Origin: a plasmid | Strand: one strand, 5' to 3' | Length of the DNA stretch: 64,000 bases | Sequence record: NZ_CP067424.1 | Part shown: positions 1 through 64,000 of the stretch, piece after piece | Layout: each line of letters opens with the position of its first letter | How positions within the stretch are numbered: position 1 is the first letter of the stretch | The notes under the pieces: generated by a model | The model's input: the letters and a program-made list of their open reading frames with translations, nothing else | Database searches by the model: none | Told to the model about the DNA's origin: nothing | Translations under genes and position numbers: made by a program

Positions 1-120
1 ATGCGGCGGTGCCGGGGGATCAAGTGGAAGCTGTGGCACGGCGACGGCCGTGAGGCCCTGGCCCGGACCGAGAACCTGGCCGATGACGTGGACGGCCTGG
101 AAAGCGATCATCCCAACCTG
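1..120 (+). pseudogene. 3' fragment of a DDE transposase gene (ISKra4/ISNCY-like C-terminal region), cut by the Tn3-family insertion
   Basis: Translates ...IKWKLWHGDGREALARTENLADDVDGLESDHPNL. About 85% nt identical to 5650-5770 of a second copy. Ends exactly at the 5-bp TSD/IR of Tn3-family element A, and the reading frame resumes after the element at 4038. Confidence 0.45.
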
Positions 121-172
121 GGGTTCTAAGCCCAAACCCTCGAAATTTTTGGAAGCTTTGCCGATCAATGGG

Positions 173-3100
173 TTAGCCTAACCTGACGTTCGCCAGCAGG
201 GCTTCCGGGTCGATCGCGTGCTTGCCGCCGCGAAACGTGTAGTGCCCGAGCAAGTGGATATGCTGCCAAGCCACCGGGGAGATTTTCTGCAGCAGTGCGA
301 GTGCTTTGCGGTCGTCCTCCCGGCGGTACCGCTCCAGCAGCGTCGAGAGCAGGACCGAGTTGTAGGCGATGATGACGTTGGCGACCAGCCGGCCGCACTG
401 GTTGCTGATCGCGATCGCGAGGTCGGTCCGCCCGATCAGTTGCTTGCCGCCGCTGACCTGGGTGAGCACCGCGCGCAGCTGGTGGTAGGCCTCAATGCGG
501 TTCTGGGAGCGGTGGACGTCACGCTGCAGCTGTGGGTCGCGGAGGTAATCGAGCGTGTAAAGGCTGCGGATCAGCTTGTCGTACTCGAAGACCGCCTTGC
601 GGGTCCGGTCGTGAGGGGACAGGGCACACAGTTTCCGCACCAGGATGGCCTGGCTCATCTCTTTGAGCCCGAGCGTGGCGACGATCCGGTCGATGCTGGC
701 TTTCTCCGCGACGATCAACGCGCGGTCGATCCGGCCGGCTGGCTGAACCAGACAGTCCTGGTAGTCCTCGATCGGGTTGCCGCAGTACAGGTGCTTGAGC
801 TGTGCTTGCCGGCGGGTGAACCGCGGCGCCAGCTTCAGCCCGAACCAGTGGAGGATGGCGAAGTTGGCGCGGTTGATGCTGTGCATGTCGCCGGTGATGG
901 TAGTCGGTGCGATGTCCGAGGTGTTGTGGTAGCAGATGTCGAAGACGTAGTGGCTTTCATGCTCGTGAGCGCCGATCAGCTCCGTTTCCAGCGGCACGTG
1001 GTTGGCCAGCAGCGTGTAGGCGACGACGCCCCTGCCGGTGCCGAAGTACTTGCGCGAATGCCGCGCTTTGGCTGTCGGCACGGCGACCGAGAACTTCTGG
1101 CCGTCGACGCTGCCGTACAGGACTGCCGGATCGAACGAGTAGAAGGGGAAGATGCCGAGGCCGGCGATGAAGTTGCTGACCCGGTCATTGGCTGCTTTCA
1201 GGGTCGACAGGCGCAGGTGCTGCTGATGGGTCGCCTCCAGGACGTGGTACGGGATGTCGCTGGTCTCGGCCATGCCCAGGTTGCCGTGGTTCATGGCCTG
1301 ACCAAGGATCACGGCCGTCAGGCTGTCGTCGTCGGTAATCCTCTTCGCATAGCGGGGCTGCAGTGGGGTCAGCGCCGACAGAAAGCGGCAGCGCTCGTCC
1401 ACGAAGCGGAAGATATCGGCGATACCGCGCGCCGGCAGCCGGGCATAGAAGGCGGCCTGCAGCGCTTCCTCCTTGTCGACCTTGGGAGTGCGCCACGACA
1501 GGGTCTTGCGCCCGGGGTCGTACTCGAGGTGCTTGAGCTTGCCTTGGCGCAGGTCGCGGTCGAAGATCAACCAAAGTCGATGCAGGTCGGCGCACAAGCC
1601 GTCGAGCGTCGCGTCCACGGGTTGGCGCAACCAGGGACTGTCGAGATCCCGGAGCGCCTCCGCCGCCCGGTCCGACGCGACCAGCTCGTCACCGAAGCGG
1701 CGATGCCGGACGCTGTCGTCCAGGTGGAGTTCGCCGGTGGCGAGGCGCTTGCGGAGCTGCCGGTAGATCCAGAACTCGTAACGGTACCCGCGCAGGCCGG
1801 TCGCCTTGCCATCGTCATCGACGTCGAGCAAATGCGGACGCAGCCGGTCGGGGATGGTGTTTTCCGGGAGCTCGCCGAAGGGCCTTTGGGCGAGGCGCTG
1901 TTGACGGGAAAACACGCCCTTCATCCAACGCAAGGCGGCGAGCCACGGATTGTCCGCCGTGGTGGCCGAGACCTCGAGCGCCATGGCGAGCGGGCGCAGA
2001 TGCTTCCTGCAGCGCGCCGCCGTGCGGTCCACCGCCTGCCAGCGCAGTTCAAGCTGGCTGACCGGCTTTTCGCACAGCCTCTGGCCGGCGCCGAGCATCG
2101 CTTCTCTCGGCAGGATCGTGAAGGCCCGGTGGCGGACGGCCCCGAACGGCGTGGCGTCGTCGACCGTGTCGTCGACATAGAGCAGGAGTACGCGGCCAAT
2201 CCGGGATCCCTCCTGCTGCCGGCCGGCTTGTGCCTGGACGAAGGCGGCCTCCGATTCCTCCTTGGTCTGCCCTTCCATCTGCCCCATGTGGAAACCGAAG
2301 GCCTCGACCAGGTTGTCGGTAAGTTGGCGGAAGCGCTGCCAAGCATAGCACAGCAGGTACAGGTGGGTCTGGCCGGGCTTCAGCCGGCGCAGGTCGTAGA
2401 CCGTGTAGTAATGGGCGAGGCTCGCGTAATAGGCGACGTTCTGCTGCGAGATGTCGAGCTTGGGCAACAGAGTCTTCGCGACCCGGTGCAAGGGCGCCAG
2501 GGTGGTGCGCTTTTGGCGCTCCATCGCCATCATGCGGTAGCCGAAGTGCTTGGCGTCCTGCTTGAGCGCCGCCAGTTCCGAGAGGGTGTCCTCGCGCACG
2601 AGGAGGCCCTGCAGGGCGGCGCGCGCCTCCTCGTCCAGCCCGTCCTCGACAAGGTGTTCCAGGCGTCGGCGTTCCGCCGTGAGCACCTCGCTGATGATGC
2701 CCTGCAGCGTGGTATAACCTGGGCGCACGATGCGCCGGGTGGCCAGGAAGGCCAGCAGTTCCGTCAGGATGAAGGTCGCGGCCACGTCCCGCTTCGCCAG
2801 AAGGCCGGCCCTGCCGACGACCGCCGCCCGGTCCGTGTCCGCCCAGAGCCGATAGCCAAACAACCCGGCGATTTCCCGGCGTTGGGCGTAATGCTCGTTG
2901 GCGCGGATCGGCTGCGGCGTCAGCGCGCTTCCCGGAAAGTAGCGTTCCATCAGGAAGGCGATGTCGCTGGACGGGACGTCGGGCCAGGAGAAGCCGAAGA
3001 AGGCCTGCTTGGCCTTGAAATACCCGATCTGCAGCAGGCACCAGACCTGTTCCGCCAGCCCCTTGCGCTGGTCGACCAGAGCGCGTTCAGCGGCGCTCAG

Positions 3101-3223
3101 GGCGAAGAACTCGGCTCGCTGGAAGTCGTCGAAGTCGGGCAGGCCGTACAGAGCGAGCCTCTCGGCCTCGGAAAGGACGGTCAGCCGCTTGCTGCCGTCG
3201 GCGCGCATCGGTCGGTCGGGCAC
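173..3223 (-). CDS. tnpA: Tn3-family DDE transposase TnpA
   Basis: 1016-aa ORF. N-terminal DUF4158-like region (…TTLQGIISEVLTAERRRL…) and overall length and architecture match Tn3 TnpA. Homologous to the two other TnpA genes in this window. The C-terminus abuts IRL. Confidence 0.9.
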   Translation of the reverse strand: MPDRPMRADGSKRLTVLSEAERLALYGLPDFDDFQRAEFFALSAAERALVDQRKGLAEQVWCLLQIGYFKAKQAFFGFSWPDVPSSDIAFLMERYFPGSALTPQPIRANEHYAQRREIAGLFGYRLWADTDRAAVVGRAGLLAKRDVAATFILTELLAFLATRRIVRPGYTTLQGIISEVLTAERRRLEHLVEDGLDEEARAALQGLLVREDTLSELAALKQDAKHFGYRMMAMERQKRTTLAPLHRVAKTLLPKLDISQQNVAYYASLAHYYTVYDLRRLKPGQTHLYLLCYAWQRFRQLTDNLVEAFGFHMGQMEGQTKEESEAAFVQAQAGRQQEGSRIGRVLLLYVDDTVDDATPFGAVRHRAFTILPREAMLGAGQRLCEKPVSQLELRWQAVDRTAARCRKHLRPLAMALEVSATTADNPWLAALRWMKGVFSRQQRLAQRPFGELPENTIPDRLRPHLLDVDDDGKATGLRGYRYEFWIYRQLRKRLATGELHLDDSVRHRRFGDELVASDRAAEALRDLDSPWLRQPVDATLDGLCADLHRLWLIFDRDLRQGKLKHLEYDPGRKTLSWRTPKVDKEEALQAAFYARLPARGIADIFRFVDERCRFLSALTPLQPRYAKRITDDDSLTAVILGQAMNHGNLGMAETSDIPYHVLEATHQQHLRLSTLKAANDRVSNFIAGLGIFPFYSFDPAVLYGSVDGQKFSVAVPTAKARHSRKYFGTGRGVVAYTLLANHVPLETELIGAHEHESHYVFDICYHNTSDIAPTTITGDMHSINRANFAILHWFGLKLAPRFTRRQAQLKHLYCGNPIEDYQDCLVQPAGRIDRALIVAEKASIDRIVATLGLKEMSQAILVRKLCALSPHDRTRKAVFEYDKLIRSLYTLDYLRDPQLQRDVHRSQNRIEAYHQLRAVLTQVSGGKQLIGRTDLAIAISNQCGRLVANVIIAYNSVLLSTLLERYRREDDRKALALLQKISPVAWQHIHLLGHYTFRGGKHAIDPEALLANVRLG

Positions 3224-3253
3224 GCGGTTGTTTCCATCGGATGGACTGGGCTG

Positions 3254-3368
3254 GGACTTTCCCTATAAAGTGTCTTTTCGGGAAAGTAACCTGTTTCGGA
3301 CCCAGGTAGGGCTTGGTCCGGAAGGCGCCGGCAACCACCGCGCCACTGATCGTTTTCGGGAAAGTCTG
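3254..3368. promoter_or_regulatory. Repeated GGGAAAGT motifs between tnpA and the recombinase gene; candidate recombination (res/IRS-like) site
   Basis: Direct repeats TTTTCGGGAAAGT(aac)CTGTTT at 3275-3296 and 3354-3374, plus an inverted partial copy GACTTTCCC at 3256-3264. This sits in the divergent intergenic position where Tn3-family resolution sites lie. Confidence 0.4.
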
Positions 3369-3374
3369 TTTACC

Positions 3375-3950
3375 GTGCGACCGCCGCCGAAACAACCCAA
3401 TGCCGAGCGCCGCAGCCGGGAGCACTTGACTCCGACCGAGATCGACCGACTGATCACAGCCGCCCAACGGCTCGGACGTCATGGCCACCGCGATGCGACG
3501 ATGATTCTGATCGCCTATCGCCATGGGCTGCGCGTCTCGGAACTGGTCGGCCTGCGGCGCGAGCAGGTAGACCTGAGCCTGGGGCTGCTGCATGTGCGCC
3601 GTCGTAAGAACGGGCTGCCAAGCACCCATCCCCTACGCGGTCCGGAAATCCGAGCCTTGCGCCGGCTGTTCCGCAATCATCCGGACACGCCCTACGTCTT
3701 CGTCTCCGAGCGCAAGGCACCGATGACCGAGGCCACCTTCCGTAAGCTGGTCGCCCGCGCCGGCGAAGCGGCCGGGCTGGGCATGCCGATCCATCCGCAC
3801 ATGCTGCGGCACTCGACCGGCTTCAAGCTGGCCAACGACGGCCAGGACACCCGCGCCATCCAGCATTACCTGGGCCACCGGAACATCCAGCACACCGTCG
3901 TCTACACCCACTTGGCGGCCGATCGCTTCAACGGCTTCTGGGACGACTGA
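3375..3950 (+). CDS. Small tyrosine recombinase, FimB/FimE-like (about 191 aa), probable resolution/inversion recombinase of the Tn3-family element
   Basis: C-terminal HMLRHSTGFKLANDGQDTRAIQHYLGHRNIQHTVVYTHLAADRFNGFWDD closely resembles the FimB/FimE catalytic region (R..H..GHRNI.HTV.YT with a Tyr nucleophile). GTG start at 3375 in the frame of ORF 2961..3950. Confidence 0.7.
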   Translation: MRPPPKQPNAERRSREHLTPTEIDRLITAAQRLGRHGHRDATMILIAYRHGLRVSELVGLRREQVDLSLGLLHVRRRKNGLPSTHPLRGPEIRALRRLFRNHPDTPYVFVSERKAPMTEATFRKLVARAGEAAGLGMPIHPHMLRHSTGFKLANDGQDTRAIQHYLGHRNIQHTVVYTHLAADRFNGFWDD

Positions 3951-4004
3951 AAAACAGCCGAGACAATCAAGCCAGGAAGCCCAACCCATTGAATTTAGAG
4001 GATT

Positions 4005-5087
4005 TCAAAAATTTCGAGGGTTTGGGCTTGGAACCCCAACCTGAAGCGATTCGCCACGGCGGCCGACGAGTTCGCCACCTACATAGTGAGCCAGGCAGCG
4101 CTGCCGCTTCTTGAACGACCGGTACGCGGCGTAGCCGTCGCTGACCAGCCAGCCCAGGAAAGCGTCGCCGATCAGATCGCGGATCTCGTCGGCAGACCGC
4201 GAGCCGATGTGGAAGATGGCGGTGCTCGACGACAGCACGACCCACAGCCAGCGTAGGCGGCCGTGCTGCCTCCACGGGGTCTGATCGGCGTGAATCACGC
4301 CGGCCTGCCGCAGGTCGCCCAACAGATCCTCCACGACTGACTCACAGGCGACGCCGACTTCCCGGATGCAACGGTCGAGCGTGCCGACCGAGAGCGGCAC
4401 GTCGAACCAGACGGCCAGAAACTCGCGGATCCTGGTACGTGACACATGATAGCGGACCGACAGGGCGGCGATGAACGTGGCCAGGGCGGGACCGACCAGA
4501 CAGGCCTCACTCAGCAGCAGATCGCGCGAGCGCCCCGGCACCGTGGAGAGCACGCCAAGGCCGGGCCGCGCGGCGGTCCGAACACCGCAGGCACACTCGA
4601 TCGCATGATAGCGGTGCCGCACGCAGGCGATCCGGATGCCGCCGGCGGCGCGCTCCAGGTCGAGCACGAAGTGGGCGCTGTGACCGCTCTGGCGGTCCCA
4701 CATCTCGAACGGCGTGGCGCACGCGGCGCAGAGGATCGGGTAATGGTTCTCGTCACGCTCGGCCTGAAGAAGCTCGCACCGCCAGATCCCTTTGGTGCCG
4801 CGCTGCTTGCCGGGTTTGCGCCCGGAGCGCGCTGGTGGTTCCGGTGCGGAGGGTGAGGCCGATGGCGCGGGCGGCACCGTGCCGGTCGAGGTTCCCGATG
4901 CCGCGCCGAAGGGGCCGTCGGACGACGGCGGGCGCGACGAGTTGGTCGAGTCCCGGGCCAGCTTCTCCGCCTGCTCGATCGCCAGCGCATGCAGGCGGCA
5001 CAGCAGCTCAACCCGGGCTTCCGGGCTCAACCCCTCGAAGAAGCGGCGGTCCATACCGGAAAGATCAACAGGCCTCTTGCGCGTCAT
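4005..5087 (-). pseudogene. IS66-family transposase (TnpC-like), truncated copy
   Basis: N-terminal leucine-zipper-like MTRKRPVDLSGMDRRFFEGLSPEARVELLCRL, a Cys-rich zinc finger, and the DDE region ADQTPW…GWLVSDGYAAYRS…RCLAHYVGG are typical of IS66 TnpC. Only 360 aa; the 3' end runs into and terminates inside the Tn3 IRR, so the last codons are IR-encoded. No tnpA/tnpB companions are present. Confidence 0.7.
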
Positions 5088-5235
5088 ACGGCCATAGAAT
5101 CAGAACCGGCCGGGTAATGCCACCCTCATATCGACAGACCGATTCCTCGCGCTACACCGTCAATGGGAGGGAAGGTGAACGGGTACTCCGCCATGTCCCA
5201 TTAGCTTTTCTGGGCATGGCGGATCGGTGTATAGC

Positions 5236-5484
5236 TTATGGTGCTGTCTGCATCAGGAAAAGAGGGCGCAGTATTTCCCACTTTCTTCCGGTAGCCTTTT
5301 CAGGTATGGGACGAATACAATGTTCGTATACATCATATCCGTCACGACCTATGCCAACTTGGAGAATTGTGCCGTCACTGAATTCTCCTGCCCATACTAC
5401 ACCTTGAGGCAGCTTTTTATTTTGACGTATTTCATTTAATAAGTCGTCAAGTTTGGTATCAGAAAGCGTTGGAGATGGCGCCAC
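5236..5484 (-). CDS. Hypothetical protein (82 aa) in a low-GC segment
   Basis: ORF in the AT-rich 5100-5560 island, which contrasts with the roughly 67% GC surroundings. No recognisable motifs. Confidence 0.25.
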   Translation of the reverse strand: MAPSPTLSDTKLDDLLNEIRQNKKLPQGVVWAGEFSDGTILQVGIGRDGYDVYEHCIRPIPEKATGRKWEILRPLFLMQTAP

Positions 5485-5564
5485 AATTGTATCCTCAGTT
5501 GATTCGGTTCAGGTCAACACACATATTAATACTAATTTTATCTAAGGATCAAGTCAATATGGTT

Positions 5565-6030
5565 GAATCTGACTTTCTGTTCCGTTGCTACTCGGGACCC
5601 TATGCCAAGGGCCTGGCACACCACAACGCCGAGGACGCCCAGACGATCCAGAACCGGCTCGAGCGGATCAAGTGGAAGCTGTGGCACGGCGACGCCCGGA
5701 AGGCCCTGCGCCGGACCGAGGACCTGGCCGAGGACCTCGACGCGCTGGAGAGCGATTATCCGAACTTGGCGCGCTTCGCCAAGCTATGGTCGAGTTCGCC
5801 GGCTACATCCGCAACAACCACGCCATCATCCCGAACTACGGGGAGCGTCGGCGCTACGGCGAGCCGATCTCGACGGCCTTCGTGGAATCCACGGTCAACG
5901 TCGTGGTCGACAAGCGGTTCGCCAAGAAGCAGCAGATGCAGTGGTCGAAGGTCGGCGCCCACCGGCTGGTCCAGGTCCGAACCCGCACGCTCGACGGCAC
6001 CCTGCGGAAGACCTTCGCGGAGTGGTAGGC
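5565..6030 (+). pseudogene. Second DDE transposase 3' fragment (ISKra4/ISNCY-like), frameshifted
   Basis: Frame A reads …LERIKWKLWHGDARKALRRTEDLAEDLDALESDYPNL. Frame B continues …AGYIRNNHAIIPNYGERRRYGEPISTAFVESTVNVVVDKRFAKKQQMQWSKVGAHRLVQVRTRTLDGTL, the S..N.VV…M.WS..GA…R…L tail typical of these transposases. The frame switch is near 5775. The upstream part of the gene is absent and replaced by low-GC DNA. Confidence 0.5.
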
Positions 6031-6419
6031 GGCCATGGCCGCCAACGACAGCCCAATCCCAGCGGCGGCCGACGCGGCCTGAATGCCCAGGGGTTCTGCA
6101 TGCTCTCTATGGTAGCCGATAGCGCTACGCAGGCATGCGCTACACGATCCCGCGCGGGCCTGGGAGCAATCCCCGGCGGAAGCATGGCCGAGGCGGGCGC
6201 TGTCTGCAACGGGGTACCGGAGATGACCGGACGTTGTGACTGACCAGACGGATAGACGGGCATCATGTCCGCCATCCGCCTCGACATCCCGACGATGATC
6301 CTGGTCGCCAGTTTCGACCGGCGGGATCCCAGCCTGATGCGGACGCGCTGGGCAGACGAGTCGGTTTACCCCATGATCTTGCTCGTTGTACGGCTCCGCT
6401 CCGAACTCGAGGATCATCA

Positions 6420-6644
6420 ATGACCACTGTCCTGCCGGAATTCAACCGTCTGCTGATCGAGGCTCATGGGAGCTTGGAAGAGCTGGACTATTTCGACCTC
6501 GATAGCAAGGACCCCGCATCGAAGGCGCAGTTTGAGGAGATCGATCAGCGCTACAGGAAGGATGCAGAGGCTCTGGTCGAATTCGTCACTTCGAACCGGG
6601 ACGCACTCATAGCCGCCATCTGGGAACTCGGAGTGCCCGACTGA
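6420..6644 (+). CDS. Hypothetical small acidic protein (74 aa)
   Basis: Clean ORF with ATG start between the transposase remnant and Tn3-family element B. No known motif. Confidence 0.3.
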   Translation: MTTVLPEFNRLLIEAHGSLEELDYFDLDSKDPASKAQFEEIDQRYRKDAEALVEFVTSNRDALIAAIWELGVPD

Positions 6645-6951
6645 TTGGGTCAGGGTACGGCAACGCCGGGTGAGATGGTCAAACATCCAGACTGAAAAAA
6701 GCCGCCGCCGCCTCAAGCGCCGCGGCGCTGGTGAACGGCCGGCCCTCAGGCGATGCACGGTAGGTCTCCCAGACCAGGAACTCTTCGGTCGCCGGCTGCT
6801 CGCCCCGTACCAGCTCGCGGACGGTGATCCGGGCGATCGTCTCGGCATCGGCTGGGATCAGCGTCCAAGGCCCCTCCCCTTCCAGCTCGCCGGGTATCAG
6901 GACCATGCGCATGAACAGAACGGTGTACTGTCATAAAGCTTTGCAAAAGAC

Positions 6952-9948
6952 CTATCCGGAACTAGGCTTCCGAAGTGGCCGGAGGGCTCCCTCGGCAACG
7001 GCCTTTGGGAGTTCGAAGGCGTATCGCCCGAGGAAGTTGATGTGCTTGAAGGCAAGCGGAGAGATCCTGGCGACGTCAGCGGGGTCGATCGTCCAGCCCT
7101 CGGTGGCGAGCTGGTCCAGTGCGGCCTGGATGTAGGTGGCGTTCCACAAGGCGATGACGTTGAGGACCAGGCCAAGGGCGCCGAGCTGCTCTTCCTGTCC
7201 CTGCCGGTAGGGTCTCCGGATCTCGCCCCGTTCGCCGTGGCAGACGCGCCGGGCCAGCCGGTGCCGGAACTCATGCCGGTTCAACTGCGTCAGGATGCGC
7301 CGCCGCTTCTCCTCGTCGTGGACGTAGCCGAGCACATGGAGGGTCTTGACGATCCGGCCCAGCTCGGCCAGCGCGCGGGCCAGGCCGGTGGGCCGGTCCT
7401 TGACCTGCAGCATCCGCATCACCGAGCCGGCCTGGACATACCCGAGCCTCAGGGAGCCGGCAAGCCGCAGGAGGTCGTCCCAATGGCGCTCGATGAGGCC
7501 GGTGTCGATGCGATGACGCGGCAGGTCGTCCAGGGGGCCGTAATCGGCATCGCGGTCGATGCGCCACAGGCGGGCGCCGCCGATGTCGGCCAACCGCGGG
7601 CTGAACTGGTAGCCGAGCAGCCAGAACAGGCCGAAGACGCTGTCGGCATAGGCGGCGGTGTCGGTCATGATCTCGGCCGGTTCCAGCTCGGTCTCCTGGT
7701 CGAGCAGCAGTCCCAGGATGAGCAGGCTGTCGCGCAGCGTACCGGGCACGACCACGGCGTTGAGGCCGGTGAACTGGTCGGAGACCAGGTTGTAGTAGGT
7801 GATCCCACGGCCAGCACCGAAGTACTTGGGGTTGGGACCGGCGTGGACGGCGTGGCCCGGGGCCACGAACCGAATGCCGTCGGCCGAGGCGACCTCGCCG
7901 GCTCCCCAGATCCGGGCGATCGGCAGCGCGTTCTGGGCGGCCACCAGGCGCCGGTTGGCGGCGATGGTCTCGGCGCGGATGAAGTTCTGCTGGACCCAGG
8001 ACAGCCGGGCACGGCCGAGTGCCGGCTGGTCGGAACGGACCATCGGCTCGAAGCCGATGTTGCAGGCCTCCGCCACCAGAACGGCGCACAGGCTCATGAG
8101 AAACGCCTCCACCCGCGCTTTTCTCTCGCTGACATGGGTGAAGGCCTCGGCGAACCCGGTGCGCGCGGCGATTTCCAGCAGGATGTCGGGCAGATCGACG
8201 TTCGGCAAGCGGCCCTGGACGGCGGATTGAAGCGCGACCAGGCTGGGCGACCGATCGAGCTTGTCGAGCGGCCTGACGACCAGTTCGTCCTTCCCATCAC
8301 GTGTCTCGATCCGCAGCGCGGCGTTGCCGGCTATCCCGGAGGCCACCTGCCGCCACGCCCGATCGAGCCTCTGCCCCAGGCCGGCCAGCTCCGCTTCGGC
8401 ATCCGCCGACCGGCCGAGGGAGCGGCAGACCGTGAGGCGGGCGCTTTCCCACGCCTCGCCGACCAGCAGCCCGCGCCGGGGATCGGCAAAGCGAAGGCCG
8501 GGCATGATGAACACGTCGCGCCGTTTCAGCGCCCTCCGGAAGGCTTCGAGCACGGCGAAGACATAGGCCTTGCCGTTGATGACCTGCCCGCCGTCGTCGA
8601 GGACGTGGCGTTTCCATGCCGACCCGATCACCCCAGTGGGAGCGCCGGTCATCCCAGCCCCCGTCCAGGTCTTGAGGCCGCGCAGATAATCGAGCGCCTC
8701 CCGCACCGGCTGCCCGCCGGGCGCCGCTCCGATGGTGACGCGGAGCAGGAAACCGGAGAACAGCCGATGGACCCGCCGCCACCTGGCGCGAAGTTCGGCG
8801 TAGCGCGGCGTGTCGGGAGGACAGGCCAGGGTCTCGACCAATGCCATCGCGGCGGTGATGTCGGTTTCGGAGATGGTCGTGAAGAGGGCCTCGCGCCATT
8901 GGTCGAGTGGCAGCTCCTCGCCGCCGATCGCCAACCGGACGACGTCCCTGAGCCTCAGGGCCGCCGCGTCGAGGTCGCGCAAGGTCCGCAGGCGCGCCTT
9001 GCGATGGGCAGTGTCGGCTTCGCTGACAACGTCGGTCACCAGGGCCTCGAACAGCTCCACCGCGTCGTCGAGGGCGGCGGCCTCGAGGGTGCTGAACAGC
9101 GCGGCGAGGGTGGCGGTGCGGCGCGGCTCCGGAAGCGCCAGGACCGCCGAGGGCCGCGCCGCGCGGGCGAACCGTGCCAGGCGCTGGACCGCCGCGGCCG
9201 GGATGGTGCCCGGCGGCCTGGGGACCAAGCCGAGGGACCGGACGGCGTCGATCCGTTCCAGATGCCGGATGAACTCGGTGGGCATGCGCCGGGCCGGTGC
9301 CTTGCGCAGGTCGTCCAGGGTGGACAGGGTTTGGCCGCCCGGCTCGAGCAGGCCCTGGATCCGGGCGCGCTGCCCGTCGTTCAGGCTGCTGGCCAGGACC
9401 CGCCAGAGGCGCCGCTGGGCCCGGTGGCAAATGCGCGCGACGAAGCGTTCGAGCGTCGTGGCGCCGGGCAGGAGGATCTTGTTGGCCGCCAGCCAGGACG
9501 TCGCCCGGTCGAAGAGAAGGCTCGGGCGGTCGTCCCCGGTCCAGGCGAGCGTGTAGAGCCAGCGGGCCAGCCGGAACCGCGTCGCGCCGTCCTCGGCGAA
9601 GTCCCGGAAGCTGTAGCGCTCGCGGATCACGGCCACGTGGCGCCACCGCTGGCGCCTATCGCCATAGGACGCGAGATCCACGTCGCTCCTTTCGCCGAGC
9701 TGCTGGGCGATGTCGGCGATCACCCCGCGCGGCACCTGCCCGAGGTCGTCGAGGAACACCCCCAGGAACCGGACGGTGCCGAGCTGGGCCGCGAAGCCGA
9801 TGCGGTTGTGGGCGCCGCGCAGCAGGGCAATGACCTCGCGGTCGGCGGCATCGAGATGGAAATGGCGGGCCAGCTGCTCCTCATTCGGCTCTCCCGCGTA
9901 GCGGCCATAGCGCTGACGCTGCTCGTCGCTGAGGAAGCGGGTCGCCAT
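6952..9948 (-). CDS. tnpA: Tn3-family DDE transposase TnpA (element B)
   Basis: About 998 aa starting MATRFLSDEQRQRYGRY (the ORF track start at 10023 is probably upstream of the true start). Homologous throughout to the other TnpA copies. Confidence 0.9.
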   Translation of the reverse strand: MATRFLSDEQRQRYGRYAGEPNEEQLARHFHLDAADREVIALLRGAHNRIGFAAQLGTVRFLGVFLDDLGQVPRGVIADIAQQLGERSDVDLASYGDRRQRWRHVAVIRERYSFRDFAEDGATRFRLARWLYTLAWTGDDRPSLLFDRATSWLAANKILLPGATTLERFVARICHRAQRRLWRVLASSLNDGQRARIQGLLEPGGQTLSTLDDLRKAPARRMPTEFIRHLERIDAVRSLGLVPRPPGTIPAAAVQRLARFARAARPSAVLALPEPRRTATLAALFSTLEAAALDDAVELFEALVTDVVSEADTAHRKARLRTLRDLDAAALRLRDVVRLAIGGEELPLDQWREALFTTISETDITAAMALVETLACPPDTPRYAELRARWRRVHRLFSGFLLRVTIGAAPGGQPVREALDYLRGLKTWTGAGMTGAPTGVIGSAWKRHVLDDGGQVINGKAYVFAVLEAFRRALKRRDVFIMPGLRFADPRRGLLVGEAWESARLTVCRSLGRSADAEAELAGLGQRLDRAWRQVASGIAGNAALRIETRDGKDELVVRPLDKLDRSPSLVALQSAVQGRLPNVDLPDILLEIAARTGFAEAFTHVSERKARVEAFLMSLCAVLVAEACNIGFEPMVRSDQPALGRARLSWVQQNFIRAETIAANRRLVAAQNALPIARIWGAGEVASADGIRFVAPGHAVHAGPNPKYFGAGRGITYYNLVSDQFTGLNAVVVPGTLRDSLLILGLLLDQETELEPAEIMTDTAAYADSVFGLFWLLGYQFSPRLADIGGARLWRIDRDADYGPLDDLPRHRIDTGLIERHWDDLLRLAGSLRLGYVQAGSVMRMLQVKDRPTGLARALAELGRIVKTLHVLGYVHDEEKRRRILTQLNRHEFRHRLARRVCHGERGEIRRPYRQGQEEQLGALGLVLNVIALWNATYIQAALDQLATEGWTIDPADVARISPLAFKHINFLGRYAFELPKAVAEGALRPLRKPSSG

Positions 9949-9959
9949 GGTTCGCACAT

Positions 9960-10070
9960 CTCCGGACATTTGCGAGGGCCGGGCGGGATCAGGAAAACCA
10001 ACGGCTTGACCCTCGCAAAACATAGGCGCGAAAGTGCGTCTTTTTGCGATATGTTTTGCGAGGCTGCGGC
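9960..10070. promoter_or_regulatory. Probable res site / divergent promoters of Tn3-family element B
   Basis: Intergenic tnpA-tnpR region with repeated TTGCGAGG / CCTCGCAA half-sites (tttgcgagggc … ccctcgcaaaacata … tgttttgcgagg), as expected for resolvase subsites. Confidence 0.4.
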
Positions 10071-10541
10071 ATGAGGCTGGGCTACGCGCGGGTGTCCACC
10101 GAGGACCAGGCCCTGGAGCGCCTGCTCGCCGAGCTGCGGACCGACGATGTCCTGGTCGTCACCCGGCTCGACCGGCTGGCGCGCTCGACGGCGGAACTGC
10201 TGCGTATCGTCCAGACCATTGAGGAGAAGCGCGCGGGCCTCCAGTCGCTCGAGGAGCCCTGGGCGGACACCACGTCCCCCGCCGGCCGGATGGTGCTGAC
10301 CGTCTTTGCCGGCATCGCCGAGTTCGAGCGCGCCCTGATCCGCCAGCGTACTGAGGAGGGCCGGACCGCCGCCAAGAAGCGCGGCGTCCCCTTCGGCCGT
10401 CCCCGCAAGCTCCGGCCCGACCAGCAGGACCTGATCCGCCGCCTGATTGAGGAGGGCCGGTCCGTCAGCGACGTTGCCCGGGCCTTCAATGTCCATCCGG
10501 CGACGATCTACCGCTGCCTGGAGACCGCCCAGCCCTTATGA
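10071..10541 (+). CDS. tnpR: Serine recombinase (resolvase TnpR), short variant with an apparent internal deletion of about 25-30 aa
   Basis: MRLGYARVSTEDQ (catalytic Ser motif) and the C-terminal HTH are present. The segment normally between the Ser motif and the ..LVV.RLDRL.RS block, present in the resolvase at 22953, is missing. Confidence 0.7.
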   Translation: MRLGYARVSTEDQALERLLAELRTDDVLVVTRLDRLARSTAELLRIVQTIEEKRAGLQSLEEPWADTTSPAGRMVLTVFAGIAEFERALIRQRTEEGRTAAKKRGVPFGRPRKLRPDQQDLIRRLIEEGRSVSDVARAFNVHPATIYRCLETAQPL

Positions 10542-10875
10542 CAGTACGCCGTTCCGTTCATGCGCACAGTCCAATACGGCGGACTCGGATGGCAGATGCC
10601 AGTACACTGATGCATACAAAAGATGCACCTGAATCGGCAAAAAGGTAGTCTTTACATGAGCTTGGATGTCGCTCCTTGAATCTTTTGTATGCGTCAGTGC
10701 ACTAGTATTTTTACTAATCAATCTGTAACACCCGCATTTGTGTCCTTGCTATTACCTCGAAAGGAGAATGCGGACAGCGGATCAGCCGCCCGAACGAATG
10801 CGGAACATCAATGATTCATTGCTAAGTGTCGGATTTTGCGGCAAAACTTCCATTTTTCGGCATCACAGGAAGGTC

Positions 10876-11484
10876 ATGCCAAGGAAGCGCGACCCGTCTG
10901 TCTTCACGACATCAGTTTCAGGGATTTCTGATGATGCTTGGGATGTCTTCAGGGGGGAAGTGAGGAGACTTCAAAGACATATCCCGAGTTATACGTTGCG
11001 GCAAGCGCTGGAGCAGTCAATTTATTCCATAAGAGGAGAGATCGAACGGCGCGATGAATATGGATCGCAGTTGATGATATACCCTCTTCCTGAAGGTGAA
11101 AGCAGGCCAGTGTCTATCCAGATAGATAAGAGATTTCGCGAGTATTTACATCATTGCTCAAAGTTAACTGGATACAAACAGAATGTAATTTTACTCAATG
11201 GTATGCTCTTGAATGCTCTGTCCATGAATGATTTGTCGACGGAACACGAGTATGAAGAAGAGAAAGAAACGTTTAGTGGCATGATTGCGGAAGGAAGAAA
11301 TATTATAGGGGAAGGAAATAAAATATTAACTTCCTTAGAAGTGAAAGATTTTCTTAGGCAAATGTATAATGATAAAAAAGATAAAAACATCAAGGATATA
11401 TATTTGAGAATGACTGGCAAGTCACCTCCAAATCCGTCTTCTAGCGGGTATGGTTACATGTCGCATGGGATAAAAACCGCTTAA
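10876..11484 (+). CDS. Hypothetical protein (about 200 aa) in a low-GC island upstream of repA
   Basis: ORF in the roughly 40% GC region 10580-11500. Lys/Glu-rich C-terminus. No recognisable domain. Start chosen at MPRKRDPS; in-frame upstream alternatives exist. Confidence 0.35.
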   Translation: MPRKRDPSVFTTSVSGISDDAWDVFRGEVRRLQRHIPSYTLRQALEQSIYSIRGEIERRDEYGSQLMIYPLPEGESRPVSIQIDKRFREYLHHCSKLTGYKQNVILLNGMLLNALSMNDLSTEHEYEEEKETFSGMIAEGRNIIGEGNKILTSLEVKDFLRQMYNDKKDKNIKDIYLRMTGKSPPNPSSSGYGYMSHGIKTA

Positions 11485-11601
11485 AACTTATTAGCGCCCA
11501 GTTCTATTTTGCCTAGTAATTTTACTAGACAAAAGCGCTTGCCAAACCCCGCCGCTTGAGTCCATCCTGCCCTCACCCTTCCGCAGCCAACAGGTGACGC
11601 T

Positions 11602-12690
11602 GTGCCATCGAAGAAAACGCCGACCGGCTCGCGCGAAGGGGATCAGTACGGTTTCGACCTCTCCGCCTCCCGTGGCCGTGCCATGCGGGAGAAGATGCGC
11701 CAAGCTGCGGAGTCGGCGGACGACAGGGGCGACCTGAAGCCTCTCGGCAGCGCGATCACCCTTCCCGCTCTGACGCCGATCAAGAAGCGCCTGCTGGAAG
11801 CATCTGTCGAGATCAGGGCGGACGAGCCGGAGGAGCTGGCATTCCAGCACACATGCCTGACGCAATGCTCGATGCCTGCCGCCAAGCCGAAACCGGGAGT
11901 GCTGACATGGGAGCGCCGTCAGGGCCGCACCATGCTTCAGGTATCCGCCGGAACGGCGATGAACCCCAAGGGCGGGAAATGGGTGCAACTCGGCCTGCCG
12001 TATGGCCCCAAGGCCCGCCTGCTGCTGATGCACCTGAACAGCGAGGCGATCCGCAGCGGCTCCCCCGTCATTCCGGTGGAAGACAGCATGACGGCGTTCT
12101 TCCGCCGCCTGATGGGCCGGTCTATCGACGGGCGCCAGGTGCGCATGCTGAAGACGCAGCTTTCGGCGCTCGCCGCCGCGACCTTCCGCATGGGTATCGC
12201 CTACGAAGACCATTCCATGCAGATGACCGGCCAAGTGGTCGGAGCCTTCGAGCTTTGGTCGCTGACCGATGAGGGGCAGCGGGTGCTATGGCCAGCCACC
12301 CTGCGCCTGTCGACCGATTATTTTGACAGCCTGAGCCGGTATGCGGTGCCGCTGGATGAGCGGGCTATCGCGGCGCTCGCCTTCTCCGCCGTGGCACTGG
12401 ACATCTATTGCTGGCTGGCGCAGCGCCTGCATCGTATCCCGGTCGGAAGGCAGCAATTCGTACCGTGGACGGCGCTGCTGGAGCAGTTCGGGCAGGGGTA
12501 CAGGGAAATCCGGTTTTTCCGCCGCGACTTCCTGCACCTCCTGCAGCAGGTAAAATCCGCTTACCCTGAAGCGATCTTTGATGCGGACGGCAAGGGCATG
12601 TACCTCACGACCTCGCCGCCGCCTGTCAGAAAGAAGCTGGTGATGCTGCCGGGTGCGAAGACGCTAGACCTGAAGGCGGTGAAAAGTTGA
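11602..12690 (+). CDS. repA: Plasmid replication initiator RepA (alphaproteobacterial RPA family)
   Basis: 362 aa. The central block GKWVQLGLPYGPKARLLLMHLNSEAIRSGSPVIPVEDSMTAFFRRL is characteristic of the 'replication initiator protein A' family of alphaproteobacterial plasmids. GTG start. Followed by iterons. Confidence 0.65.
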   Translation: MPSKKTPTGSREGDQYGFDLSASRGRAMREKMRQAAESADDRGDLKPLGSAITLPALTPIKKRLLEASVEIRADEPEELAFQHTCLTQCSMPAAKPKPGVLTWERRQGRTMLQVSAGTAMNPKGGKWVQLGLPYGPKARLLLMHLNSEAIRSGSPVIPVEDSMTAFFRRLMGRSIDGRQVRMLKTQLSALAAATFRMGIAYEDHSMQMTGQVVGAFELWSLTDEGQRVLWPATLRLSTDYFDSLSRYAVPLDERAIAALAFSAVALDIYCWLAQRLHRIPVGRQQFVPWTALLEQFGQGYREIRFFRRDFLHLLQQVKSAYPEAIFDADGKGMYLTTSPPPVRKKLVMLPGAKTLDLKAVKS

Positions 12691-12723
12691 GGCGTATGCT
12701 CCTCTTTTTCCCGTTCTGATCAA

Positions 12724-13280
12724 CGTGCAATCGCTCACGCTTTGGGGCATCCAAAGCCAGTGATCACGCATGCTTAGGCCCAGCTACGTGCAATCACTCA
12801 CGCCCCTTGACGCCGCTCGATCTCCTCTGCCGAAGGCCCTTCGGGTGAGAATGGCCCCTCGATAATGCGACGAGCATATTTTGAAGCTTTCGCAGCAGTA
12901 TCATCACTTGGTACAGCTCTCGGTCTGCCAGAATTGCGATCATGAACCGTATCCAACCATGACTGGACTTCCTCCATGAAGGCCATCTGCTCGTTTCTAG
13001 TTTTACCGATCTTCCCGCCCCTCTGCAGAAATCTCCCCAGAACCGCCTCAACAGCAAGCGCGTAAGCCTTTTCGTCAAACTCTTCCTTGTAGAAGTCGTA
13101 TATCATTTGCTTTCAGTTTCTCCGTTATTGAACGCACAGTTTTATGAACCTATTGCGCCCAACCGCACAAGTCACTCCATTGGGAGGTGGACTAAATCGC
13201 CTATTCACAGGTAATCGCTCACGCTATCTGCGTGCAATCGCTCACGTTTTCCGGGGCTGATCGACGTGCAATCACTCACT
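12724..13280. repeat. Two clusters of 16-bp iterons CGTGCAATC(G/A)CTCACG (candidate oriV)
   Basis: Copies at 12724-12739, 12787-12802, 13210-13223 (partial), 13231-13246 and 13265-13280. They lie just downstream of repA and flank a small ORF. Confidence 0.6.
12798..13106 (-). CDS. Hypothetical small protein (102 aa) between the iteron clusters
   Basis: ORF MIYDFYKEEFDEKAYALAVEAVLGRF…, lower GC. Position suggests a replication/partition accessory protein, but there is no motif support. Confidence 0.3.
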   Translation of the reverse strand: MIYDFYKEEFDEKAYALAVEAVLGRFLQRGGKIGKTRNEQMAFMEEVQSWLDTVHDRNSGRPRAVPSDDTAAKASKYARRIIEGPFSPEGPSAEEIERRQGA

Positions 13281-13597
13281 CAAACCTCTAAGACTCTTAA
13301 CCTCTAAGAATCCGGTAGTTGGTGCTGGATAACGGGGAAAGCGGGGAAGTGCCATCGTCTCGATGGTGGAAGGGTAGCAGCGGGAGAGCCAGCCGCCTCA
13401 AGGACGCTTCGCGCCGCCTCCGGCGGTGCCTTTCAGGCATCCTTGACCCGTCTGTCTCCCCGTGCTTAGCAGGAGCCATCGGGACGAAGGGCGGGTGTAG
13501 GGGTGTTTCCAGCATCTCTGCGAAAATATACTGTAGCGTATTGCACGCCATATTAACCTCGTGGATCGGAGCCGGGCGCAATGGCCTGCGCCAGCGC

Positions 13598-16049
13598 TCA
13601 GACTTCGACCGGCTCGGGCAAGTCGAAGGCGGGCATGGTGCGGTTGACGAAGTAGACCCCACTGGGAACGATATGCCGGCGCTGGAGCGGCCAGACATGG
13701 GCGAGATCCTGGTCGGCGATCGTCATGCCGCCGGTGCGCAGCTCGCTGACGATGCGCGCCATTTGCAAAGTGTTCCACAGCACCACCGCGTTAGACAGCA
13801 GGCCGAGGCAACTCGCCCGGTTCATCATCGCCTCGTAGTCGCTGGTGCGGAACTCGCCCTGATTGGCGAAGAACAGCCAGCGGGCCAGGGCGTGGCGGGA
13901 TTCACCGCGGTTGAGCTGGGCCTGGATGCGCCGGCGCAGCGGCGCGTCGTGGAGGTAGCGCAGAACGTTGCGCGTCTTGACCAGGCGGCCGAGCGTGGTC
14001 AGCGCCTTGGCCACACGATCGTTGGGACCGCCGGCGGTGAGACGCTGCAGCACGACATGCGCCGGCGCCGTGCGGGCCTTGAGCGAGGCCGCGACGCGGA
14101 CGAGTTGGTCCCATTGCTCGATCAGAAGGGTCGTCTCGCTGGTCCCTGCGAACAGCGCGGCGAGATCCTCGGGGATCGCGGCACCCTCGGGCCGCCAGAG
14201 CCGCTGGTCGCTCAGATCCTTGAGGCGCGGCATGAAATCGATGCCCAGGAGATGGCACAGGCCCCACAAGGGTTCGGTGAAGCCGTGGGTGTCGGTGGTG
14301 TGCTGGCGGGGATCGAGGCTGGTATCGTTCTCGAGCAGGCCGTCGAGGACGTAGGTCGCTTCCCGCGGGGCGCAGGAAATGAGCTGGGTGGCGAAGACGC
14401 CGATCCGGTCGCTGACGTGGGTGTAGACGGTGACGGCCTTGTCGTAATGGCCGAAGTAGCGGGGGTGGTAAGCGCCGATCAGGGTGCCCGGCGGGGCCCG
14501 GAAGCGCTGGCCATCCGAGGACGACAGCCGGCCGTCGCCCCAGACCGCGGCGAAATCAACCTGATGGAGATGCTCGACGATCCGGGCGCTGGCGGCCTTC
14601 AGGGTGGCGTCGCGCACCAGCCAGCGCGCGGTCTGCTGGAGATCGGCGGCGGTCAGGTCCTCGACGCTGTCGCCCATGGCGGTCAGGCCGAGGTTGGTGC
14701 CGTGGGCGATCAGGGTGGCGAGCAGGGCACGGTAGGTGTCCTGCGCGCGCGGCTCATAGCCGGCAAGCGGATGGAAGGCGCGGGAAAAGCCGCAGCGCTG
14801 GTCGACCTCGAGCAGAACATCCTCGATCCGGACCCGGGGCATCCGGCTTTCGATCTCGCGGCGCAGATGGCGGACCTCGGGCGACAGCGGCAAGGCATCG
14901 GGCCGGTGGAGACGCAACTGGCCCTGCTCGATGCCGGCGAAGTCGTTGGCCGCCCGCCCGGCGGCAAAGGCGCCGGCGGCGGTTTCGATGGCGCGCGCCA
15001 GATCGGCGAGGTGTTCGGCCGGCCGTTCGGGCAGACCGAGATCGGCGTAGGCGCCGGTTCGGGCGCTCGCCCACAGCCGCTCGTCGAGCACCAGCGACCA
15101 GAAGCCGGCATGGCGCCGGCTGTCGGGCAGATGGAGATCGCCCGAGCGCAGCGCGTCGCGGACCGCCAGGGCGAGCGCAGTCTCCCAGACCGAGCGGCGC
15201 AGCCGGCCGCGCTCGTCGCGCAGCACCGTTCGCCAGCCGGGCGGGACGAAGCCGGTCGGCGCGTCCTCCGGCAGGGTCTTGATCTCACCGCGGTCGAGCT
15301 GGCGAACCAAGTCGATCGCCCGCGGCAGGTCATCGTGACCGGTGTCGGAGGTGAATGGCAGCGACAGGAAGGCCGGCAGGGACTTGCGCAGATCCGGGTA
15401 GCGGGCGAGGACGGCGTCGACCACGCCGCGGCTGTCCTGGGTGGAAACCGCCTCGCAGGCGGCGACCGCGCCCCGCAGCCGCTCGGCCCCGAGGCGGCCG
15501 CGCAGGCCAGCCACGGATTCCTCAGGGTCGCCGGCGAGGACCGCCTTGCCGGTATCGACCAGCGTGAGCAGGCCGTCCTCGGCCGCGCGCCGCAGACGCC
15601 GGGCCTCGGCTTCGGCGGCATGGCGGGCGCGGCGCATCAGGCCGGTCATGTGATTGTCATGGGCCTGCACCAGGTCGTCGAGCAGCCCCTGGCGCCGGTC
15701 GAGCAGAAAGCAGACGAGCAGGCCGTGGCGCTTGTCGGGCGGAAAGCGCCGCAGGGCACGGCCATCGTAGCGCCGGCACAGCTGGGCGAGTTGCTGACGA
15801 ACCCGCTGGGGCACCTCGGCAAGATCAGGCAGATCGGCCAGCATGACCGTGATCTCGTCCAGCCGCTGACAGGCCTCACGGGTGAACCGCCCCATCGACG
15901 CTGCCGAGGGCGTGCGGTAGCGGCCGAGGGAGGCACGGCCCTCCGTACCGGCGTCGTCGGCCAGCTGACCGACCAGCCGGTCGAGGGCCGCGCGCAGGGA
16001 TGAGGGAAGGCGGGCGGCGAGGCGGTTGAACAGGCCGTTCAGGGCCTGG
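13598..16049 (-). pseudogene. tnpA: Tn3-family transposase TnpA of element C, distal (about 815 aa) part, separated from its 5' end by IS21
   Basis: The frame stays open upstream of the annotated Met up to the IS21 boundary (…QTDWGLFTRPIWGSFIRPLHQALNGLFNRLAARLPSSL…). Removing IS21 and one TSD copy rejoins it in frame to 18409..18892 (…VAAITRQ|ALNGLFNRL…), which matches the other TnpA genes. Confidence 0.8.
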
Positions 16050-16113
16050 TGTAAAGGGCGGATGAAGCTTCCCCAGATCGGGCGGGTGAATAATCCCCAG
16101 TCGGTTTGTCAGG

Positions 16114-16992
16114 TTATAGGTCGGTGTCTGGCTGGGTAGAGGTCATTTTCGGTGGTCGTCCCCGGCGGCGTGGTTGAGGTTGAGGGGTAGTGATGGATCG
16201 GGTTCGAGTGTTGTCCGGGATCAGGTCGGCGTGGCGGCGGAGCCGGTAGCTGGCTCCCTCGATCTGAACGACAACGGCATGGTGTAGCAGGCGGTCCAGC
16301 AGCGCGGTGGCGACGACGGTGCCGCCGAAGACATCGCCCCATTCGGCAAAGCCGCGGTTCGAGGTCAGGATCATCGCGCCGCGTTCGTAACGGGCATTTA
16401 CCAGCTGGAAGAATAGGTTGCCGCCCCCCGGGATGACGGGCAGATAGCCGATCTCATCGACGATCAGCAACTGGGGCCGGCACAGAAAACGCAGGCGTTC
16501 GCGCAGGGTGCCTTCCCGCTCCGCCTTGGCGAGCGAACTGACGATGTCGGCCAGGGTGGCGAAGTAGACCGAACGACCGGACTTGACCGCCTCGACACCG
16601 AGGGCCAGCGCCAGATGGGTTTTGCCGCAGCCGGGTTGACCGAGGAAATGGACCGCCTCGTGGCGATCGACGAAGTCGAGCTGGGCCAGCGCCATGATGC
16701 GGTCGCGGTCAAGCGAGGGCTGGAAGGAGAAGTCGAACCCGCCCAGGGTCTTGATGTTGATCAGCCGGCCCATCTTCAGCGCGGACCTGACGCGTCGCCC
16801 CTCCCGCAGGGTCAGTTCCTCGCCGAGCAGGGTGTCGATGGCCTCCAGGGCCGAGATCTCGCCGCGTTCGATCCGCCGCAGGATATGCTCCAGCACTTCG
16901 AGCGCGCGCGGCATGTTGAGACCGACCAGGTGAGCGCGGATGCGGTCGAGCGTGGCGGGGCTGGCCGCCGGATCGAGGGTGGTTGCGGTCAT
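16114..16992 (-). CDS. istB: IS21 helper ATPase IstB
   Basis: Walker A GQPGCGKTHLALALG and an AAA+ IstB-type sequence. 4-bp overlap with istA. Confidence 0.85.
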   Translation of the reverse strand: MTATTLDPAASPATLDRIRAHLVGLNMPRALEVLEHILRRIERGEISALEAIDTLLGEELTLREGRRVRSALKMGRLINIKTLGGFDFSFQPSLDRDRIMALAQLDFVDRHEAVHFLGQPGCGKTHLALALGVEAVKSGRSVYFATLADIVSSLAKAEREGTLRERLRFLCRPQLLIVDEIGYLPVIPGGGNLFFQLVNARYERGAMILTSNRGFAEWGDVFGGTVVATALLDRLLHHAVVVQIEGASYRLRRHADLIPDNTRTRSITTPQPQPRRRGRPPKMTSTQPDTDL

Positions 16993-18263
16993 GGGACACC
17001 CTGCTGGCTGGCGAGACGGCGGCCGATCGCGTCGTAGATGGCCAGCGAACGGGGTGTCACCGTGCTGCCCCGAGGCTCGGGCCTGGCCTCCTCCCGGGCC
17101 GTCCTGCTGTTGGCCGGCGGCGGCTGGGTGCGGTGACCGGGAGCGATCCGGCGCTGGCCGCGGCCTTCCTGTGCCGGATGGGAGGCGATGAGGATGCCGT
17201 CCTCCAGGATGTTGACCGCGCCGGCGGTAATCTGCACCTCGACGGTCCGCCGGCGGGTGCTGTCGGGCACGGAGTAGAGATTGCCGGCGACGGAGACCAT
17301 GCCGTCGCGGGTGATGCGGCGCTCGAGTGCCAGCACGGTGTTGAAGGGACCGGCCGGGAGGGCCTTGAGGTGATCGCGCTCCTCGGCGAAATGCTCGACG
17401 ACGACACGCTGGGTGGTGGCGTGCAGGCGAACGTTGGCGACCTGGTCCAGCCACTGGACGAACTGGGCGTTCAGGTCGTCCAGATTGCGGAAGGTGCGGG
17501 CGAGGAAGAAGTCCTCCCGGACATAGCGGAAGGGCCGCTCCACCTTGCCCTTGGTCTGTGCCCGGTAGGGCCTGCAGGCCTTCGGCAGGAAACCGTAGCA
17601 GGCGGCCAGATCGAGGAGCTTGGCATTGTAGGCGATCCCCTTGGCCGGCTGGTCGGGGTCCTCGACGTCACCGAGCACGGCGGTCTTCATGCGGTCATAA
17701 AGGATCTGCTCGGGCACGCCGCCGAACGCCTCGAAGGCGGCGATGTGGCACCGGAGCACGGTCGGCAGATCCTGGCGGGCGACGAAGCGGGCCCACATCA
17801 TGCGGCTGTGGCCGAGCACGATCGAGAACAGCCAGACGATCCGCTCGACGTCGGGCTGGTCGGTGAACACGGTCTTGAAGAAGGCGAAATCGACCTGGGC
17901 CTGCTTGCCGGGCGGTGTCTCGAACCGGCGCTCGAACTGTGTCTCGGGCCTGGGCCGGACGGTACGCAGGAAATCCTTCAGCACGGTATAGCCGCCCTGG
18001 TAGCCGAGCGCGCGGATGTCCCGGAGCAGACGTCGGCCGCTGAGTTCCGGGAAGGCCTGGAGGCGCTCCCGCAGATAGGGTTCAAAGGGGCCGACAAGGG
18101 TCTGTCGCGGGGGCCGCGGCGTGTAGGCGGGCGGCTCCAGCCCCTTGGCGATGTACTTTCGGATGGTCTTGCGGTCCAGGCCGGTCCGGCGCGCGATTGC
18201 CGACACGCTCAGCCCCTGGCGGGCGAGATCGAGAATCATGACGAGTTCCCCAAGTGTGACCAC
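16989..18263 (-). CDS. istA: IS21 transposase IstA
   Basis: N-terminal HTH (LSVSAIARRTGLDRKTIRKYI) and a DDE core (…HSRMMWARF…QILYDRMKTAV…) typical of IstA. 424 aa. Confidence 0.85.
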   Translation of the reverse strand: MVTLGELVMILDLARQGLSVSAIARRTGLDRKTIRKYIAKGLEPPAYTPRPPRQTLVGPFEPYLRERLQAFPELSGRRLLRDIRALGYQGGYTVLKDFLRTVRPRPETQFERRFETPPGKQAQVDFAFFKTVFTDQPDVERIVWLFSIVLGHSRMMWARFVARQDLPTVLRCHIAAFEAFGGVPEQILYDRMKTAVLGDVEDPDQPAKGIAYNAKLLDLAACYGFLPKACRPYRAQTKGKVERPFRYVREDFFLARTFRNLDDLNAQFVQWLDQVANVRLHATTQRVVVEHFAEERDHLKALPAGPFNTVLALERRITRDGMVSVAGNLYSVPDSTRRRTVEVQITAGAVNILEDGILIASHPAQEGRGQRRIAPGHRTQPPPANSRTAREEARPEPRGSTVTPRSLAIYDAIGRRLASQQGVP

Positions 18264-18408
18264 CCACGCCCTCCCTCAATCGACTGAGGGGATTATGGGC
18301 CAAGGGCGGCTACACGGTTCCGAGGCGCCTGCTCCGGAGCCGTGCCGTTGCGTCAGCCTGGGGAAAGTTCATCCGCCCGATCTGAGGAGTATTCACCCGG
18401 CACTTACA

Positions 18409-18892
18409 CCTGGCGGGTGATGGCGGCGACCAGCCGTTCGAGCGTGGTGCGGGCGGGCAGGATGACCTTCGCCGCGGACAGCGACGCTTCCGCCCGCTGG
18501 ATCAGGTCGGCGGTCGTCAGGCCATCGGCGGCGACCGCCGAGAGATCGGTCTCCAGACGGTTTTGGGCGTCGGTGGAAAACACCGTGAACCCGAGGTGGT
18601 CGCGCACCCGGGCGCGGATGGCGCTGTCGGTCGGCTGGCGGGCCAGGGAAGCCAGCCGGGCCGGTGGATCAATCCCGAGCCGGCGGGCCAGGTGGATGAC
18701 AGCGTCCCGCGGAACCTGCTCCGGGTCGTCGATGAACCGGCCGGTGCGGCGCACGCCGCACAGGTGCAGCGCGGTCCACAGGCGGTTGTCCGGACCGCGG
18801 GCGCGCATGACCTCCCGGAGGTCGGCCTCGTCGAGTGCCCAGTCGTTCAGGATCCGGTCCGGGTCGATCTCCTCCGGAGCGGGCTCAGCCAT
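18409..18892 (-). pseudogene. tnpA: Tn3-family TnpA of element C, N-terminal (DUF4158-like) part, separated from the rest by IS21
   Basis: MAEPAPEEIDPDRILNDWALDEADL…ILPARTTLERLVAAITRQ aligns with the N-termini of the other TnpA copies. Ends at the IS21 boundary. Confidence 0.8.
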
Positions 18893-19823
18893 CGAGATTG
18901 AACGGGGTCTGCTCGACGTCCCGGGCGAGATCCTCGGTCGAGGCGCGGGTGTAGACGGCGGTGGTGTCGAGGCTCTCGTGGCCGAGCAGCTGGGCCAGTT
19001 CGACCAGCTTGCCCGGATGCTGGCGCAGCCAGGCCAGGGCGAAGGTGTGGCGCAGGCTGTGGGCGGAGATGCCGGCGCGCTTGAGGCCGGCGCGGCGCAC
19101 TAGGCCGGCGATCGTGTTCTGGATCGAGCGCACCGGCAGCGGCTCGCTGCGGGTCGAGCGGAACACCGGATCCTCCGGCCGGGCGGGAGCCGGATCCCGC
19201 TCGAAGACTTGGCGCAGCGCCCGGCGGGCGGTGGCGTTGAGCGGCACCTCGCGTTCCCTGAGGCCCTTGCCGTGGCGGACGCGGAGCACGCCGGCGCGCT
19301 CGCGCAGGGTAATGTCGGCGCGCCGCAGGGCGGCCACCTCACCGATCCGCAGGCCGGTCTGCAGCATGAGCTGGACCAGCGCGTAGTTGCGCCGGGCCAG
19401 GCCGTGGGAGCTCTCACCAGCGGCGCGCAGCAGTCCATGGACCTCGGCCGCGGTGAGGCCGACGGGCTGGCGGTCGCCGGTCAGACGGATCGTCCGGACC
19501 CCGGCGGCGACGTTGGCGGCGACAACCCCGGTGGCCTCGGCCCAGCGCAGCACGCGGCGAACGGCCTCGAGACGGCGGTTGATGGTGGTCGCCCTGAACT
19601 GGCAGCGGGTGATCATGTGCTGGCGCCAGGCGATGACGTCGTGCTCGGTCAGCCGCGGCAGATCGGGTGGGGTGCCGTACAGGGCGGCGTACCAAGCGGC
19701 GAACTGGAGCAGATCGTAGCGGTAGCCCCGGCGGGTGGCGGCCGAGAGATCCTCCGCGGCGAGGCGGTCGAGGAAGGACTGAAGCCAGGGCGGAGGATCG
19801 ACCATCGCCGGGGATATTCCCAT
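18885..19823 (-). CDS. tnpI: Tyrosine recombinase (XerD/TnpI-like) of Tn3-family element C
   Basis: 312 aa with R…HxxR…Y catalytic signature (LRHTFALAW…GHESLDTTAVYT). Overlaps the tnpA start by 8 nt. Confidence 0.8.
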   Translation of the reverse strand: MGISPAMVDPPPWLQSFLDRLAAEDLSAATRRGYRYDLLQFAAWYAALYGTPPDLPRLTEHDVIAWRQHMITRCQFRATTINRRLEAVRRVLRWAEATGVVAANVAAGVRTIRLTGDRQPVGLTAAEVHGLLRAAGESSHGLARRNYALVQLMLQTGLRIGEVAALRRADITLRERAGVLRVRHGKGLREREVPLNATARRALRQVFERDPAPARPEDPVFRSTRSEPLPVRSIQNTIAGLVRRAGLKRAGISAHSLRHTFALAWLRQHPGKLVELAQLLGHESLDTTAVYTRASTEDLARDVEQTPFNLDG

Positions 19824-19828
19824 TGCAC

Positions 19829-19927
19829 GCCATGTCGACCCCCAGGATAAGGGCTTGGTTTACGGCGTGCAATGTGGCGATCGGGCTAGGCATATGGAGT
19901 GCAATTCGTATTGTACGCCATGTTAAC
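19829..19927. promoter_or_regulatory. Candidate internal resolution site (IRS): three TTGCACGCCATGT-type motifs, one inverted
   Basis: ttgcacgccatgtcgac (19829-45), ggcgtgcaatgtggcga (inverted, 19859-75) and ttgtacgccatgttaac (19911-27), between tnpI and the right IR. A fourth copy (13541-57) abuts the left IR. Confidence 0.4.
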
Positions 19928-20026
19928 ACGCCATTTTCAGCGGTCAGAGGCAAAACGACCTGGAAACCTGCCGGAATCGGTCCAAAAAGGGCGTCGTTAG
20001 AGTATATTTTCGCAGCGGCGCTGGAT

Positions 20027-20135
20027 GCACCCCTCCTTCGAGCTGCTTAATCTGCGGGGCAGGGTGTTTGCGCGCGTTGCGGGCATAAGGAACCAGCTCG
20101 TCAATCTTGCGATTGACGATCGATAACGTTGCCAT
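20027..20135 (-). pseudogene. 5' fragment of a ParB/Srx-like N-terminal domain gene (often fused to DNA methylases), truncated by the Tn3-family insertion
   Basis: MATLSIVNRKIDELVPYARNARKH… is the hallmark ParB-N motif. The ORF is cut after about 36 aa at the transposon end. Confidence 0.45.
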
Positions 20136-20198
20136 AGTGTGGAACTCCGTTGGATCTGGAAGGTAGGGGCTGAAGCTGTCGGAACGCTTCGCCGGTTC

Positions 20199-20417
20199 TC
20201 AGTCCTGCCGTGCGCTGACCTGGAACGAAGCGCGCGAGCTGATCCAGGCGTCTACCTCAGACAGCCGGTAGCGGACCGTTCGGCCGATCAGGCGATAGAC
20301 CGGTGGCCCCTCGCCCTTCAGTTCGAGATTGCGCAAGGTGCGCTGCGTCACGCCGAGGCGCGCGGCGGCGCTCGTCGCGGTGATCCAGTCATCAACGGGT
20401 GCGGCATTCGCGGGCAT
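20199..20417 (-). CDS. AlpA/Xis-family HTH DNA-binding protein (excisionase-like regulator)
   Basis: DDWITATSAAARLGVTQRTLRNLELKGEGPPVYRLIGRTVRYRLSEVDAWIS matches the AlpA/MerR-type phage excisionase fold. Start taken at MPANAAP. A hairpin plus T-run (minus strand) sits just upstream at about 20440-20475. Confidence 0.55.
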   Translation of the reverse strand: MPANAAPVDDWITATSAAARLGVTQRTLRNLELKGEGPPVYRLIGRTVRYRLSEVDAWISSRASFQVSARQD

Positions 20418-20961
20418 GTGGATCTCCCTGGCTGCGAGCACAAAAAAAGCCCGCTCCGCGATTGCGGGCGAGCTGGTAGGCGATTGCAGTTGTCCCAAGC
20501 TGCGAACACAACTCGGGTGCCTTTTGTCTACTCCCGTTTAGCTGGGGGCCGCAAGCGAAAAGGTGAGGTAAGACGCGCCTCGGTTCCGCAAGGGCGGCGC
20601 GATCGAGCCTATCAAGGAACCCTCGCCGGCTGCTTGATGATATCTGGCTGGCAACCCTCATTATTAGTGAATCATTTATGTAAAAATATCAATGCGCGTT
20701 GTACAGAATAGGCGGGCAGACGAATGACTTACTATCGGATTAATCGATGGTGTATAGGTTGCCTATTCATAAGTACGTATTGCGCATACCCCAATTACAT
20801 AAATCTATAGATGGATAACTCTAGAGCAGATTCTGTTTTGGTTGAGCAACAGCAGCGGCAAGCCGGCAGCATATGTAAGCATAATAAATAATAAATTTGT
20901 TTAATATACTGAAATGCTTCTAGGTTAATTAAGACGTCATCAGAACCTAAGGAGGAAAACG

Positions 20962-21582
20962 ATGAAAAAGCTTATCCACATGAGCCCCATTATGCTTGTA
21001 CTATTTTTATTATTATATGATCCTACACAAGCATTTTCTCAGTATAAGCATGATCATTATGAAAACCTCGGGAGAGATGTAGAATTTTGGCGCTGGTCTG
21101 TTGTACTAGGCAGAACTGCACAATACACCCGTAGAGGAGAAGTGAGGGTTGATGTTGAAAGCAGAAAAAAGCTGTGTGCCTACAGCCTACATGAAGCAAG
21201 TGGTAACCCTAAGTACTCCAGATCAAATCCCCCAAGAAATAGTATGTCAGGTCGTAATGTATCAAATAATGGTATTACTGTAAGTTACGAGTCCCCATGT
21301 TGGGGAACTCCTGTTGGGGATTTTTTACAGCAGATCGCAACCACTTTAGGTATTGCATTTGGCCAACCTACGACTGGTGCCATCGTAGGCGGAGCATTGA
21401 GAGAGCTGACAACTTCCAGCCAACAGTGTGTCGGTGATCAACGAGCTAGCTGGCTTACTATGCGAATTTATGTTTGGACAGTTCCAGACGGAAGGACCTG
21501 TAACGCACGGGAAACGATGATTAAAGCAGATCAGAGAAGAAGAGAATCTCCAATTCAGCGTTGGTATGGTGATGAGAGGTGA
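20962..21582 (+). CDS. Secreted hypothetical protein (206 aa) in a low-GC island
   Basis: Strong RBS AAGGAGGA. N-terminal signal peptide MKKLIHMSPIMLVLFLLLYDPTQA. About 40% GC, against about 67% for the backbone. Confidence 0.5.
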   Translation: MKKLIHMSPIMLVLFLLLYDPTQAFSQYKHDHYENLGRDVEFWRWSVVLGRTAQYTRRGEVRVDVESRKKLCAYSLHEASGNPKYSRSNPPRNSMSGRNVSNNGITVSYESPCWGTPVGDFLQQIATTLGIAFGQPTTGAIVGGALRELTTSSQQCVGDQRASWLTMRIYVWTVPDGRTCNARETMIKADQRRRESPIQRWYGDER

Positions 21583-22048
21583 TAACTTAAGAAAATCTTT
21601 TACTAGGCGAATGCGCTTACCTGTCCATCAAGCGATAAGGTTCTAAACTCGTTCACTTTTGACAACCCGATACCGGATTTCTAAAAAACTTGGTAGCTCT
21701 TAACAGCGAAGATCCGCCTGCTGAAGCGGGGCGGGACCGTCAATCTGAGGCGTACTCATTGGGCCAGTAGCCGCCACAATTCGGCCGAAAAGTACATATT
21801 ATTATATAATTTTTACAAAAGTTTTCCTCTGAGGCTCTTTCGGGGTGTTCGGAAACGTTGGGTTCTGAACACCTTCGACCGGCACTGCTGGAATGACGAT
21901 TTCCGGTGTGCAGAACCCGTGTCCGAAATCGGGTTTCAAGAACGGTGTCCGAAATCCCCTTCCGGTAAAGACTCTCAGATCGAGGGAGACGGCGCTCTAA
22001 GAGTGTATGATTTCGTGGAACGGTCGGACGAAAATCTAAGGAGAGATC

Positions 22049-22783
22049 ATGCCTCACAGATTGAAAGCCTTGTTCCCCGATGCCGAAGTCCTCCTGGGGT
22101 TACCGCCCGAGGAGTTGGGGGGTGTCCTGCTCTCGATCTTGCGTAATGACAGGCCACCACTAAGCCTACACAATTTCGTTAATAATTTATATCAGACTCA
22201 ACTGATCTATCCGGTGGATTACAAGGACCGGGTGGGAGAAGCCATTGCGGAGGCGTGGAATTGGCTGCTCAGCGTCGGTCTTCTTGCGCCTCACCCACGA
22301 CAAGGTGCCGGATGGTACTTCATCACGAAGCGCGGTTGGGAAGCTGCGACTCCGGAGGCTTTCGAGAGTTATCGCAAGGCTTCGCTGATCCCGCGAGACC
22401 TTCTCCACCCGATTGTCACGACCAAGGCATGGCCGAACTTTCTTCGCGGTGACTACGACACTGCGGTCTTTCAGGCTTTCAAAGAGGTCGAAGTCGAAGT
22501 CCGGAAAGCGGGGAACTACGAGAACACCAAAATAGGGAAAGACCTGATGCTCGCCGCATTCCACGAGAGCACAGGCCCGCTGACGGATCAGACGCTTCCC
22601 GTTTCTGAAAGACAGGCTACGGCTTTTCTGTTTGCAGGCGCTATCGGTCGCTATAAGAACCCAGGCAGTCACCGCACCGTTGTTATCGATGAGGCTACCA
22701 GAGCGGCGGAAATGCTGATCCTTGCCAGTCATCTTCTGCATCTTGTCGATGAGAGAATAGCCGACCAGCAATCTGATGAGTGA
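22049..22783 (+). CDS. Hypothetical protein with a C-terminal TIGR02391/Hypoth_Ymh-like domain
   Basis: C-terminal 110 aa (…DTAVFQAFKEVEVEVRKAG…GKDLMLAAF…ERQATAFLFAGAIGRYKNPGSHRTV..EATRAAEMLILASHLLHLVDE) follow the conserved spacing of that family. N-terminal half unknown. Confidence 0.5.
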   Translation: MPHRLKALFPDAEVLLGLPPEELGGVLLSILRNDRPPLSLHNFVNNLYQTQLIYPVDYKDRVGEAIAEAWNWLLSVGLLAPHPRQGAGWYFITKRGWEAATPEAFESYRKASLIPRDLLHPIVTTKAWPNFLRGDYDTAVFQAFKEVEVEVRKAGNYENTKIGKDLMLAAFHESTGPLTDQTLPVSERQATAFLFAGAIGRYKNPGSHRTVVIDEATRAAEMLILASHLLHLVDERIADQQSDE

Positions 22784-22952
22784 AGCGTTGGCAGGCGATC
22801 TGCTGGATTGCCCTATTTGGGTATACGCCAGGGGAACAGTTTCACGGGACATCCTGATCCAGCTTCTTCCTGTTCCAATAGGGTTGCTTTTCGAGTTCCG
22901 GCACAGGATACTTGAATGGTCTAGAGCCTAACGGAACAGATCGGGGTGATCG

Positions 22953-23498
22953 ATGGCAGTTTACGGGTATGCTCGCGTTTCCACGATCGACCAGGACCTC
23001 ACCCTGCAGCGGGAGGCGCTGACGAAGGCAGGGTGCTTCGTGGTTCGAGAAGAGAAGGTGACGGGGACGACCAGGTCGGGCCGGTCGGAGTTGAAGACGC
23101 TGATGGAATTCCTGCAGCCGGGCGACACACTGATGGTGACGCGCATCGACCGGCTGGCCCGCTCCATCGGCGACCTCCAGGACATCGTGCGGGAGCTGAA
23201 GACCAAGGGCGTGGCGCTGAAGGCGACCGAGCAGCCGATCGACACATCGACTGCGGCCGGGAAAGCCTTCCTCGACATGCTGGGCGTCTTCGCCGAGTTC
23301 GAGACGAACCTCCGGAAGGAGCGCCAGCTCGAAGGCATCCAGCAGGCGAAGGCCAAGGGGGTCTACAAGGGGCGCAAGCCGAAGCTCGACCGGTCAGCCG
23401 TCCAGGCACTGAAGGCGGAAGGCCTGGGCGGCAGCGAGATCGCACGCCGGCTGCGGATCGGCCGGACGAGCGTCTATCGGTTGCTGAAGGCAGGATGA
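22953..23498 (+). CDS. Serine recombinase (resolvase/invertase), full length
   Basis: MAVYGYARVSTIDQDL…GDTLMVTRIDRLARS…C-terminal HTH GRTSVYRLLK. 181 aa. Confidence 0.85.
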   Translation: MAVYGYARVSTIDQDLTLQREALTKAGCFVVREEKVTGTTRSGRSELKTLMEFLQPGDTLMVTRIDRLARSIGDLQDIVRELKTKGVALKATEQPIDTSTAAGKAFLDMLGVFAEFETNLRKERQLEGIQQAKAKGVYKGRKPKLDRSAVQALKAEGLGGSEIARRLRIGRTSVYRLLKAG

Positions 23499-23505
23499 AG
23501 ATCAG

Positions 23506-23760
23506 GTGATGACGTTCGAAGAGATCCTGACCGCGGCGAATGCCGGCGGCGCCCGCGCACCTGGTCAGTGGACCCCGCAAGCATGCCGCACCTGGCGGGA
23601 GGCAGATCCGGAAGATGCGCGCCTGCTCGAAGCCTGCTGGGCCTGGGAGCTGGCGAACGATCGCCGGGTGCAGGCGAAAGACGAACTCGCGGTGACGGAG
23701 CGGCGCCGGACGAGGCGATGGCTGCGGCACGGGCGCACAAAGAAGGGTAGGGCTGCAGTT
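23506..23760 (+). CDS. Small hypothetical protein translationally coupled to the recombinase; a degenerate tandem copy lies at 24049-24235
   Basis: Start overlaps the recombinase stop. FEEILTAANAGGARAPGQWTPQACRTWREADPEDARLLEACWAWELANDRR is repeated (about 75% nt identity) 540 bp downstream without a start codon. Confidence 0.3.
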
Positions 23761-23862
23761 CAGGGGGTTGCGGAAAAAAGGATGCAGGCATGCAGCCTGC
23801 ATTTCCTCCCTCGAATTAATTCGGCGCTAAGACTATGTATGCAGTGCGGTAGCGATACTGCA

Positions 23863-23926
23863 ACGCCTTCTTTCGGGCGTTTCCTCCCTAGACTCAGGCT
23901 GCCTCTTTGTGGGCGGCCTTCTTTTT
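23863..23926 (+). other. Conserved double-hairpin element, copy 1 (hairpin ACGCC-TTCTTTC-GGGCGT, TTCCTCCCTAGACTC, hairpin AGGCTGCC-N8-GGCGGCCT, T-run)
   Basis: Second copy at 53860-53921 with compensatory stem changes. Looks like a Rho-independent terminator or sRNA 3' module on the plus strand. Confidence 0.35.
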
Positions 23927-24296
23927 ACACATATTTCAGAAAATAGCACCTGCTCAAAATAGGGTATGTGAAAGCGTGTAGAAGAAGCAAACTACCCATC
24001 TGTAAGGCTATGAGCGTAATGCGCTATAAAGAGTATCCTGAACGATAACCTTCGAAGAGCTGCTCGCCGCGGCGAATGCCGGCGACGCCAGGACCTCGGG
24101 ACAGTGGACGCCGACAGCCTGTAAGACCTGGCGGGAGGCAGAGCCGGAAGAAGCTCGCCTGCTGGAAGCGGCCTGGGCATGGGAACTCGCGAACGACCGC
24201 CGAGCACAGCCGCGCGACCTGGTCGAGGTCAGTCAGGCAGCGCCGCCAGGAGATGGACGAAGCCACGGTTGCAGCGAGGCAAGGGTAGAAAATGGC

Positions 24297-24340
24297 ACCT
24301 TCAAGGTGGCAAAGATCTTGACGCGCCACCTTGAAGGTGC
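24297..24340. promoter_or_regulatory. Two MqsA-type operator palindromes CACCTT(C/G)AAGGTG flanking a TTGACG -35 upstream of mqsR
   Basis: Palindromes at about 24297-24309 and 24328-24340 match the ACCT-N(2-4)-AGGT MqsA operator consensus. Two copies as in the E. coli mqsRA promoter. Confidence 0.55.
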
Positions 24341-24657
24341 CACATTCCGGCATGGACAAACGGAAGCCCACCTATGATCTGGCGTCATTTAAGGCATCGT
24401 TTAGCAGCGTCGAGAAGTTGAATGCAACTATTGTCGCTCTCCAAGGGGCTAGAAGCCTAGGAATTACGGTTACCGGTATGGTTTCCGTCATACAAACGAT
24501 GGAAAGAAAGCATTTCTACAAGTCTATGACTTCGAATAATGATCATACAGTCTGGCAGGACGTTTACCATGTGCCGCATGATGAGAATGTTATCTACATC
24601 AAGTTCATTGCGGATGTCGTGACAGAGTTTAGATTGCTGTCCTTCAAGGAGAAGTAG
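24331..24657 (+). CDS. mqsR: MqsR-family mRNA interferase toxin
   Basis: …FYKSMTSNNDHTVWQDVYHVPHDENVIYIKFIADVVTEFRLLSFKEK parallels E. coli MqsR (FYKSMTTYSDHTIWQDVY…VSFKEK). Confidence 0.75.
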   Translation: MKVPHSGMDKRKPTYDLASFKASFSSVEKLNATIVALQGARSLGITVTGMVSVIQTMERKHFYKSMTSNNDHTVWQDVYHVPHDENVIYIKFIADVVTEFRLLSFKEK

Positions 24658-25097
24658 TGATGGCTGATACGATGATCTGCCATGAGTGCGGCGGGCACAT
24701 GGCGCGGGCTTCAAAGCCTGTCGAATTTGAGTATAAGGGACATAAGGTTACCTTGGACCAGCCAGGATGGTACTGCTCTTCTTGCGAGGAGAGTGTCCTG
24801 ACGGGTGCCGACATGTTAGCTACGGAACCGGCGTTTTTGGAATTCAAGGCAAAGATTGATGGCTTGGCGCCTCCGAAGGAAGTTTCCCGCATTCGTAAAA
24901 AGCTTAAACTTTCTCAGCGCAAGGCTGGAGTAATCCTCGGAGGGGGTGTTCACGCATTCCAAAAATATGAAAGCGGGAAGGATCTGCCCACCAAGGCTAT
25001 GAGCAATCTGCTTCGCTTGCTTGATAGTCAGCCGACCTTGCTTGAGCAGCTCGTCGCGATCCAAGCACAGCAAGAAAGCGGGAAGCACACCGATTAG
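24657..25097 (+). CDS. mqsA: MqsA-family antitoxin (N-terminal zinc ribbon plus C-terminal XRE HTH)
   Basis: CHECGG…YCSSCEES zinc-binding pairs. RKKLKLSQRKAGVILGGGVHAFQKYESG matches the MqsA HTH (RKKLSLTQKEASEIFGGGVNAFSRYEKG). Start overlaps the mqsR stop. Confidence 0.75.
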   Translation: MMADTMICHECGGHMARASKPVEFEYKGHKVTLDQPGWYCSSCEESVLTGADMLATEPAFLEFKAKIDGLAPPKEVSRIRKKLKLSQRKAGVILGGGVHAFQKYESGKDLPTKAMSNLLRLLDSQPTLLEQLVAIQAQQESGKHTD

Positions 25098-26180
25098 CAA
25101 ACTGCTCGTGCTATGGCTGTTCTCTAACCTACTGACTTAGCTTCGTCTAAGGCAGAAACTATGGGAAAATCCCATAGTTAAAGATCCTTCGCCAGGGGGC
25201 ATCCCCGGTCCGATTTCATCGAACCAGGGGAAAGCAGGATGTCTCTTGGTGGTGGGCATCAATCCCCTTCCGTCCCATTCTCCGCGCTACGCTTGTGCGA
25301 ACGGGTCCCATCGAGAAGGGGATTGACGTACAACCGTGACGGGCTGCTTCGCCGTGCTCGATGGCCCGGCTCTCCTGGCTCAGGCAGCGGCTACCGGCGG
25401 GCGGTGGCTAGGTCTGCCGTCCTGTCCGGTGTACGGGCGCTCTGCCGCCTTAGCCCATAGATCGCCGACGTAGGCCCACAGCTCGGGAGCCATCCGGTCG
25501 CGCAGATGGACCAGAACGCCATGAGGGGCATTGGCTCCGGTGGCGAGCGAAATGCACTGACCATTGCGATATCGGAAGGTCCGGTTCTCTGCCGACCGGA
25601 AGTCCTGGTCGCCCAAGCGGCACATCTCATAGACATGGTCGATGAGGTCGAAGCGGTCGCCCGAGTGGGTGGTGATGATACGTGCCGGTCCTGTGTTTTA
25701 CAGTTTCACCTTGGAATATAGGGATGGGCGAGTCATCGACCTACGGGAAATTCACAGCCTGTCAGAGGGGCTCCTGCGGCTGACGGATCGGGTGATCAGG
25801 TAAGCCAGACCGCCGACGACTAAGCCGACTGGAACGACCGTTGCGATCATGCGGGGCAGGAATCGCTGGGTGATTTCAGGGTCTATAAAATACGCGACAA
25901 CGCAGGTCAGGATGCCGCCGACCAGATAGACGATGCCGGGCGGTTGGAAAAGTAGCGGTTATCATTCATTTGAGGGGCTTTCTTCCAAAGGGTTGAAGGG
26001 CGATTTGCGGGAAGAAAACTGAGGTTGGGGAGAGGGGGTATTGCAAGTTAAAAGCGCCTGTCCCCGGACGGCGCTGAACCCCCTCCCTTTCTGCGATTTT
26101 CGTGTCCCTAGCCGTAGCCTGTTGTCCCTGATATGGGGTATACTACGATTTTACGTTAGTCAGGGTCAAGGAGGCAGGTC

Positions 26181-26951
26181 ATGGCAGGGCGGGTGCCGCT
26201 GGCGAGGTCGAAAGACGCGCTGATCGAGCGATGGCTGAGGTTCGCGCCGAAGGCCGGCGGAGAGTCGGCAGGGCGGGTTTACCTGCCCGACCTTGGAAAA
26301 CCGAAGGCGGTGCATCGGGGTACGACACGGCTGGGCAGCGGCGAAGGGTCGTCGTACCGTCGCCGCGTGGTGGTGATCTCCTACCATTACCGCATGGCCG
26401 GTGCGGGATACTCTAAGTTGCACAGCCACATCCGGTATGTCGAGCGGCCCGGGGCCGGCGAACGGGCGGTGACGCCGTCGCTGATCGATCGAAACGGCGA
26501 CGGCGTCACGGGCCATTCGGCCGTCCAGGGGTGGCGGGACGACCGGCACCATTTCAGGCTCATCCTGGCGCCGAACGACGGCGCGCAGCTCGACATGGCG
26601 GCCTATACCCGCGAGTACATGGCCGAGCTGGAGCGCCGTCTGGGCACCCGGCTGGACTGGTTCGCGGGCATCCACGAGAAGCCGGACGCGACGCACGCCA
26701 TGAACCGGCACGCCCACGTCATCCTCCGGGGCATCGCCCAGGACGGAACCGACCTGGTGATGGACAGGGAATTTATTCGGTTCGAGATGCGCCGCATCGC
26801 CGAGGATCTGGCGACCCGGCACCTGGGTCCGATGAGCCAGCGGGAGATGGACCGGTATATGGAACGGCAGGCCCAACGGTTGCGAGACGGGGAACGGAAC
26901 TACCACATGGGCCGGCGCCCGATCCGGGGGGAGGATCGCGGCCGTGATTGA
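26181..26951 (+). CDS. Relaxase-like protein (DUF3363 / VirD2-like HUH domain), short form
   Basis: RRVVV…HSHIRYVERPG…HHFRLILAPNDGAQLD…LGTRLDWFAGIHEKPDATHAMNRHAHVILRG matches the N-terminal catalytic region of alphaproteobacterial DUF3363 relaxases (His triad). Only 256 aa; the usual long C-terminal region is absent. Its stop overlaps the T4CP start. Confidence 0.6.
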   Translation: MAGRVPLARSKDALIERWLRFAPKAGGESAGRVYLPDLGKPKAVHRGTTRLGSGEGSSYRRRVVVISYHYRMAGAGYSKLHSHIRYVERPGAGERAVTPSLIDRNGDGVTGHSAVQGWRDDRHHFRLILAPNDGAQLDMAAYTREYMAELERRLGTRLDWFAGIHEKPDATHAMNRHAHVILRGIAQDGTDLVMDREFIRFEMRRIAEDLATRHLGPMSQREMDRYMERQAQRLRDGERNYHMGRRPIRGEDRGRD

Positions 26952-28725
26952 CCTCGGGCAGATCCTGACCAACCCGGAACCGTTCGTGCAGGCCACGCGG
27001 ACGTGGATCGAGACCAACGCCGTGCTGCTGGCCGGCTGCGCGGCCGGCGCGTTGACGGTCGCGGGGGTGGCCGGGGTCGGGGCCGGCTACGTCGTGGACC
27101 GGCTGCGCGATGCGGCCGAGGACCGGCAGCGTTACGGCGGCAAGAGGGAGGCGAAGCGCGCCGGGCTGCTGCGCAACCCGAAGCTGGAGTACTCCGGCAT
27201 CCCCCTGGGTCGGATCGGGCGCAAGCACCTGTGCTGGGTAGACCAGGAGCCGGTGCTGGTGACGGGCGGCACCCGGTCGGGCAAGGGTGTCGGCGTGATC
27301 CGCCCGGCCTGCCTGACCTATGGCGGGCCGATGGTGATGTATGACGGCGGCAAGGGAGAGCTGTTCAGGACGACGTCGGGGTGGCGCAAGCGGTTCAGCC
27401 ACGTCCTGAACCTCGACCTGACCAACCCGGCCGGCGTCCACTTCAACTTCCTGGAGGAGATCGACCCGGCCAACCCGGTGGCCGGGGCCGACAACCTCGC
27501 CAAGTCGGTGCCGCGACCGGCCAGGTCGGACGAGCACTTCGAGGCCGGCGCCGACCGTCTGATGGGGGCGGTGATCCTGCACGTGCTGCACGGGGAGCCC
27601 GACGAGCGCAAGAACATGGCCGAGGTGGTCCGGCTGATCTCCCAGGGAGACGTCGGGATGCGCCGCATAGCCGAAACGAAGGCGCATCCGGTGGCGGTCG
27701 ACCGGATCAACGCCCTGTTCGGCGGCGACCCGTTCGGCGAGAAGTCCGGGGACGGCATGAAGTACCGCGGCATGTTCTACAACGCCGCCCTGGTGCGCCT
27801 GTCGCCCTTCGAGGACCCGATCGTCGCCCGGGTGACAGGCCGGTCGGACTTCAGGATGCGGGACCTGTTTCGGCTGAGCCCGAAGCGCAGGCCGGTGTCG
27901 CTCTACCTGACGACGCCGGCCAGCGATGACGATCGCCTGCGACCGGTGACCAGCATGTTCCTGTCCATGCTGATGGGCGCGATCATGAGGGAGCAACCGG
28001 CGCTGGAAGGGGAGCCGATGTCGCTGCTGGTGGTCGACGAGTTCGCCAGCCTGCGCCTGGAGATCCTGCAGACCGCGATCACCAAGATCGTCGGGTGCGG
28101 CGCCACCATGCTGCTGGGCGCCCAGTCGCTCAACGCCCTGCGTCAGGCGCCCTACGGGCCGTACAACCAGTTCCGCGACAACATCCGCTGCCACGTCGTC
28201 TACGCCGCCAACGACGGCATGACCCAGCAGGAAATCTCCCAGTCCTGCGGCACCGTCACGGAACGGCGCAGGTCGACCAGCCGGAGTCGCTCTTCCGGCA
28301 CCTGGGCGCGGTCGCATACCGAGAGCGTCAGCGAGGTCGAGCAGCCGGTCATCAACCCCGGCGGCGTCCGCCAGCTGAGGGATCGGTTCGAGCTGGTGCT
28401 TATCACCGGTCAGCCCGTGATCCGGGCGCGCAAAATCGTGGACCACAAGGACCGCATCCTGCGCAAGCGGCTGGATCTGCCCCAGGCTGCCCTGCGCGGC
28501 TCCGACGGCGCCTATCCTGATCTGCCGCACCCGCACCGCCCGAGCGCCTGGGCGGGCGTGCCGGTTCACCCGCAAACCCCGGAAGCCATGGCCTCCGGCG
28601 CCGGGGCCGTCGATGACGGCGATTTGCCGGAACCGCCGGCGAATGACGACGCCACCGCTCCCCCTGCCAGGCCGAAGCCGAGGCGCAAGCGAAAGCTGAT
28701 CACAGCCCCTGGAGGTGAAGAATGA
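26944..28725 (+). CDS. traG: Type IV coupling protein (VirD4/TraG family)
   Basis: 593 aa. Two N-terminal TM helices. Walker A VTGGTRSGKGVG and Walker B LLVVDEF. GTG start overlapping the relaxase stop. Confidence 0.9.
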   Translation: MIDLGQILTNPEPFVQATRTWIETNAVLLAGCAAGALTVAGVAGVGAGYVVDRLRDAAEDRQRYGGKREAKRAGLLRNPKLEYSGIPLGRIGRKHLCWVDQEPVLVTGGTRSGKGVGVIRPACLTYGGPMVMYDGGKGELFRTTSGWRKRFSHVLNLDLTNPAGVHFNFLEEIDPANPVAGADNLAKSVPRPARSDEHFEAGADRLMGAVILHVLHGEPDERKNMAEVVRLISQGDVGMRRIAETKAHPVAVDRINALFGGDPFGEKSGDGMKYRGMFYNAALVRLSPFEDPIVARVTGRSDFRMRDLFRLSPKRRPVSLYLTTPASDDDRLRPVTSMFLSMLMGAIMREQPALEGEPMSLLVVDEFASLRLEILQTAITKIVGCGATMLLGAQSLNALRQAPYGPYNQFRDNIRCHVVYAANDGMTQQEISQSCGTVTERRRSTSRSRSSGTWARSHTESVSEVEQPVINPGGVRQLRDRFELVLITGQPVIRARKIVDHKDRILRKRLDLPQAALRGSDGAYPDLPHPHRPSAWAGVPVHPQTPEAMASGAGAVDDGDLPEPPANDDATAPPARPKPRRKRKLITAPGGEE

Positions 28726-29048
28726 CGAAGGTCGAATTCAAGCTCTACCTGGAGCCGAACCTGGCATCCCAGATAACCGAGACGACGGCGCAGTTCCGCG
28801 GCGCCGGCCGGAAGGTCTCCCGCAACGAGGTATTGGAGCAGCTGATCGAGGACGGTTTCCGCCTGTGGCGCCGGGAGGCGCAGGTGGTCAACCGTGTGGA
28901 GGCCGGCATCGCCAAGCTGCTCGACCAGTCGGCCCGCCAGGACCGGCTCCTGCGCTCGATCCTGCTGACCCTTGCCGAGGGCGACCAGGTAGAATACCGC
29001 AGGGTGATCGAAACCATTGAACGCGAGGATGCCGGCAATGCCGCTTGA
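28722..29048 (+). CDS. Small conjugation-associated protein (108 aa), function unknown
   Basis: ATGA overlap with the T4CP stop. Sits between the coupling protein and trbB in the same operon. Confidence 0.4.
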   Translation: MTKVEFKLYLEPNLASQITETTAQFRGAGRKVSRNEVLEQLIEDGFRLWRREAQVVNRVEAGIAKLLDQSARQDRLLRSILLTLAEGDQVEYRRVIETIEREDAGNAA

Positions 29049-30000
29049 GCTGCAGGGGGAGAACCTGACCGCGAACCGGACCGAGGGCATGAGGCGCCTG
29101 CTGGACGACCTGGAGGACGCCTACGGCCCGATCATCCGGACGGCCAAGCAGACGCCGGGCTGCACCGACATCATGGTGAACGAGGACGGCGCGATCTGGC
29201 TGACAGTCGGCGGGCAGGACAGGCCGACCGGCGAGCACCTGACCGAACACGCCGCGCGCCGGATCGTCACCTTGGTCTCGGACATCGACAATCACCCGAT
29301 CGAGAAGGCGGCGCTGTCGGCCAACCTGCCGACCGGCGAGCGGTTCGCGGCCCTGCTGCCGCCCACGGTGCGCCGGATCACCTTCTCGATCCGCCTGCCG
29401 CCGGGGCGGATCTTCACGGTGGACGATTATGTCGCCGCCGGCGCCATGACGGAGGCGCATGCCGACGTGCTGCGCGCGGGCGTGGCCGACCGCAAGAACA
29501 TCCTGATCGTCGGCGGCACCGGAGCGGGCAAGACGACGCTGGGCAACGCCCTGCTGGCGGAGGCGCCGTTCCGGTCCAGCCGGGTCTTCATCATCCAGGA
29601 CCAGGACGAACTGCGGGTGAGTGGTCCCAACGTGGTCCGCGCCTTCACCGGCGCGATGAATGCCCGCGAGCTGGTCCGCGAGGCCTTGCGCCACAAGCCC
29701 GACCGCATCGTGATCGGCGAAATCCGGGACGGGGAGACGGCACTGGAATGGATTGGTGCCAGTAACACCGGCCACCCCGGCGGGCTTTCCACGGTCCACG
29801 CCAACTCGGCGGCGCATGGCCTGTCGCGCATCTCGCGACTGATCGGCCACGTAGCCGCCAACGTGCCGCACGGCGACATCATCGAGGCGGTCGACATGGT
29901 GGCGTTCATCCGGCGGGAGCGGGACGGATCACGGCGCCTGGCCGAGATCGTAAAGCCGACCGGGCATGACGGAGAGAGATACCGGACAGACACCGTCTAG
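29017..30000 (+). CDS. trbB: Conjugal transfer ATPase TrbB (VirB11 family)
   Basis: Walker A GGTGAGKTT. VirB11 motifs DRIVIGEIRD and His box GHPGGLSTVHAN. Start ambiguous (ATG at 29017, 29029 or 29080). Confidence 0.85.
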   Translation: MNARMPAMPLELQGENLTANRTEGMRRLLDDLEDAYGPIIRTAKQTPGCTDIMVNEDGAIWLTVGGQDRPTGEHLTEHAARRIVTLVSDIDNHPIEKAALSANLPTGERFAALLPPTVRRITFSIRLPPGRIFTVDDYVAAGAMTEAHADVLRAGVADRKNILIVGGTGAGKTTLGNALLAEAPFRSSRVFIIQDQDELRVSGPNVVRAFTGAMNARELVREALRHKPDRIVIGEIRDGETALEWIGASNTGHPGGLSTVHANSAAHGLSRISRLIGHVAANVPHGDIIEAVDMVAFIRRERDGSRRLAEIVKPTGHDGERYRTDTV

Positions 30001-30020
30001 GGAGGACACTATAAAACAGG

Positions 30021-30452
30021 TTATGGCCCCGTGGGAAGGCCCAGGCGCAGCAGCGACGCAACCAAGCCGCTTTCGCTGATATCCAGCGCAGCCTGGGACG
30101 GGGTGAGCCAACGCCGTTCACGCTCGTCCCGTTCCGGCCAGTCCTCCAGCTCCTGCGCGACCTCCAGAAGGTAGACGGTGACATGACACTCGACCGACTG
30201 CCTCGCCGTCAGGCGCTTGTCATAGCGGTAGGTGCAGTAAGGAGCAGCCGCGACCCTGCCCCGGACCCCGGCTTCCTCAAACGCCTCCCGGGCGGCCATG
30301 TCATGCGGCTCTGTGCCCTTCTCGGCCCATCCCTTGGGAATGATCCAGCGCCGCGTCTCGCGCGACGTGATCAGGAGCACTTCGAGCCGGTCCCGGACAG
30401 AGCGGTATGGCAGGGCGGCGAACTGGGATCGGGGTTTACGCTGCTTGCTCAT
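30021..30452 (-). CDS. NUDIX hydrolase, antisense, inserted between trbB and trbC
   Basis: Nudix box GWAEKGTEPHDMAAREAFEEAGVRG (GX5EX7REUXEEXGU). 143 aa. Convergent with trbB. Confidence 0.8.
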   Translation of the reverse strand: MSKQRKPRSQFAALPYRSVRDRLEVLLITSRETRRWIIPKGWAEKGTEPHDMAAREAFEEAGVRGRVAAAPYCTYRYDKRLTARQSVECHVTVYLLEVAQELEDWPERDERERRWLTPSQAALDISESGLVASLLRLGLPTGP

Positions 30453-30676
30453 GTCTCGCTCACGGCCGGCGTAGCCACGGCGGAAAGTTCCGTACCGGCA
30501 GAGGCTTTCTGTTTCTGGCAGATTTATCGATTACAACAGGTTACGCGGGGCGCACTCCCCATACCATCCCTTCCGCATTCGTCGTGCCTCATGGCATTTT
30601 TGGCTGAGTTGTTCGCTATCGTACCGACACTCACAGCATAACCGTCCTTCTATCTTGCAACCAGCAGGAAGGAGGC

Positions 30677-30846
30677 AATGATGAACCGCAAAATAGCCAC
30701 TGATAACAAGAATTACGAGAGTAAAAACCTTTTAAGGTCGTTGGAATTTGCTCAATATTTCATTGAGAACTCCCGATGTGCAGATGATGAGGCGGAAGAA
30801 CTTAGGGCTAAGCTAGAATTAAACGCTCAACATCTTCGACGCTAAT
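30677..30846 (+). CDS. Low-GC micro-ORF (56 aa), followed by a 29-aa ORF (30846-30935) with TAATG stop/start overlap
   Basis: RBS GGAAGGAGG 6 nt before the ATG. About 38% GC segment 30650-30845, against 67% backbone. Below the ORF-track cutoff, found by reading the sequence. Confidence 0.3.
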
Positions 30847-31110
30847 GACCACCTTTGACCGATCGGACCTGGAGAAAGCCTTTCGCGAGTGCTACGACAC
30901 CGTTCATCGGCATTTCGAACAATTACCCGAATAGTGAGCTGCGCATTAGTGGATGTCATTCAAGATTTTCCATCTCTGGTACGGCAGCGTACCATCAGAA
31001 AACGTTCCTTGTGCTCTCTTCCATCAGGACTGACTAGCTTCAGGAATTTTCCTCCCTGATCTGATGGCCATCCAAGCTCCCGCGGATGGCCACTTTTTCG
31101 TTGGAAGGCT

Positions 31111-31317
31111 ATGGCACAGGATCGCGTCTGTCTGCTTGATCACCTGGACGGCCTGATCTATCTGGCCGATCAGGCATGGCAGCTTCCACCGGGCAGAAGT
31201 TTGTATCTCGTGCATACCTTCCAGCACCTGGGGCAGGCATATCAGGATGCCGCCCTGGCGCAGCGGGAAGAGCGGCCCACACGGTTGCGTATCTCGTATA
31301 ATTACATTCTCAAGTAG
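31111..31317 (+). CDS. Small paralog P1 (68 aa) of a four-gene tandem family
   Basis: LLDHLDGLIYLADQAWQLPPGRSLYLVHTF… is homologous to P4 (LLDQVNGVISLADVAWRLPPGRSASLARKF…). Followed by a conserved intergenic motif TAGTATATTT…GTTCCGCGATCC. Confidence 0.4.
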   Translation: MAQDRVCLLDHLDGLIYLADQAWQLPPGRSLYLVHTFQHLGQAYQDAALAQREERPTRLRISYNYILK

Positions 31318-31356
31318 TATATTTTTCCATATTGTTTGTTCCGCGATCCTGCCGCC

Positions 31357-31612
31357 GGTGGCCTGTTGGGTCGGGACGGAACAGGACCATGACAGTGTGC
31401 ATGTCGGCCTGGACCGGTTGATTGAACTGGCGCGCCAGGCTTCGCCAGACAAGCGCATGCGGCTGATCCGGGCATTCCGGCAGGTCGCCGAGGTACTCCA
31501 GGAGGTCATTCGGGTTCGGGAAGAAATGCACGGCGCCGGGAATGAACCCAGCCGGCGGTACCCTGTTAGGGACCTATGGAAATCGATTACGCAGCCTCGC
31601 GCGCCCGCCTGA
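31357..31612 (+). CDS. Small paralog P2 (about 85 aa, GTG start)
   Basis: …VGLDRLIELARQASPDKRMRLIRAFRQVAEVLQEV… aligns with P1, P3 and P4 (LD.L..LA.QA..P…L…F…V.E pattern). Confidence 0.3.
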
Positions 31613-31851
31613 AACGGCTAACGGAACTGCTGGAAATAATCCGGGGAGCTCCGCACCAGGATCAGGCTCGGCTGTCACAGACCCTCATGCTGGTCTGCCA
31701 GGCGCTTCAGACTGTTGCCCGGGTACGTTTGCAGATCGGCGATCCCGGACAGGTGAGGCAGGCCGTCGAGCTTGAGGCGCTGTGCTGGAAGTTCGAGAGG
31801 ACGGCCCTGCGGTACGAAACGCGCTCGAAATTCAGAGGTGATCAACTGTAG
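31576..31851 (+). CDS. Small paralog P3 (91 aa), overlaps the P2 3' end in another frame
   Basis: MEIDYAASRARLKRLTELLEIIRGAPHQDQARLSQTLMLVCQALQTV… resembles P2. 37-nt overlap suggests translational coupling. Confidence 0.35.
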   Translation: MEIDYAASRARLKRLTELLEIIRGAPHQDQARLSQTLMLVCQALQTVARVRLQIGDPGQVRQAVELEALCWKFERTALRYETRSKFRGDQL

Positions 31852-31870
31852 CGATCTTCCCATAGCACTA

Positions 31871-32125
31871 GCCATGAGCAGGCTTGACCCGATCCACCGG
31901 TCGGTTGTTGCATGGGGCATGGAGCAGCATGATCCTACCCTGCTCGACCAGGTGAACGGGGTTATTTCCCTGGCGGACGTGGCGTGGCGCCTACCGCCGG
32001 GGCGTTCCGCTTCCCTGGCCCGGAAATTCCGGCTTATCGGCTTGGTCTTTGAAGCCTCTGCGGCTGTCCAGAAGCGCGATATGCTTAGAGAGCTGCAAAT
32101 CACATACGACGACATCCGTCAGTAG
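31871..32125 (+). CDS. Small paralog P4 (84 aa)
   Basis: Homologous to P1. The same conserved 3' flank (TAGCATATTTACTATATCGTTGGTTCCGCGATCCGGCCG) follows it. Confidence 0.4.
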   Translation, partial: AMSRLDPIHRSVVAWGMEQHDPTLLDQVNGVISLADVAWRLPPGRSASLARKFRLIGLVFEASAAVQKRDMLRELQITYDDIRQ

Positions 32126-32331
32126 CATATTTACTATATCGTTGGTTCCGCGATCCGGCCGTCGCCGGATCAGCGTGTATTTCCAGCGGGCTCGCGCCTC
32201 GCGCGAGGTTGTAGGCGTCGCTGAAGGCCGGTTCCGGCCCTCTTGACACAAATTCTGGTGCTGCCAGCGGTTGGAAGGCAGGGATGCAGACTGGCTTAGC
32301 GATGATCCTGTCCGTTCGATGGATGGTCGCT

Positions 32332-33645
32332 CTAACAGGCTGCGGAAAAAGGGCTGTGCACGGGCGGGCGGTCGTGATTCTCTTCGGTGGTGTAGACTGC
32401 GGCCGGCGAGGGGACGATGCGGGGATTGGACGAACGCAGCGAGGGTCTGTTCAGCTACGTGAGCTGTGAAGCGCGGGTTCCGGCGAGCCATCCGTTGCGG
32501 CCGATCCGGGCCATCGTGGACGAGGCGCTGGAGGTGATGTCGCCGGCCTTCGAGGGGCTGTACTCCAGGATTGGGCGACCATCGATCCCGCCGGAGAAGC
32601 TGCTGCGGGCGCTGCTGCTGCAGGCCTTCTACTCGGTGCGCTCGGAGCGTCAGCTGATGGAACAGCTCGATTACAACCTGCTGTTCCGCTGGTTCGTCGG
32701 CCTGTCGATGGACGCGCCGGTGTGGGACGTGACGGTGTTCACCAAGAACCGTGAACGGCTGCTGGCCGGCGATGTGGCGGCCAAGTTCCTGGCTAGCGTG
32801 CTGGATCAGCCGCGGGTCAAAACGCTGCTGTCGGACGAGCATTTCTCGGTGGACGGCACGCTGATTGAAGCGTGGGCCGCGGTGAAGAGCTTCCGGCCCA
32901 AGGACGGCAGCGGCGAGCCGCCGGGGCCGGGACGCAACGGCGAACGCGACTTCCATGGCGAGAAGCGCTCCAACGAGACCCACGCCTCGACTACCGATCC
33001 CGAGGCGCGGCTGTACCGCAAGGGCAACGGGCAGCCGGCGAAGCTGGCCTTCATGGGTCATGCGCTGATGGAGAACCGCCACGCCCTGGTGGTGGATGTC
33101 CGGCTGACGGCGGCCACCGGCTTGGCCGAGCGCGAGGCGGCGGTGGCCATGGTCGAGGCCATTCCGGGCCGCCACCGCATCACGGTCGGGGCCGACAAGG
33201 CCTACGACACCAGGGATTTCGTGGCGAACATGCGCGAGTTGGGCGCGGCCCCGCACGTCGCCCAGAACACGAACAACCGCCGCTCGGCGATCGACGGCCG
33301 GACCACCCGCCACCCCGGCTACGCCGTCAGCCAGCGGATCCGCAAGCGGATCGAAGAGGTGTTCGGCTGGATCAAGGGAGCCGGCTTGCGCAAAACGCGT
33401 CATCGCGGCACGGCCCGTGTCGGTTGGATGTTCACGCTGACCGCCGCGGCCTACAACCTGATCCGCCTGCCCAAGCTGCTGGCTGCGGCATAATCACGTC
33501 CGGAGCCCGCCTCAACGGCGGCTCCGCGAGCCCTGGATCGAGGCAAACCGCTCCATCTCGACCAAAACGGGCGTCCAAAGCGCCCTCTTCAAGCCTCGGC
33601 GGAGGCAACGGCGCTGCGAAGGCCCATTTTTCCGCGTCCTGCTAA
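32332..33645. mobile_element. IS5-family insertion sequence with 4-bp TSD CTAA (32332-35 and 33642-45)
   Basis: Imperfect terminal IRs CAGGCTGCGGAAAAAGGGCTGTGC (32336-) and CAGGACGCGGAAAAATGGGCCTTCGC (inverted, ending 33641). CTAA direct repeats match the IS5 target preference. Confidence 0.75.
32417..33493 (+). CDS. IS5-family DDE transposase
   Basis: 358 aa with the N-terminal …HPLRPIRAIVDEALEVMSPAFEGLYSRIGRPSIPPEKLLRALLLQ and C-terminal …RIEEVFGWIK… blocks typical of IS5/IS1031-group transposases. Confidence 0.85.
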   Translation: MRGLDERSEGLFSYVSCEARVPASHPLRPIRAIVDEALEVMSPAFEGLYSRIGRPSIPPEKLLRALLLQAFYSVRSERQLMEQLDYNLLFRWFVGLSMDAPVWDVTVFTKNRERLLAGDVAAKFLASVLDQPRVKTLLSDEHFSVDGTLIEAWAAVKSFRPKDGSGEPPGPGRNGERDFHGEKRSNETHASTTDPEARLYRKGNGQPAKLAFMGHALMENRHALVVDVRLTAATGLAEREAAVAMVEAIPGRHRITVGADKAYDTRDFVANMRELGAAPHVAQNTNNRRSAIDGRTTRHPGYAVSQRIRKRIEEVFGWIKGAGLRKTRHRGTARVGWMFTLTAAAYNLIRLPKLLAAA

Positions 33646-33677
33646 AGGCATTGCCTGACGGGGTCTTTGGTGTACTA

Positions 33678-33700
33678 TTGACTACGAATTATTTGTAGTA
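33678..33700 (+). promoter_or_regulatory. Putative trb promoter/operator: TTGACTAC-N9-GTAGTA (palindromic, overlapping a -35-like TTGACT)
   Basis: TACTATTGACTACGAATTATTTGTAGTATTAC 27 nt upstream of trbC. A near-identical element is at 40843-40865 upstream of trbG. Confidence 0.45.
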
Positions 33701-33726
33701 TTACGCAGCCTTGAGGGAGTCATCCT

Positions 33727-34044
33727 ATGCGCAAGACCTTGGGCGATGCAGCATCTTTCGCGCTGGCCACGCTGATCGTCACCGCGGCCGACCCGGCGCT
33801 GGCGCAGTTCAACGGCGGCGGTGACGTGCCGTTCCAGCAGGGTATGAGCACGGTGCTGAACTGGGCCTTCGTCGCCGGCATCGCGGTGGCGCTGTTCTCG
33901 TTCATCCTGGCCTGCGTCTTCCTGTTCATGCGGAACCTGATCGGTTTCGCCGGCGGTGTCCTGGGCGTCCTGATCGGCGGTGCGCTGATGGCGAATGCCC
34001 CGACCATCGTCCAGGGGCTGACCAACCTGTCGAGCCCGTTCTGA
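33727..34044 (+). CDS. trbC: T4SS pilin TrbC (VirB2 family)
   Basis: 105 aa. Long signal peptide, then two hydrophobic helices (…WAFVAGIAVALFSFILACVFLF…GGVLGVLIGGALMA…). Confidence 0.8.
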   Translation: MRKTLGDAASFALATLIVTAADPALAQFNGGGDVPFQQGMSTVLNWAFVAGIAVALFSFILACVFLFMRNLIGFAGGVLGVLIGGALMANAPTIVQGLTNLSSPF

Positions 34045-34319
34045 TGGAGGCCGGGCGGACTTACAAGAGCCTGGAGGTGCCGCCCAACTATTTCGGGTGC
34101 CACATCCACGTGGCGCTGATCGCCATCCTGATGCCGGTGGCGGCCCTGCTGGGCTTCCTGTTCCTGGACTGGCTGACGGCCCTGCTGCTGGTGCTGTCCG
34201 CCCTTGGCTCTTCCGCGACCGTGTTCTCGCTGGGTGCCTGGTTCGGACGCGAAGACCCTTACTGGGTCGAGGGCGGGCAGAGGCATCTCCTGGACGAGGA
34301 GCACTATCTCGATGTTTAG
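34044..34319 (+). CDS. trbD: TrbD (VirB3 family)
   Basis: 91 aa, TGATG overlap with trbC, single TM. Sits between pilin and the VirB4 ATPase, the canonical position. Confidence 0.75.
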   Translation: MEAGRTYKSLEVPPNYFGCHIHVALIAILMPVAALLGFLFLDWLTALLLVLSALGSSATVFSLGAWFGREDPYWVEGGQRHLLDEEHYLDV

Positions 34320-36822
34320 GATCGGAGCGAACCGGGGGGCGGCTGCCGTCCCCCTGACGGCCAAGCTGCCGTGGGCCTACTTCGCCGAGCAGGGCATCGT
34401 GTTCCTGAAGTTCGGCGGCTTCATGCGTACCCTGCGGTTCCGCGGCGGCGATGCCGACAGCATGAGCGAGACCGACCTGGTTGCCACGATGCGGCGACTG
34501 CACGATGCCCTGCGCCGGGTGCGTGGGCAGATGAGCCTGCACATCGAGGCGCAGCGCCGGCCGGCGTCGCCCTATCCCGGCGCCGACCTGGGCGACCGGG
34601 AGCGCCGCGCCCTGTGGCCGGACCCGATCTCCTTCCTGTTCGACGAGGAGCGCCGCACCGCCTACGACCGGACCGGTTCCCAGTTCGAGACCGACCGCTA
34701 CATCACCTTCGTCTGGCGTTGCTCGCGGGCATCGACCCGCCGGGCGCGGTCCTTCTTCATGAGCGGCAAGAAGAAGGCAGGCAAGGCCGGCAGCGCCGAA
34801 CTGCACGAATTCGTCCAGGCCAGCAATGCCGTGAAGGGCATGCTGGACGGCGTCATGAAGGAATGCGCCTGGCTCGACGACGACGACACCTTCGACTTCC
34901 TGCACAAGGCGGTTTCGGTCCATCAGCACCGGGTGAAGCCGTCCTACGGCAAGGCCCGGATCGACTACGACGTTGCCGACTGCCGGGTGGTCGGCGGTGC
35001 CGAGCCGATGCTCGGCCCGTGCCACATGCGGACGATCAGCGTCAAGAATTCGCCGGACACCATCCCCGCGGCGCTGGCCGCGCTGGACTCCCTGCGGTGC
35101 GAGTACCGCTACTCGATCCGGTGGATGGGCATGGAGCACGCCGAAGGCCTGCGTCGCATCGAGCAGCAGCTGCGGGACTGGAGGATGCTCGGCATCGCGA
35201 TGATCCCGATGCTGATCTCGTACATGCTTCGGTCGAACAAGCAGAAGGAGAACGAGGCGGCCAACGCCATGGCCGAGGATGCGCAGGAAGCCATCTACGC
35301 GGTGCGCCGGGATGACCTGACCATCGGCCACGCCACCATCAATGTCGTTGTCTGGGACCGTGACGAGGAACGGCTGGAGAGAAAGGTCGGGTGGGTCGAG
35401 GACACCCTGCGCCGTCAGCAGCTCACCGTCACCAGCTACACCGTGGCGCCCCTCGACACCTGGCTCGGCACCTTGCCCGGCCACATCTACGCCGACCTGC
35501 GCCGGCCGATCCGCACATCCGTCAACCTGGCGCACTTCGCACCCTATTCGTCGGTGTGGTCCGGCGAGGTGTGCAACGATCACCTGTCCAGGAAGCTGGG
35601 CCGGCCGATCCCGCCGCTGCTGATCGCCACGACGGACGGGTCGACCCCGTTCCGGCTGAACCTGCACCGCGGCGACCTGGGCCACACCCTGATCTTCGGC
35701 CCGTCCGGCAACGGCAAAACCACCCTGATGAACGCCATGATCACCGGGTGGCGGCGCATCCCCGGCTCCAAGGTCTGCATCTTCACGATCAAGGGCGGCG
35801 GCGAGGTCGTGACCCGGCTGCTGGGCGGCGTCTCCTACGATGTCGGCGCCGTGGGCCCGGGGGCGCTGGGCTTCCAGCCGCTGCGGTATGCCGACGAACC
35901 CAACGAGCGCATCGAGCTGCTGGAATGGGTGCTGGGCCTGATGCGCGCCCAGGGGATCGACACGAACAGCGCCGTGGTGAAGGAGGAGGCGACCGGTGCC
36001 CTGGACCTGATCGCCCGGAACCCGCCGGAACGACGCACCCTGACCCACTTGAGCGGCTACCTGACCACCGAGGTGCTGAAGCGGGCGGTCCGGCACTATG
36101 CCCTGGCCGGCGACACCTACGGCCGGCTGCTGGACGATGACCGGGACCGGATCGAGCTGTCGGACATCCTCAGCCTGGACATGACAAGCCTGCTGAAGAA
36201 GACCGACGTGGCCCCGCACGTCCTGGCGCACCTGTTCCGCTACGTCGAGCGTCGCGTCTTCACCGGGGACCCGGTGCTGCTGGTGGTCGACGAGGCGTGG
36301 CTGTTCCTGGGCGACAGCCGGTTCGCCGCGAAGTTCGATGAGTGGCTGCGGGCCGCCAGGTCGAAGAACGTGGTCGTGGTGTTCGCCACCCAGAACATGA
36401 AGGATGCCTTCGACAGCGTCATCGGCAAGGTGCTGGCCGATGCCGAGAACGTGCCCAACATCATCCTGCTGCCCAACCACCGCGCCGGCAGCGAGAAGGG
36501 CCGGAAGCCTTACGAGCAGCTGGGATTTCACGAACGCGACATCGAGATCGTGGCAACCGCCACGCCGAAGCGTGACTACTACTTCACGTGCCCTGACGGC
36601 GCCCGGCTGTTCGACCTGGGTCTCGGTCCGCTGGGCCGGGCGCTCTGCTCCTCTACCGACACGAAGGACGACCTCGGCTTGGCCCGGGGCATCCTGGCCG
36701 ACCATCCCGCTGAGGAATTCGCAGAGCACTTCCTCGACGCCAAGGGCGTGGGCTGGGCAGCTGAGTTCGTCCGGCATGAGGCAGGGCGTCGGCCAGTCGA
36801 AATCGCCGCGGCCGCTGAGTAG
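34312..36822 (+). CDS. trbE: Conjugal transfer ATPase TrbE (VirB4 family)
   Basis: About 835 aa. Walker A GPSGNGKTT. Walker B …VLLVVDEAW. ATGTTTAG overlap with trbD. Confidence 0.9.
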   Translation: MFRIGANRGAAAVPLTAKLPWAYFAEQGIVFLKFGGFMRTLRFRGGDADSMSETDLVATMRRLHDALRRVRGQMSLHIEAQRRPASPYPGADLGDRERRALWPDPISFLFDEERRTAYDRTGSQFETDRYITFVWRCSRASTRRARSFFMSGKKKAGKAGSAELHEFVQASNAVKGMLDGVMKECAWLDDDDTFDFLHKAVSVHQHRVKPSYGKARIDYDVADCRVVGGAEPMLGPCHMRTISVKNSPDTIPAALAALDSLRCEYRYSIRWMGMEHAEGLRRIEQQLRDWRMLGIAMIPMLISYMLRSNKQKENEAANAMAEDAQEAIYAVRRDDLTIGHATINVVVWDRDEERLERKVGWVEDTLRRQQLTVTSYTVAPLDTWLGTLPGHIYADLRRPIRTSVNLAHFAPYSSVWSGEVCNDHLSRKLGRPIPPLLIATTDGSTPFRLNLHRGDLGHTLIFGPSGNGKTTLMNAMITGWRRIPGSKVCIFTIKGGGEVVTRLLGGVSYDVGAVGPGALGFQPLRYADEPNERIELLEWVLGLMRAQGIDTNSAVVKEEATGALDLIARNPPERRTLTHLSGYLTTEVLKRAVRHYALAGDTYGRLLDDDRDRIELSDILSLDMTSLLKKTDVAPHVLAHLFRYVERRVFTGDPVLLVVDEAWLFLGDSRFAAKFDEWLRAARSKNVVVVFATQNMKDAFDSVIGKVLADAENVPNIILLPNHRAGSEKGRKPYEQLGFHERDIEIVATATPKRDYYFTCPDGARLFDLGLGPLGRALCSSTDTKDDLGLARGILADHPAEEFAEHFLDAKGVGWAAEFVRHEAGRRPVEIAAAAE

Positions 36823-36831
36823 GAGGAAACA

Positions 36832-38775
36832 ATGCGTCCGTCCGTGATCGCCGGTCTGTTGCTGACCGGCACCGCCATCGGGACCCCCGCCCTGGCGGCA
36901 ACCATCGAGGTGCAGCCGGGCGACAACCTGGAGGCTAAGATCCGCTCGGCCCGGCCGGGCGATACCGTGGCGGTCCGGCGCGGCACCTACAACGGCAGCC
37001 TGGATCTGAGCACCCTGCACGGTGATCCGGGGGCGCCGATCCGCATCCTCTCGGTTGACGGCAAGGGTGCCGCGGTGATCCAGGGGAGCCGCGATCAGGC
37101 CGCCGTGCAGGCCAACCGGATCTCGAACGTCGAGATGGACGGCTTCCATGTGGTCGCCAACGCGCCCGGCGGCGGTGACGTCGGCGGCTTCAAGCTGTGG
37201 GGGCCTTACGGCGACATCGGCAACCTGAAGATCACGAACAACCTGATCACCGGCCAGGGGCAGGACGGCTTCAAGCTGTTCAACATGTCGCCGACCGACC
37301 AGCAGAGCGTCCTGGTGGCCGGCAACACGATCGACGGTAACTGGCGTCAGGAAGCCATCGACAACGTCAGCGTCAAGAATGTCCGGTACGAGGGCAACAC
37401 GATCAGGGGCAAGGCTGGCTTCGCCGGCATCACCTGGAAGGCCGGCAGCGACGGCGTGCAGCTGGTCAACAACACGATCGACATCGACGCCGATACGGCG
37501 GTCTCGGTTGGCGGCTACGGCAACAGCCGCCTGAACCGGATGGACCGGTTCCCCGACGAGTTCCAGGACAACGAGGCAGAAAACAGCGTGGTCACCGGCA
37601 ATACCATCCGGGGCGACGTGCGGGTGATCTCGGCCGAGAACAACCGAGTCGAGGGGAACAGCATCACCGGCAGCATCAGCAACGGCCAGAACAGCCACAT
37701 GCCGGGCTCGATCACCAGCCGGAACAACGCCATCGCCCACAACAGAGTGACCGGCGGCACGGGAGCGTCTGCCTGGAACGGCAACACCGATACCCAGTTC
37801 GAGCGCAACGTGGACGGCCTGGCCAACAATTTCTACGACACCGACGAGCAGTTCTGGGGGGCGGTGGAGCGCGGGGAAGCGGGCGCGCTGCGCCGGCTGA
37901 ACGACCTGGTGTCCGGCGGCATCATCGTGCGCGAGGGCAACCGGATCATCAACAGGGCCACCGGCCAGATCACCAGCGCGGTCGGCAACGCCATCGGCGA
38001 CGCTGTCGACACCGTGCTGCAGCCGGCGGAGGATTACGTCGACGCTGCCGTCGAGACCGTGAAGTGCAACATCGGCGGCGCAGTGATCGGTGGCGCCGCG
38101 TCGGTCGTCAGCGGGATTTTCTCGGGCGGCCGGGCGACGCTGGCAGCACAGATCGCCCAGCAGATGACCGCGATCGCCGGCAACCTGTGCCTGGGCAAAC
38201 AGCTCGCCGCCCAGCAGCGCCTTGTCGAACTTGCCAGGCGGGACAATGCCCACGGCACGGCCGACAATGCCGCCGGCCTCAACGGCATGATGACCAGGAC
38301 CCTGCCGGGGCTGGCGCAGGGCGGCTTCCTGTCGTCCGAGCAGGCCATCGCCAGCCAGTACGGCGAGGTGTACCCGGATGCCTTTCCGCCCATGCTGCCG
38401 GACGACCTGGTTGCCGTGAACCGGTCCATGCAGGCCCACGAACGCACGGTACACCTGAACAGCTTGGCGGTCCAGAACCGGACGGTCCAGGAACAGGCCG
38501 ACACCCTGGAGCGGGCGCGCGACCATGCAGCCGCCGGCCGGGCCGGTGACGGCATCCGCTCCGAGCTGCAGGCCATGAACGCCATTGGCGGCGAGCAGAT
38601 CGCGGCGATCAACAGCCTGACGGCGGCCACGGTAGCTAATCATCGTGCTTCGACCGAGATACAGTTACGGGACGAGTCAAGGAAAGCCGCAGCAAACGCA
38701 ACGGCCGAGGAGTTCATGTCGACCCTGGCGACTTGCGGGAACTGCACCATAGACCGCCCGTTTTTGGGCGAATAG
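36832..38775 (+). CDS. trbJ: Fusion protein: signal peptide, right-handed parallel beta-helix domain (about aa 30-400), then TrbJ (VirB5-like) domain (about aa 400-647)
   Basis: PbH1-type repeats (GNTIDGN, GNTIRG, NNTIDIDAD, GNTIRGDVRVISAENNRVEGNSITG, NNAIAHNRVTGG). The C-terminal coiled-coil region (YGEVYPDAF…LQAMNAIGGEQIAAINSLTAATVANHR…) is homologous to P-type TrbJ. Single uninterrupted ORF with a good RBS. Confidence 0.75.
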   Translation: MRPSVIAGLLLTGTAIGTPALAATIEVQPGDNLEAKIRSARPGDTVAVRRGTYNGSLDLSTLHGDPGAPIRILSVDGKGAAVIQGSRDQAAVQANRISNVEMDGFHVVANAPGGGDVGGFKLWGPYGDIGNLKITNNLITGQGQDGFKLFNMSPTDQQSVLVAGNTIDGNWRQEAIDNVSVKNVRYEGNTIRGKAGFAGITWKAGSDGVQLVNNTIDIDADTAVSVGGYGNSRLNRMDRFPDEFQDNEAENSVVTGNTIRGDVRVISAENNRVEGNSITGSISNGQNSHMPGSITSRNNAIAHNRVTGGTGASAWNGNTDTQFERNVDGLANNFYDTDEQFWGAVERGEAGALRRLNDLVSGGIIVREGNRIINRATGQITSAVGNAIGDAVDTVLQPAEDYVDAAVETVKCNIGGAVIGGAASVVSGIFSGGRATLAAQIAQQMTAIAGNLCLGKQLAAQQRLVELARRDNAHGTADNAAGLNGMMTRTLPGLAQGGFLSSEQAIASQYGEVYPDAFPPMLPDDLVAVNRSMQAHERTVHLNSLAVQNRTVQEQADTLERARDHAAAGRAGDGIRSELQAMNAIGGEQIAAINSLTAATVANHRASTEIQLRDESRKAAANATAEEFMSTLATCGNCTIDRPFLGE

Positions 38776-38787
38776 GAGGATAATAGA

Positions 38788-38964
38788 ATGAAAACTTTGG
38801 TAATCGCCTCGATCCTGCTTGTCGCCCTGTCCGGTTGCTGGGACGCCGAGCAGAAAAAGAAGTCGGACGACTTCATGAGCAACCTGACGAAGTGCGAGAA
38901 TGACTGCCGGATTACCGAACCCTTCCTGGGCGGCGGCAAGAAGGGCGAGGGCGATGGACGCTGA
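38788..38964 (+). CDS. trbK: Small lipoprotein (58 aa), probable TrbK-like entry-exclusion protein
   Basis: MKTLVIASILLVALSGC lipobox. RBS AGGAGGATAA. Sits between trbJ and trbL as in RP4/Ti. Stop overlaps the trbL start. Not in the ORF track (<60 aa). Confidence 0.45.
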   Translation: MKTLVIASILLVALSGCWDAEQKKKSDDFMSNLTKCENDCRITEPFLGGGKKGEGDGR

Positions 38965-40099
38965 TTACGCCTACCTCAACGCTGCCATCAAAGAGATGCT
39001 GGCCCGGGTCACGTCTACCGGATCCGCCATCGACGCGGCGCTTCAGCCGGTGTACCTGATCACCGGCACGCTGCTGTTCGTCATCGCGTTGATGAAGTTC
39101 ATGTGGCAACGCGACTTGGCGCCGCTGGCCGCGTTCGTCATACGCTATATGCAATTGATGGTTCTGATCTTCATATCCGGTCAGTGGATGCCGCTGACCG
39201 ATGCGTATGTTTCCGGCATGGGTAGTTTCGGCGCCGGCATCGCGGGGTTCGATATCCTGCAACTGGCTCCGGGAACGGTGATCGTTCGCGCGCTGGAGCT
39301 GGCGAACAGGATGTACAGCGAGAACGTCTCCTGGATGCGCCTGATGCTGGGCAGTACGCAGGACACGGTCGCTCACCTGCTGCTGCTGATCGGATGCGCC
39401 GGCACGATCCTGCTGAGCATCTTCATGGCCGCCTGGATCATGCTGTTTTTCGTGGTCTTCAAGCTCGCCACCGTGGTGGCACTCGTCTTCCTGGCCTTCA
39501 TGATGTTCGACAGCACCCGGTTCATGGCGGCGCCGGGTCTGGCGCGCATCGTGGCTTACGGCACCCAGATGCTGGTGCTGGGACTCGCCACAGGCATGTT
39601 CTTCATGGTTCTGGATGCCCTGGACCTGAGCGGGCACCTGCATGTCGGCCAGTCGATCTCGCTGCTGGTGGTCATGTTCTTCTTTGCCCTGCTATTCAAG
39701 TACACGACGGATATCGCGCGCGAGCAGCATTCCGGCATGCCGACCCTCGGGCTTCACGACATTGGCCGGACTGCCGGGCAGATAGCCGGCGCCGCGGCCT
39801 CGACGGTGGGCACGATCGGCACGGTTGGCTTGGGCGCCCTTGCCATGTCTCGCGCCGCCGCGATCTCCCGGCCAGCGACTGCTTCCTACGCCATGACCGG
39901 CCCTGGCGCTGCCGGCGGTTCGGCCGGTGCCATCGGTGGGCCGCCGCCGTCCGTCGCCCGCATGCTCAACAAGCCGTCGGTCGACGCGACCTGGACGGAG
40001 GCCCGGGACCTCGCCCCGGCCTCGGTCCAACGGATGCTGAGCCAGAGCCGGAAGGCATTGCCGGCACCGCCGCGCCAGCTGCCCCCTCCCCGTTCCTGA
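38954..40099 (+). CDS. trbL: TrbL (VirB6 family) polytopic membrane protein
   Basis: Multiple TM helices. Gly/Ala/Pro-rich C-terminal tail. Position after trbJ/K. Confidence 0.8.
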   Translation: MDADYAYLNAAIKEMLARVTSTGSAIDAALQPVYLITGTLLFVIALMKFMWQRDLAPLAAFVIRYMQLMVLIFISGQWMPLTDAYVSGMGSFGAGIAGFDILQLAPGTVIVRALELANRMYSENVSWMRLMLGSTQDTVAHLLLLIGCAGTILLSIFMAAWIMLFFVVFKLATVVALVFLAFMMFDSTRFMAAPGLARIVAYGTQMLVLGLATGMFFMVLDALDLSGHLHVGQSISLLVVMFFFALLFKYTTDIAREQHSGMPTLGLHDIGRTAGQIAGAAASTVGTIGTVGLGALAMSRAAAISRPATASYAMTGPGAAGGSAGAIGGPPPSVARMLNKPSVDATWTEARDLAPASVQRMLSQSRKALPAPPRQLPPPRS

Positions 40100-40121
40100 T
40101 CGTTCTCGATAGGGGTTTTCC

Positions 40122-40799
40122 ATGCTCGGTTTGAACCGCGGTCACTGGAAGGAAGACGACGAGTACAGGAAGGCCCGCTGGGCCTACGAAGGTCAAGGTG
40201 CCGGCGCCACCAGAGCGGCATGGTTCCTGGGCGCCGGACTGATCGCCGTCACGGCGTTCGCCGGCATCCAGACCTATGACAAGCACCTGCTGGCCAAACT
40301 GGACGACCTGAAGTTCGTGGCGATCGAGAGCAACCGGACCACCGGCGAGGTTGTCAGCGTGTCCAAGGTGACCGGCGAACTGATGGCCGACGAGACCAAG
40401 CGCCGGCAGTTCGTGCGGTGGTGGATCGAACTGTGGCGCAACGTGCCGGCCGATGCCGTCGCCTACAATCGCTCCTACCTGGCGGCCCAGGTCTACATGG
40501 CCGACCCGGTCCACCACGCGGTCGCGGCCTACATGAGCGAGAACCCGGTCAACACCTTCATCCGGTCGGGCCATGCCCGCATGGTGCGGGTCCAGAACGT
40601 GACGCCGGCCGGCAACGGCACCCGCTACCGGGTGGACTGGATCGAGAGCGTCTACCGGAACAGCCAGCTGGTCAACCAAACGCCAATGACGGCCGACCTG
40701 GACCTGGAGCAGCACACGCCGCGCACCGATGCGGAGGCCGAGGCCAACATCTTCGGCTTCGTGGTGAAGGGTTTTTACTGGACCCCGCCGGCGATGTGA
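40122..40799 (+). CDS. trbF: TrbF (VirB8 family)
   Basis: 225 aa. N-terminal TM, then NTF2-like periplasmic domain (…VYRNSQLVNQTPMTADLD…). Canonical position. Confidence 0.8.
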   Translation: MLGLNRGHWKEDDEYRKARWAYEGQGAGATRAAWFLGAGLIAVTAFAGIQTYDKHLLAKLDDLKFVAIESNRTTGEVVSVSKVTGELMADETKRRQFVRWWIELWRNVPADAVAYNRSYLAAQVYMADPVHHAVAAYMSENPVNTFIRSGHARMVRVQNVTPAGNGTRYRVDWIESVYRNSQLVNQTPMTADLDLEQHTPRTDAEAEANIFGFVVKGFYWTPPAM

Positions 40800-40842
40800 C
40801 AATGTAAGTGCCTTTCCCCGAGAGGGCACGATCATTATACTC

Positions 40843-40865
40843 TTGACTACTATATTTTTGTAGTC
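40843..40865 (+). promoter_or_regulatory. Second copy of the TTGACTAC-N9-GTAGTC palindromic operator/promoter, upstream of trbG
   Basis: TATACTCTTGACTACTATATTTTTGTAGTCATG. Same spacing and flanks as the copy at 33678. Confidence 0.45.
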
Positions 40866-40891
40866 ATGCCGCTTCGGGGGATGTGCTGACC

Positions 40892-41761
40892 ATGAGACGT
40901 GCCGCCTTCTTGATCCTTCCGCTCATCGCAGGGTGCGCCTCGTCAAAGTACGAAGCGCCCCTGCCGACCCTCCCCTCGGCGTCCCTTCAGCTGCCGAGAG
41001 CACCGGCCCGGCCGCCGCTGCCGGACACCCTGCCGAAGCTGCCGGCCGAAGATCCGGTCAAGGCCATTGCCGGTGCCACCAAGGACGGCCTGGTGAAGCC
41101 GCGCCGGGAGTGGTTCAAGGGGCTGACCTACATGCCGCCCTACCACCCGAACCACGGCTACCTGGTCTATATCCCGTTCGGCCTTTCCTCGACCTTCGAG
41201 TTCAGTCCCGGCGAGAAGCCGCAGGATGCGACCTGCAGCGACAGCAGCGGCAACATCATCGCACCAAGCTGGTCGAGCATGGGCGTCGGTGCCGGAAAGA
41301 AATGGGTTTTCCAGGTCAAGGTGACGATGGAGCCGCCGTTCCCCCGCCAGGACTGCACGGTGCTGACCACCCGCGGCATCTACTCGATCTATGTCCAGGG
41401 CACCAGGAGCACCCATACGGCCAAGGTCCGCTGGTCGGACCCTTACGGTGTGCTGTCCGAGGCCGACCCCGAAGCGCCGGAGCCGTGCGCCCAGGCCGAC
41501 ATCGACTATGCCCTGTCCGGTGATCCCGGCGCCTTCGGCCTGCGTCCGGGCGACGTCTCCAACGACGGCCGGCATACCTGCCTGCGGTTCCCGCAGTCCG
41601 CGGGCTTTGACCTTCCTTCCGTCTGGCTGATCGAGGGCGACCAGGAGCGCCCGGCCAGCCCGACCATGATCGACGGTGCCTACAGGATCGACGGGGTTCC
41701 CCGCGTGATCGAGCTGCGCACCGACAATGCCACCCTTCGCATCGAGAGAGCCGCGCCATGA
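40892..41761 (+). CDS. trbG: TrbG (VirB9 family) lipoprotein
   Basis: MRRAAFLILPLIAGC lipobox, then a Pro-rich linker and VirB9-like beta domains. ATGA overlap with trbI. Confidence 0.85.
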   Translation: MRRAAFLILPLIAGCASSKYEAPLPTLPSASLQLPRAPARPPLPDTLPKLPAEDPVKAIAGATKDGLVKPRREWFKGLTYMPPYHPNHGYLVYIPFGLSSTFEFSPGEKPQDATCSDSSGNIIAPSWSSMGVGAGKKWVFQVKVTMEPPFPRQDCTVLTTRGIYSIYVQGTRSTHTAKVRWSDPYGVLSEADPEAPEPCAQADIDYALSGDPGAFGLRPGDVSNDGRHTCLRFPQSAGFDLPSVWLIEGDQERPASPTMIDGAYRIDGVPRVIELRTDNATLRIERAAP

Positions 41762-42846
41762 CCCAGGCAGAGACCGAATACGTTGACCCGCCGCGGTCGG
41801 TGAACGACCCCCGGCCGCCGATCCACACCATGCTGAAGTGGCCGGTTGCCCTGGCCGGCACGGCGATGGTCGCCCTGCTGGCCGGCATCACCATCGGCCC
41901 CACCCTGTTCCGGGACGAGCCGGAGCCCAAGCGGGTGGACCCGGAACCGAGGATGGCCACGCCCCGTCCGCTGCACGGCATGCCGACGGATTACAGCCAG
42001 GTCCAGCCGCCGCCGGAACCGGAAGCAGTACCCGCCCCGGCGCCCGCCCCTGCCCCTGTGGCGGCGCCGGCTCCCGCCCCGGTCACCCGCGTCATGGGGG
42101 GTGGTCCGAGAGGGCCGACCAAGACCGAGTTGTTGAGGGAGGCGATGCGCTCGCCGCTGAAGCCGATCCCGATCACGTCGGGCGGCAACGTCGCGGTCGA
42201 GCAGGCCGCTGTCGGCGGATCGGGCGGCGCCGCACCGGCCAGCAACCTCTACAGCCGGCATTCCCTGGTCGATCCTTACGAGTGCCAGGTCAATGCCGGC
42301 ACCAACATCCCGGCCATGACCGAGCAGCGCATCACCAGCGAGTCACCTGGCACGGTATCGGCGGTGGTGACCCGGGACGTCTGGAGCGCCGACAAGGCGT
42401 GCCTTGCCATCCCGCGGGGTACCCGGTTCGTCGGCCGCTACCAGACCCAGGTGGCCGAGGGACAGGCGCGACTCGGCGTGATCTGGACCGGCCTGACCCG
42501 CCCGCCGCCGCGCAACGACACGATCGACCTGGACGACACCGTGGCGGGGGATCCGGACGGCACCGCCGGGCTCAGCGGCGAGGTGAACGGCTTTTTCTGG
42601 CGCAAGCTGGGCTATGTGGCCGCCGCCTCGCTCCTGGACATCGGGCGGACCAGCATCCAGGCGACCGGCGAGGGTGGCATGGGAGCCGCGATCGCGGGCA
42701 TTTTCGCCAATCGTGCCACGAGTCCCATTGATGAATGGGCACGCCGCCAGTTAGACATTCCCCCGGTGATACAGGTGCCGCCGCGCGAGATCAGCATCGT
42801 CCTGGCGCGGCACGTGCCGATGGACGAGTTCAGAACCGGGAGATAG
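41758..42846 (+). CDS. trbI: TrbI (VirB10 family)
   Basis: N-terminal TM. Pro-rich region (PEPEAVPAPAPAPAP). Conserved C-terminal VirB10 barrel region. Confidence 0.85.
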   Translation: MTQAETEYVDPPRSVNDPRPPIHTMLKWPVALAGTAMVALLAGITIGPTLFRDEPEPKRVDPEPRMATPRPLHGMPTDYSQVQPPPEPEAVPAPAPAPAPVAAPAPAPVTRVMGGGPRGPTKTELLREAMRSPLKPIPITSGGNVAVEQAAVGGSGGAAPASNLYSRHSLVDPYECQVNAGTNIPAMTEQRITSESPGTVSAVVTRDVWSADKACLAIPRGTRFVGRYQTQVAEGQARLGVIWTGLTRPPPRNDTIDLDDTVAGDPDGTAGLSGEVNGFFWRKLGYVAAASLLDIGRTSIQATGEGGMGAAIAGIFANRATSPIDEWARRQLDIPPVIQVPPREISIVLARHVPMDEFRTGR

Positions 42847-42853
42847 GCCAGGG

Positions 42854-43177
42854 ATGCCCCAGCGCGACGACAAGATCGGCGTCAGTTTCGGAAAGATACC
42901 GTCGGAGCGCTGGGAGCAGATGCAGCCCCTTCCGGGAGCCGTGACCGAGAAGGCCATCGCGTTACTGGACCAAGCCCGCCGCGCCGGCCGGGAGGTCGTC
43001 TACCCGGCCAGCCTGAAGGTCGGACTGTCGAAGAAGCTCTGGCTGACGCCGGAGACGGTCAGGGTGATCGACCGCATCAGCGAAGAGACCGGCCAGCGGC
43101 GCACCCCGATCATCCTCGCCGCGCTGGACCTGTATTTCTCCGCCGCTCGATCAGGGCAAGGCCAAGCAGAAGACTGA
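42854..43177 (+). CDS. Small protein following trbI (DUF2274-like / ribbon-helix-helix)
   Basis: 107 aa, …RRTPIILAALDLYF. Same operon. DUF2274 proteins characteristically follow trbI. Confidence 0.4.
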   Translation: MPQRDDKIGVSFGKIPSERWEQMQPLPGAVTEKAIALLDQARRAGREVVYPASLKVGLSKKLWLTPETVRVIDRISEETGQRRTPIILAALDLYFSAARSGQGQAED

Positions 43178-43298
43178 GGACGACAACCCCGCCCCAGGTG
43201 AAGAATGCCGCCTCGTACGGCGCCAGCGCCCTGTCGATGGCGCCGAAGATCATTTCGGCCAGCAGCCAAAGCGTCAACAGCAGTACGGGGCGGTTCAT
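43110..43298 (-). CDS. Small membrane protein (about 61 aa, two TM helices)
   Basis: MNRPVLLLTLWLLAEMIFGAIDRALAPYEAAFFTWGGVVVLSLLLGLALIERRR. Antisense-overlapping the end of the preceding gene, so uncertain. Confidence 0.25.
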   Translation of the reverse strand: MNRPVLLLTLWLLAEMIFGAIDRALAPYEAAFFTWGGVVVLSLLLGLALIERRRNTGPARRG

Positions 43299-43525
43299 TC
43301 TCGATGTCCTCCTGCTACACGTCTTCCATGTCGATGCCGTTACCGGCTCCGCCGGAGGCACCGGGGCCAAGGCCTCACTGGGCTGCCTCTGCTGAAAACC
43401 GGAACACCGCCACGGTGCTGTTGTGTTTCGCTCAATCGCTTATGCGTGGCCCTGGCCGGGGAATACGATGACGCCAGCTCCCTGCGGCATGATGGGAGAT
43501 CCGGAAAGCAGGAATCGATTGTTCC

Positions 43526-44014
43526 CTACGGCCGCCCTCTCATCCATACGATACGTCGCCCCCGGGTATCATCAGACCCACCGTTTTTTGCTGTCGCGGG
43601 TGAGCTGATGCCCATCGCGGCGTCCGTCAGCACGTGAGCGTCCTTGACCAGACGGCGAAGCATGTAGAACTCGGTATCGTCCTCGATCACCTCCGCCAAC
43701 GCGGTGAATTTTGCCAGGAAATCAACCATCGTGGCGGGTTGCTCATTGGTCAGCGCGGTCATGGCGCGCGCTGCGGCAGCGTCGGCGTCGACCCAGATGT
43801 CGAAGTACTGGGCGGAATCAACCGCCTCCGTGCCGGCTGTCAGAAGCTTGTAGTCGGTGATCAACTCAGCCATTCGGGGCGAGACACCGACCGGCACGGT
43901 GGTGTCGATAATGGAAGCCACCGGAGCATCATGGGTTGCCGAGCTGCAGGTCAGGATACTGCGCTGGTAGGTTGCCCCGCGGACGCTGATCGAGTATCGA
44001 TGATGACCACTCAT
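43526..44014 (-). CDS. Hypothetical protein (162 aa)
   Basis: Clean ORF convergent with the trb operon. No motif recognised. Confidence 0.35.
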   Translation of the reverse strand: MSGHHRYSISVRGATYQRSILTCSSATHDAPVASIIDTTVPVGVSPRMAELITDYKLLTAGTEAVDSAQYFDIWVDADAAAARAMTALTNEQPATMVDFLAKFTALAEVIEDDTEFYMLRRLVKDAHVLTDAAMGISSPATAKNGGSDDTRGRRIVWMRGRP

Positions 44015-44163
44015 GATTGGACTGCTCCGTCATGGCGTGTCGATACGGTAACCATAAACAGTTCATTGTTATTTCAGCAACCAAATTCTTCTGAGAGATG
44101 AAGTTTGATATACAAGATGTTGTAGTCAACTCAAATCGTCGAAGCTGAGAAATGCTCAAATGA

Positions 44164-44781
44164 TCAAGGCTTGATCCAAAGGATCGGGGAGGCATTCTTC
44201 AGTAAAACATCATCCAGGGGAAACGGTCTGCCTCCTGAAGGAACCGATTTGTCACAGCCTTCGACCCCTATAAACTTTAGATTGTATAATCCTGGCTCTG
44301 TTCCTCTGTCGACATAGGCCAGATAGGCCTCTCCATTCGGCAGGGTGACTATGGACAGCCGCCCAATCGATCCGGCATCAACGATGTTTTCTTTTCTAAA
44401 ATAGAGAACTGCTCTATGAAGCGGAGATAATGTGTTAAGAACTCTTATTCCCACGGTCCCTTCCGGAATGTTGGATGGAACTATAAAGGTGTCCTGTGTT
44501 GACACTTCATCTTCGACCAACCGGTTGTTGTGCTCGATATGGCCAACGATGTTTATTCTTTTTGATCTGATCCCTTCCAGTACCAGGCCGGCATTACTCA
44601 GGACATCCTCGATCGGTGCACCGATGAACTCCGCGATCCGAGCGGCCTCATCCAACTGCATCCGGCGTTTGCCTTTGAACATCAGCGTGATCGCGCTCGG
44701 ATCGAGGCCCAGATAGCGCGCGAGCAGGCGCTGGCTCAATCGTTTAAGGGCAAGTTGCTGTTGAAACCACTCCGCGTTCAT
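44164..44781 (-). CDS. cI/LexA-like repressor (XRE HTH plus S24 peptidase domain), SetR-like
   Basis: N-terminal HTH LSQRLLARYLGLDPSAITLMFKGKRRMQLDEAARIAEF. C-terminal S24-like segment (…GRLSIVTLPNGEAYLAYVDRG…). 205 aa. Lower GC than the backbone. Confidence 0.7.
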   Translation of the reverse strand: MNAEWFQQQLALKRLSQRLLARYLGLDPSAITLMFKGKRRMQLDEAARIAEFIGAPIEDVLSNAGLVLEGIRSKRINIVGHIEHNNRLVEDEVSTQDTFIVPSNIPEGTVGIRVLNTLSPLHRAVLYFRKENIVDAGSIGRLSIVTLPNGEAYLAYVDRGTEPGLYNLKFIGVEGCDKSVPSGGRPFPLDDVLLKNASPILWIKP

Positions 44782-44970
44782 GGCATTTCCAGCAGCTTTT
44801 CATATAAAACAACATCAACATGCTACGTTATTATATCAACGGGCAGATAAGGGGATTATGGATGGGAGGAGGCAGGAAGTCGGGCTTTTCTGGCTTTGGC
44901 CAAGCTTATTCGTTTTCGACGATGCCCGGCTGAAGACCTGTATAGCCCGCTCGGCCAGGCAAGGCGCTGT

Positions 44971-45141
44971 TGACGGGAGGGGTTGTCAACTACCGAGGCC
45001 GGTGTGAGCCGCATTTCCGATGCGTTCGTGAGTCGAGCCGCCACCGAGCGGCGACCGGCTCGTCAGCGGCCGAGGTCAACAGGGTTCGCGGGGACCCGCG
45101 CGCACAAGCGCAGCGCGGAGCGTGGGCGGAACCCTGTTGAC
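44971..45141. promoter_or_regulatory. Cluster of GTTGAC/GTCAAC inverted repeats upstream of the repressor gene
   Basis: GTTGAC-N10-GTCAAC at 44971-44992. Perfect 13-bp arms GTCAACAGGGTTC / GAACCCTGTTGAC at 45075-87 and 45129-41, with a GC-rich self-complementary 41-nt spacer. Confidence 0.4.
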
Positions 45142-45281
45142 CCCCACCCGATGAATACCCTTCTGGCTCTCCTCCGGTTGCCACCGGCAACCGGAGGAGA
45201 TGCCGGCCCGGCGAGGGCACTGCTTTTCCCTTGCCCGGTTCTTGGGCGGATGAACACCGCCACAACTCTGGGCACCCGATT

Positions 45282-45844
45282 TCACTCGACCGTGATGGAC
45301 TTCAGCTGCTCCACCCATCGCAGGAGGTACATGTCCTGACCGGGTTCGGGGGACCTGCGCGGCGGGTGGACCATCCGGATCGGTCCGCCGTCGCGACGCG
45401 ACAGGAAAGCGCCGTCGCGCCGCAGGGCCAGCAGCACCGGCCAGGTCCGGGCGCCGGCGATCGGCACCCGAACCGCGAGGTCGTCGAGCCCCGTCAGCAC
45501 CAGGGTCGTGGCCGTCGCATCGGTTCCCACGGCATTGAGCACGGCGACCAGCGGCACTCCCTCGAACAGGAAGGGGGCGGCCATCCGGTTCGTCGCGGTG
45601 GTGAGGCGGGTCAGTCCGAGACCTTCCAGCGCCCCGCGATCGAACCGAACCGAACCGGGGCGGGGAACCCGGTCCTGCCATCGATCGTGAGAACGACCGG
45701 GCCGGTCGGCTCCGGAATAACCACGCCTGATCCGGCCCTCGTCTCCGCCACGGTGCCGTGGACCGGAGAGGCCGCACAATCCGGATCACGTGATGCGGGA
45801 ACCGGGACCAGGACAAGCAGCAGAGTGACAAGCCGCTTCAGCAC
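45282..45844 (-). pseudogene. Sulfite-oxidase-family molybdopterin oxidoreductase-like gene (YedY/MsrP-like C-terminal region), apparently frameshifted
   Basis: One frame gives a signal peptide MLKRLVTLLLVLVPVPAS…TIDGRTG. A second frame continues …WPVLLALRRDGAFLSRRDGGPIRMVHPP…YLLRWVEQLKSITVE. Frame switch near 45640. Confidence 0.35.
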
Positions 45845-45877
45845 ACGGCATCTCCCGACCGGAGCCGCTTCACGGGC

Positions 45878-46525
45878 TCAGCCCCGGTCCGGCCCGCCGA
45901 TCATGGCCAGGAACTCCCGGCGGGTTGTCGGGTCGGCCTGGAACGCGCCGAGCATGCGGCTGGTGACCATGCTGACACCTGGCTTGTGGACGCCGCGCGT
46001 GCTCATGCACTGGTGCTCGCCCTCGATCACCACCGCGACGCCGAGCGGCTGGAGCACCTGCTCGATCGTGTTGGCGATCCGCGAGCTCATCTTCTCCTGG
46101 ATCTGCAGGCGCTTGGCGTAGGCTTCGACCACTCGGGCCAGTTTGCTGATGCCGACGACGCGGTGCCTGGGCAGGTAGCCGACATGGGCCCGGCCGATGA
46201 TCGGCACCATGTGGTGCTCGCAGTAGCTCTCGAACCGGATGTTCCTCAGCACCACCATCTCGTCGTAGCCGTCGGTCTCCTCGAAGGTGCGCTGCAGCAG
46301 CCCGACCGGATCAACGCCGTAGCCGGCGAAGAACTCCCCGGACGAGCGCACGACCCGGTCGGGCGTGCCGAGCAGGCCCTCGCGGTCCGGATCGTCGCCG
46401 GCCCACAGCAGCAGGGTACGCACCGCGGCTTCGGCCTGGACCCGGGTCGGCCGGCCGGCTGCGGCGTCATGGCTGTGGCCGGGATCCGGTTCGGCAAGGC
46501 TTTTCAGGACGGGAGCGGAACCCAT
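45878..46525 (-). CDS. folE: GTP cyclohydrolase I
   Basis: …[29 protein letters not shown]…[15 protein letters not shown]…, the canonical FolE active-site motifs. Confidence 0.9.
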
Positions 46526-46721
46526 GGATGTCTCCGGAGATGTCAGCGTCAGCGCCTCGGGCGTGCGCGCCAGACTGGCCCCGGCATGTTAAAGATCCTA
46601 TAACTTCAAGGTATCTGATCGAAACGGAGAGCTGATCGCCGGGGTGAACGCTATTCGGGCTGCGATGCCCAGGCAGGAGTCACAGCAACGCATTCCCGGA
46701 TAGGAGCCTGGCTGCTTCCAG

Positions 46722-47894
46722 GTGTCGGCACCGGGCCGGGATTTCGCCACCGAGAAACGCAAGGCACAGATGGACGAGAAACCGGACCCTGCCGACGATC
46801 CCGAGCGGCTCGCGGCCCTGCACGATTACCAGGTCCTCGACACACCGCGCGAGGCCGCCTTCGACACCCTGGTCGAACTCGCCGCCCGGATCTGCGCGGT
46901 GCCGGTCGCGGTGATCAACCTGGTCGAGAGCCGCCGCCAGTGGTTCAAGGCCGAGCTTGGCCTGGGTGTGCGGGAAACCCCGATCGACGTGTCGATCTGC
47001 CGCCACTTCCTGCTGCGGCCCGGCCTGACCGTCGTCCCGGACACGCTGCGCGACGAGCGCCTGTGCTGCAATCCCCTGGTGACGGCCGACGACGGCCTGC
47101 GCTTCTACGCCGGCTGCCTGCTGCAGACCGCCGACGGGCACGCCATCGGTACCCTGTGCGTGCTCGACCGGCGCCCGCGCGACCTCGACGCGGACCAGCG
47201 CTTCGCGCTGCGGGCGCTGGCGGACCAGGTCATGGCCCAGCTCGAGCTGCGCCGGACGCTGCGGCAGAAGAGCCGGCTGCTGGAGCGTCACGAGCTGCTG
47301 ATCCGCGAGGTCAACCACCGCACCAAGAACAACCTCCAGCTGATCAGCAGCATCATTAGCCTGCAGCTGCGCTCGATCGACGATCCGGCGGCGCGGGCGG
47401 CGCTGCTCGACACCGGCAGCCGCATCCGCAGCATCGCCGCGGTGCACGAGCAGCTCTACCGGGCCGACCAGGTGGGCGCGGTGGACCTCGGCACGTTCCT
47501 GCAGGCCCTGGCCCCGGGGCTGCAGTCGTCGGCGCCCCACGGCGTCACGCTCACCGTCGAGGCGGCCCCGGTCCCGGTCCCCCTCGACACGGCGGTTCCG
47601 GTCGCGCTGATGGTCAACGAGTTCGTCACCAACGCGCTGAAGTACGCCTACGGCGAGGGCACGGGCGGTCCGGTCCGGGTCGTGCTCCGGACCGTCGGCG
47701 GGCGGGTCGAGCTCGTGGTGCGGGACCATGGCCGGGGACTGCCGGCCGACTTCGACCTGCGGCGGAGCCGCTCGCTGGGCATGCGCATCATCCTGTCGCT
47801 CGCCGGGCAGATCGACGCCGCCGTCGTCATCGGCAACGCCGATCCCGGGACCGAGTGCCGGGTGAGCTTCGGCGCGGCGGTCCCGTCCGCCTGA
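46722..47894 (+). CDS. Sensor histidine kinase, GAF domain plus HWE/HisKA_2 kinase
   Basis: N-terminal GAF (…VINLVESRRQWFKAELGL…HFLLRPGL…GTLCVLDRRPRD). H-box EVNHRTKNNLQLISSII typical of HisKA_2/HWE kinases. C-terminal ATPase region. Confidence 0.8.
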   Translation: MSAPGRDFATEKRKAQMDEKPDPADDPERLAALHDYQVLDTPREAAFDTLVELAARICAVPVAVINLVESRRQWFKAELGLGVRETPIDVSICRHFLLRPGLTVVPDTLRDERLCCNPLVTADDGLRFYAGCLLQTADGHAIGTLCVLDRRPRDLDADQRFALRALADQVMAQLELRRTLRQKSRLLERHELLIREVNHRTKNNLQLISSIISLQLRSIDDPAARAALLDTGSRIRSIAAVHEQLYRADQVGAVDLGTFLQALAPGLQSSAPHGVTLTVEAAPVPVPLDTAVPVALMVNEFVTNALKYAYGEGTGGPVRVVLRTVGGRVELVVRDHGRGLPADFDLRRSRSLGMRIILSLAGQIDAAVVIGNADPGTECRVSFGAAVPSA

Positions 47895-49009
47895 ACCGGG
47901 CTCCGGAAGCCTTGGGCAACGGCATCGTCGTGACCCGGCAGCCGACCGGGCCAGGGTCGTTCGGCGACAGACGCTTTCGTCGGCAACCGCTTGTTAGCTG
48001 CCCGGCCCGTATCCTCCGGTTCGCTTATCATGAGGTTGACCGCGTGCCTGCTCCCTTACCCGTCGAGACCGATACCGAACTGCGCTACGCCGTGGCGCTG
48101 TCCTGCGAGCTATCCCGCAAGCGCCGCCGGTCGCTCTACGATGCCTGGTTCGCCGCGCGGGCGATCGCCCTGGAGATCCGCCCCGAACTGGATGAACTCG
48201 AGGCCGGCCGCCGCGCGATGATGATCATCGCCTGGATCATGGTCCGGCAGGATGGCGACGCCCGCCCGTCCGGCGAACCGCTTCGCCTCGCCGGGTAAGC
48301 CCCGGTCCGGGAGGGTCGCACCTTGCCCCGCCAGCCATCAACCGCGGAGCAGAGAGGCCCACGCCAGGGCGGTGGCGTGGGCCTCTCGTTCCGACTTCAC
48401 TGCTTGCTTGTCAGACGGTCGCCATACCAGCCAGAAAGGCGACACGGCTTCAACGGCCTGAGGGGCGTGACAGGCGCGTCTTCCAACTGAATTAAGTCTT
48501 TTGGGTGGAACCGGCTGGTGGCCCAGGAGGTGCGAATCTCCTCCTGGACAGGATGAACGGGGACGACGCCGGGGTCTCGTAACGGACAGGTGCTATACTG
48601 CCGCCGGGTCTGCAACGCGTGTCAGGGCCGGGCCATCACCGGTCCCGGCCAGACTCCCCGGTTGAAGCACCTTTAGCGAGACAGACATGAGGCACTGAGC
48701 ATCGGGATCGTTGTGCCAGGAAGGGTATGTCATGTCGGTTCGATTTCAGATCGCTTCGCTGGTTTTCATGATGGTCGATGCCGTGGTCTTTGATTTCGGT
48801 GCCGTTCTCGTTCCCGGCATTCCCGTGCTGGCCGCCAACGCGCAGATCCAAGTCCCGGTCGTCGTTGCCAGTGTTCTTGTCTCCACGCCCTGTCCTGGGT
48901 GATCGCGCCCCGCCTTCGGCTGCGCTACCGCCAAGATTTGCGCCGTTACGTGCTTTAGCAAGGGCACTCGGGAGAGGGCCGACGCGTGTGAACTGACTCG
49001 CTCCCGTCT

Positions 49010-49309
49010 TCAGGACGTTGCCAAGGCGCGGACCTGCGAGACGATGACCTGGGACACGTCGTCCAGGCGTGCCGCCAAGTTCTTCAGCCGACCTGCCGAC
49101 CCCGGGGACCGCACATCCAATGTGTCGATCTCCCGGCGCAGGGCCTCGATGACCGGCCCTAGGGCCAGGCAGAGATCCTGTTCGGTTTGTCCCTGGAGCC
49201 ATTGGGCCAGCTCCTCGATCTGGTCGAGGCCGCCGAGCACGGTGGCTTTGTCCTTCTCCAGCCGGACGCGGAGCACGTCCAGGCGGCGGGCGGCGAGTGT
49301 CGGGTGCAT
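49010..49309 (-). CDS. Hypothetical protein (99 aa) immediately downstream of the MCP gene
   Basis: ORF MHPTLAARRLDVLRVRLEKDKA… in the same orientation as the MCP. No motif. Confidence 0.3.
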   Translation of the reverse strand: MHPTLAARRLDVLRVRLEKDKATVLGGLDQIEELAQWLQGQTEQDLCLALGPVIEALRREIDTLDVRSPGSAGRLKNLAARLDDVSQVIVSQVRALATS

Positions 49310-49388
49310 GGTTTTCGATCTCCTCAGGGCGGATCGGAAGGGGCGCGGGGCCGGCCGCTCCGCGACGGCTGGCCCGCTCTTTGCTGAT

Positions 49389-51467
49389 TCAGGCGGCGCG
49401 GATGCCGGCGAGGAAGCGCTCGACCTCGCGCCGCAGCGCCTCGGCCTGGCGGGCCAGCTCGCCCGACGCGCCCAGCACCTGGGATGCTGCCGCGCCGGTC
49501 TGGCCGGCCGCTTGCGTGACCTGGACGACGTTGCCCGACACCTCGGCCGTGCCGGCCGCCGCCTGGGCGACGTTGCGCGAGATCTCGGCCGTCGCCGCAC
49601 TCTGCTCCTCGACCGCGGCGGCGATCGTGGTGGTGATCTCGTTCATCTCGCCGATCGTGCCGCCGATGCCCTGGATGTCGGCCACGGCTCCGTCGGTGAC
49701 GGCCTGCATGGCCGCGATCTGGGCCGCGATCTCCTCGGTCGCCCTGGCGGTTTGGGTCGCCAGGTTCTTGACTTCCGAGGCGACCACGGCGAAGCCCTTG
49801 CCGGCCTCGCCGGCCCGGGCCGCCTCGATCGTGGCGTTCAGTGCCAGCAGGTTGGTCTGGCTGGCGATCGACTGGATCAGCCCGACCACCTGGCCGATCC
49901 GGCCGGCCGCCTCGGCCAGGCCCCGGACCGTGTCGTTGGTCCGCCCGGCCTGCTCGACCGCCTGGCCGGCGATGCCGGTCGAGCGCACCACCTGGCGCGA
50001 GATCTCCTGCAAGGAGCCGGTCATCTCCTCGGATGCCGCCGCCACGGTCGAGACGTTGGCCGACGTCTGCTCGGCCGCGGCCGCCGAGGCGGTGGCCTGG
50101 CGCGAGGTCTCCTCGGCAATGGCCGCCATGCTCCGGGCCGTGCTGTCCAGCTCGGTCGCGGCCGAGGCCACCGTGCGCAGGATCTCGCCGACGCCGCCCT
50201 CGAAGCCGCCGATCAGCCGCTCGACCGCCGCCGCCCGCGCCTCCTTGGCGGCCCGTTCGGCCGCCTGCGCCTCCTCCAGCCGGACCCGCTCCACCGCGTT
50301 GTCCCTGAACACCTGGACCGCCTGCGCCATGGCGCCCAACTCGTCCCGGCGCTCGGTACCGGCGATGACGACGGCGAGGTTGCCGCCGGCCAGGTCGCGC
50401 ATGGCAGTGGTCATGGATTGCAGCGGGCGGACAAGTCTTCTGCCGACGAGCAGGAACGACAAACCCGCCAGGCCGGCTCCCAGGGTGAGTGTCAGGGCCG
50501 CAACCATCATGTGCCACAGGGCAGCCCGCGACGACGTCTCGACCTCCTGCCCGATCGCCCCGGTCGCCGCCTGCTGCAGGGCCAGGATGGTGTCGATCGC
50601 CCGTGTCGATGTCGCGATCCAGGCAGCGGCATCGATCGGATAGGCTTCTCCTCCGGTGCCGGCGCGGTACACGTGCCTGCGGGTTTGCTCGAAGGTATCG
50701 AAGAACCCCGACCGAACGCTGGTGACGGCAGCCGCGACATCCGGCGGCGCGTTCTCGGCGAGCCCTTGGACCATCGTCCAGGCCAGCTCGACTTGGCCGC
50801 GGTAGCCGGCGAGAAGAGCGGCCCGCTCGAGCTTCAGGGGCTCGCCCGCGGCGATGGTGCCGCCGACTTGCGCGCGTTCGCGTCCGGCGTACTCGCTCAT
50901 GATCCAGGCAAAGTGCCGTAGAGCCTGGAGGTTGGCCAGGGTGGCGCTCCGGTCCCCGGTGCCCCTCGTCACGGCCAACCTCAGGTCCTGGCTGGCCATG
51001 ATCAGTCCCGTGGCTGCCGGCACCCATCCGGACAGGACCAGGCCATCGCGCCGATCCTTCGGCAGGGCCAGGTTCCGGTCCACCTGTCGGCGGGTATCCT
51101 GGAAGGAGGCCAGGAGTTCCTCGACGGTGCGGATCCGGCCGGTCTCGCGACCGTCGTCGAGCCGGTCCAGCTCCGCCAGCGCCGTCCGGATCGCCGTGTC
51201 GGCCGCTTCGCGGCGCTGGCCGATCAGGTCGAGCGCGCCGGCAGCGGCGGGTTCGGCCGCCGCCAGTGCGGCGGCCGTGGCGCCCCGCTCGACCGCCCAG
51301 TGGCCCGCGGCTGACAGGAGCTGATCGCTGACCGGGTTGGTTTCGGCCACCAGCTGCGTGCCACGGTGGCGTGTCCAGGCGTCGGCCGCGATCCACAGGG
51401 TGCTCGCCAGAACGACTGCAGCCAGGGCACCGATCACCAGCATGATCAAACTTCGAATAGACATTAT
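49389..51467 (-). CDS. Methyl-accepting chemotaxis protein
   Basis: N-terminal TM ([22 protein letters not shown]), periplasmic sensor, HAMP, and the highly conserved MCP signalling domain (…[32 protein letters not shown]…). The ORF track start at 51608 is upstream of the likely start. Confidence 0.85.
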
Positions 51468-51630
51468 TCGCACATACCCATGATCAACAAGCGAAGATGT
51501 AGAGATAGGGGCGGTCAAAAGCGACCGATACCGGGTGCGTACCCAGCAGCAAAGCTTCTTTTTCCGATCTCGACCGGATGGTTTTTTATTCACGTGTAGC
51601 TTAAGCAATAGTTTAGGACTGCATTTTCCA

Positions 51631-52035
51631 TTATTTATTCACTGCTGTGCCATCTGCTATGGTGTAGTTGAAAGGCAGTCGTCGCTCGCTGGCTGCCAGG
51701 CACGGCAGAGATCGGCGCAGCCGGACACCCGGCTCGACACCGACTGTGCCGGGTTTCGAGCCGGTGAGCGGCGGCGTTGACGGGCGGATCGGATCCGTGC
51801 AGGCCGACGGCGGCGCATCCGTTTCCGGCGTGCCGTCCTCTTCAGGGCGGGTGAACTGGTAACGACATCGCCTGCAGCGCCAGCGCTGCCGGCCCGCGAC
51901 GAAGCCGAACCGGATCACGCGGCGACTGCCGCACCGGGGGCAGCACGGGGGATTGGGGACCATCACGCCCTCGAAGTTAAGTTCCCCTGAATTACAGACG
52001 ATCCGGCCCGCGTCCGTAACTCCCCTTGCGGACAT
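51631..52035 (-). CDS. Zinc-ribbon protein resembling the N-terminal Zn-finger of IS1595/IS1-type transposases (orphan)
   Basis: [30 protein letters not shown] matches the Zn_Tnp_IS1595 pattern. No DDE domain follows. Confidence 0.45.
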
Positions 52036-52098
52036 CCTGGAAATCCAGCTGCATCATCCGAAAACGCGGGGCCCTTCGAACGGCTTGAGCGACCCCGG

Positions 52099-52485
52099 TC
52101 AGCTCGGCTTGCCCTTCCGCTCGAACGCGGCGGCGATCGCCCCGACCAGGGCGGAATAGGTCACCGGCTTGATCAGGATATCGGTCGCACAGTGGCGCGC
52201 CTCCGCCGCCCGCCGGTAGTCGGCCGTGACGAAGATGATCGACACCCCGAGCGACGCCAGCTCGACGGCGACTGAAACGCCATCGACGCCGCCGAGCAGG
52301 CCGATGTCGACCAGCGCCAGATCGGGTACCTGCCGCTGCACCTGCTCCAACGCAGCTTCCGCACTCGGCGTCGGACCGACTACCGTGTAGCCGGCGTTCC
52401 TCAACATGGCCGACCAGCCGTCGGCGATGAGAGGATTGTCCTCACACACGAGAACCCGTCCGCCCTCCGCCCGTCCGACATCCAT
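52099..52485 (-). CDS. Single-domain response regulator (CheY-like receiver)
   Basis: …RVLVCEDNPLIA…LALVDIGLLGGVDG…IIFVTAD…LIKPV. Acidic pocket, phospho-Asp and conserved Lys present. 128 aa. Confidence 0.8.
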   Translation of the reverse strand: MDVGRAEGGRVLVCEDNPLIADGWSAMLRNAGYTVVGPTPSAEAALEQVQRQVPDLALVDIGLLGGVDGVSVAVELASLGVSIIFVTADYRRAAEARHCATDILIKPVTYSALVGAIAAAFERKGKPS

Positions 52486-52819
52486 GGCCCGCTCCCACGC
52501 CGCGATGAAATGAGAAGCGATCGTTGGGGTTTTTCTTTAATGATTCGTTAACTCCGAGCAAAATACGCATCCCATGGGTGGAACAACGTCTTTCACCGAG
52601 ATCGGGTCGAAGGTAAAAATCAACCTCAGCTCTCTGTTCGGGAAATCACACCCGGCCTGGTGAGGGAAGGCGAAGGCCTCCAGATCAGGAGGTCGCAGTG
52701 GGGGGAAACCCGCTCCGGAACGGGACGGAGCGGGTTTTTCCCATGGTTCCGGAAGGGATGTGCGGTCTGATCCGCCGAGGTTTGCCGTTCCTCGCGGTTC
52801 GGTGCGGGAGCGGGCCTGA

Positions 52820-53213
52820 TCATCTTCCCGTCGGGGATCGATCGCTTGTACAAGACGATGCGGGGACTTGCTGGCCCGGGCCTGCGTCGCTGTGACCCGG
52901 GTGCTGGACAGGCACGGCGTGGCGGTGGCTGGGGGACTTGGAGCCCAGTGCCCTGTCGATCGTCGCGAACAGCTTCGACGGCGACACGGGTTTGAGGATG
53001 AAGGGAACCGGCAGGGTCGGCTGGTCATCGGCCGACATCAGAACCACGGGCACGTCGAAGCGCCTCAGGACGCGTTCCGCGACATCGATCCCGGAGGAGT
53101 CAGCAAGATGGATGTCGATCAGGCAAAGCTCCGGCCGGAGACGCTCGATGCCCGCTACCGCCGCGTCGGCAGCCTCGGCGACCCGCTGGTTCGGCAGAAA
53201 TTACTGGCCTGCA
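52820..53213 (-). pseudogene. 3' fragment of a receiver-domain gene
   Basis: Frame reads …ELCLIDIHLADSSGIDVAERVLRRFDVPVVLMSADDQ…FILKPVSPSKLFATIDRALG, preceded in frame by stop codons. The N-terminal acidic pocket is missing. Confidence 0.4.
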
Positions 53214-53411
53214 CTCTACAGTGACGGCAACTTCATACAGGCGCTTCGCGGCGCAGGCCGACTGGAGGGGAGGAGCCATATGGAGTACAGGGGCTACATT
53301 TCCGGACTGATCCGGATCAACGCGGCAAACGGCACTTTCGCCGGCACGGTTGCCGGTATCCGCGACGTGATCTACTACTACAGCCGGGACTTTCCGATAA
53401 TGATCGGATCT

Positions 53412-53517
53412 GTCCCACGATATCAATAAGTTAGCTGAATCGCCTTGGTTTTGCCCTGTCCCGTAAATTATTGATATCATTGGGACTGTCGAAAAGTCCC
53501 GGCTGTAGTACTACAGC
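53412..53517. other. Dense nest of palindromes (18-bp IR GTCCCAcGATATCAATAA…TTATTGATATCAtTGGGAC, then two short hairpins) adjoining the left 103-bp repeat
   Basis: Read directly: 53412-29 and 53468-86 inverted; GGGACTGTCGAAAAGTCCC; GCTGTAGTACTACAGC. Confidence 0.4.
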
Positions 53518-53614
53518 GGATCGCGTTAAATCCGGATCGCTTTGGAGCGTGATGTCGCCCGGCAACGCCAAAAGAACGGTAGGGATGCTTCGGATTTAGC
53601 GCACGGCACTGTAA
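53512..53614 (+). repeat. About 103-bp repeat, left copy (inverted partner at 57329-57431, about 95% identical)
   Basis: TACAGCGGATCGCGTTAAATCCGGATCGCTTTGGAGCGTGATGTCGCCCGGCAACGCCAAAAGAACGG…GGATTTAGCGCACGGCACTGTAA. Internally self-complementary (GCGTTAAATCCG … CGGATTTAGCGC). Confidence 0.6.
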
Positions 53615-53859
53615 ACGAGGTGCGCCCCCGGCTCCCCGGCAAAGTGCCGGACAGGACGACTTCGCCCGGCAGATCGGACTCCAGCAAGGCTCCACCGCCG
53701 GGACGGTCGTGCCAGGCCGGGGGCATGGCACGCGGGCTTGGGCCGGATGCAGTCCAGGCAGCCAAACGGCATCAGGAAAATGCAGGTACGCATGCCGGCA
53801 CTTTCGATTGAACAGAGTTGGCATTGAGGCTGTTTGCCCAGTACGGCTGCTGTGCCGCG

Positions 53860-53921
53860 ACACCTTCTTTGGGTGTCTCCTCCCTAGACTCAGGCCGCCT
53901 GTCGAAGGCGGCCTTATTTTT
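53860..53921 (+). other. Conserved double-hairpin element, copy 2 (ACACC-TTCTTT-GGGTGT, CTCCTCCCTAGACTC, AGGCCGCC-N7-GGCGGCCT, T-run)
   Basis: Shares the CTCCCTAGACTCAGGC core and both stems with copy 1 at 23863-23926. Stem 1 differs by a compensatory pair (G/C to A/T). Confidence 0.35.
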
Positions 53922-54459
53922 GCACAAAATGGAGCGTTCGCCAATTGCAATCGAACCATCCTGTGTCGTTCTCCCGGAACCGTGCACAGGGAACAGCCTT
54001 CTCGGGGCATGGCGTCGGTCTGCCCGGGCGGGCGCTGCAGGGCGGGCACAACCGCTGGAAAATCGGAGCCCGAGCTTAGTCAACGCGGCCATCCCGGCCG
54101 GAGGACCAGCAGCCCGACGGTGTCGGTGTCGGTGACGGCATGGGCAATGATGATGTTGGCGAGCAGATCCTGGCGCCCATCGTCGAACCCACCAAGGCAC
54201 AGGCTGTCGAGGATACGGGCCAGGACAGAGTGAAGAACCCACATGAGAAGAGCCGACAGGGCCAGCCCCCAGGCAAAGGACCCGCTTCCGAACCCGTGCC
54301 AGCCGATCGAGGCGAGCGGTTGCCTTTCCCAGAGCAGGACGAGCACCACGATGGTCGCCGTCAGGACAAGAAGGTAAACCTGTCGAGGACGCGGGTGCAC
54401 AGGGCGTGCTCGGCTCCGAGGCATCGGTGACCGGACTGGCGCCGCTTGAGGCAGAACAT

Positions 54460-55956
54460 CTACCCCGGCCCCGGCAGGCGAAGCGTCCAGCGTGCACCGG
54501 GAGCGGCATCCTCGGTCCGCAACTCGGCGCCGAGCTGGCGCGCCATGCCCAGGATCACCCGCATGCCGAAGCCCGGCGTCGCCTGCCCGGGAACGAAACC
54601 GGGTGGCAGTCCGACCCCGTAGTCCCGCACGCTCAGTTCCACGCCTCCGGCGCCGGACGGGCCGAACCGCACGGCGATGCGGCGGTCGCCCTCCGCCGGG
54701 CCGGCATGCTTGATCGCGTTGGCGACGAGCTCGACGAAAACAAGCCCGAGCGCCACCGCGGTGTCGGTGGGCAGGTCTGCCGCCTCCGCCTGCACCTCGC
54801 AGACATGCTCCGGCGCCGCCTCGCCCAGGTCCCGGCACAGGGAGTGCAGGTAGGCGCCGAACTCCACCCGCTCGACGCTGGCGCCCTGGTACAGACGCTC
54901 GTGGAGCTTGGCGATGGCGCGCACCCGCGCCGCCGCCGCCTCCAGCTCCCGGCGGGTCTCCGCACCCGCGGTCTCCCGCGCCTGCAGGCCGAGCAGCGAC
55001 GACACCAGCTGCAGGGAGTTCCTGACCCGGTGGTTGACCTCGCCGAGGAGCAGCTCCTTCTGGGCCAGCGCCTCGCGCAGCTCGGCCTGGACCTGCTTGA
55101 CGGCGCTGATATCGCGCCAGGCGATCACGCCGCCGGTGACGGTGCCGTCGGGCGCCCGGATCGGCCCGGCGTTGCACAGGATGCTGAATGCCCTGCCGTC
55201 GGCGTGCCGGAGCACCCACTCCTCGCCCGTCACCACTTCGCCGTGCCGGGTGGCGCGGGTGAGCGGCAGCTCGTCCGGGGTGGCGCGGGTCACGCCGTCG
55301 GCGCGGAAGATGTCCCAGCGGCCGACGTGCTGGTCGGCCGGGATGCCCTCCAGCTCCCCGGCGGTGCGGCCGGTCATCCATGTCCCGTACGCGCTGACAT
55401 GGCGGATGGTCACGTCGGGCGCGTCGGCGATGGTGATGCCCTCCGGGATGTAGGCCAGCAGTCCCTCCAGGAGCCGTTGCGCCGTCTCCGCCTCGGCGGC
55501 GCGCGCCTCGACCGCCCGGCGCATCGTGACCTTGTCGGTCACGTCTGAGGCCAGGACCAGGACGGCCCGGACGGTGCCGTCCTCCCCGGCCAGCGGGACG
55601 TGGTCGAAGTCGTAGTAGGCGGGCTCGCCGGCGCTCGTCAGCACGGCGAACTCGCGCCGCCTGACGGTCCGGCGGGTCAGGTAAACCTCGTCGACCAGGG
55701 GCAGCCGCCCCGCGTCGGCGAACTCCGGGAACACGGCCGCGGCCGGCAGCCCGATGAACCCGCTCCCCGGCTCCCGGAGGCGCCGGTAGGCCCGGTTCGC
55801 GTAGGTGAACCGGTGATCCGGACCGTGCAGCAGCGCGATGCCGACCGGCGCCAGTTCGACCGCTTCGGTCAGGAAGGAGCCGTCCATCAGCGTCGCGAGC
55901 CCGTCGGCATCCGCTGCGTCGATCATCGGAGCGTCGTCCTCGGGCAAGCAGGCCAT
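54460..55956 (-). CDS. Sensor histidine kinase with two PAS domains and an HWE/HisKA_2 kinase core
   Basis: H-box EVNHRVRNSLQLVSSLL. PAS-like segments upstream. C-terminal HATPase region. Start uncertain (the ORF track begins at 56085). Confidence 0.8.
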   Translation of the reverse strand: MACLPEDDAPMIDAADADGLATLMDGSFLTEAVELAPVGIALLHGPDHRFTYANRAYRRLREPGSGFIGLPAAAVFPEFADAGRLPLVDEVYLTRRTVRRREFAVLTSAGEPAYYDFDHVPLAGEDGTVRAVLVLASDVTDKVTMRRAVEARAAEAETAQRLLEGLLAYIPEGITIADAPDVTIRHVSAYGTWMTGRTAGELEGIPADQHVGRWDIFRADGVTRATPDELPLTRATRHGEVVTGEEWVLRHADGRAFSILCNAGPIRAPDGTVTGGVIAWRDISAVKQVQAELREALAQKELLLGEVNHRVRNSLQLVSSLLGLQARETAGAETRRELEAAAARVRAIAKLHERLYQGASVERVEFGAYLHSLCRDLGEAAPEHVCEVQAEAADLPTDTAVALGLVFVELVANAIKHAGPAEGDRRIAVRFGPSGAGGVELSVRDYGVGLPPGFVPGQATPGFGMRVILGMARQLGAELRTEDAAPGARWTLRLPGPG

Positions 55957-56183
55957 GCGCTCAGGGTTCCCGGTCGGTGACGGCGGAAGGTCCGCCTCGG
56001 CATTGACTTGCATTATCCTCAACCGCCTTGATCCCGCAAGCTGCCCGTCGGGGGCCGGTGAACAAAAGCGGAATACCCCGTGCAAGTTGCTGGATTCCGC
56101 CGATTTTAGCTCCCCGGCGACACCGTTCCAGGCCGCGCACTGTTGCTGCCTGTGACACCCGCAACCGTTCCGGCAGAACTGAC

Positions 56184-57347
56184 ATGACGAACCAGAAGGA
56201 CGTCCCGCGAGCGCCCGGCGCGGTCCAGGCGCAGCCCGGCCTGGAAACCTGGCCCTTCGCCGCGATCGTCCAGGCCTCCGACACGCCGACCCTCCTCACC
56301 GACCCCCGCCTGCCCGACAACCCGATCGTCTTCGCCAACGACGCCTTCCTGCGGCTGACCGGCTACGGCCGTGACGAGGTCCTGGGACGCAACTGCCGCT
56401 TTCTCGGCGGCCCGGGAACCGACCGGGAGGTCCGCAGCCGGGTGCGCACCGCGGTCGAGGAGGTGCGGCCCCTCAGTGCCAGGCTGCTGAACTACCGCAG
56501 GGACGGCTCGGCATTCTGGAACCAGCTGCACATCAGCCCGATCTTCGACGAGGTCGGCATGCTGGCCTACTTCGTCGCCTACCAGCACGACGTCACCGGG
56601 CAGGTCGAGGCGGAGCAGGCCCTGCGGCAAGCCCGGCGGGACCTCGAGGAACGCCTGGCGGAACGCGAGCGCCTGATCCTCGAAGTCCATGACCGGGTGC
56701 GCAACAATCTCCAGACGGTCATCGCCCTGCTCAACCTGGAAGCCGGCCGGGCCGATCCTTCCCTGCGCCAGCAGTTCAACCTGATCACGCAGCGCGTTCG
56801 TGTGCTGGTCGGCATCCACGAGCAGCTGAAGAGCTTCGGCCAGTGGGCGGCGATCGACTTCGGCCGCCACCTGCGGGAGACCTGCGCCGGGCTGGAGGAC
56901 CTGTTCGCCGACACCGTCACGGCCACGGTCGAGGCCGAGCCGCTGCTGTGCGACATCCAGGCGGCGGTACCCCTGGGTCTGATCGCCAACGAACTGATCG
57001 CCGCGTGTTTCCGCCAAGTCACTGGAAGCGGTGCGGTGGGCCGGTGCCGGGTCAGGGTCCAGCTCAGCCACCGACAGGAGACCGGCGTCGTCGAGCTCGC
57101 GGTCGGCGTCACCGGGGCCGGGGAGGCTTCACGGCCGGTCGGCGACCTCCCCGGTCCGAGCGCGATCGTCGACGTGCTGACCGAGCAGATCGGGGCCGAG
57201 CTGGCATTCGACCCGAACGCCGGCACGCGGGTCAGGCTGACCATCCCGGCCCGCTGCTTCACGCTCAGCCCGTCCTCCCCTTCCGGCTCGACCGATCCGC
57301 AGGTCCGGCCCGGCCCGTCCGGCCCGGATTACAGTGCCGTGCGCTAA
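56184..57347 (+). CDS. LOV-domain histidine kinase (blue-light photoreceptor type), HWE/HisKA_2 family
   Basis: Canonical LOV flavin-binding motif GRNCRFLGGPGTD with the adduct-forming Cys. H-box EVHDRVRNNLQTVIALL. The last 6 codons lie inside the right 103-bp repeat. Confidence 0.8.
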   Translation: MTNQKDVPRAPGAVQAQPGLETWPFAAIVQASDTPTLLTDPRLPDNPIVFANDAFLRLTGYGRDEVLGRNCRFLGGPGTDREVRSRVRTAVEEVRPLSARLLNYRRDGSAFWNQLHISPIFDEVGMLAYFVAYQHDVTGQVEAEQALRQARRDLEERLAERERLILEVHDRVRNNLQTVIALLNLEAGRADPSLRQQFNLITQRVRVLVGIHEQLKSFGQWAAIDFGRHLRETCAGLEDLFADTVTATVEAEPLLCDIQAAVPLGLIANELIAACFRQVTGSGAVGRCRVRVQLSHRQETGVVELAVGVTGAGEASRPVGDLPGPSAIVDVLTEQIGAELAFDPNAGTRVRLTIPARCFTLSPSSPSGSTDPQVRPGPSGPDYSAVR

Positions 57348-57431
57348 ATCCGAAGCATCCATGCCGTTGCTTTGGCGTTGCCGGGCGACATCACGCTCCA
57401 AAGCGATCCGGATTTAACGCGATCCGCTGTA
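57329..57431 (-). repeat. About 103-bp repeat, right copy (inverted relative to 53512-53614)
   Basis: Reverse complement matches the left copy with about 5 mismatches. The two copies bracket 3.7 kb holding both kinase genes. Confidence 0.6.
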
Positions 57432-58118
57432 TTTCGAGGAGGCGAGCGCGGAGGAACCGGAGGCCGGTTTTCGGCGCAGCATCGACAGGTCCCTGGCCGC
57501 CTGTTCCAAGGCAAGTCTCGAGCCCGCCAGGTCAGGGTAGATCGTCAGGGGCCAGGCTGGTGCCGTTACTTGCTGCGCACTTGCGCGATGCGTAGGCGGT
57601 GGGGCCCGGTGAACCGCTGAAGCACGCTCCCGGGCGATGGTCTGCCGCAGACCTGTACCTCGATCCCTGCCATGTCGTACGCTACCCGGGACAGGAAACC
57701 GCCCGGCGCGTCGGAGGGCGGCTTGCGGCATGGCTTGGCCCTGTGCTGGAGTGTTGCGGCAACTGAGGGACACGCCGCTCGACCACGTCCTTGCATTTCA
57801 CGTCCGGATACACAACCCACTGGTTTCCGCAGGGCTTCCTATGTCAGATTACCGGCCGGAACTCACATAGACCCGGTGGAGTGGTTCGATGCTGATGGAC
57901 GAGACGGCGGCGGCGGTGGCGGCCCTCGACGCGGTGGCCCGGCGGCTGTCCGGGGCACCGGCCCGGCAGCTGGCCGTCATGCGGGCGCAGCTGCTGGAGC
58001 TGACGCGCGAAGCGGTGCGGACACCCGCCGGGGATCCGGGTGTCACGGCGGTGGAGCTGCGGATCGTGTCCAGGAAAGCAGGGTAGCAGCCTGAGGATCT
58101 GCCGAGCAGGCGGATGCC

Positions 58119-60221
58119 TCAGGCGGCATCCGGTCGGCGGTGCGAACCCGCCGTCATTCCGGCCAGGAGCCTCTCGTACGCCGTGTTCCCCGCCGTCTCC
58201 AGCGCCAGCCGCAGGCCGTCGGCCGCGGCGTCGATGACGCGGAAGCCGACCGCGACACCCGACGCCGCCAGGGTCAGGGTTCCCGTATCGCCGGCGTCCA
58301 GGCCCGGATTGCCCGCGACCCGGGCTCCCGTCGTCGAGAGATCCGCGACCCTCACCTCGCCGGTGCCGGCAGGCCCCGAGATCCTGGCCGCCAGGTCCAC
58401 GGGGTGGCGCGGGCTGGCCCGGCGATCGACATCGGGCGTGGCGGTGCGCACGACCCGGACCAGCACCTGGCGCAGCTCCTGGATGGCCACGGCGACCTCG
58501 GTGGTCTCGCCCCGCACCCGCCCCGCCGTGGCGCCGGTCGCCAGGGCTTCCGCCGAGACCGCCGCGATCCGCTCGGAGACGTCGTGCGCCGCCGTCGCGG
58601 TCTGGGTCACGTTGCGCGCGATCTCGCGGGTCGCGGCACTCTGCTCCTCCATGCCCGCGGCGATGGTCGACGAGATCCCCGACACCGCGTCGATGTGGCG
58701 GCGCATGCCGGCGACCGAGGCGACGGCCTCCCGGGTGACGCCCTTGATCGCGGCGATCTGCCGGCCGATCTCCTCGGTCGCACTGGCCGTCTGGCCCGCC
58801 AGGTTCTTGACCTCGCCCGCCACCACCGCGAAGCCCTTGCCCGCCTCGCCGGCGCGCGCCGCCTCGATCGTGGCGTTCAGCGCCAGCAGGTTGGTCTGCG
58901 AGGCGATGCCGGCGATCAGGGTCGAGACCTCGTCGATCCGGTCCACCGTGACCGCCAGCGAGGCGATCGTCCGCTCGGTCCGGTCGCCGGCCTCGACGGC
59001 CTCCCGGGTGACGCTCGAGGCCTCGCCGAGCCGGCCGGTGATCTCCTGGATCGAGGCGGTGAGTTCCTCGGTCGCGGCCGAGACCATCTGGGCGTTGGCC
59101 AGCGCCTGCTGGGCGGCATTGGCGACGGTCCGGGCGTTGTCGGTCATGCCGGTCGCCGACCGCGCCATCACTTCCGCTTCCCGGCTCATCGCCTCGGTCC
59201 GCCGCGAGACCTGGGCGACCGCGGCGCCGGCCTCGCTCTCGACCCGCTCGGCCATGGCCTGCAGGGCCTGGCGCTGCGCCTGGCGGGCGCTCTCCGCCTG
59301 TTCGGTCTGCTGGTGGCGCAGATGCTCCGCCTCGCGCAGGCCCTGGCGGAACACCTCGGCGACCCGCACCATGGTGCCGATCTCGTCGCGCCGGTGGCCG
59401 CCGAGAATGACGTGGCCGTGCTCCCCCGCCGAGAGTTTCTCCAGGTCGCCGGTGAGCCGGCGCAGCGGCGTCACGAGGGCGCGGCTGAGCACGGCCGTGA
59501 TGAGGAGTGCCGCCGCGACCGACAAACCGATCGCGATCAGGGTCGAGCGCTGGCTGTCCGCCATCTCGTCCTCGGCGCGGGCGCGGTAGGCGAAGCCGTC
59601 GGCGGCGAAGGTCTCGACCACCTGCTCGAACCCGCCCGCGGCGACCTCGAGCAGGGCCGGCATCGCCGCCGGATCGTCGGCCTGGATGCCGACCCGCTCT
59701 ATCTGCCCGCGCAGCGTCGTGGCGGCTCCGCGTCCCTCGGCGGACATGGCGCGCTCGATCGCGACGTCCAGGTCCTCCAGGATCGCCGCCACCCGCTCCC
59801 GGACCGCGGCGGGATCGACGCGTGCCGGCAGCTCACCGGCAGTATCGGAAGCTTCCAGCTTCGGAGTTTCCTCCGCCCGGATCTCCGGCTCGCCGGCCGC
59901 CCGTGTCGGACTACCGGTGCGGGCCAGCGCGATCAGCCGCTGGCGCTCGCTCGGTTCGTCCCGGGCGACGGGTGCGGCCAGGCTGCCGCGCACCGCCCCG
60001 GCCGCCTGCTCCGCCGCCCCGGCGGCGAGGTACAGGCCCTGCAGGGCGGTGAACCTGGTCTCGGCGCTGCGCACCAGGCTGACCGACATGAAGGCCTCGT
60101 CGTAGACCTGGACGGCCAGCTGGCCGAGCTGCCGCCCGGCGGCAAGAGCGAAGACGCCCAGAGTGACCGTTACCGCGGTCATCAGCAGGCAGGCGAACAG
60201 GATCTTGAGCCGGATCGACAT
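58119..60221 (-). CDS. Methyl-accepting chemotaxis protein with a C-terminal PilZ (c-di-GMP-binding) domain
   Basis: MCP signalling domain (…[32 protein letters not shown]…) followed by [16 protein letters not shown]…[17 protein letters not shown] (RxxxR … DxSxxG PilZ signature). Same architecture as Azospirillum Tlp1. Confidence 0.8.
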
Positions 60222-60285
60222 GGCGGGGTTCGGTTCCGTGAAGGTGATGCGGGCGGGGCGGTTGCGAAGGTGCGACCGGTCGGTG

Positions 60286-60618
60286 CTACTGCGCGGTGAC
60301 CGTCATCTTCATCTTGGGATGGATCGCGCAGCGGACCTCGTGGACGCCGGCCTTGTCGAATGCCAGGTCCGTCCGGGTGCCGGGCTTCTGCAGTTCGCCC
60401 GTACGATTGCCGCCGCTCGGGTCCTTGACGGTGATGTTGTGGGCGATGGTGTCGTCGTTGACGAAGGTGACCTCGTCGCCGGCCTTGACGGTGATCGCGT
60501 CCTGGCTGAACTGCTTGCCTTTCTGGCCGATCGCGGTCTCGGCCAGGGCTTCGGTGCCCGAGACGGCGGCAACGGCGGCGAGAAGGATGGCCAGGGCAAC
60601 GGTGGTGGTGGTGTTCAC
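60286..60618 (-). CDS. Small blue-copper protein (pseudoazurin/plastocyanin-like cupredoxin)
   Basis: GTG start. Signal peptide [21 protein letters not shown]. Copper ligands H…C…H…M (…[11 protein letters not shown]). GTGA overlap with the upstream ccp stop. Confidence 0.75.
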
Positions 60619-61658
60619 GAGGAAGCCTCCTTGGTGGGCAGGGTGGGAGCGGGGATCGGATCGTCCTCGCTGGTCAGCGTCCGCAGGAAGGCCAGCAGGG
60701 CCTCGGTCTCCCCGGGCGTCAGGCCGAGCCGACGCATCTCCGGCGACAGGCTGGGCCGCTCGACGAACCCGGTGTCGTAGTGGACGATGACGTCGCGCAG
60801 GGTCGCCGCCGAGCCGTCGTGCATGAAGGGCTCGCGCGTCGCGACGTTGCGCAGCGTCGGTGTCTTGAAGGCGTGCCGCATGACCGGGATATCCGGCAGC
60901 AGGGCGCCGCGCCCGGGATCGGCGCTGTTCAGCCCGATGTCGTGGAAGCTGTCGTCGGTGAAGCGCCAGCCGGAGTGGCACGCGGCGCAGTTGGCCTTGC
61001 CGTTGAACAGTGCGAAGCCCTGTTTGGCCTCCTCCGGAATGGCGCCCTCGTCGCCCTCGATCCAGCGGTCGAACGGCGCCTTGTTGCTGACGATCGTGCG
61101 CTCGAAGGTGGCGAGCGCCCGGGCGATGGCGGCGCCGCTGATCGTCTCACTGCCGAAGGCCTCGCGGAACAGGCGCCGGTAGGCCGGGATGTCCGACAGC
61201 TCGGCGACCAGGGAGGCGATCGGCTGGTTCATCTCGCCGGCCGCCTCGATCGGCCCGGTCGCCTGCTCCTCGAGCGTGTCCTTGCGCCCGTCCCACATCA
61301 GCGGTTCGGCCCAGGCCAGGTTGAGGATGGTCGGCGAGGCGCGCTCGAGCGACTTGGCGCCGTCGCCGGTCGCCACCGGCAGCCCGTCTTCCCAGCCCAG
61401 CGCGGGGTTGTGGCACGAGGCGCACGAGGCGGTGTTGGAACCGGACAGGCGCGGGTCGAAGAACAGGACGTGCCCGAGCGCCGCCTTGGCGTCGCTGTAG
61501 GGATTGTCGGCCGGGAACGGGATCTCGTTCGGCCGCCGGTACTGCGCCTTGAGGTCGCCCGGATCATCCGCAGCGGCAGCCGCAACGCTCAGCAGGCTGC
61601 CGGCGAGCAGCGCAACCGCCCAGGCCGGACGCAGCGCCCGTCTAGCAGGAACACCCAT
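60615..61658 (-). CDS. ccpA: Di-haem cytochrome c peroxidase (CcpA/MauG family)
   Basis: Two CxxCH motifs (CASCH, CAACH). Conserved …MWDGR… and …FKTPTLRNVA… blocks. Signal peptide. Confidence 0.85.
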   Translation of the reverse strand: MGVPARRALRPAWAVALLAGSLLSVAAAAADDPGDLKAQYRRPNEIPFPADNPYSDAKAALGHVLFFDPRLSGSNTASCASCHNPALGWEDGLPVATGDGAKSLERASPTILNLAWAEPLMWDGRKDTLEEQATGPIEAAGEMNQPIASLVAELSDIPAYRRLFREAFGSETISGAAIARALATFERTIVSNKAPFDRWIEGDEGAIPEEAKQGFALFNGKANCAACHSGWRFTDDSFHDIGLNSADPGRGALLPDIPVMRHAFKTPTLRNVATREPFMHDGSAATLRDVIVHYDTGFVERPSLSPEMRRLGLTPGETEALLAFLRTLTSEDDPIPAPTLPTKEASS

Positions 61659-61889
61659 GTCTGCCTTCCTTGATCAGGCCCCGTGCCGCCGCGCCGCAAA
61701 GTCGGTGCTGCGAACTCGAGGGGAAGAGTCTCAATGGGATCAGGGGACTATAGATAAAATGTGAAGGGACAGTTAAGCCTGGTCCACGGTCTCAGCGATC
61801 GCGGCATCCGGCGCAATCATGGCTCCGGCCAATGCAGAGCAGGAAGTATCCCAGCCAACCAAGGACAAGCATTCGATCCGGCAGGTATA

Positions 61890-62040
61890 GATAAAAAAAG
61901 AATTTTGATAATAAAAGTAGATTAATAATGCAAAATGCCCAAAATATAATATCAAAATTCAAATAACAAATTAATTAAATCTTATTTTTAATAAAATAGA
62001 ATGATATTTTTAACGGTACATAGCCGCGCAAGCATGATAA
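61890..62040. other. Extreme AT-rich island (about 15% GC) upstream of the ccp-cupredoxin operon
   Basis: gataaaaaaagaattttgataataaaagtagattaataatgcaaaatgcccaaaatataatatcaaaattcaaataacaaattaattaaatcttatttttaataaaatag in an otherwise roughly 67% GC context. Confidence 0.5.
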
Positions 62041-62155
62041 TATTAGAACTTACTATGTTTCTTCAGGAAGAGTTCTTTCCGGCAGAAATACTTATTCCGA
62101 GTATCCTCGGAAAGCGTCCCTGCGCATAGGCTCCAGGCGGGTCCTTTGACCTTGT

Positions 62156-62488
62156 CTATGAATTTGTCTCAAGCAGTATGGTCATCGCGATGGATCCACT
62201 GGAGGCACTCAGCGTCTTGGCGGCTTTCCTGGGCAGCGGGATGTTCAGCTCCAGGCAGTAGCGGATCAGGGCGGGTTCGATGGCGTCCGGGCCGAAGACA
62301 AGATCGTAGGTGTTCTTCGTGGTCTCATGGCGGATCGTGAGACGGAGCGACACATCTGGTTCAGGTGCCAGGCGGCACTGGACGATGGTTCCGACAAACA
62401 GCTTCTCCACTGCGATCCGGTTGTGCGAGGTCATGGCCGCGATGACTTCGTCGTTCGTGAAGATCAGCTGGCGTGTTTCGGTCGGCAT
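62156..62488 (-). CDS. Hypothetical protein (110 aa)
   Basis: Clean ORF between the AT-rich island and the MCP gene. No motif. Confidence 0.3.
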   Translation of the reverse strand: MPTETRQLIFTNDEVIAAMTSHNRIAVEKLFVGTIVQCRLAPEPDVSLRLTIRHETTKNTYDLVFGPDAIEPALIRYCLELNIPLPRKAAKTLSASSGSIAMTILLETNS

Positions 62489-62590
62489 GGGAAAGTTCTC
62501 TCGTCAGCTCGCAATGGCCTGCTCACCCGATCGCAGACGGCTGTGGCGAGGCACCGCAGCCATCCTGTCCGGATGATAAGGGGAGAGGGT

Positions 62591-62935
62591 TCACGGATCG
62601 TCACCCCGGCCGGTCAAGCCGACCGGCCGGGGAAACCTGGCCGCCAGATCGGCCGCCAACCGGTCACGGGCACGCTCCAGGGCTTCCAGGTCGGTGTTGC
62701 TCCAGGTCTCCTGGCAGGCCCGGCAGAACCGCACGGTGTCGGCAGTCCCGGCGGCGACGTGATCCAGGTATCCGCTGAATTCCGTCAGATCGGCGGCGAT
62801 CCCGGTCGCCCGACGGTGCAGGGCATCTGCATCCTGCCGCAGGAAACCGAGGGCGTTCCTGATTTCCCGGGTTACGGCATCGTGCCGCCGCAGCGCCCGG
62901 ACCCGGGCGAGATCGATGATCCTGGGCCGGGTCAT
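62591..62935 (-). CDS. Hypothetical protein (114 aa) immediately downstream of an MCP gene
   Basis: ORF with stop 2 nt from the MCP stop. Same placement as the 49010 ORF relative to its MCP. Confidence 0.3.
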   Translation of the reverse strand: MTRPRIIDLARVRALRRHDAVTREIRNALGFLRQDADALHRRATGIAADLTEFSGYLDHVAAGTADTVRFCRACQETWSNTDLEALERARDRLAADLAARFPRPVGLTGRGDDP

Positions 62936-62937
62936 GG

Positions 62938-64000
62938 TCAGGCGCTCCGGATGGCGGACAGGAAAGTCTCGACCTCGCGCCGCAGCGCCTCGGCCTGGCC
63001 GGACAGCGCCCGCGAGGCGCCCAGCACCCGGGTCGCCGCCTCACCGGTGCGGGTCGCGGCGTCATTGACCTCCAGGACGCCGGCGCTGATCTCGCCGGTG
63101 CCTTGCGCCGCCTGGCCGACGCTGCGGGCGATCTCACCGGTGGTCGCGTTCTGCTCCTCGACCGCGGCGGCGATCGCCGAGGAAATCTCGTTGATCGTGC
63201 CGATCGTGCCGCCGATGCCCTCGATGGCGCCCACCGTGCTCGTGGTGGCGCCCTGGACGGCGGCGATCTGGGCGGCGATCTCCTCGGTTGCCCGGCTGGT
63301 CTGGTTGGCCAGCGCCTTGACCTCGGAAGCCACGACCGCGAAACCCTTGCCGGCCTCACCGGCGCGCGCCGCCTCGATCGTGGCGTTGAGCGCCAGCAGG
63401 TTGGTCTGGCTGGCGATCGACTGGATCAGCCCGACCACCTCGCTGATCCGCCCGGTGGCATCCGCCAGACCGCGCACCGATGCGGTGGCCGCCTGGGCCT
63501 CCAGCGTCGCCTGCTCGGCGATGCCGGTGGAGCGGCCGACCTGACGGCCGATCTCCTGGCTCGAGGCCGCCATCTCCTCGGTCGCCGCCGCCACGGTCTG
63601 GACATTGGCCGAAGTCTGTTCGGCCGTCGCGGCCGACAGTGCTGCCTGCCGGTTGGTCTGTTCGGCGAGCGAGGCCATACTCTCGGCGGTGCCGCCGAGT
63701 TCCGAAGCGGCCGAGGCGACGCCGCCAAGCACGCCGCCCACGGTACGGTCGAAGGTCCGGATCAACTCCTCCATGGCGGCGGTGCGCCGTTCCCGTACCG
63801 CCTGGCCGGCGGCCTGTTCCGCCTCGAGCCGGGCGCGCGACAGCGCATTGTCCCGGAACACCGCGACGGCGGCGGCCATGGCGCCGATCTCGTCTCGCTG
63901 CCCCTGGGCCGGGATCGTGATGGCGGTGTCGCCCTCGGCCAACCGGCGCATCGCCGCCGTCATCGCGCCCAGGGGGCGGACACCGCGGCCGATCAGCAGG
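62938..64000 (-). CDS. Methyl-accepting chemotaxis protein, 3' part (gene continues beyond the window end)
   Basis: C-terminal HAMP/signalling domain almost identical in its core to the other two MCPs. The reading frame stays open to the window edge. Confidence 0.8.

What the first reader, a model, noticed from the sequence alone, without database searches (positions are those of the whole stretch)
36832..38775. TrbJ (VirB5-like T4SS protein) fused to a roughly 400-aa secreted right-handed beta-helix domain
TrbJ is normally a protein of about 250 aa. Here one uninterrupted 647-aa ORF carries a signal peptide, about 370 aa of classic PbH1 beta-helix repeats, and then the TrbJ-homologous coiled-coil region. 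The PbH1 repeats (GNTIDGN, GNTIRG, NNTIDID, NRVEGNSITG, NNAIAHNRVTGG) are the fold of pectate lyases, phage tailspikes and adhesins. VirB5-family proteins sit at the pilus tip, so this looks like a conjugative pilus tip with a built-in glycan-binding or depolymerase module for recipient recognition or surface penetration. I do not recognise this architecture from characterised Trb/VirB systems.
Basis: partly seen in the sequence, partly recalled or inferred. Interest (0 to 1): 0.8.

Follow-up and report, generated by a model that had tools for sequence, protein, structure and literature searches.

The report
TrbJ pilus-tip protein carrying beta-helix head
A plasmid conjugation machine in the soil bacterium Skermanella has its pilus-tip subunit (TrbJ/VirB5) fused to a sugar-chain-cutting-type beta-helix domain like those of phage tailspikes, a real and recurrent but apparently undescribed design that may let the mating pilus bind or cut through a partner cell's polysaccharide coat.

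Summary
Window 36832..38775 (+) is one uninterrupted 647-aa ORF. It has a strong ribosome-binding site and uniform coding signal. It lies exactly in the trbJ slot of a Trb-type type IV secretion operon (trbE, X, trbK-like, trbL, trbF, trbG, trbI).

No curated HMM recognises either domain on this protein itself. Other evidence does:
- A profile of the last 238 residues matches canonical TrbJ (hhalign 99.8%, E 2e-28). All 74 TrbJ-sized proteins it retrieved match NCBIfam TrbJ models.

The fusion is not an assembly error. About 30 homologues from isolates and metagenomes keep it, always in the trbJ slot. One passes the TIGR02780 TrbJ cut-off.

[quoted passage not shown] That step is inferred. A periplasmic role remains possible, because the same domain is also found fused to TrbL.

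I found no description in the literature searched. Verdict: new variant of a known kind.

Side finding: the TrbK-like lipoprotein copies the C-terminal tail of its cognate TrbJ, also in R751.

The parts
36821..36826 (+). Shine-Dalgarno AGGAGG, 5 nt upstream of the ATG. It overlaps the trbE stop codon (TAG 36820-36822), which suggests translational coupling.
   Evidence: sequence read directly
36832..38775 (+). Whole gene: 647-aa beta-helix-TrbJ fusion protein. It is 100% identical to Skermanella sp. TT6 plasmid protein IGS68_34855, annotated 'hypothetical protein'.
36832..36897 (+). Sec-type signal peptide, aa 1-22 (MRPSVIAGLLLTGTAIGTPALA, with an A-L-A cleavage motif).
   Evidence: Sequence inspection. 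Alignment A1 shows conserved T24 and I25 directly after the predicted cleavage site. No signal-peptide predictor was available.
36898..37752 (+). Right-handed parallel beta-helix domain, aa about 23-307. Invariant residues are D145, K148, D177 and K203, plus an Asn ladder (N137, N165, N189, N214, N257).
37753..38058 (+). Conserved linker, aa 308-409 (QFERNVDGL..YDTDEQFW..LRRLNDLVSGG..INRATGQ..DTVLQP.ED). Predicted helical at low confidence. No family match.
   Evidence: Also present in homologues that lack a full beta-helix (P0021-P0025).
38059..38772 (+). TrbJ/VirB5-family core, aa 410-647. It comprises Cys412, a Gly/Ala-rich hydrophobic stretch, GGRAT, Cys453, and then the helical body. aa about 441-637 align to canonical TrbJ.
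   Evidence: hhalign 99.8%, E 2.2e-28. Profile search retrieved canonical TrbJ; 74/74 match NCBIfam TrbJ models. Weak direct hit to NF010448, E 0.0043.
38698..38772 (+). C-terminal tail of the TrbJ core (AEEFMSTLATCGNCTIDRPFLGE). It is copied in the downstream TrbK-like lipoprotein.
38788..38964 (+). 58-aa lipoprotein (lipobox LSGC) in the trbK (entry exclusion) position. Its C-terminal part (SDDFMSNLTKCENDCRITEPFLGG) mimics the TrbJ tail.
   Evidence: R751 TrbJ/TrbK show the same relation.
34204..36822 (+). trbE/virB4 ATPase, immediately upstream. The true start is probably downstream of 34204.
   Evidence: NCBIfam TrbE NF010447, E 1.9e-205
38900..40099 (+). trbL/virB6, immediately downstream. 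The start codon is uncertain; it overlaps the small lipoprotein ORF.
   Evidence: Pfam TrbL 1.8e-11
40122..42846 (+). trbF/virB8 (40122-40799), trbG/virB9 (40883-41761) and trbI/virB10 (41758-42846).
26181..30000 (+). Upstream part of the transfer region: relaxase-like ORF (26181-26951), coupling protein VirD4/TraG (26944-28725), small ORF (28722-29048) and TrbB/VirB11 ATPase (29017-30000).
33727..34319 (+). trbC/virB2 pilin-like (33727-34044) and trbD/virB3-like (34044-34319).
   Evidence: Weak Pfam TrbC hit. Position and hydrophobic sequence. Same order in L001-L006.

Best explanation
The gene encodes the TrbJ (VirB5-family) subunit of a P-type (Trb) type IV secretion/conjugation system of a Skermanella plasmid. 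A secreted right-handed beta-helix domain of the polysaccharide lyase/epimerase/tailspike type has been grafted in front of the ordinary TrbJ body of about 240 aa, joined by a helical linker of about 100 aa.

Shown:
- The architecture.
- Its conservation.
- Its fixed position in the operon as the only TrbJ.
- A set of invariant charged residues in the beta-helix (D145, K148, D177, K203), shared with secreted RTX-linked relatives.

Inferred mechanism:
1. After Sec export, five copies assemble through the TrbJ core on the TrbL/VirB6 pentamer.
2. [quoted passage not shown]
3. Once pilin is added underneath, that crown would be at the pilus tip.
4. There it would bind, and probably cleave or modify, an extracellular polysaccharide (capsule, EPS or LPS of the recipient or of the donor's own coat). 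This would let the tip reach the recipient outer membrane, much as a phage tailspike does.
For: Architecture and identity:
- Single ORF with uniform coding signal and a ribosome-binding site.
- The C-terminal core is TrbJ: hhalign 99.8%, E 2.2e-28. The profile retrieved 257 representatives, and 74/74 TrbJ-sized hits match NCBIfam TrbJ.
- Homologue P0090 (550 aa) passes the TIGR02780 cut-off (107 vs 100.55 bits) and has an N-terminal NosD-like beta-helix.

Synteny:
- The trbE, X, small lipoprotein, trbL, virB8, virB9, virB10 order holds in the window and in L001, L004, L006 and L008. No other TrbJ is present. Short family members of 263-367 aa occupy the same slot in L003 and L009.
- A coupling protein and a relaxase-like gene lie upstream.

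Conservation:
- About 30 proteins have beta-helix plus TrbJ core.
- 20 of the 22 representatives of at least 540 aa carry a beta-helix.
- D145, K148, D177 and K203 are invariant in 39 domains, including 11 not fused to TrbJ.

Extracellular substrate:
- The closest non-T4SS relatives (40-49% identity) are beta-helix plus RTX-repeat proteins, the architecture of secreted AlgE-type enzymes.
- One of them lies beside cysCD and a sulfotransferase.

Geometry:
Against: - No experiment or structure places this domain at a pilus tip.
- The C-terminal AF2 model is poor (pLDDT 44.8), and a fold search with it gave nothing. The VirB5 fold and the N-terminal orientation are therefore assumed by homology only.
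- The same beta-helix is fused to the N-terminus of TrbL/VirB6 in other loci (P0011, P0013). VirB6 stays at the inner membrane, so the module can evidently work without travelling to a tip.
- Five 30-kDa beta-helices plus linkers must pass the outer-membrane core complex. This is untested.
- In the window the operon is interrupted by an IS5/NUDIX insertion between trbB and trbC, so this particular copy may not be fully expressed.
Confidence: 0.5

Rival explanations
1. Periplasmic, donor-side role. The beta-helix stays in the donor periplasm attached to the stalk (TrbJ or TrbL). There it remodels or binds peptidoglycan or periplasmic glycans to make room for the machine (a VirB1/TrbN surrogate), or it acts as a structural spacer around the stalk.
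For: - The same domain is fused to TrbL/VirB6, an inner-membrane stalk-base protein, in P0011 and P0013.
- No SLT/VirB1-like gene was detected among the ORFs scanned in the window's transfer region.
- Before pilus growth, VirB5 sits in the periplasm on VirB6 (PMC12624023).
Against: - The nearest relatives outside T4SS are RTX-repeat proteins of the type exported to the medium. The structural neighbours act on extracellular acidic polysaccharides. None is a known peptidoglycan enzyme.
- The TrbL-fusion locus L002 already has its own SLT gene.
- The ring of VirB8 arches around the R388 stalk leaves limited room (PMC9259494).
Confidence: 0.22
2. Pure adhesin. The beta-helix is catalytically inert and serves only as a rigid binding module, for a glycan or a protein on the recipient surface. 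It would be a bacterial-conjugation counterpart of CagL-type specialised VirB5 proteins.
For: - Beta-helix adhesins are among the structural neighbours (PfbA, Vag8).
- VirB5 proteins are implicated in adhesion (PMC12857230; PMC12624023).
- No CAZy-family HMM hits the domain.
Against: - Four charged residues on successive coils (D145, K148, D177, K203) are invariant across TrbJ-fused, TrbL-fused and RTX-linked versions at only 25-45% overall identity. This pattern is more typical of a catalytic or metal-binding groove than of a diversifying receptor-binding face.
- The top structural hits are enzymes.
Confidence: 0.2
3. Artefact. Two genes (a secreted beta-helix protein and trbJ) were joined by a frameshift or assembly error, or the C-terminal region is an unrelated coiled coil and not TrbJ.
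For: - No curated HMM for either domain hits the protein itself at E<=0.01.
- PDB sequence searches find nothing.
Against: - Uniform GC3 and no stop codon across the junction.
- About 30 independent homologues from isolates and metagenomes, at 35-89% regional identity, keep the fusion.
- hhalign to TrbJ gives 99.8%. Some fusion proteins reach or pass TrbJ HMM thresholds.
- There is no separate trbJ in any locus.
Confidence: 0.02

Closest known systems
TrbJ of IncP-1 plasmids (RP4/R751) and Ti plasmids; VirB5 family (VirB5 of A. tumefaciens, TraC of pKM101, TrwJ of R388)
   Same: - Homologous helical core of about 230 aa (hhalign 99.8%).
- Sec signal peptide.
- Gene order trbE-trbJ-trbK-trbL.
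- C-terminal tail shared with the TrbK lipoprotein, as in R751.
- Expected pentameric stalk-tip/pilus-tip subunit (by homology; PMC9259494).
   Different: - About 390 extra N-terminal residues: a beta-helix of about 285 aa and a linker of about 100 aa.
- The core is so diverged that curated TrbJ HMMs give only E 0.004.
- It has a family-specific Cys, Gly-rich hydrophobic stretch, GGRAT, Cys element at the start of the core.
CagL of Helicobacter pylori and the variable Trw VirB5 copies of Bartonella (VirB5 proteins specialised for target binding)
   Same: A VirB5-family scaffold adapted to recognise a particular target surface.
   Different: Those adapt the helical body itself (an RGD motif, or sequence-variable copies). 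Here a separate enzyme-like domain is appended. The target is presumably a bacterial polysaccharide, not a host protein. This comparison rests on literature knowledge (PMC12857230; PMC9259494) and was not tested.
Phage tailspike/depolymerase proteins
   Different: There is no detectable sequence homology to tailspikes. No trimerisation module is present; the expected stoichiometry is pentameric through TrbJ. The device is a conjugative T4SS, not a virion.
AlgE-type mannuronan C-5 epimerases and PL31/PL6/PL9 lyases
   Same: - Relatives of the window's domain also occur as beta-helix plus RTX repeats, like the AlgE A+R modules.
   Different: - 12-19% sequence identity.
- Catalytic motifs of those families were not identified here.
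- The window protein has no RTX repeats and carries a TrbJ domain instead.
Evolved VgrG/PAAR spikes of type VI secretion; 'extended VirB6' proteins
   Same: A core tip or stalk subunit of a secretion machine extended by an accessory functional domain. A review compares the VirB5 pentamer with the PAAR-VgrG tip (PMC12624023). Extended VirB6 proteins are recognised (PMC12857230). Beta-helix-TrbL fusions were seen here.
   Different: These are a different machine (T6SS) or a different subunit (VirB6). An extended VirB5/TrbJ with an enzyme-like head is not mentioned in those reviews.

Membership tests
TrbJ / VirB5 family (P-type T4SS) | Match to curated TrbJ/VirB5 HMMs above threshold (NCBIfam NF010448, TIGR02780; Pfam PF07996) | tested here: not met
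   The whole protein gives no hit at E<=0.01. The isolated C-terminus hits NF010448 at E 0.0043, 16 bits against a cut-off of 225. Fusion-family members do better: P0090 reaches 107 bits on TIGR02780 (cut-off 100.55), and P0057 reaches E 1e-15 on NF010448.
TrbJ / VirB5 family (P-type T4SS) | Homology of the core to canonical TrbJ by profile methods | tested here: met
   hhalign of A4 against A5 gives probability 99.8%, E 2.2e-28, 194 columns covering TrbJ positions 38-232 of 239. The A4 profile retrieves TrbJ-sized proteins at E 1e-20 to 1e-6 library-wide, and 74/74 of them match NCBIfam TrbJ.
TrbJ / VirB5 family (P-type T4SS) | Gene located between trbE/virB4 and trbK-trbL/virB6, as the only such gene in the operon | tested here: met
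   Window. Relatives L001, L003, L004, L006, L008 and L009. R751 for comparison.
TrbJ / VirB5 family (P-type T4SS) | Sec signal peptide / periplasmic export | tested here: met
   Typical n-h-c region ending in A-L-A, by inspection. No predictor was run.
TrbJ / VirB5 family (P-type T4SS) | VirB5 fold (long helical bundle with appendage, as in TraC 1R8I and TrwJ) | tested here: inconclusive
   The AF2 model is all-helical but has mean pLDDT 44.8. Foldseek against the PDB finds nothing at E<=0.001; CagL appears only at rank 26 with E 5.2.
TrbJ / VirB5 family (P-type T4SS) | Pentamer on VirB6, and location at the pilus tip | not testable with these tools
TrbJ / VirB5 family (P-type T4SS) | C-terminal tail related to the adjacent TrbK entry-exclusion lipoprotein (seen here in R751; not a textbook criterion) | tested here: met
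   Window pair: Smith-Waterman score 59, z 9.8. Eight other loci: z 4.7-16.7. R751 TrbJ/TrbK: score 53, z 9.2.
Right-handed parallel beta-helix (pectate-lyase-like) superfamily | Pfam or NCBIfam beta-helix HMM hit on the protein itself | tested here: not met
   No Beta_helix, NosD or Pectate_lyase hit even at E<=10. Homologues do hit PF13229, PF05048, PF07602 and PF22842.
Right-handed parallel beta-helix (pectate-lyase-like) superfamily | Three-dimensional fold | tested here: met
   [not shown]
Right-handed parallel beta-helix (pectate-lyase-like) superfamily | Stacked Asn ladder on successive coils | tested here: met
   N137, N165, N189, N214 and N257 are invariant or 97% conserved in 39 domains, with a spacing of 24-43 residues.
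Defined polysaccharide lyase/epimerase families (PL31, PL6, PL9, AlgE) | Family-specific catalytic and Ca-binding residues in the groove | tested here: inconclusive
   D145, K148, D177 and K203 are invariant. Identity to the structural hits is 12-19%.
RTX (type I secreted) beta-helix proteins | C-terminal Ca-binding nonapeptide repeats | tested here: not met
   The window protein has none. Its beta-helix relatives P0012 and P0015-P0018 have them.

The most novel reading that the evidence does not exclude
TrbJ/VirB5 is a modular tip platform.

- In a whole clade of Trb systems it carries exchangeable N-terminal 'heads'. These are a beta-helix depolymerase-like domain in at least 20 sequence clusters, and other modules of about 100-190 aa in further clusters.
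- This would make the conjugative pilus a tailspike-like device that enzymatically opens a path through the recipient's capsule or EPS.
- Heads are swapped between co-resident T4SSs by recombination. In one strain the head is 89-92% identical while the machine-binding body is 14% identical.
- The machine-specific C-terminal tail is copied into the TrbK lipoprotein, which would explain the specificity of entry exclusion.
Probability: 0.3. Interest if true: 0.85.

Novelty: new variant of a known kind. Interest (0 to 1): 0.65.

Why it matters
How a conjugative pilus tip recognises and breaches a recipient envelope is an open question. Reviews state that the mechanism 'remains poorly understood' (PMC12624023).

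A natural VirB5 with an enzyme-type beta-helix on its outward-pointing N-terminus gives a concrete, testable case of a tip-borne glycan-binding or glycan-cutting activity. It would tie conjugation host range to surface polysaccharides in the way phage depolymerases tie host range to capsule type.

It also shows that annotation pipelines miss the TrbJ identity of these proteins. They are labelled 'hypothetical' or 'beta-helix repeat protein', so T4SS loci of this clade appear to lack VirB5, and the plasmids are typed as non-mobilizable or only mobilizable.

The side observation that TrbK copies the tail of its cognate TrbJ, including in R751, offers a simple molecular hypothesis for entry-exclusion specificity.

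Tried and rejected
1. Direct HMM confirmation. Pfam and NCBIfam on the whole protein and on its halves, up to E 10, gave no Beta_helix or TrbJ hit except NF010448 at E 0.0043 on the C-terminus.
2. PDB sequence searches with the protein and with the core profile gave nothing meaningful.
3. AlphaFold2 of aa 322-647 with 7 sequences gave pLDDT 44.8, which is unusable. Foldseek with that model had no hit at E<=0.001. Both structure-prediction jobs were then spent, so no deeper-alignment or multimer model could be made.
4. A taxonomic survey in GTDB genome contigs failed. Two scans (with alignment A1 and with the single protein) matched patterns, but none was confirmed by tblastn. The taxonomic range outside Skermanella therefore remains unknown; the other members are metagenomic.
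5. The window's own plasmid is not in PLSDB (best hit 86%), so its deposited annotation could not be read. The relative pSR-5 was used instead.
6. The frameshift/fusion-artefact idea was rejected.
7. An 'internal relic signal peptide' reading of the Gly-rich hydrophobic stretch (aa 413-432) was rejected. Short family members have both a true signal peptide and this stretch.
8. A search for a VirB1/SLT gene in the window's transfer region found none among the ORFs scanned. The scan was not exhaustive.
9. Literature searches for beta-helix VirB5/TrbJ, for TrbJ extensions and for the Skermanella T4SS found no relevant description.
Full report
**1. The observation**

Window 36832..38775 (+) is an uninterrupted 647-aa ORF with an ATG start.
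- An AGGAGG ribosome-binding site at 36821-36826 lies 5 nt upstream and overlaps the stop codon of the preceding gene.
- GC at the third codon position is 0.86-0.98 in every 150-nt block of the frame, and there is no internal stop. Nothing in the sequence suggests a frameshift.
- The protein is 100% identical to a 'hypothetical protein' (IGS68_34855) of a 71-kb plasmid of Skermanella sp. TT6.

**2. Context**

The gene sits in a Trb-type (P-type, MPF-T-like) type IV secretion operon.
- Upstream: a relaxase-like ORF (26181-26951), the coupling protein (26944-28725), a small ORF and TrbB/VirB11 (29017-30000).
- Then TrbC-like (33727-34044), TrbD-like (34044-34319) and TrbE/VirB4 (to 36822; NCBIfam TrbE E 1.9e-205).
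- Then the 647-aa gene, a 58-aa lipoprotein (38788-38964), TrbL/VirB6, TrbF/VirB8, TrbG/VirB9 and TrbI/VirB10.

This is the canonical trbB-C-D-E-J-K-L-F-G-I order seen in Ti plasmids. The query occupies the trbJ position and no other trbJ candidate exists. The close relative S. rosea pSR-5 has the same order.

**3. Curated HMMs fail on the protein itself**

Pfam and NCBIfam scans of the whole protein and of its halves, up to E 10, give no Beta_helix, pectate-lyase, TrbJ or VirB5 hit. PDB sequence searches give nothing.

**4. N-terminal domain**

Homologues at 40-49% identity over aa 1-280 include several architectures:
- stand-alone beta-helix proteins;
- beta-helix plus RTX-repeat proteins (Pfam Beta_helix, DUF1565, NosD, HemolysinCabind);
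- two proteins in which the same domain precedes TrbL.

An AlphaFold2 model of aa 1-363, built on 21 sequences, has mean pLDDT 82.7. Residues 20-305 are mostly above 90 and consist of short strands in coils.
- Foldseek returns polysaccharide lyases, AlgE epimerases, RbmB, pectin methylesterases and tailspikes at probability 1.0.
- Across 39 such domains (28 fused to TrbJ, 11 not), an Asn ladder (N137, N165, N189, N214, N257) and four charged residues on successive coils (D145, K148, D177, K203) are invariant.

The fold is therefore established. Activity is only suggested. The domain ends near aa 307. Residues 308-409 form a conserved linker that is predicted helical at low confidence and has no family match.

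**5. C-terminal domain**

A profile search with aa 322-647 found the following:
- stand-alone proteins of 260-264 aa that JGI calls 'conjugal transfer/entry exclusion protein';
- versions of 348-367 aa and 432-463 aa;
- further versions of 557-573 aa with a beta-helix.

All share a core of about 238 aa. It begins with a Cys, a Gly/Ala-rich hydrophobic stretch, GGRAT and a second Cys.

The evidence that this core is TrbJ:
- Several members, and the window's own C-terminus, give weak but colinear top hits to NCBIfam TrbJ models (E 3e-5 to 4e-3).
- An exhaustive HMMER search of 1.84 billion representatives with the core profile gave 257 hits at E<=1e-3.
- The 74 TrbJ-sized hits tested all match NCBIfam TrbJ models, best E 1.7e-82.
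- hhalign of the core profile against those 74 gives probability 99.8%, E 2.2e-28. It covers TrbJ positions 38-232 of 239, which correspond to aa about 441-637 of the window protein.
- One beta-helix fusion (P0090, 550 aa) passes the TIGR02780 TrbJ_Ti cut-off.

The C-terminal region is therefore a diverged but genuine TrbJ, the VirB5 homologue of Trb systems (table in PMC12624023). The AF2 model of this region was poor (pLDDT 44.8), and a fold search with it was uninformative. The VirB5 fold is thus inferred from homology and not shown.

**6. The fusion is real and recurrent**

With local HMMs for the two domains, 30 of 167 core-containing proteins in hand carry both domains (546-682 aa). With P0059, 20 of the 22 representatives of at least 540 aa among the best 150 hits have a beta-helix.

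In every contig examined, the fusion gene lies between trbE and a small ORF plus trbL. These contigs are L001, L004, L006 and L008. L005 is a 2.7-kb fragment in which the flanking genes are cut off and unidentified. Short family members occupy the same slot in L003 and L009.

Strain TT6 alone has at least five such loci: the window plasmid, pTT6-1, pTT6-3, pTT6-5 and the chromosome. Apart from Skermanella isolates, all members are metagenomic. Two attempts to survey GTDB genomes failed.

**7. Mechanism**

Published structures show the following (PMC9259494; PMC12857230; PMC12624023):
- VirB5 forms a pentamer mounted on a VirB6 pentamer.
- Its N-terminal part projects outwards like that of pore-forming proteins.
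- It is carried to the pilus tip as pilin is added beneath it.

By homology, an N-terminal extension would crown the distal end of this pentamer. The nearest relatives of the beta-helix are RTX proteins of the secreted type. One lies next to PAPS-synthesis and sulfotransferase genes. The structural neighbours act on extracellular acidic polysaccharides.

I therefore favour a tip-displayed module that binds a glycan and probably cleaves or modifies it, helping the pilus or stalk tip cross a polysaccharide coat. My confidence in this functional step is about 0.5.

The main rival is a periplasmic, donor-side role. It is supported by the beta-helix-TrbL fusions and by the absence of a detected SLT gene in the window's cluster. 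A purely adhesive, non-catalytic role is also open. Artefact explanations are excluded.

**8. Comparison and novelty**

The protein is a member of the TrbJ/VirB5 family by profile homology and synteny, although it falls below curated HMM thresholds. It carries a domain of the pectate-lyase-like beta-helix superfamily. Functionally it resembles phage tailspikes and evolved VgrG/PAAR spikes.

Reviews from 2025 discuss 'extended VirB6' proteins but mention no extended VirB5. Targeted literature searches found no description. Public annotation calls these proteins 'hypothetical' or 'beta-helix repeat protein'. I rate it a new variant of a known kind.

**9. Things noticed on the way**

(a) The 58-aa lipoprotein after the gene (trbK position) ends with a near-copy of the C-terminal tail of its cognate TrbJ.
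- The same holds in eight other loci with unrelated tail sequences: cognate Smith-Waterman scores are 42-102, against 12-37 for other classes apart from three intermediate scores of 45-55 between L004, L006 and L008. The z-scores are 4.7-16.7.
- It also holds in R751 TrbJ/TrbK (z 9.2).
- Papers report that the TrbK C-terminus is essential for exclusion, and that trbJ and trbK in recipients both confer exclusion. The passages read do not mention this similarity.

(b) The protein is a recombination mosaic. Against the pTT6-3 paralogue, the beta-helix, linker and first 56 residues of the core are 87-92% identical, but the last 182 residues are 14% identical. Other relatives show the opposite pattern.

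(c) An IS5 element and a NUDIX gene (about 30001-33700) separate trbB from trbC in the window, unlike in pSR-5.

Noticed in passing
window 38788-38964 (+) and 38698-38772 (+); also L001, L002, L003, L004, L005, L006, L008, L009; R751 L011:25565-26567: The small lipoprotein in the trbK (entry-exclusion) position ends in a segment of about 25 aa that copies the C-terminal tail of its cognate TrbJ. In the window, TrbJ has AEEFMSTLATCGNCTIDRPFLGE and the lipoprotein has SDDFMSNLTKCENDCRITEPFLGG. The pairs co-vary across six unrelated tail classes (cognate z 4.7-16.7 against shuffles; most non-cognate pairs are at background). The relation also holds for R751 TrbJ/TrbK (z 9.2). This could explain entry-exclusion specificity by mimicry. 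The passages of three entry-exclusion papers that were read do not mention it.
   Followed up: partly
window 36832-38775 versus L008:5789-7732 (pTT6-3), P0003, P0006, P0010: Domain-level mosaicism. Against the paralogue on pTT6-3 of the same strain, aa 23-465 are 87-92% identical but aa 466-647 are only 14% identical. Against P0006 the pattern is even (56/44/71/68%). Against P0010 the beta-helix is 29% identical but the linker is 70%. This implies recombination breakpoints near aa 310 and aa 465, with heads exchanged between co-resident T4SSs.
   Followed up: partly
window about 30001-33700 (NUDIX gene 30021-30452, minus strand; IS5 transposase 32417-33493): A block of about 3.7 kb, carrying a NUDIX hydrolase gene and an IS5-family transposase (98.6% identical to a copy in S. 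mucosa), lies between trbB and trbC. These two genes are adjacent in S. rosea pSR-5. The transfer operon of this plasmid may be split or polar-disrupted.
   Followed up: partly
L002:4219-6570 (P0011) and P0013: The same beta-helix domain (about 42-49% identity) is fused to the N-terminus of TrbL/VirB6 in other metagenomic Trb loci. There a 167-aa protein sits in the trbJ slot, and an SLT gene, a TraF-like peptidase and a TrwC relaxase are present.
   Followed up: partly
L007 (pTT6-5) 2458-8135; L008 (pTT6-3); H18 (pTT6-1); P0005 (chromosome): Skermanella sp. TT6 carries at least five T4SS loci, each with a beta-helix-TrbJ gene. In pTT6-5 an integrase and a Tn3-family transposase are inserted between that gene and trbL. 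MOB-suite types these plasmids as non-mobilizable or mobilizable although T4SS and coupling-protein genes are present.
   Followed up: partly
window 26181-26951 (+): A 256-aa ORF directly upstream of the coupling protein has no Pfam hit. It is 39% identical over 124 aa (E 1e-23) to the equivalent ORF of L006, which carries a weak Relaxase (PF03432) hit. It may be a small, unrecognised relaxase.
   Followed up: partly
L010:9121-16243 (pTT6-2): The RTX-linked beta-helix paralogue lies beside cysC, cysD, a second beta-helix protein and a sulfotransferase. This hints that this beta-helix family acts on a sulfated polysaccharide.
   Followed up: no
window 173-3223, 6952-10023, 13598-15895 (all minus strand); 16989-18263; 18885-19823; 22953-23498: The left third of the window is packed with mobile-element genes: three Tn3-family transposases (one N-terminally truncated), a Mu-like/rve transposase, a tyrosine recombinase and a resolvase. 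GC content swings between 0.49 and 0.72.
   Followed up: no
window 38065-38190 (aa 412-453) and 38737-38748 (aa 636-639): Two Cys residues bracket the Gly-rich hydrophobic stretch and the GGRAT helix (C412, C453) and are invariant across the family. A CxxC (CGNC) sits in the C-terminal tail and recurs, with varying spacing, in the TrbK-like lipoprotein (CDNC in L001, L003 and L009; C-E-N-D-C in the window). Disulfides or metal binding in the periplasm are possible.
   Followed up: no
L004:12252-14279 and L006:12083-14035: In two fusion-bearing loci TrbL is itself unusually long (650-675 aa, against about 380-400 aa in the window and in L003/L009). This amounts to an 'extended VirB6' next to an extended VirB5.
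   Followed up: no

Follow-up and report, generated by a model that had tools for sequence, protein, structure and literature searches.

The DNA analysed here (the window) is a stretch of 64,000 nucleotides from a plasmid (NZ_CP067424.1), in which a cluster of trb-type T4SS genes is followed, about 1 kb past its last members, by an orphan gene for a 205-aa CI-like repressor (44164..44781, minus strand, from the ORF list). One of the last trb-type genes codes for TrbI/VirB10 (41758-42846), and the trb-distal gene is an ORF of 107 aa ending at 43177. A reading made from the sequence alone had placed the repressor beside the transfer operon and proposed a regulatory connection between them. The proximity is real, but the trb operon and the repressor gene are convergent and are not co-transcribed. 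Two smaller intact ORFs come after the repressor on the same strand, and both were called as genes in an independent assembly (L015), whose contig is identical and encodes the identical repressor in the same context. The first (162 aa, 43526..44014, minus strand) lies 149 nt downstream of the repressor; it had no match in Pfam, PHROG or PADLOC and no homology to the genes of ~150 aa found downstream of phage repressors, and is possibly cargo co-expressed with the repressor. The second is a hydrophobic ORF of 62 aa (43110..43296, minus strand) that overlaps the 3' end of the 107-aa gene. The repressor ORF itself is intact from end to end in a full-length alignment with 16 homologues and, given also its identity in the second assembly, it is not obviously decaying.

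The repressor sits within an islet of atypically low GC content, and mobile elements (Tn3, IS5, IS66) are abundant around it. The related T4SS plasmids pTT6-3, pTT6-5 and pSR-5 do not have the repressor gene; in pTT6-3 the trbI gene, the small ORF and a structured repeat (described below) are present and the islet is absent. Neither cro nor other phage-gene remnants were detected in the window by tblastn with the genes that neighbor the repressor in its relatives or by Pfam, and no integrase or recombination genes were found near the repressor. The same tblastn search gave weak matches near 5547-5741, of which nothing came. An inverted repeat of 13 nt flanking the islet was considered as a transposon end and dropped, since it is at the chance level for its length.

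The protein has the two-domain architecture of CI and LexA that had been proposed for it. An XRE/Cro-C1-type helix-turn-helix occupies residues 12-59 (44605..44748, minus strand; Pfam HTH_3, E 2.6e-6), so that the 205-aa ORF with an XRE-type DNA-binding domain is confirmed, and its recognition-helix stretch, LDPSAITL, is common to the window protein and its closest phage relatives in the alignments. Residues 74-205 (44167..44562, minus strand) make up a beta domain with the lambda CI/LexA (S24-like) fold, devoid of the catalytic dyad. The AF2 model (pLDDT 86.9) was compared with the PDB using Foldseek, and the best matches were lambda CI (7jvt and 3bdn) and LexA (3k2z), together with a C-terminal fragment of CI (2ho0, TMt 0.67). 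Along these lines, hhalign aligned the protein with lambda cI over both domains, up to residue 193, with a probability of 91.9%.

The designation "S24 autopeptidase", given to the protein in the sequence-only reading, did not survive this comparison. Pfam and NCBIfam, as well as phmmer and hmmsearch against the PDB, returned only matches to the helix-turn-helix and a weak full-length match to lambda CI, and membership in S24 by sequence was rejected. Peptidase_S24 (PF00717) did not match the window protein even at E<=10, nor any of 129 family representatives at E<=0.01. In the alignments, the residues required for self-cleavage are missing. The position of the general base (lambda K192, K156 in LexA) is taken by Ala155 (or by Asp158 in an alternative register) and the corresponding family column contains R, G or A, with Lys in 1% of the 129 representatives. 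The nucleophile of the G-x-S-M motif (lambda S149, S119 in LexA) falls on a deleted loop or aligns with Leu, Val or Asp, and lambda A111-G112 aligns with His84-Asn85, the family consensus at the scissile bond being D-(A/G)-x-G and not A-G. Throughout the C-terminal domain of these 129 representatives Ser never exceeds 43% of a column, and no column but that of the penultimate residue has Lys at 50% or more. The window protein does have a non-conserved serine, Ser119, in the loop that bears the nucleophile in S24 enzymes, and this residue may work with a non-canonical base. All the family-conserved positions, including the C-terminal PxLWIKP motif, are intact. Since the protein has no equivalents of Ser149, Lys192 and Ala111-Gly112, and its family conserves neither Ser nor Lys in the C-terminal domain, RecA-stimulated autocleavage of this repressor is unlikely. 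With dyad and cleavage site lost, the domain would serve only for dimerization or cooperativity; in other words, it is probably a dimerization/oligomerization domain.

A way to glimpse at the role of the protein is to examine where its relatives are found. A profile (HMM) search retrieved 276 representatives at E<=1e-30, so that the family comprises at least 276 clusters at 50% identity. The closest relatives are metagenomic (P0002, P0004 and P0005, 40-50% identity). Homologues in phages (28-34% identity, 80-100% coverage) include those of Bcep22, BcepIL02, DC1, JC1 and Ralstonia phages, some of them annotated as cI-like or repressor; 42 phage records matched and in 39 of them at least 80% of the protein was covered. 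By contrast, tblastn against the 72,556 plasmids of PLSDB gave no full-length homologue and a single match restricted to the helix-turn-helix. At four loci of relatives (P0002, P0004, P0005 and P0017) the repressor is divergent from a P22_Cro-like gene, and three of these loci also encode a helicase on the side of cro; YqaJ and RecT are encoded downstream of the repressor in P0002 and P0005, and an integrase is found in P0005. In phage JC1, which makes stable lysogens, the homologue gp7 has been handled as a lysogeny gene (PMC9144972). Judging from homology and gene order, the family comprises immunity repressors of the cI type from temperate phages like Bcep22 and from related prophages of alphaproteobacteria, and not conjugation regulators.

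The relatives also indicate which operators to expect. Four of their loci (L005, L012, L014 and L019) contain 17-bp RTTGAC-N5-GTCAAC sites, enriched over shuffled sequences, which are found 16 nt ahead of the true start codon, close to cro and also downstream of cI, and repressors of the family are predicted to bind them. In the window, four GTTGAC/GTCAAC hexamers had been proposed as operator half-sites. They are the half-site of the closest relatives, and their clustering is not due to chance, since four fall within 173 bp where ~0.08 would be expected (the whole 64 kb has 28). Two of the four, though, simply come from the ends of a stem in a conserved repeat, and the other two are spaced by N10 rather than by N5. 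This latter pair forms a perfect GTTGAC-N10-GTCAAC palindrome, which we locate at 44969..44990, two bases to the left of the position given previously (44971-44992) and 188-209 nt upstream of the repressor ATG. It is the only perfect GTTGAC palindrome in the 64 kb at any spacing from 0 to 15, lies where the low-GC islet meets the structured repeat, and has no counterpart next to any other copy of this repeat.

No N5 operator was found with up to 3 mismatches in the repressor region, save one intragenic match with 3 mismatches, or at the T4SS promoters, and over the whole window matches of this type are fewer than expected by chance. The T4SS promoter regions were also free of GTTGAC palindromes of any spacing from N0 to N15 with up to 1 mismatch. 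Upstream of the repressor, sequence reading and comparison with the same four loci revealed a weak promoter-like TTGATA-N17-GATGTT (44811..44839, minus strand), not called by the consensus promoter scan, which could be the repressor promoter. At the equivalent place the relatives have TTGACA-N17-GATATT overlapping an N5 operator, of which none is recognizable in the window; therefore even autoregulation is something that we infer. The N10 half-sites, 190-210 bp upstream of the gene, and the two hexamers of the hairpin form a non-random cluster and may have some binding role.

The hairpin mentioned belongs to a repeat of ~190-230 nt, recognized by BLAST to Skermanella plasmids, alignments, a covariance model and covariation. 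Copy A (44995..45225, plus strand) matches the covariance model (R1) at 45034-45225 with 175 bits, and its 5' extension from 44995 is kept in four copies. The 67-nt structure described in the sequence-only reading (45075-45141, with perfect arms of 13 bp) does exist; it is the central long helix of the repeat (45074..45142, plus strand), with perfect arms of 14 nt at 45074-45087 and 45129-45142. A second hairpin (45168..45200, plus strand), with perfect 15-nt arms in copy A, is conserved with covariation as well. The element shows strong covariation. Specifically, the stem of the central helix is preserved across copies by compensatory changes (AGGG/CCCT, CCCC/GGGG, AGCC/GGCT, ACCC/GGGT, GTCAAG/CTTGAC); within it, a UCAA/UUGA core hardly varies among 14 copies, while the stem-end hexamer covaries (GTCAAG/CTTGAC, GTCAAT/ATTGAT). 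Copy B (25178..25360, minus strand; BLAST with the pSR-5 copy; R1 144 bits) is inverted with respect to copy A and lies across the T4SS cluster from it, 20 nt downstream of an ORF of 81 aa that diverges from the 256-aa/T4CP operon, a layout also seen in pTT6-5. The copies at 25178-25360 and 45034-45225 thus bracket the T4SS module of the window. The bracketing is not general, since pTT6-3 and pSR-5 have no repeat copy at the far end of the cluster.

The repeat is present on Skermanella plasmids that lack any repressor homologue. Rfam gave no relevant match at the gathering threshold or at E<=10 for the copies of the window or for those of L001, L002 and L004, and pattern scans for the hairpin element (two of genome contigs and one of metagenome contigs) gave zero matches, with a pattern that does match the known copies. 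No recognizable relaxase is encoded in the T4SS module with the repeat, nor beside the element. The hairpin was considered as an oriT (an inverted repeat with an ATCCT-like motif after it) and as a sigma-70 promoter; both ideas stay speculative, as the motifs are too weak and the element has no relaxase next to it. We propose only tentatively that the element represents an undescribed structured nucleic-acid family specific to Skermanella plasmids and placed at the ends of a T4SS module, which could act either as RNA (an sRNA or a 3'-UTR) or as single-stranded DNA (oriT, ssi or a recombination site), and alongside which the repressor islet might have landed by chance or by targeting.

Taken together, the locus is probably best described as an orphan phage cI-type immunity repressor that is not cleavable and is not wired to the T4SS promoters, with the hairpin as a separate element. 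The N-terminal XRE helix-turn-helix would bind DNA, and the C-terminal CI/LexA beta fold would do its work without dyad or cleavage site. The closest relatives are encoded within a lambda-like immunity region (cro <- O_R -> cI ... O_L -> recombination genes). On this Skermanella-type plasmid all that would survive is the repressor, with two small ORFs downstream of it, in a low-GC islet presumably inserted where the trb/virB operon ends and next to a structured repeat that was already there. The repressor most likely autoregulates its own small operon, and it could provide homo-immunity against related phages with GTTGAC-type operators. SOS sensing by autocleavage and control of the T4SS promoters would not be expected of it, and induction, if any, would depend on an antirepressor or on some separate protease, as in the case of the non-cleavable Gifsy-type repressors. 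The 67-nt hairpin would be the central helix of a separate RNA or single-stranded DNA repeat and not an operator.

The alternative offered by the sequence-only reading, a SetR-like, RecA-cleavable repressor that, by acting at GTTGAC operators, would place conjugation of the plasmid under the SOS response, had in its favor the two-domain CI/LexA-like fold, the nearby trb genes and the clustered hexamers. We regard it as very improbable. The Ser/Lys dyad, the Ala-Gly site and the PF00717 match are absent from the protein and from its family, the gene is downstream of trb and convergent, the T4SS promoters have no operator-like sites, full-length homologues are absent from the plasmid collection searched and the stem ends that supply two of the four hexamers belong to a repeat that also occurs where there is no repressor. 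An SOS switch for conjugation is therefore not supported, because the self-cleavage residues are absent and the hairpin belongs to an unrelated structured repeat. The same hexamers would gain meaning if a non-cleavable repressor had been domesticated to control plasmid functions (the T4SS module or the flanking repeats) through sites of the GTTGAC type, namely the N10 palindrome and the stem ends TCAAC/GTTGA, and were relieved by an antirepressor or another signal. The gene is intact, its recognition helix is that of relatives with GTTGAC half-sites, four hexamers are packed in 173 bp, the stem core is nearly invariant in the 14 copies and repeat copies flank the T4SS cluster of the window on both sides. 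Even so, the half-sites of the N10 palindrome are ~1.5 helical turns apart, unlike those of N5 operators, the stem-end hexamer changes by covariation, the repeat is found on plasmids devoid of any repressor homologue and the T4SS promoters lack sites, all of which makes such a role quite unlikely.

At the other extreme, the gene might be a functionless relic, left over from the immunity region of a prophage, now in decay and without a present role. The absence of cro, operators, integrase and other phage genes nearby would fit, as would the atypical GC content and surroundings full of Tn3, IS5 and IS66. We consider this unlikely, in view of an ORF of full length that keeps the conserved positions (PxLWIKP among them), of a second assembly that carries the identical sequence and of the two intact co-oriented ORFs that come after the repressor. 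The orphan phage repressor beside an independent repeat remains our preferred explanation.

This result removes a tempting and wrong annotation, that of a SetR-like SOS switch for conjugation. It also illustrates that a CI/LexA-like fold does not imply autocleavage, as a whole family of phage repressors has the S24-like domain without its catalytic dyad, and it points to antirepressor-type or other routes of induction in Bcep22-like phages. The repressor is in itself an ordinary orphan and the structured repeat is the more novel item. Having covariation but no Rfam family, and being partly tied to a T4SS module without relaxase, the repeat is a modest yet concrete lead to a new RNA or cis-acting DNA transfer element.

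The systems most similar to the repressor are those of the Bcep22-like phages (Lessievirus: Bcep22 gp13, BcepIL02, DC1 and JC1 gp7) and the cI-like repressors of Ralstonia phages, which have homology to the window protein in both the helix-turn-helix and the C-terminal domain, a similar length (~195-205 aa) and, as in the window protein, no Ser/Lys. In contrast to these systems, the window copy lacks a divergent cro-like gene, recombination genes, an integrase and N5 operators, and it is carried by a plasmid, in a low-GC islet beside a T4SS operon. Lambda CI, LexA and SetR have a helix-turn-helix and a C-terminal beta domain of a fold like that of the window protein, and the operators of the relatives are 17-bp palindromes laid out like lambda O_R and O_L; unlike them, the window protein lacks the Ser nucleophile, the Lys base, the Ala-Gly site and a match to PF00717. 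SetR of SXT/R391 is part of an ICE regulatory module, whereas the repressor described here is outside any such module, and neither setCD-like activators nor operators at the transfer promoters were found in the window. Neither the window nor the relatives yielded an antirepressor gene. The Gifsy-1/2/3 repressors GfoR, GtgR and GfhR are CI-type immunity repressors that are not cleaved upon induction (PMC3121763), and by likeness of mechanism alone their antirepressor route would be the most plausible way to induce a protein of this type.

As for the repeat, alphaproteobacteria have intergenic palindromic repeats of the RIME and REP/BIME types, and plasmids have single-strand hairpin elements such as ssi/Frpo and the repeats of oriT. 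The element described here has no Rfam family, adjacent relaxase, demonstrated nick site or promoter. It resembles these elements in being multi-copy, intergenic and plasmid-borne, with long palindromes and sometimes in inverted doublets, and differs from them in being much longer (~190-230 nt), with several helices, conserved internal loops and strong covariation.

The repressor gene is present as a 205-aa ORF on the minus strand (44164-44781). It lies beyond the end of a trb/virB-type T4SS cluster, as the sequence-only reading had it, and is convergent with that operon. The cluster (26181-43177), which holds the coupling protein, VirB11 and VirB2/4/6/8/9/10, is encoded on the plus strand. 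The T4CP (26944-28725) and VirB11 (29017-30000) are followed, after an IS5 insertion, by a VirB2-like protein, VirB4, a 647-aa protein, VirB6, VirB8, VirB9 and TrbI/VirB10 (41758-42846), and the trb-distal end is a 107-aa ORF that ends at 43177. The repressor gene belongs to a low-GC islet (43-55%, versus 62-74% in the flanks), in which two co-oriented ORFs follow on its 3' side: one of 162 aa, with no Pfam, PHROG or PADLOC match, and then a hydrophobic one of 62 aa. On its far side are a molybdopterin oxidoreductase fragment, GTP cyclohydrolase I and a GAF-HWE kinase. No cro gene or any other phage gene was found in the window, where the repressor gene is an orphan.

The IS5-family element (32331-33644) is 98.7% identical to a copy in Skermanella mucosa pSM-1 and is part of a 3.7-kb insertion parting virB11 from virB2/virB4, which suggests that the host is Skermanella-like and that the transfer operon may have been disrupted. 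The window, T4SS cluster included, has no recognisable relaxase; among related plasmids, pTT6-3, pTT6-5 and pSR-5 are classed as non-mobilizable, and they share with the window an ORF of ~210-280 aa, with no Pfam family, conserved directly upstream of the T4CP. In the left half of the window, a RepA_C replication gene (11602-12690) is surrounded by a mosaic of mobile elements, among them three Tn3-family transposase genes, full or partial, and a further N-terminal fragment (173-3223, 6952-10023, 13598-15895 and 18404-18892); IS66, Mu-like and IS5 transposases, resolvases and a tyrosine recombinase also occur in the window. Two matches to the suhB/mmgR sRNA (Rfam RF00519) scored above the gathering score, at 23858-23934 (+) and 53855-53929 (+), with 46.7 and 52.4 bits.

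The repressor belongs to a sizeable family of phage-type repressors: when all 1.84 billion representatives were scanned with HMMER, 276 clusters matched at E<=1e-30, and the number rose to 1127 at E<=1e-10. The closest relatives are P0002 and P0004 (both 50% identical), P0005 (40%) and P0017 (30%); the starts annotated for P0002, P0004 and P0005 appear too far upstream. At all four loci a P22_Cro-like gene is divergent from the repressor gene, with a helicase gene on the cro side in three of them, joined in the P0005 contig (46.5 kb) by VRR-NUC and primase genes. Downstream of the repressor are YqaJ and RecT at two loci (P0002 and P0005) and, in the P0005 contig, also an integrase. Among cultured phages, homologues with 28-34% identity over 80-100% of the protein were found in Burkholderia phages Bcep22, BcepIL02, DC1 and JC1 and in Ralstonia phages GP4, RPZH6, Gerry and RpY1, some of them annotated as 'cI-like putative transcriptional regulator' or 'repressor'. 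Bcep22 and JC1 share this arrangement, with the repressor, a regulator divergent from it, a RecB-like nuclease and RecT; JC1 lysogenises its host stably, and gp7 of this phage is regarded as a lysogeny gene (PMC9144972). A Dongia subgroup of the family is found in chromosomal contexts without phage genes. A tblastn search of 72,556 plasmids returned no full-length homologue, and the gene is absent from the related T4SS plasmids pTT6-3, pTT6-5 and pSR-5.

The proposed architecture, an HTH joined to an S24-like fold, was borne out by structure. Pfam matched only HTH_3/HTH_26/HTH_31 (residues 12-59), Peptidase_S24 giving no match to the 205-aa protein even at E<=10, and NCBIfam returned nothing further. 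The AlphaFold2 model (17 homologues, pLDDT 86.9) shows five helices at the N-terminus followed by a beta domain at the C-terminus. In the PDB it is most similar to lambda CI at full length (7jvt, 3bdn), to LexA (3k2z) and to 2ho0, a C-terminal fragment of lambda CI (target-normalised TM-score 0.67). The family profile aligned with lambda cI across both domains at 91.9% probability. In the alignment, His84-Asn85 stand opposite lambda Ala111-Gly112, lambda Ser149 belongs to a loop which the repressor family has shortened by 6-9 residues, and Ala155 (Asp158 in an alternative register) is opposite lambda Lys192. Among 129 aligned family representatives none matched PF00717, no C-terminal-domain column had Ser at >=50%, and Lys reached >=50% only at the penultimate residue (K/R/Q); the column opposite K192 is R/G/A, with 1% Lys. 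The alignment therefore holds no S24 Ser/Lys, the finding that the sequence-only reading had itself set against its autopeptidase claim, which falls. The C-terminal domain is best read as a probably non-catalytic, S24-derived dimerisation module. SOS sensing by autocleavage appears unlikely from these alignments, and the proposed SOS coupling is not supported.

The hairpin upstream of the repressor also exists, with perfect arms of 14 nt (45074-45087 and 45129-45142) rather than 13 bp, and this 67-nt structure forms the core helix of a conserved element that extends well beyond it. The stretch 44995-45225 matches unannotated intergenic DNA at unrelated loci in several Skermanella plasmids: pTT6-3 (92% identity over the core), S. 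mucosa pSM-1 (81%), S. rosea pSR-1 (79%) and pSR-5 (73%). A covariance model of this repeat (R1; 185 positions, 45 pairs) found 14 full copies in the analysed sequences. One of them is a second window copy (25178-25360, minus strand); pTT6-3 has three, pSM-1 and pSR-1 each have inverted doublets, and pTT6-5 carries copies as well. BLAST located others on further Skermanella plasmids. In the 14-copy alignment, which was itself fitted to R1 and whose figures should be read with that caveat, 91.5% of cells are paired versus 35-49% with the 3' partners slid, the covariation score is 0.476 versus <=0.128 in the slid controls, and compensatory changes occur at 25 of the 45 pairs. The middle of the long helix swaps among copies (AGGG/CCCT, CCCC/GGGG, AGCC/GGCT, ACCC/GGGT), and even the final base of the stem-end 'GTCAAC' hexamer covaries (GTCAAG/CTTGAC, GTCAAT/ATTGAT). 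The secondary structure is strongly supported. No Rfam family matches any copy tested. Pattern scans of genome and metagenome collections gave zero matches, though the patterns match every known copy; since S. mucosa, S. rosea and TT6 plasmids carry copies, those plasmids must be missing or masked in the species-representative genome collection.

The hairpin had been proposed as an operator. The same element is found on plasmids without any repressor homologue and therefore cannot be that repressor's operator. An RNA would be compatible with the excess of G-U pairs over A-C mismatches on the given strand and with the T-rich tails after several copies, while a single-strand DNA element would suit the plasmid-borne distribution, the occasional inverted doublets and the positions near T4SS genes: directly downstream of a small ORF divergent from the T4CP operon (window and pTT6-5) or downstream of the trb-distal ORF (window and pTT6-3). 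The two window copies, inverted and ~72% identical, bracket the entire T4SS cluster (25178-25360, minus; 45034-45225, plus). The former is adjoined by an MqsR/MqsA toxin-antitoxin pair (24331-25097, plus) and lies 20 nt downstream of an 81-aa ORF (25380-25625) divergent from the 256-aa/T4CP operon, a layout found also in pTT6-5 (locus L025, ORF 4679-4981, element 4988-5170). Within the GAF-HWE kinase gene, 46 nt (47715-47760) are 89-91% identical, reversed, to the DNA directly left of the repeat in pSM-1 and pSR-1 (6934-6979 of loci L002/L003). This repeat is the more novel by-product of the analysis and merits its own study.

As to true operators, the four closest loci carry a 17-bp palindrome, RTTGAC-N5-GTCAAC, 16 nt 5' of the conserved start codon and overlapping a promoter-like motif (TTGACA-N17-GATATT), and more of them adjoin cro and the 3' side of the repressor gene, reproducing the O_R/O_L layout of lambda. 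They exceed shuffled expectation at L005 (4 versus 0.6) and L012 (3 versus 0.12). L005, L012 and L014 are metagenomic alphaproteobacterial phages related to Bcep22, with a lambda-like immunity layout; predicted N5 operators at their cro, cI and downstream P_L-like promoters lie at 7943-8032 and 8666 (L005), 5314, 5586 and 6492 (L012), and 2947 and 3779 (L014). The window protein and these relatives have in common the recognition-helix stretch LDPSAITL, which makes the suggested GTTGAC half-site a reasonable guess. At the homologous positions the window lacks an N5 site, and no GTTGAC palindrome (spacings N0-N15, <=1 mismatch) lies at a T4SS promoter; nothing ties the repressor to these promoters, and the postulated control of conjugation was not borne out. 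The GTTGAC-N10-GTCAAC palindrome is real, two bases away from where it had been placed (44969-44990), and is the sole perfect site of its kind in the 64 kb. Four GTTGAC/GTCAAC hexamers occur in 173 bp, versus ~0.08 predicted from the window density (28 per 64 kb). The half-site centres of the N10 palindrome are ~16 bp apart, versus 11 in the N5 operators, and this palindrome sits exactly at the junction of islet and structured repeat, being absent beside all other copies of the latter. It may be a vestigial operator, a re-spaced one or a junction artefact.

The original observation is thus partly confirmed and its interpretation only partly supported. pTT6-3 carries trbI, a small ORF and, likewise oriented, the repeat, but lacks the islet. 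The simplest history would be that a phage immunity-region fragment (the repressor and two small ORFs) was inserted where the trb operon met a repeat already in place. A 13-nt imperfect inverted repeat, GACAACCCC(G/T)CCC, is found at both islet borders (43182-43194 and 44975-44987), one arm just past the stop of the 107-aa trb-distal ORF and the other inside GTTGAC-N10-GTCAAC; for its length it is at chance level, yet its positions are suggestive of insertion. The repressor dimer most likely still binds GTTGAC-type DNA, and may autoregulate its own small operon or confer homo-immunity against related phages. If it is inducible at all, the nearest precedent would be the antirepressor route, as in the non-cleavable Gifsy repressors (PMC3121763).

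Follow-up and report, generated by a model that had tools for sequence, protein, structure and literature searches.

Two inverted copies of a TA-flanked, MITE-like repeat of Azospirillaceae plasmids on either side of two sensor kinase genes

Two inverted copies of a TA-flanked palindromic repeat lie on either side of a PAS-HWE histidine kinase gene and a LOV histidine kinase (LOV-HK) gene in a 64,000-nt stretch of the plasmid record NZ_CP067424.1 (the window; Table 1). They are most likely two separate copies of a MITE-like non-autonomous element of about 100 bp, and the bracketing of the kinase genes is most likely incidental (with a probability of roughly 0.7). This reading draws on the discreteness of the repeat, its copies at unrelated loci, an empty site in a sister family, a 97% identical relative that lacks the repeat, a junction at a stop codon, and the conservation of two hairpins. 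As in MITEs generally, the repeat is small (102 nt, well below 500 bp) and cannot encode a transposase, its ends are inverted repeats, and its copies are dispersed and polymorphic for presence and absence (unrelated loci, empty sites, and the repeat-less contig described below).

Table 1. Repeat copies, genes, and other features in and around the bracketed segment (window coordinates)
Feature	Position	Strand	Description
Intact single-domain response regulator	52099-52485	-	outside left copy; Pfam Response_reg, profile positions 1-110 of 111
Truncated response-regulator receiver pseudogene	~52820-53190	-	N-terminal third missing
MITE-A (name given here)	53379-53507	.	unrelated 129-nt palindromic element; 4 nt from left copy
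Left repeat copy	53512-53613	+	102 nt including TA at each end; in decayed non-coding DNA
mmgR/suhB-family sRNA	53855-53929	+	Rfam RF00519, 52.4 bits (gathering score 41)
PAS-PAS-HWE/HisKA_2 histidine kinase	54460-56013	-	517 aa; PAS_4, PAS_9, HisKA_2/HWE_HK, HATPase_c; divergent from LOV-HK
LOV histidine kinase (LOV-HK)	56184-57347	+	387 aa; LOV/PAS and HisKA_2; GRNCRFL motif
Right repeat copy	57330-57431	-	same 102-nt TA-flanked palindromic repeat, inverted relative to left copy
Small ORF	57889-58086	+	65 aa; between right copy and MCP gene; coding-type GC3; GGAG upstream
MCP-HAMP-PilZ chemoreceptor	58119-60221	-	outside right copy; syntenic with PAS-HWE kinase in more distant relatives

Inspection of the sequence alone had suggested inverted repeats of about 103 bp around a 3.7-kb segment. 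Arms of 103 nt are found at 53512-53614 and 57329-57431, 96% complementary (four mismatches) and 3714 nt apart. Alignment with the copies of Skermanella sp. TT6, S. mucosa, and Azospirillum sets the unit itself at 102 nt, with flanks that diverge directly outside TA...TA, and the 103rd base of the arm is a chance match in the flank. The 39-nt core of the repeat occurs exactly twice in the window, compared with no occurrence in 100 shuffles. The termini read CAG...CTG with TA on either side. The two ends, TACAGCGGATCGCGTTAAATCCG... and TACAGTGCCGTGCGCTAAATCCG..., form inverted repeats that agree in 19 of 30 positions, and less closely in Azospirillum. The folding energy of a single copy is -36 to -40 kcal/mol, although the z-scores relative to shuffles are small (-1.6 and -2.0). 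The self-complementarity noted for the unit is thereby confirmed. Stop codons occur in five of the six reading frames; the sixth has an open stretch of 33 codons. Scans of the 102-nt repeat against Pfam and Rfam gave no match. The left and right copies are identical at 98 of 102 positions, and the differences are clustered (53573, 53574, 53580, and 53582 of the left copy). At these four sites the left copy has the states of the TT6 copy, and the right copy has those of Azospirillum and S. mucosa, a pattern that speaks against a recent local origin of one arm from the other.

LOV-HK matches the structure of the Brucella LOV-HK (6ph4, E 6.5e-39). Its stop codon TAA (57345-57347) is inside the right copy, the first 18 nt of which are the last five codons and the stop. 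Contig L015 (ENA ERZ11425480) is 96.9% identical to 54431-57331 of the window and has the same two kinase genes, with neither of the repeat copies present. The similarity ends precisely at the TA within the stop codon of LOV-HK, indicating that the right copy sits in the stop codon and lengthens the protein. While L015 reads GGAT-TAG with a single TA at this junction, the window reads GGAT-TA-CAGTGCC..., and the C-terminus is ...GPD in L015 and ...GPDYSAVR in the window. The five additional amino acids (YSAVR) and the following stop are read from the repeat, as expected from the earlier suggestion that the right copy supplies the last codons of the gene. Note that the window from 57432 onward is not collinear with L015. 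The two sequences therefore do not make a clean pair of filled and empty sites, and a further rearrangement at the outer end of the repeat must be assumed.

Eleven copies of the repeat, from seven replicons, were compared. In all of them similarity begins and ends at TA...TA and the flanks are unrelated; TA is present on the left in 10 of the 11 copies and on the right in eight, and TA accounts for only 1.8% of the dinucleotides in the window. For example, a copy on plasmid pTT6-1 of Skermanella sp. TT6 (93% identity) adjoins the end of an IS256 element and a carbonic anhydrase gene, and the repeat is found at two places in this 821-kb record. S. mucosa pSM-1 has one copy (76% identity), which encodes the final six codons of a LysR gene. 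A sister family is found in Azospirillum at 39 places in 15 plasmid records, including 21 places in A. lipoferum 4B, and several of these copies are at least 98% identical. The site between LysR and mmsB is filled in A. lipoferum 4B, whereas B510, A. oryzae, and A. ramasamyi have an empty site there. The length difference between the filled and empty forms fits insertion with TA duplication; seven central bases differ in B510. Copies favor the 3' ends of genes and the gaps between convergent genes, and several in Azospirillum and S. mucosa provide the stop codon of the upstream gene; copies that directly adjoin such a stop codon are seen as well. Copies at unrelated loci, the empty orthologous site in Azospirillum, and the overlap with stop codons all uphold the sequence-only reading of the arms as MITE/REP-like structured repeats at gene boundaries. 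As far as seen in plasmid records, the family is confined to Azospirillaceae plasmids (Skermanella and Azospirillum). Rfam has no family for the repeat, and a literature search found no work on MITEs in Azospirillum or Skermanella. The repeat is apparently a so far undescribed representative of an already known type of element.

The right copy probably entered LOV-HK at the TA of its TAG stop codon. With an insertion at this TA, translation would run five codons into the repeat and end at the TAA that its terminal arm contains (GCG(Y)TAA). On the other side of the segment, the left copy sits in non-coding debris beside MITE-A and the truncated receiver gene. Transposition was presumably carried out by a trans-acting transposase that duplicates TA, for which the IS630/Tc1-mariner type is the best-known candidate, and insertions would survive mainly where the harm is small (stop codons, gaps between convergent genes, junk DNA). 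The region that contains both copies is accessory DNA of a conjugative plasmid or ICE and is prone to rearrangement. No autonomous element with matching ends is found in the window, nor is a longer one found among plasmid matches at E up to 1. The IS630-family element in contig L023 (3032-4399) has ends (CTAGTTCA...) unrelated to the termini of the repeat. Copies appear to be few in Skermanella (two in pTT6-1 and one in pSM-1), so a pair within 3.7 kb is not expected by chance if the source genome is likewise poor in copies.

The window is a conjugative plasmid or ICE that is rich in transposons. It contains a type IV secretion system and RepA, along with resolvases, three Tn3-family transposases, IS21, IS5, and IS66, and synteny with close relatives breaks at 53184, 54431, and 57331. 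Outside the left copy, a truncated receiver gene and dense palindromes had been pointed out, and both are there. A tblastn search with the neighboring response regulator matches the pseudogene at 52934-53149 (E 3e-4). In the 98% identical contig L036 the receiver ORF continues upstream (...AGHHEVVGVAEA...), and the window diverges from it at ~53184. The palindrome MITE-A is bounded by TA-CAG...CTG-TA, its terminal inverted repeat is 22 nt long, and divergent promoter-like hexamers lie in its AT-rich center; no further copy is found in the window, the retrieved loci, or the plasmid collection. On the right, the 65-aa ORF has GC contents of 0.80, 0.55, and 0.89 by codon position, and three Logan assemblies have it as a called gene. 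Within the arms, domain matches confirm the two kinases that the repeats had been said to enclose. The segment also contains the mmgR-type sRNA, whose own terminator is the terminator-like site at 53892-53914. Sequences homologous to the sRNA stretch are found on plasmids of Skermanella, Azospirillum, and Indioceanicola.

The consensus of the 11 copies forms two local hairpins rather than a single end-to-end stem, with 93.9% of cells paired. Compensatory changes are found in 9 of 27 pairs (compared with 3.9 +/- 1.2 for shuffles and no more than 3 for slid controls), including 7 of the 12 pairs of the right hairpin; as this covariation comes largely from two clades, it represents few independent events. 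Such conserved hairpins are not needed by a DDE transposase that binds terminal inverted repeats (TIRs). They fit mobilization by a hairpin-recognizing (Y1/REP-type) enzyme, or selection on structure by the host, at least as well. The family may thus consist not of TIR-type MITEs but of REP/REPIN-like or IS200/IS605-type hairpins moved by a Y1 transposase (RAYT/TnpA-Y1), or of an RNA structure that the host maintains at 3' ends. The right hairpin of the Azospirillum form is a perfect stem of 18 bp maintained by double changes, and a solo left-hairpin relic exists in A. ramasamyi. The repeat in this genus resembles two different palindromic units joined by a spacer. Short palindromes at gene 3' ends or between convergent genes, with compensatory hairpins, are also typical of REP/BIME and REPIN sequences. 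Unlike these, the repeat has TA on both sides (with the single TA at the L015 junction), clear terminal inverted repeats in its Skermanella form, and a copy number in the tens, not the hundreds. REP/REPIN repeats typically flank a RAYT gene. No RAYT gene was seen here, and there is no Y1 transposase gene among the window ORFs scanned with Pfam. REP sequences have GTAG/CTAC as a free 5' head, while in the repeat such bases belong to the stem. There is also no U-tract for intrinsic termination in the repeat. On balance, a hairpin element of this kind is unlikely.

It is also conceivable, though rather improbable, that the copies serve as portable recombination sites that shuffle sensor-kinase modules among plasmid contexts, in which case the present inverted pair could flip or relocate the block of LOV-HK, PAS-HWE kinase, and mmgR. 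In such a scheme the exact loss of synteny with the 97% identical relative where the right copy ends outward, and the patch of four differences between the arms, would be footprints of exchange between repeat copies. A narrower proposal takes up the invertible cassette of the sequence-only reading: recombination between the inverted copies, whether dependent on RecA or site-specific, would flip the 3.7-kb segment and alter the orientation of the kinase and mmgR genes toward their neighbors outside it. The inverted homology (102 nt, 96%) may be a substrate for RecA, and serine recombinase genes exist on the same replicon. These resolvase genes are 30-43 kb distant (the nearest are at 22950-23498 and 10026-10541), and none is found within about 30 kb of the repeats. 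Reversed orientations are seen in relatives. In L023 the PAS-HWE kinase is reversed relative to an MCP gene homologous to 49389-51608, and between S. aerolata (L011) and L015 LOV-HK is inverted relative to a small neighboring gene. The L023 junction, however, lacks the repeat and contains IS66 and IS630 elements, so this rearrangement is more simply explained by IS elements. Among the contigs none has the segment reversed between the same two flanks. Those of the strain and its close relatives (L002, L007, L034, L035, and L037-L039) fit one arrangement, but as all of them end inside the repeat they are compatible with the other too. Furthermore, the segment includes both genes and their shared divergent promoter region, and flipping it would not act as an on/off switch. 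With no nearby recombinase and no contig with alternative junctions, an invertible cassette is very unlikely.

About as improbable is the composite mobile cassette that had been proposed together with inversion, in which the inverted copies are the ends of a 3.9-kb unit with the kinase pair and mmgR as cargo. The two copies present the same type of end outward on both sides, the plasmid is rich in transposons, and L015 has the kinase pair at 97% identity in a wholly different context, with one border of the shared block at the exact inner edge of the right copy. The same contig, however, carries the pair without any copy of the repeat. At its other border (54431), which is separated from the left copy by 820 bp, the shared block meets an IS256 end fragment in L015 and not the repeat. 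The receiver gene is truncated at ~53184, a point 328 nt away from the outer end of the left copy. In relatives L017-L022, which have neither LOV-HK nor the repeat at this place, the PAS-HWE kinase adjoins the same MCP gene. A TA duplication would be uninformative for a composite transposon. MITE-flanked mobilizable units, in which two MITE copies bracket a few kb of plasmid cargo (integron or resistance modules), carry one target duplication and recur as a whole unit. Here the cargo recurs without the repeats, and breakpoints relative to relatives miss the outer ends. The composite transposon is disfavored, as the block shared with L015 is 54431-57331, not 53512-57431, and has no repeats. Finally, a unique local duplication, with one arm as a rearranged copy of the other and no family behind it, has next to no likelihood, and the sequence-only reading, which such a duplication without further copies would have overturned, passes this check: the arms are each other's closest relatives overall and only 3.7 kb apart, but copies occur in three other Skermanella-type sources, other Skermanella plasmids among them, and in the Azospirillum sister family, and the four differences match two different outside lineages.

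As separate insertions of a MITE-like element, the two copies resemble several known systems. RUP of Streptococcus pneumoniae is a 107-bp MITE attributed to IS630-Spn1; it has TIRs, inserts at TA, is dispersed in IS-rich DNA, and is presumed to be mobilized in trans (PMC2229807). The repeat is likewise short, flanked by TA, and located beside IS ends (the TT6 copy) and another palindromic element. Unlike RUP, for which the termini of IS630-Spn1 are known, it has no parent IS that could be found, and the two sequences are dissimilar. RUP has 108 copies, compared with 2 of the repeat in the 821-kb pTT6-1 and 21 in the plasmids of A. lipoferum 4B. Correia/NEMIS elements of Neisseria are 100-155 bp long with inverted-repeat ends, and their short form is often fused to host ORFs (PMC2229807). 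The repeat shares this size class and the inverted-repeat ends. Correia elements duplicate TA, and their transcripts fold into hairpins. They occur in hundreds of copies with IHF sites and promoter elements, and they are unrelated to the repeat in sequence and in host lineage.

In practice the consequences are modest, and no new mechanism is revealed. For annotation, the last five codons of LOV-HK and the ends of several LysR and other genes of Skermanella and Azospirillum are derived from the repeat. Two independent short-read assemblies break within the repeat, and such break points are to be expected at its copies. The repeat also marks the plasmid region as a hot spot of rearrangement around HWE/LOV sensor kinases; in other alphaproteobacteria, kinases of this type provide input to the general stress response. 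TA is scarce in genomes of 65-70% GC, and the few TA targets that do no harm include stop codons. The family may conceivably be built such that a stop is restored within 0-7 codons whichever of its ends comes to lie at the TA of such a codon. If this is true, it would be a stop-codon-tolerant invader of GC-rich genomes.

The inverted repeats and the two kinase genes between them had been recognised in the sequence-only reading, and repeat search, Pfam and structure match bore out every detail of that description. The arms (53512-53614 and 57329-57431) are 103 nt long, 96% complementary and spaced 3714 nt apart. Exactly two matches to a 39-nt core of the arms are present in the 64-kb window, against none in 100 shuffles. 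The LOV histidine kinase (LOV-HK) matches the Brucella LOV-HK structure 6ph4 (E = 6.5e-39), and also EL346 (4r3a) across almost its full length. Its stop codon (57345-57347) lies 16-18 nt into the right arm, so that the right copy does supply the final codons of the gene, as had been proposed. The truncated receiver gene and the palindrome reported just outside the left copy were likewise recovered.

Features of the window and of an A. ramasamyi plasmid
Feature	Coordinates	Strand	Remarks
Tn3-family transposases (three)	173-3262, 6952-10158, 13598-16108	-	
IS66 fragment	4005-5099		
Palindromic repeat, 106 nt	10601-10706		Third element, unrelated; 27-nt inverted ends TAGTACACTGATGCATAC...; adjoins truncated resolvase gene
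RepA_C, T4SS coupling protein (T4CP), VirB11, VirB6/8/9/10 homologues	11560-12690; 26836-30000; 38888-42846		
IS21-type transposase	16989-18275		
Tyrosine recombinase	18885-19859		
IS5-family transposase	32396-33493		
GAF-HWE histidine kinase	46704-47894	+	
Further MCP genes (two)	49389-51608; 62938-63999	-	
Receiver pseudogene	~52820-53190	-	Truncated; outside left arm
MITE-A, 129-nt palindrome	53379-53507		TA-CAG...CTG-TA ends; 4 nt from left copy
Left copy of the element	53512-53613	+	102 nt
mmgR/suhB-family sRNA	53855-53929	+	Rfam; within bracketed segment
PAS-HWE kinase	54460-56013	-	PAS_4/PAS_9/HisKA_2-HWE/HATPase_c (Pfam)
LOV histidine kinase	56184-57347	+	GRNCRFL motif
Right copy of the element	57330-57431	-	102 nt
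65-aa ORF, probable gene	57889-58086	+	Between right copy and MCP gene; GC3 0.89; GGAG upstream
Solo left-hairpin relic, Azospirillum form	L032 (A. ramasamyi plasmid) 3501-3545		Fills 56-nt gap between convergent genes

When copies of the repeat are aligned, similarity starts and stops sharply at TA...TA, with unrelated sequence on either side. These boundaries give an element of 102 nt that ends in TA-CAG...CTG-TA and whose terminal inverted repeats are imperfect (19/30 matching). With the repeat unit as query against the plasmid collection, blastn finds a copy of 93% identity on Skermanella sp. TT6 pTT6-1, in an intergenic stretch that has an IS256 end on one side and a carbonic anhydrase gene on the other. 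The copy on S. mucosa pSM-1 is 76% identical and overlaps the 3' end of a LysR gene. Azospirillum plasmids give partial matches, which belong to a sister family of ~104 nt present at 39 places in 15 plasmid records. A. lipoferum 4B holds 21 of these 39 places, and several of the matches are at least 98% identical. For the copy between LysR and mmsB on 4B plasmid p4, the orthologous site is empty in B510, A. oryzae, and A. ramasamyi, with flanks 94% identical. If the element and a single TA are taken out of the 4B sequence, the spacing is exactly that of B510. These comparisons argue for a repeat unit that is dispersed, insertion-polymorphic, and non-coding, i.e., MITE-like. The suggestion of a MITE/REP-like repeat family is thereby upheld by the copies on TT6, S. 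mucosa, and Azospirillum plasmids and by insertion polymorphism.

Wider searches added no copies. A genome-contig scan used a terminal-repeat pattern too strict to admit the TT6 and S. mucosa copies, and hence bears little on distribution; it returned only a chance match in a Chitinophagales MAG. Metagenome scans returned nothing or a chance match within a coding region. A protein search with concatenated element translations, for ORFs called through other copies, gave no match. Rfam at relaxed thresholds has no family for either this element or MITE-A, and no literature on MITEs in Azospirillum or Skermanella was found. No autonomous partner with the element's ends was found in the plasmid collection, the window, or the fetched loci of relatives, and in a window-wide terminus search nothing but the four known ends rose above chance. 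The IS630-family element of one relative (L023) was rejected as a parent, its ends being unrelated, and two Azospirillum partial matches considered as IS ends (H25 and H26) proved to be relics.

Taken singly, the Skermanella copies fold end-to-end with energies of -30 to -45 kcal/mol. Unlike this fold, the structure common to all 11 copies consists of two local hairpins and a spacer, with 93.9% of cells paired. Both-sided changes occur in 9 of its 27 pairs (shuffles, 3.9 +/- 1.2; slid partners, 3 or fewer) and in the right hairpin 7 of 12 pairs covary. The sample amounts in essence to two clades and a handful of divergent copies, and hence holds few independent events. In Azospirillum the right hairpin is a perfect 18-bp stem kept through double substitutions. 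Despite the few independent events, it is clear that the hairpins are maintained. REP/REPIN elements are the structural rival to the MITE-like class here. Because a TIR-binding DDE transposase has no need of maintained hairpins, a mechanism that recognises hairpins (REP/Y1-type), or host selection for a structure at 3' ends, stays alive as a rival explanation.

The effect of the element on the gene ends is seen by comparison with L015, a contig of a relative (ENA ERZ11425480, also Logan ERR14856300) in which no element copy is present. It has 96.9% DNA identity to window 54431-57331, i.e., both kinase genes and their common promoter region. At the right border L015 reads ...GGC CCG GAT TAG, and the window reads ...GGC CCG GAT TA/C AGT GCC GTG CGC TAA (the slash marks the border). 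The LOV-HK proteins accordingly end in ...GPSGPD and ...GPSGPDYSAVR, respectively. A metagenomic contig (L007) has the element at the same LOV-HK position, and its protein is 97% and its DNA 98.6% identical to those of the window. Other genes end in the same way, within a sample biased toward such cases by fetching copies with a CDS listed under the match. In S. mucosa the element gives the LysR gene its YSGLR* ending, and the annotated stop of the upstream gene is the element's first TAG in A. lipoferum 4B, B510 (two copies), and A. oryzae. In A. ramasamyi, an FkbM methyltransferase gene likewise takes its annotated TAG stop from the solo relic, and a separate full-length copy supplies a stop by its internal GCGTAA. 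The mechanism of stop-codon capture is plain: TA is rare (1.8% of dinucleotides), TAG and TAA stops contain it, and an in-frame stop lies a few codons inside both ends of the element.

The proposal that the two copies bound a composite mobile or invertible cassette of light-sensing kinases is not supported. L015 carries the kinase pair without repeats, and the block shared with it ends on the left at 54431, a point 820 bp away from the left copy and, in L015, the start of an IS256 end fragment. More distant relatives (L017-L022) carry the PAS-HWE kinase (83% identical to that of the window in protein, ~86% in DNA) together with an MCP-PilZ gene, an ISL3 fragment, and an unrelated response regulator, with neither LOV-HK nor repeat. 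The response regulator of L017 was ruled out as a relocated orthologue of that in the window (30% identity). In L023 (79%), IS66 and IS630 elements adjoin the PAS-HWE gene. The receiver gene is cut at ~53184, 328 nt from the repeat, relative to L036 1-401 (a contig from another sample, SRR32377494, 98% identical), in which the receiver ORF is intact further upstream. This position is a further rearrangement breakpoint, unassociated with the repeat. The breakpoints relative to these relatives are at 53184, 54431, and 57331, and therefore do not outline the block between the repeats. Exact-protein look-ups of the flanking genes for alternative junctions gave only contigs ending inside the repeat, as all short-read contigs of the strain do; the two repeat copies would suffice to explain such ends.

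The two arms are identical at 98 of 102 positions, and a stretch of 10 nt (53573-53582) holds all four differences. At these positions the left copy has the TT6 state in all four cases, and the right copy has the Azospirillum state at about three and the S. mucosa state at two. The arms look less like a fresh local duplicate than like two sub-lineages, or like the result of conversion of this patch by a third copy, and so imply further copies. A second TT6 copy near the first, which would make such pairs recurrent, is absent within 50 kb on one side and 6 kb on the other. Since Skermanella plasmids of the collection carry few copies (blastn), a spacing of 3.7 kb between two copies is a mild surprise, unless tens of copies exist in the source genome or the element lands preferentially in this region.

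No counterpart of 57432-58118, the sequence beyond the right copy, turned up in L015 or elsewhere in the searches, so that the right copy does not count as a clean filled site. Either the outer end of the element took part in a second event (for example an adjacent deletion, or recombination with a further copy), or the downstream flank of L015 is derived. Three Logan assemblies list the 65-aa ORF in this stretch as a gene; Pfam gives no match for it, nor for the small ORFs of the non-coding flanks. When these flanks (52486-53511, 53614-54459, and 57432-58118) were compared with the plasmid collection and all fetched loci, the mmgR stretch was the only match. A second mmgR/suhB-family sRNA match (46.7 bits) is at 23858-23934(+) and closely follows a full-length gene for a serine resolvase (22950-23498, +). 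This resolvase and sRNA pair is kept at 76-79% identity on TT6 pTT6-1 (L031 29015-29807), and mmgR-like stretches are also present on Azospirillum and Indioceanicola plasmids.

The replication and secretion genes in the table point to a conjugative plasmid or ICE from a Skermanella-like bacterium. With the transposase and recombinase genes listed there and two resolvases it is laden with transposons, and in such mobile-element-rich DNA clustering of small repeats is expected. MITE-A is unrelated to the repeat pair and has no further copy anywhere searched; its AT-rich centre contains two divergent sigma-70-like hexamer pairs (0.3 expected). The 106-nt repeat is 87% identical to L015 5253-5358, just downstream of the L015 PAS-HWE kinase. 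The plasmid arm around the repeat pair is a cluster of sensory genes. In S. aerolata (L011, AVFK01000088; 1484-2383 and 6137-7171), a LOV-HK homologue (71%) is ~4 kb from split PhyR_sigma2/Sigma70_r2/Sigma70_r4_2 ORFs, a layout which hints that the LOV kinase family is linked to the general stress response locus.

The repeat pair is genuine, and its explanation is ordinary. In a plasmid rearrangement hot spot sit two copies of a MITE-like repeat, the right one of which has been taken into the LOV histidine kinase gene as its last five codons and stop. The closest known analogues of the element are the Correia elements and RUP of S. pneumoniae, which is IS630-type with a TA target (PMC2229807). 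The MITE-like repeat itself is apparently undescribed and restricted to Azospirillaceae.
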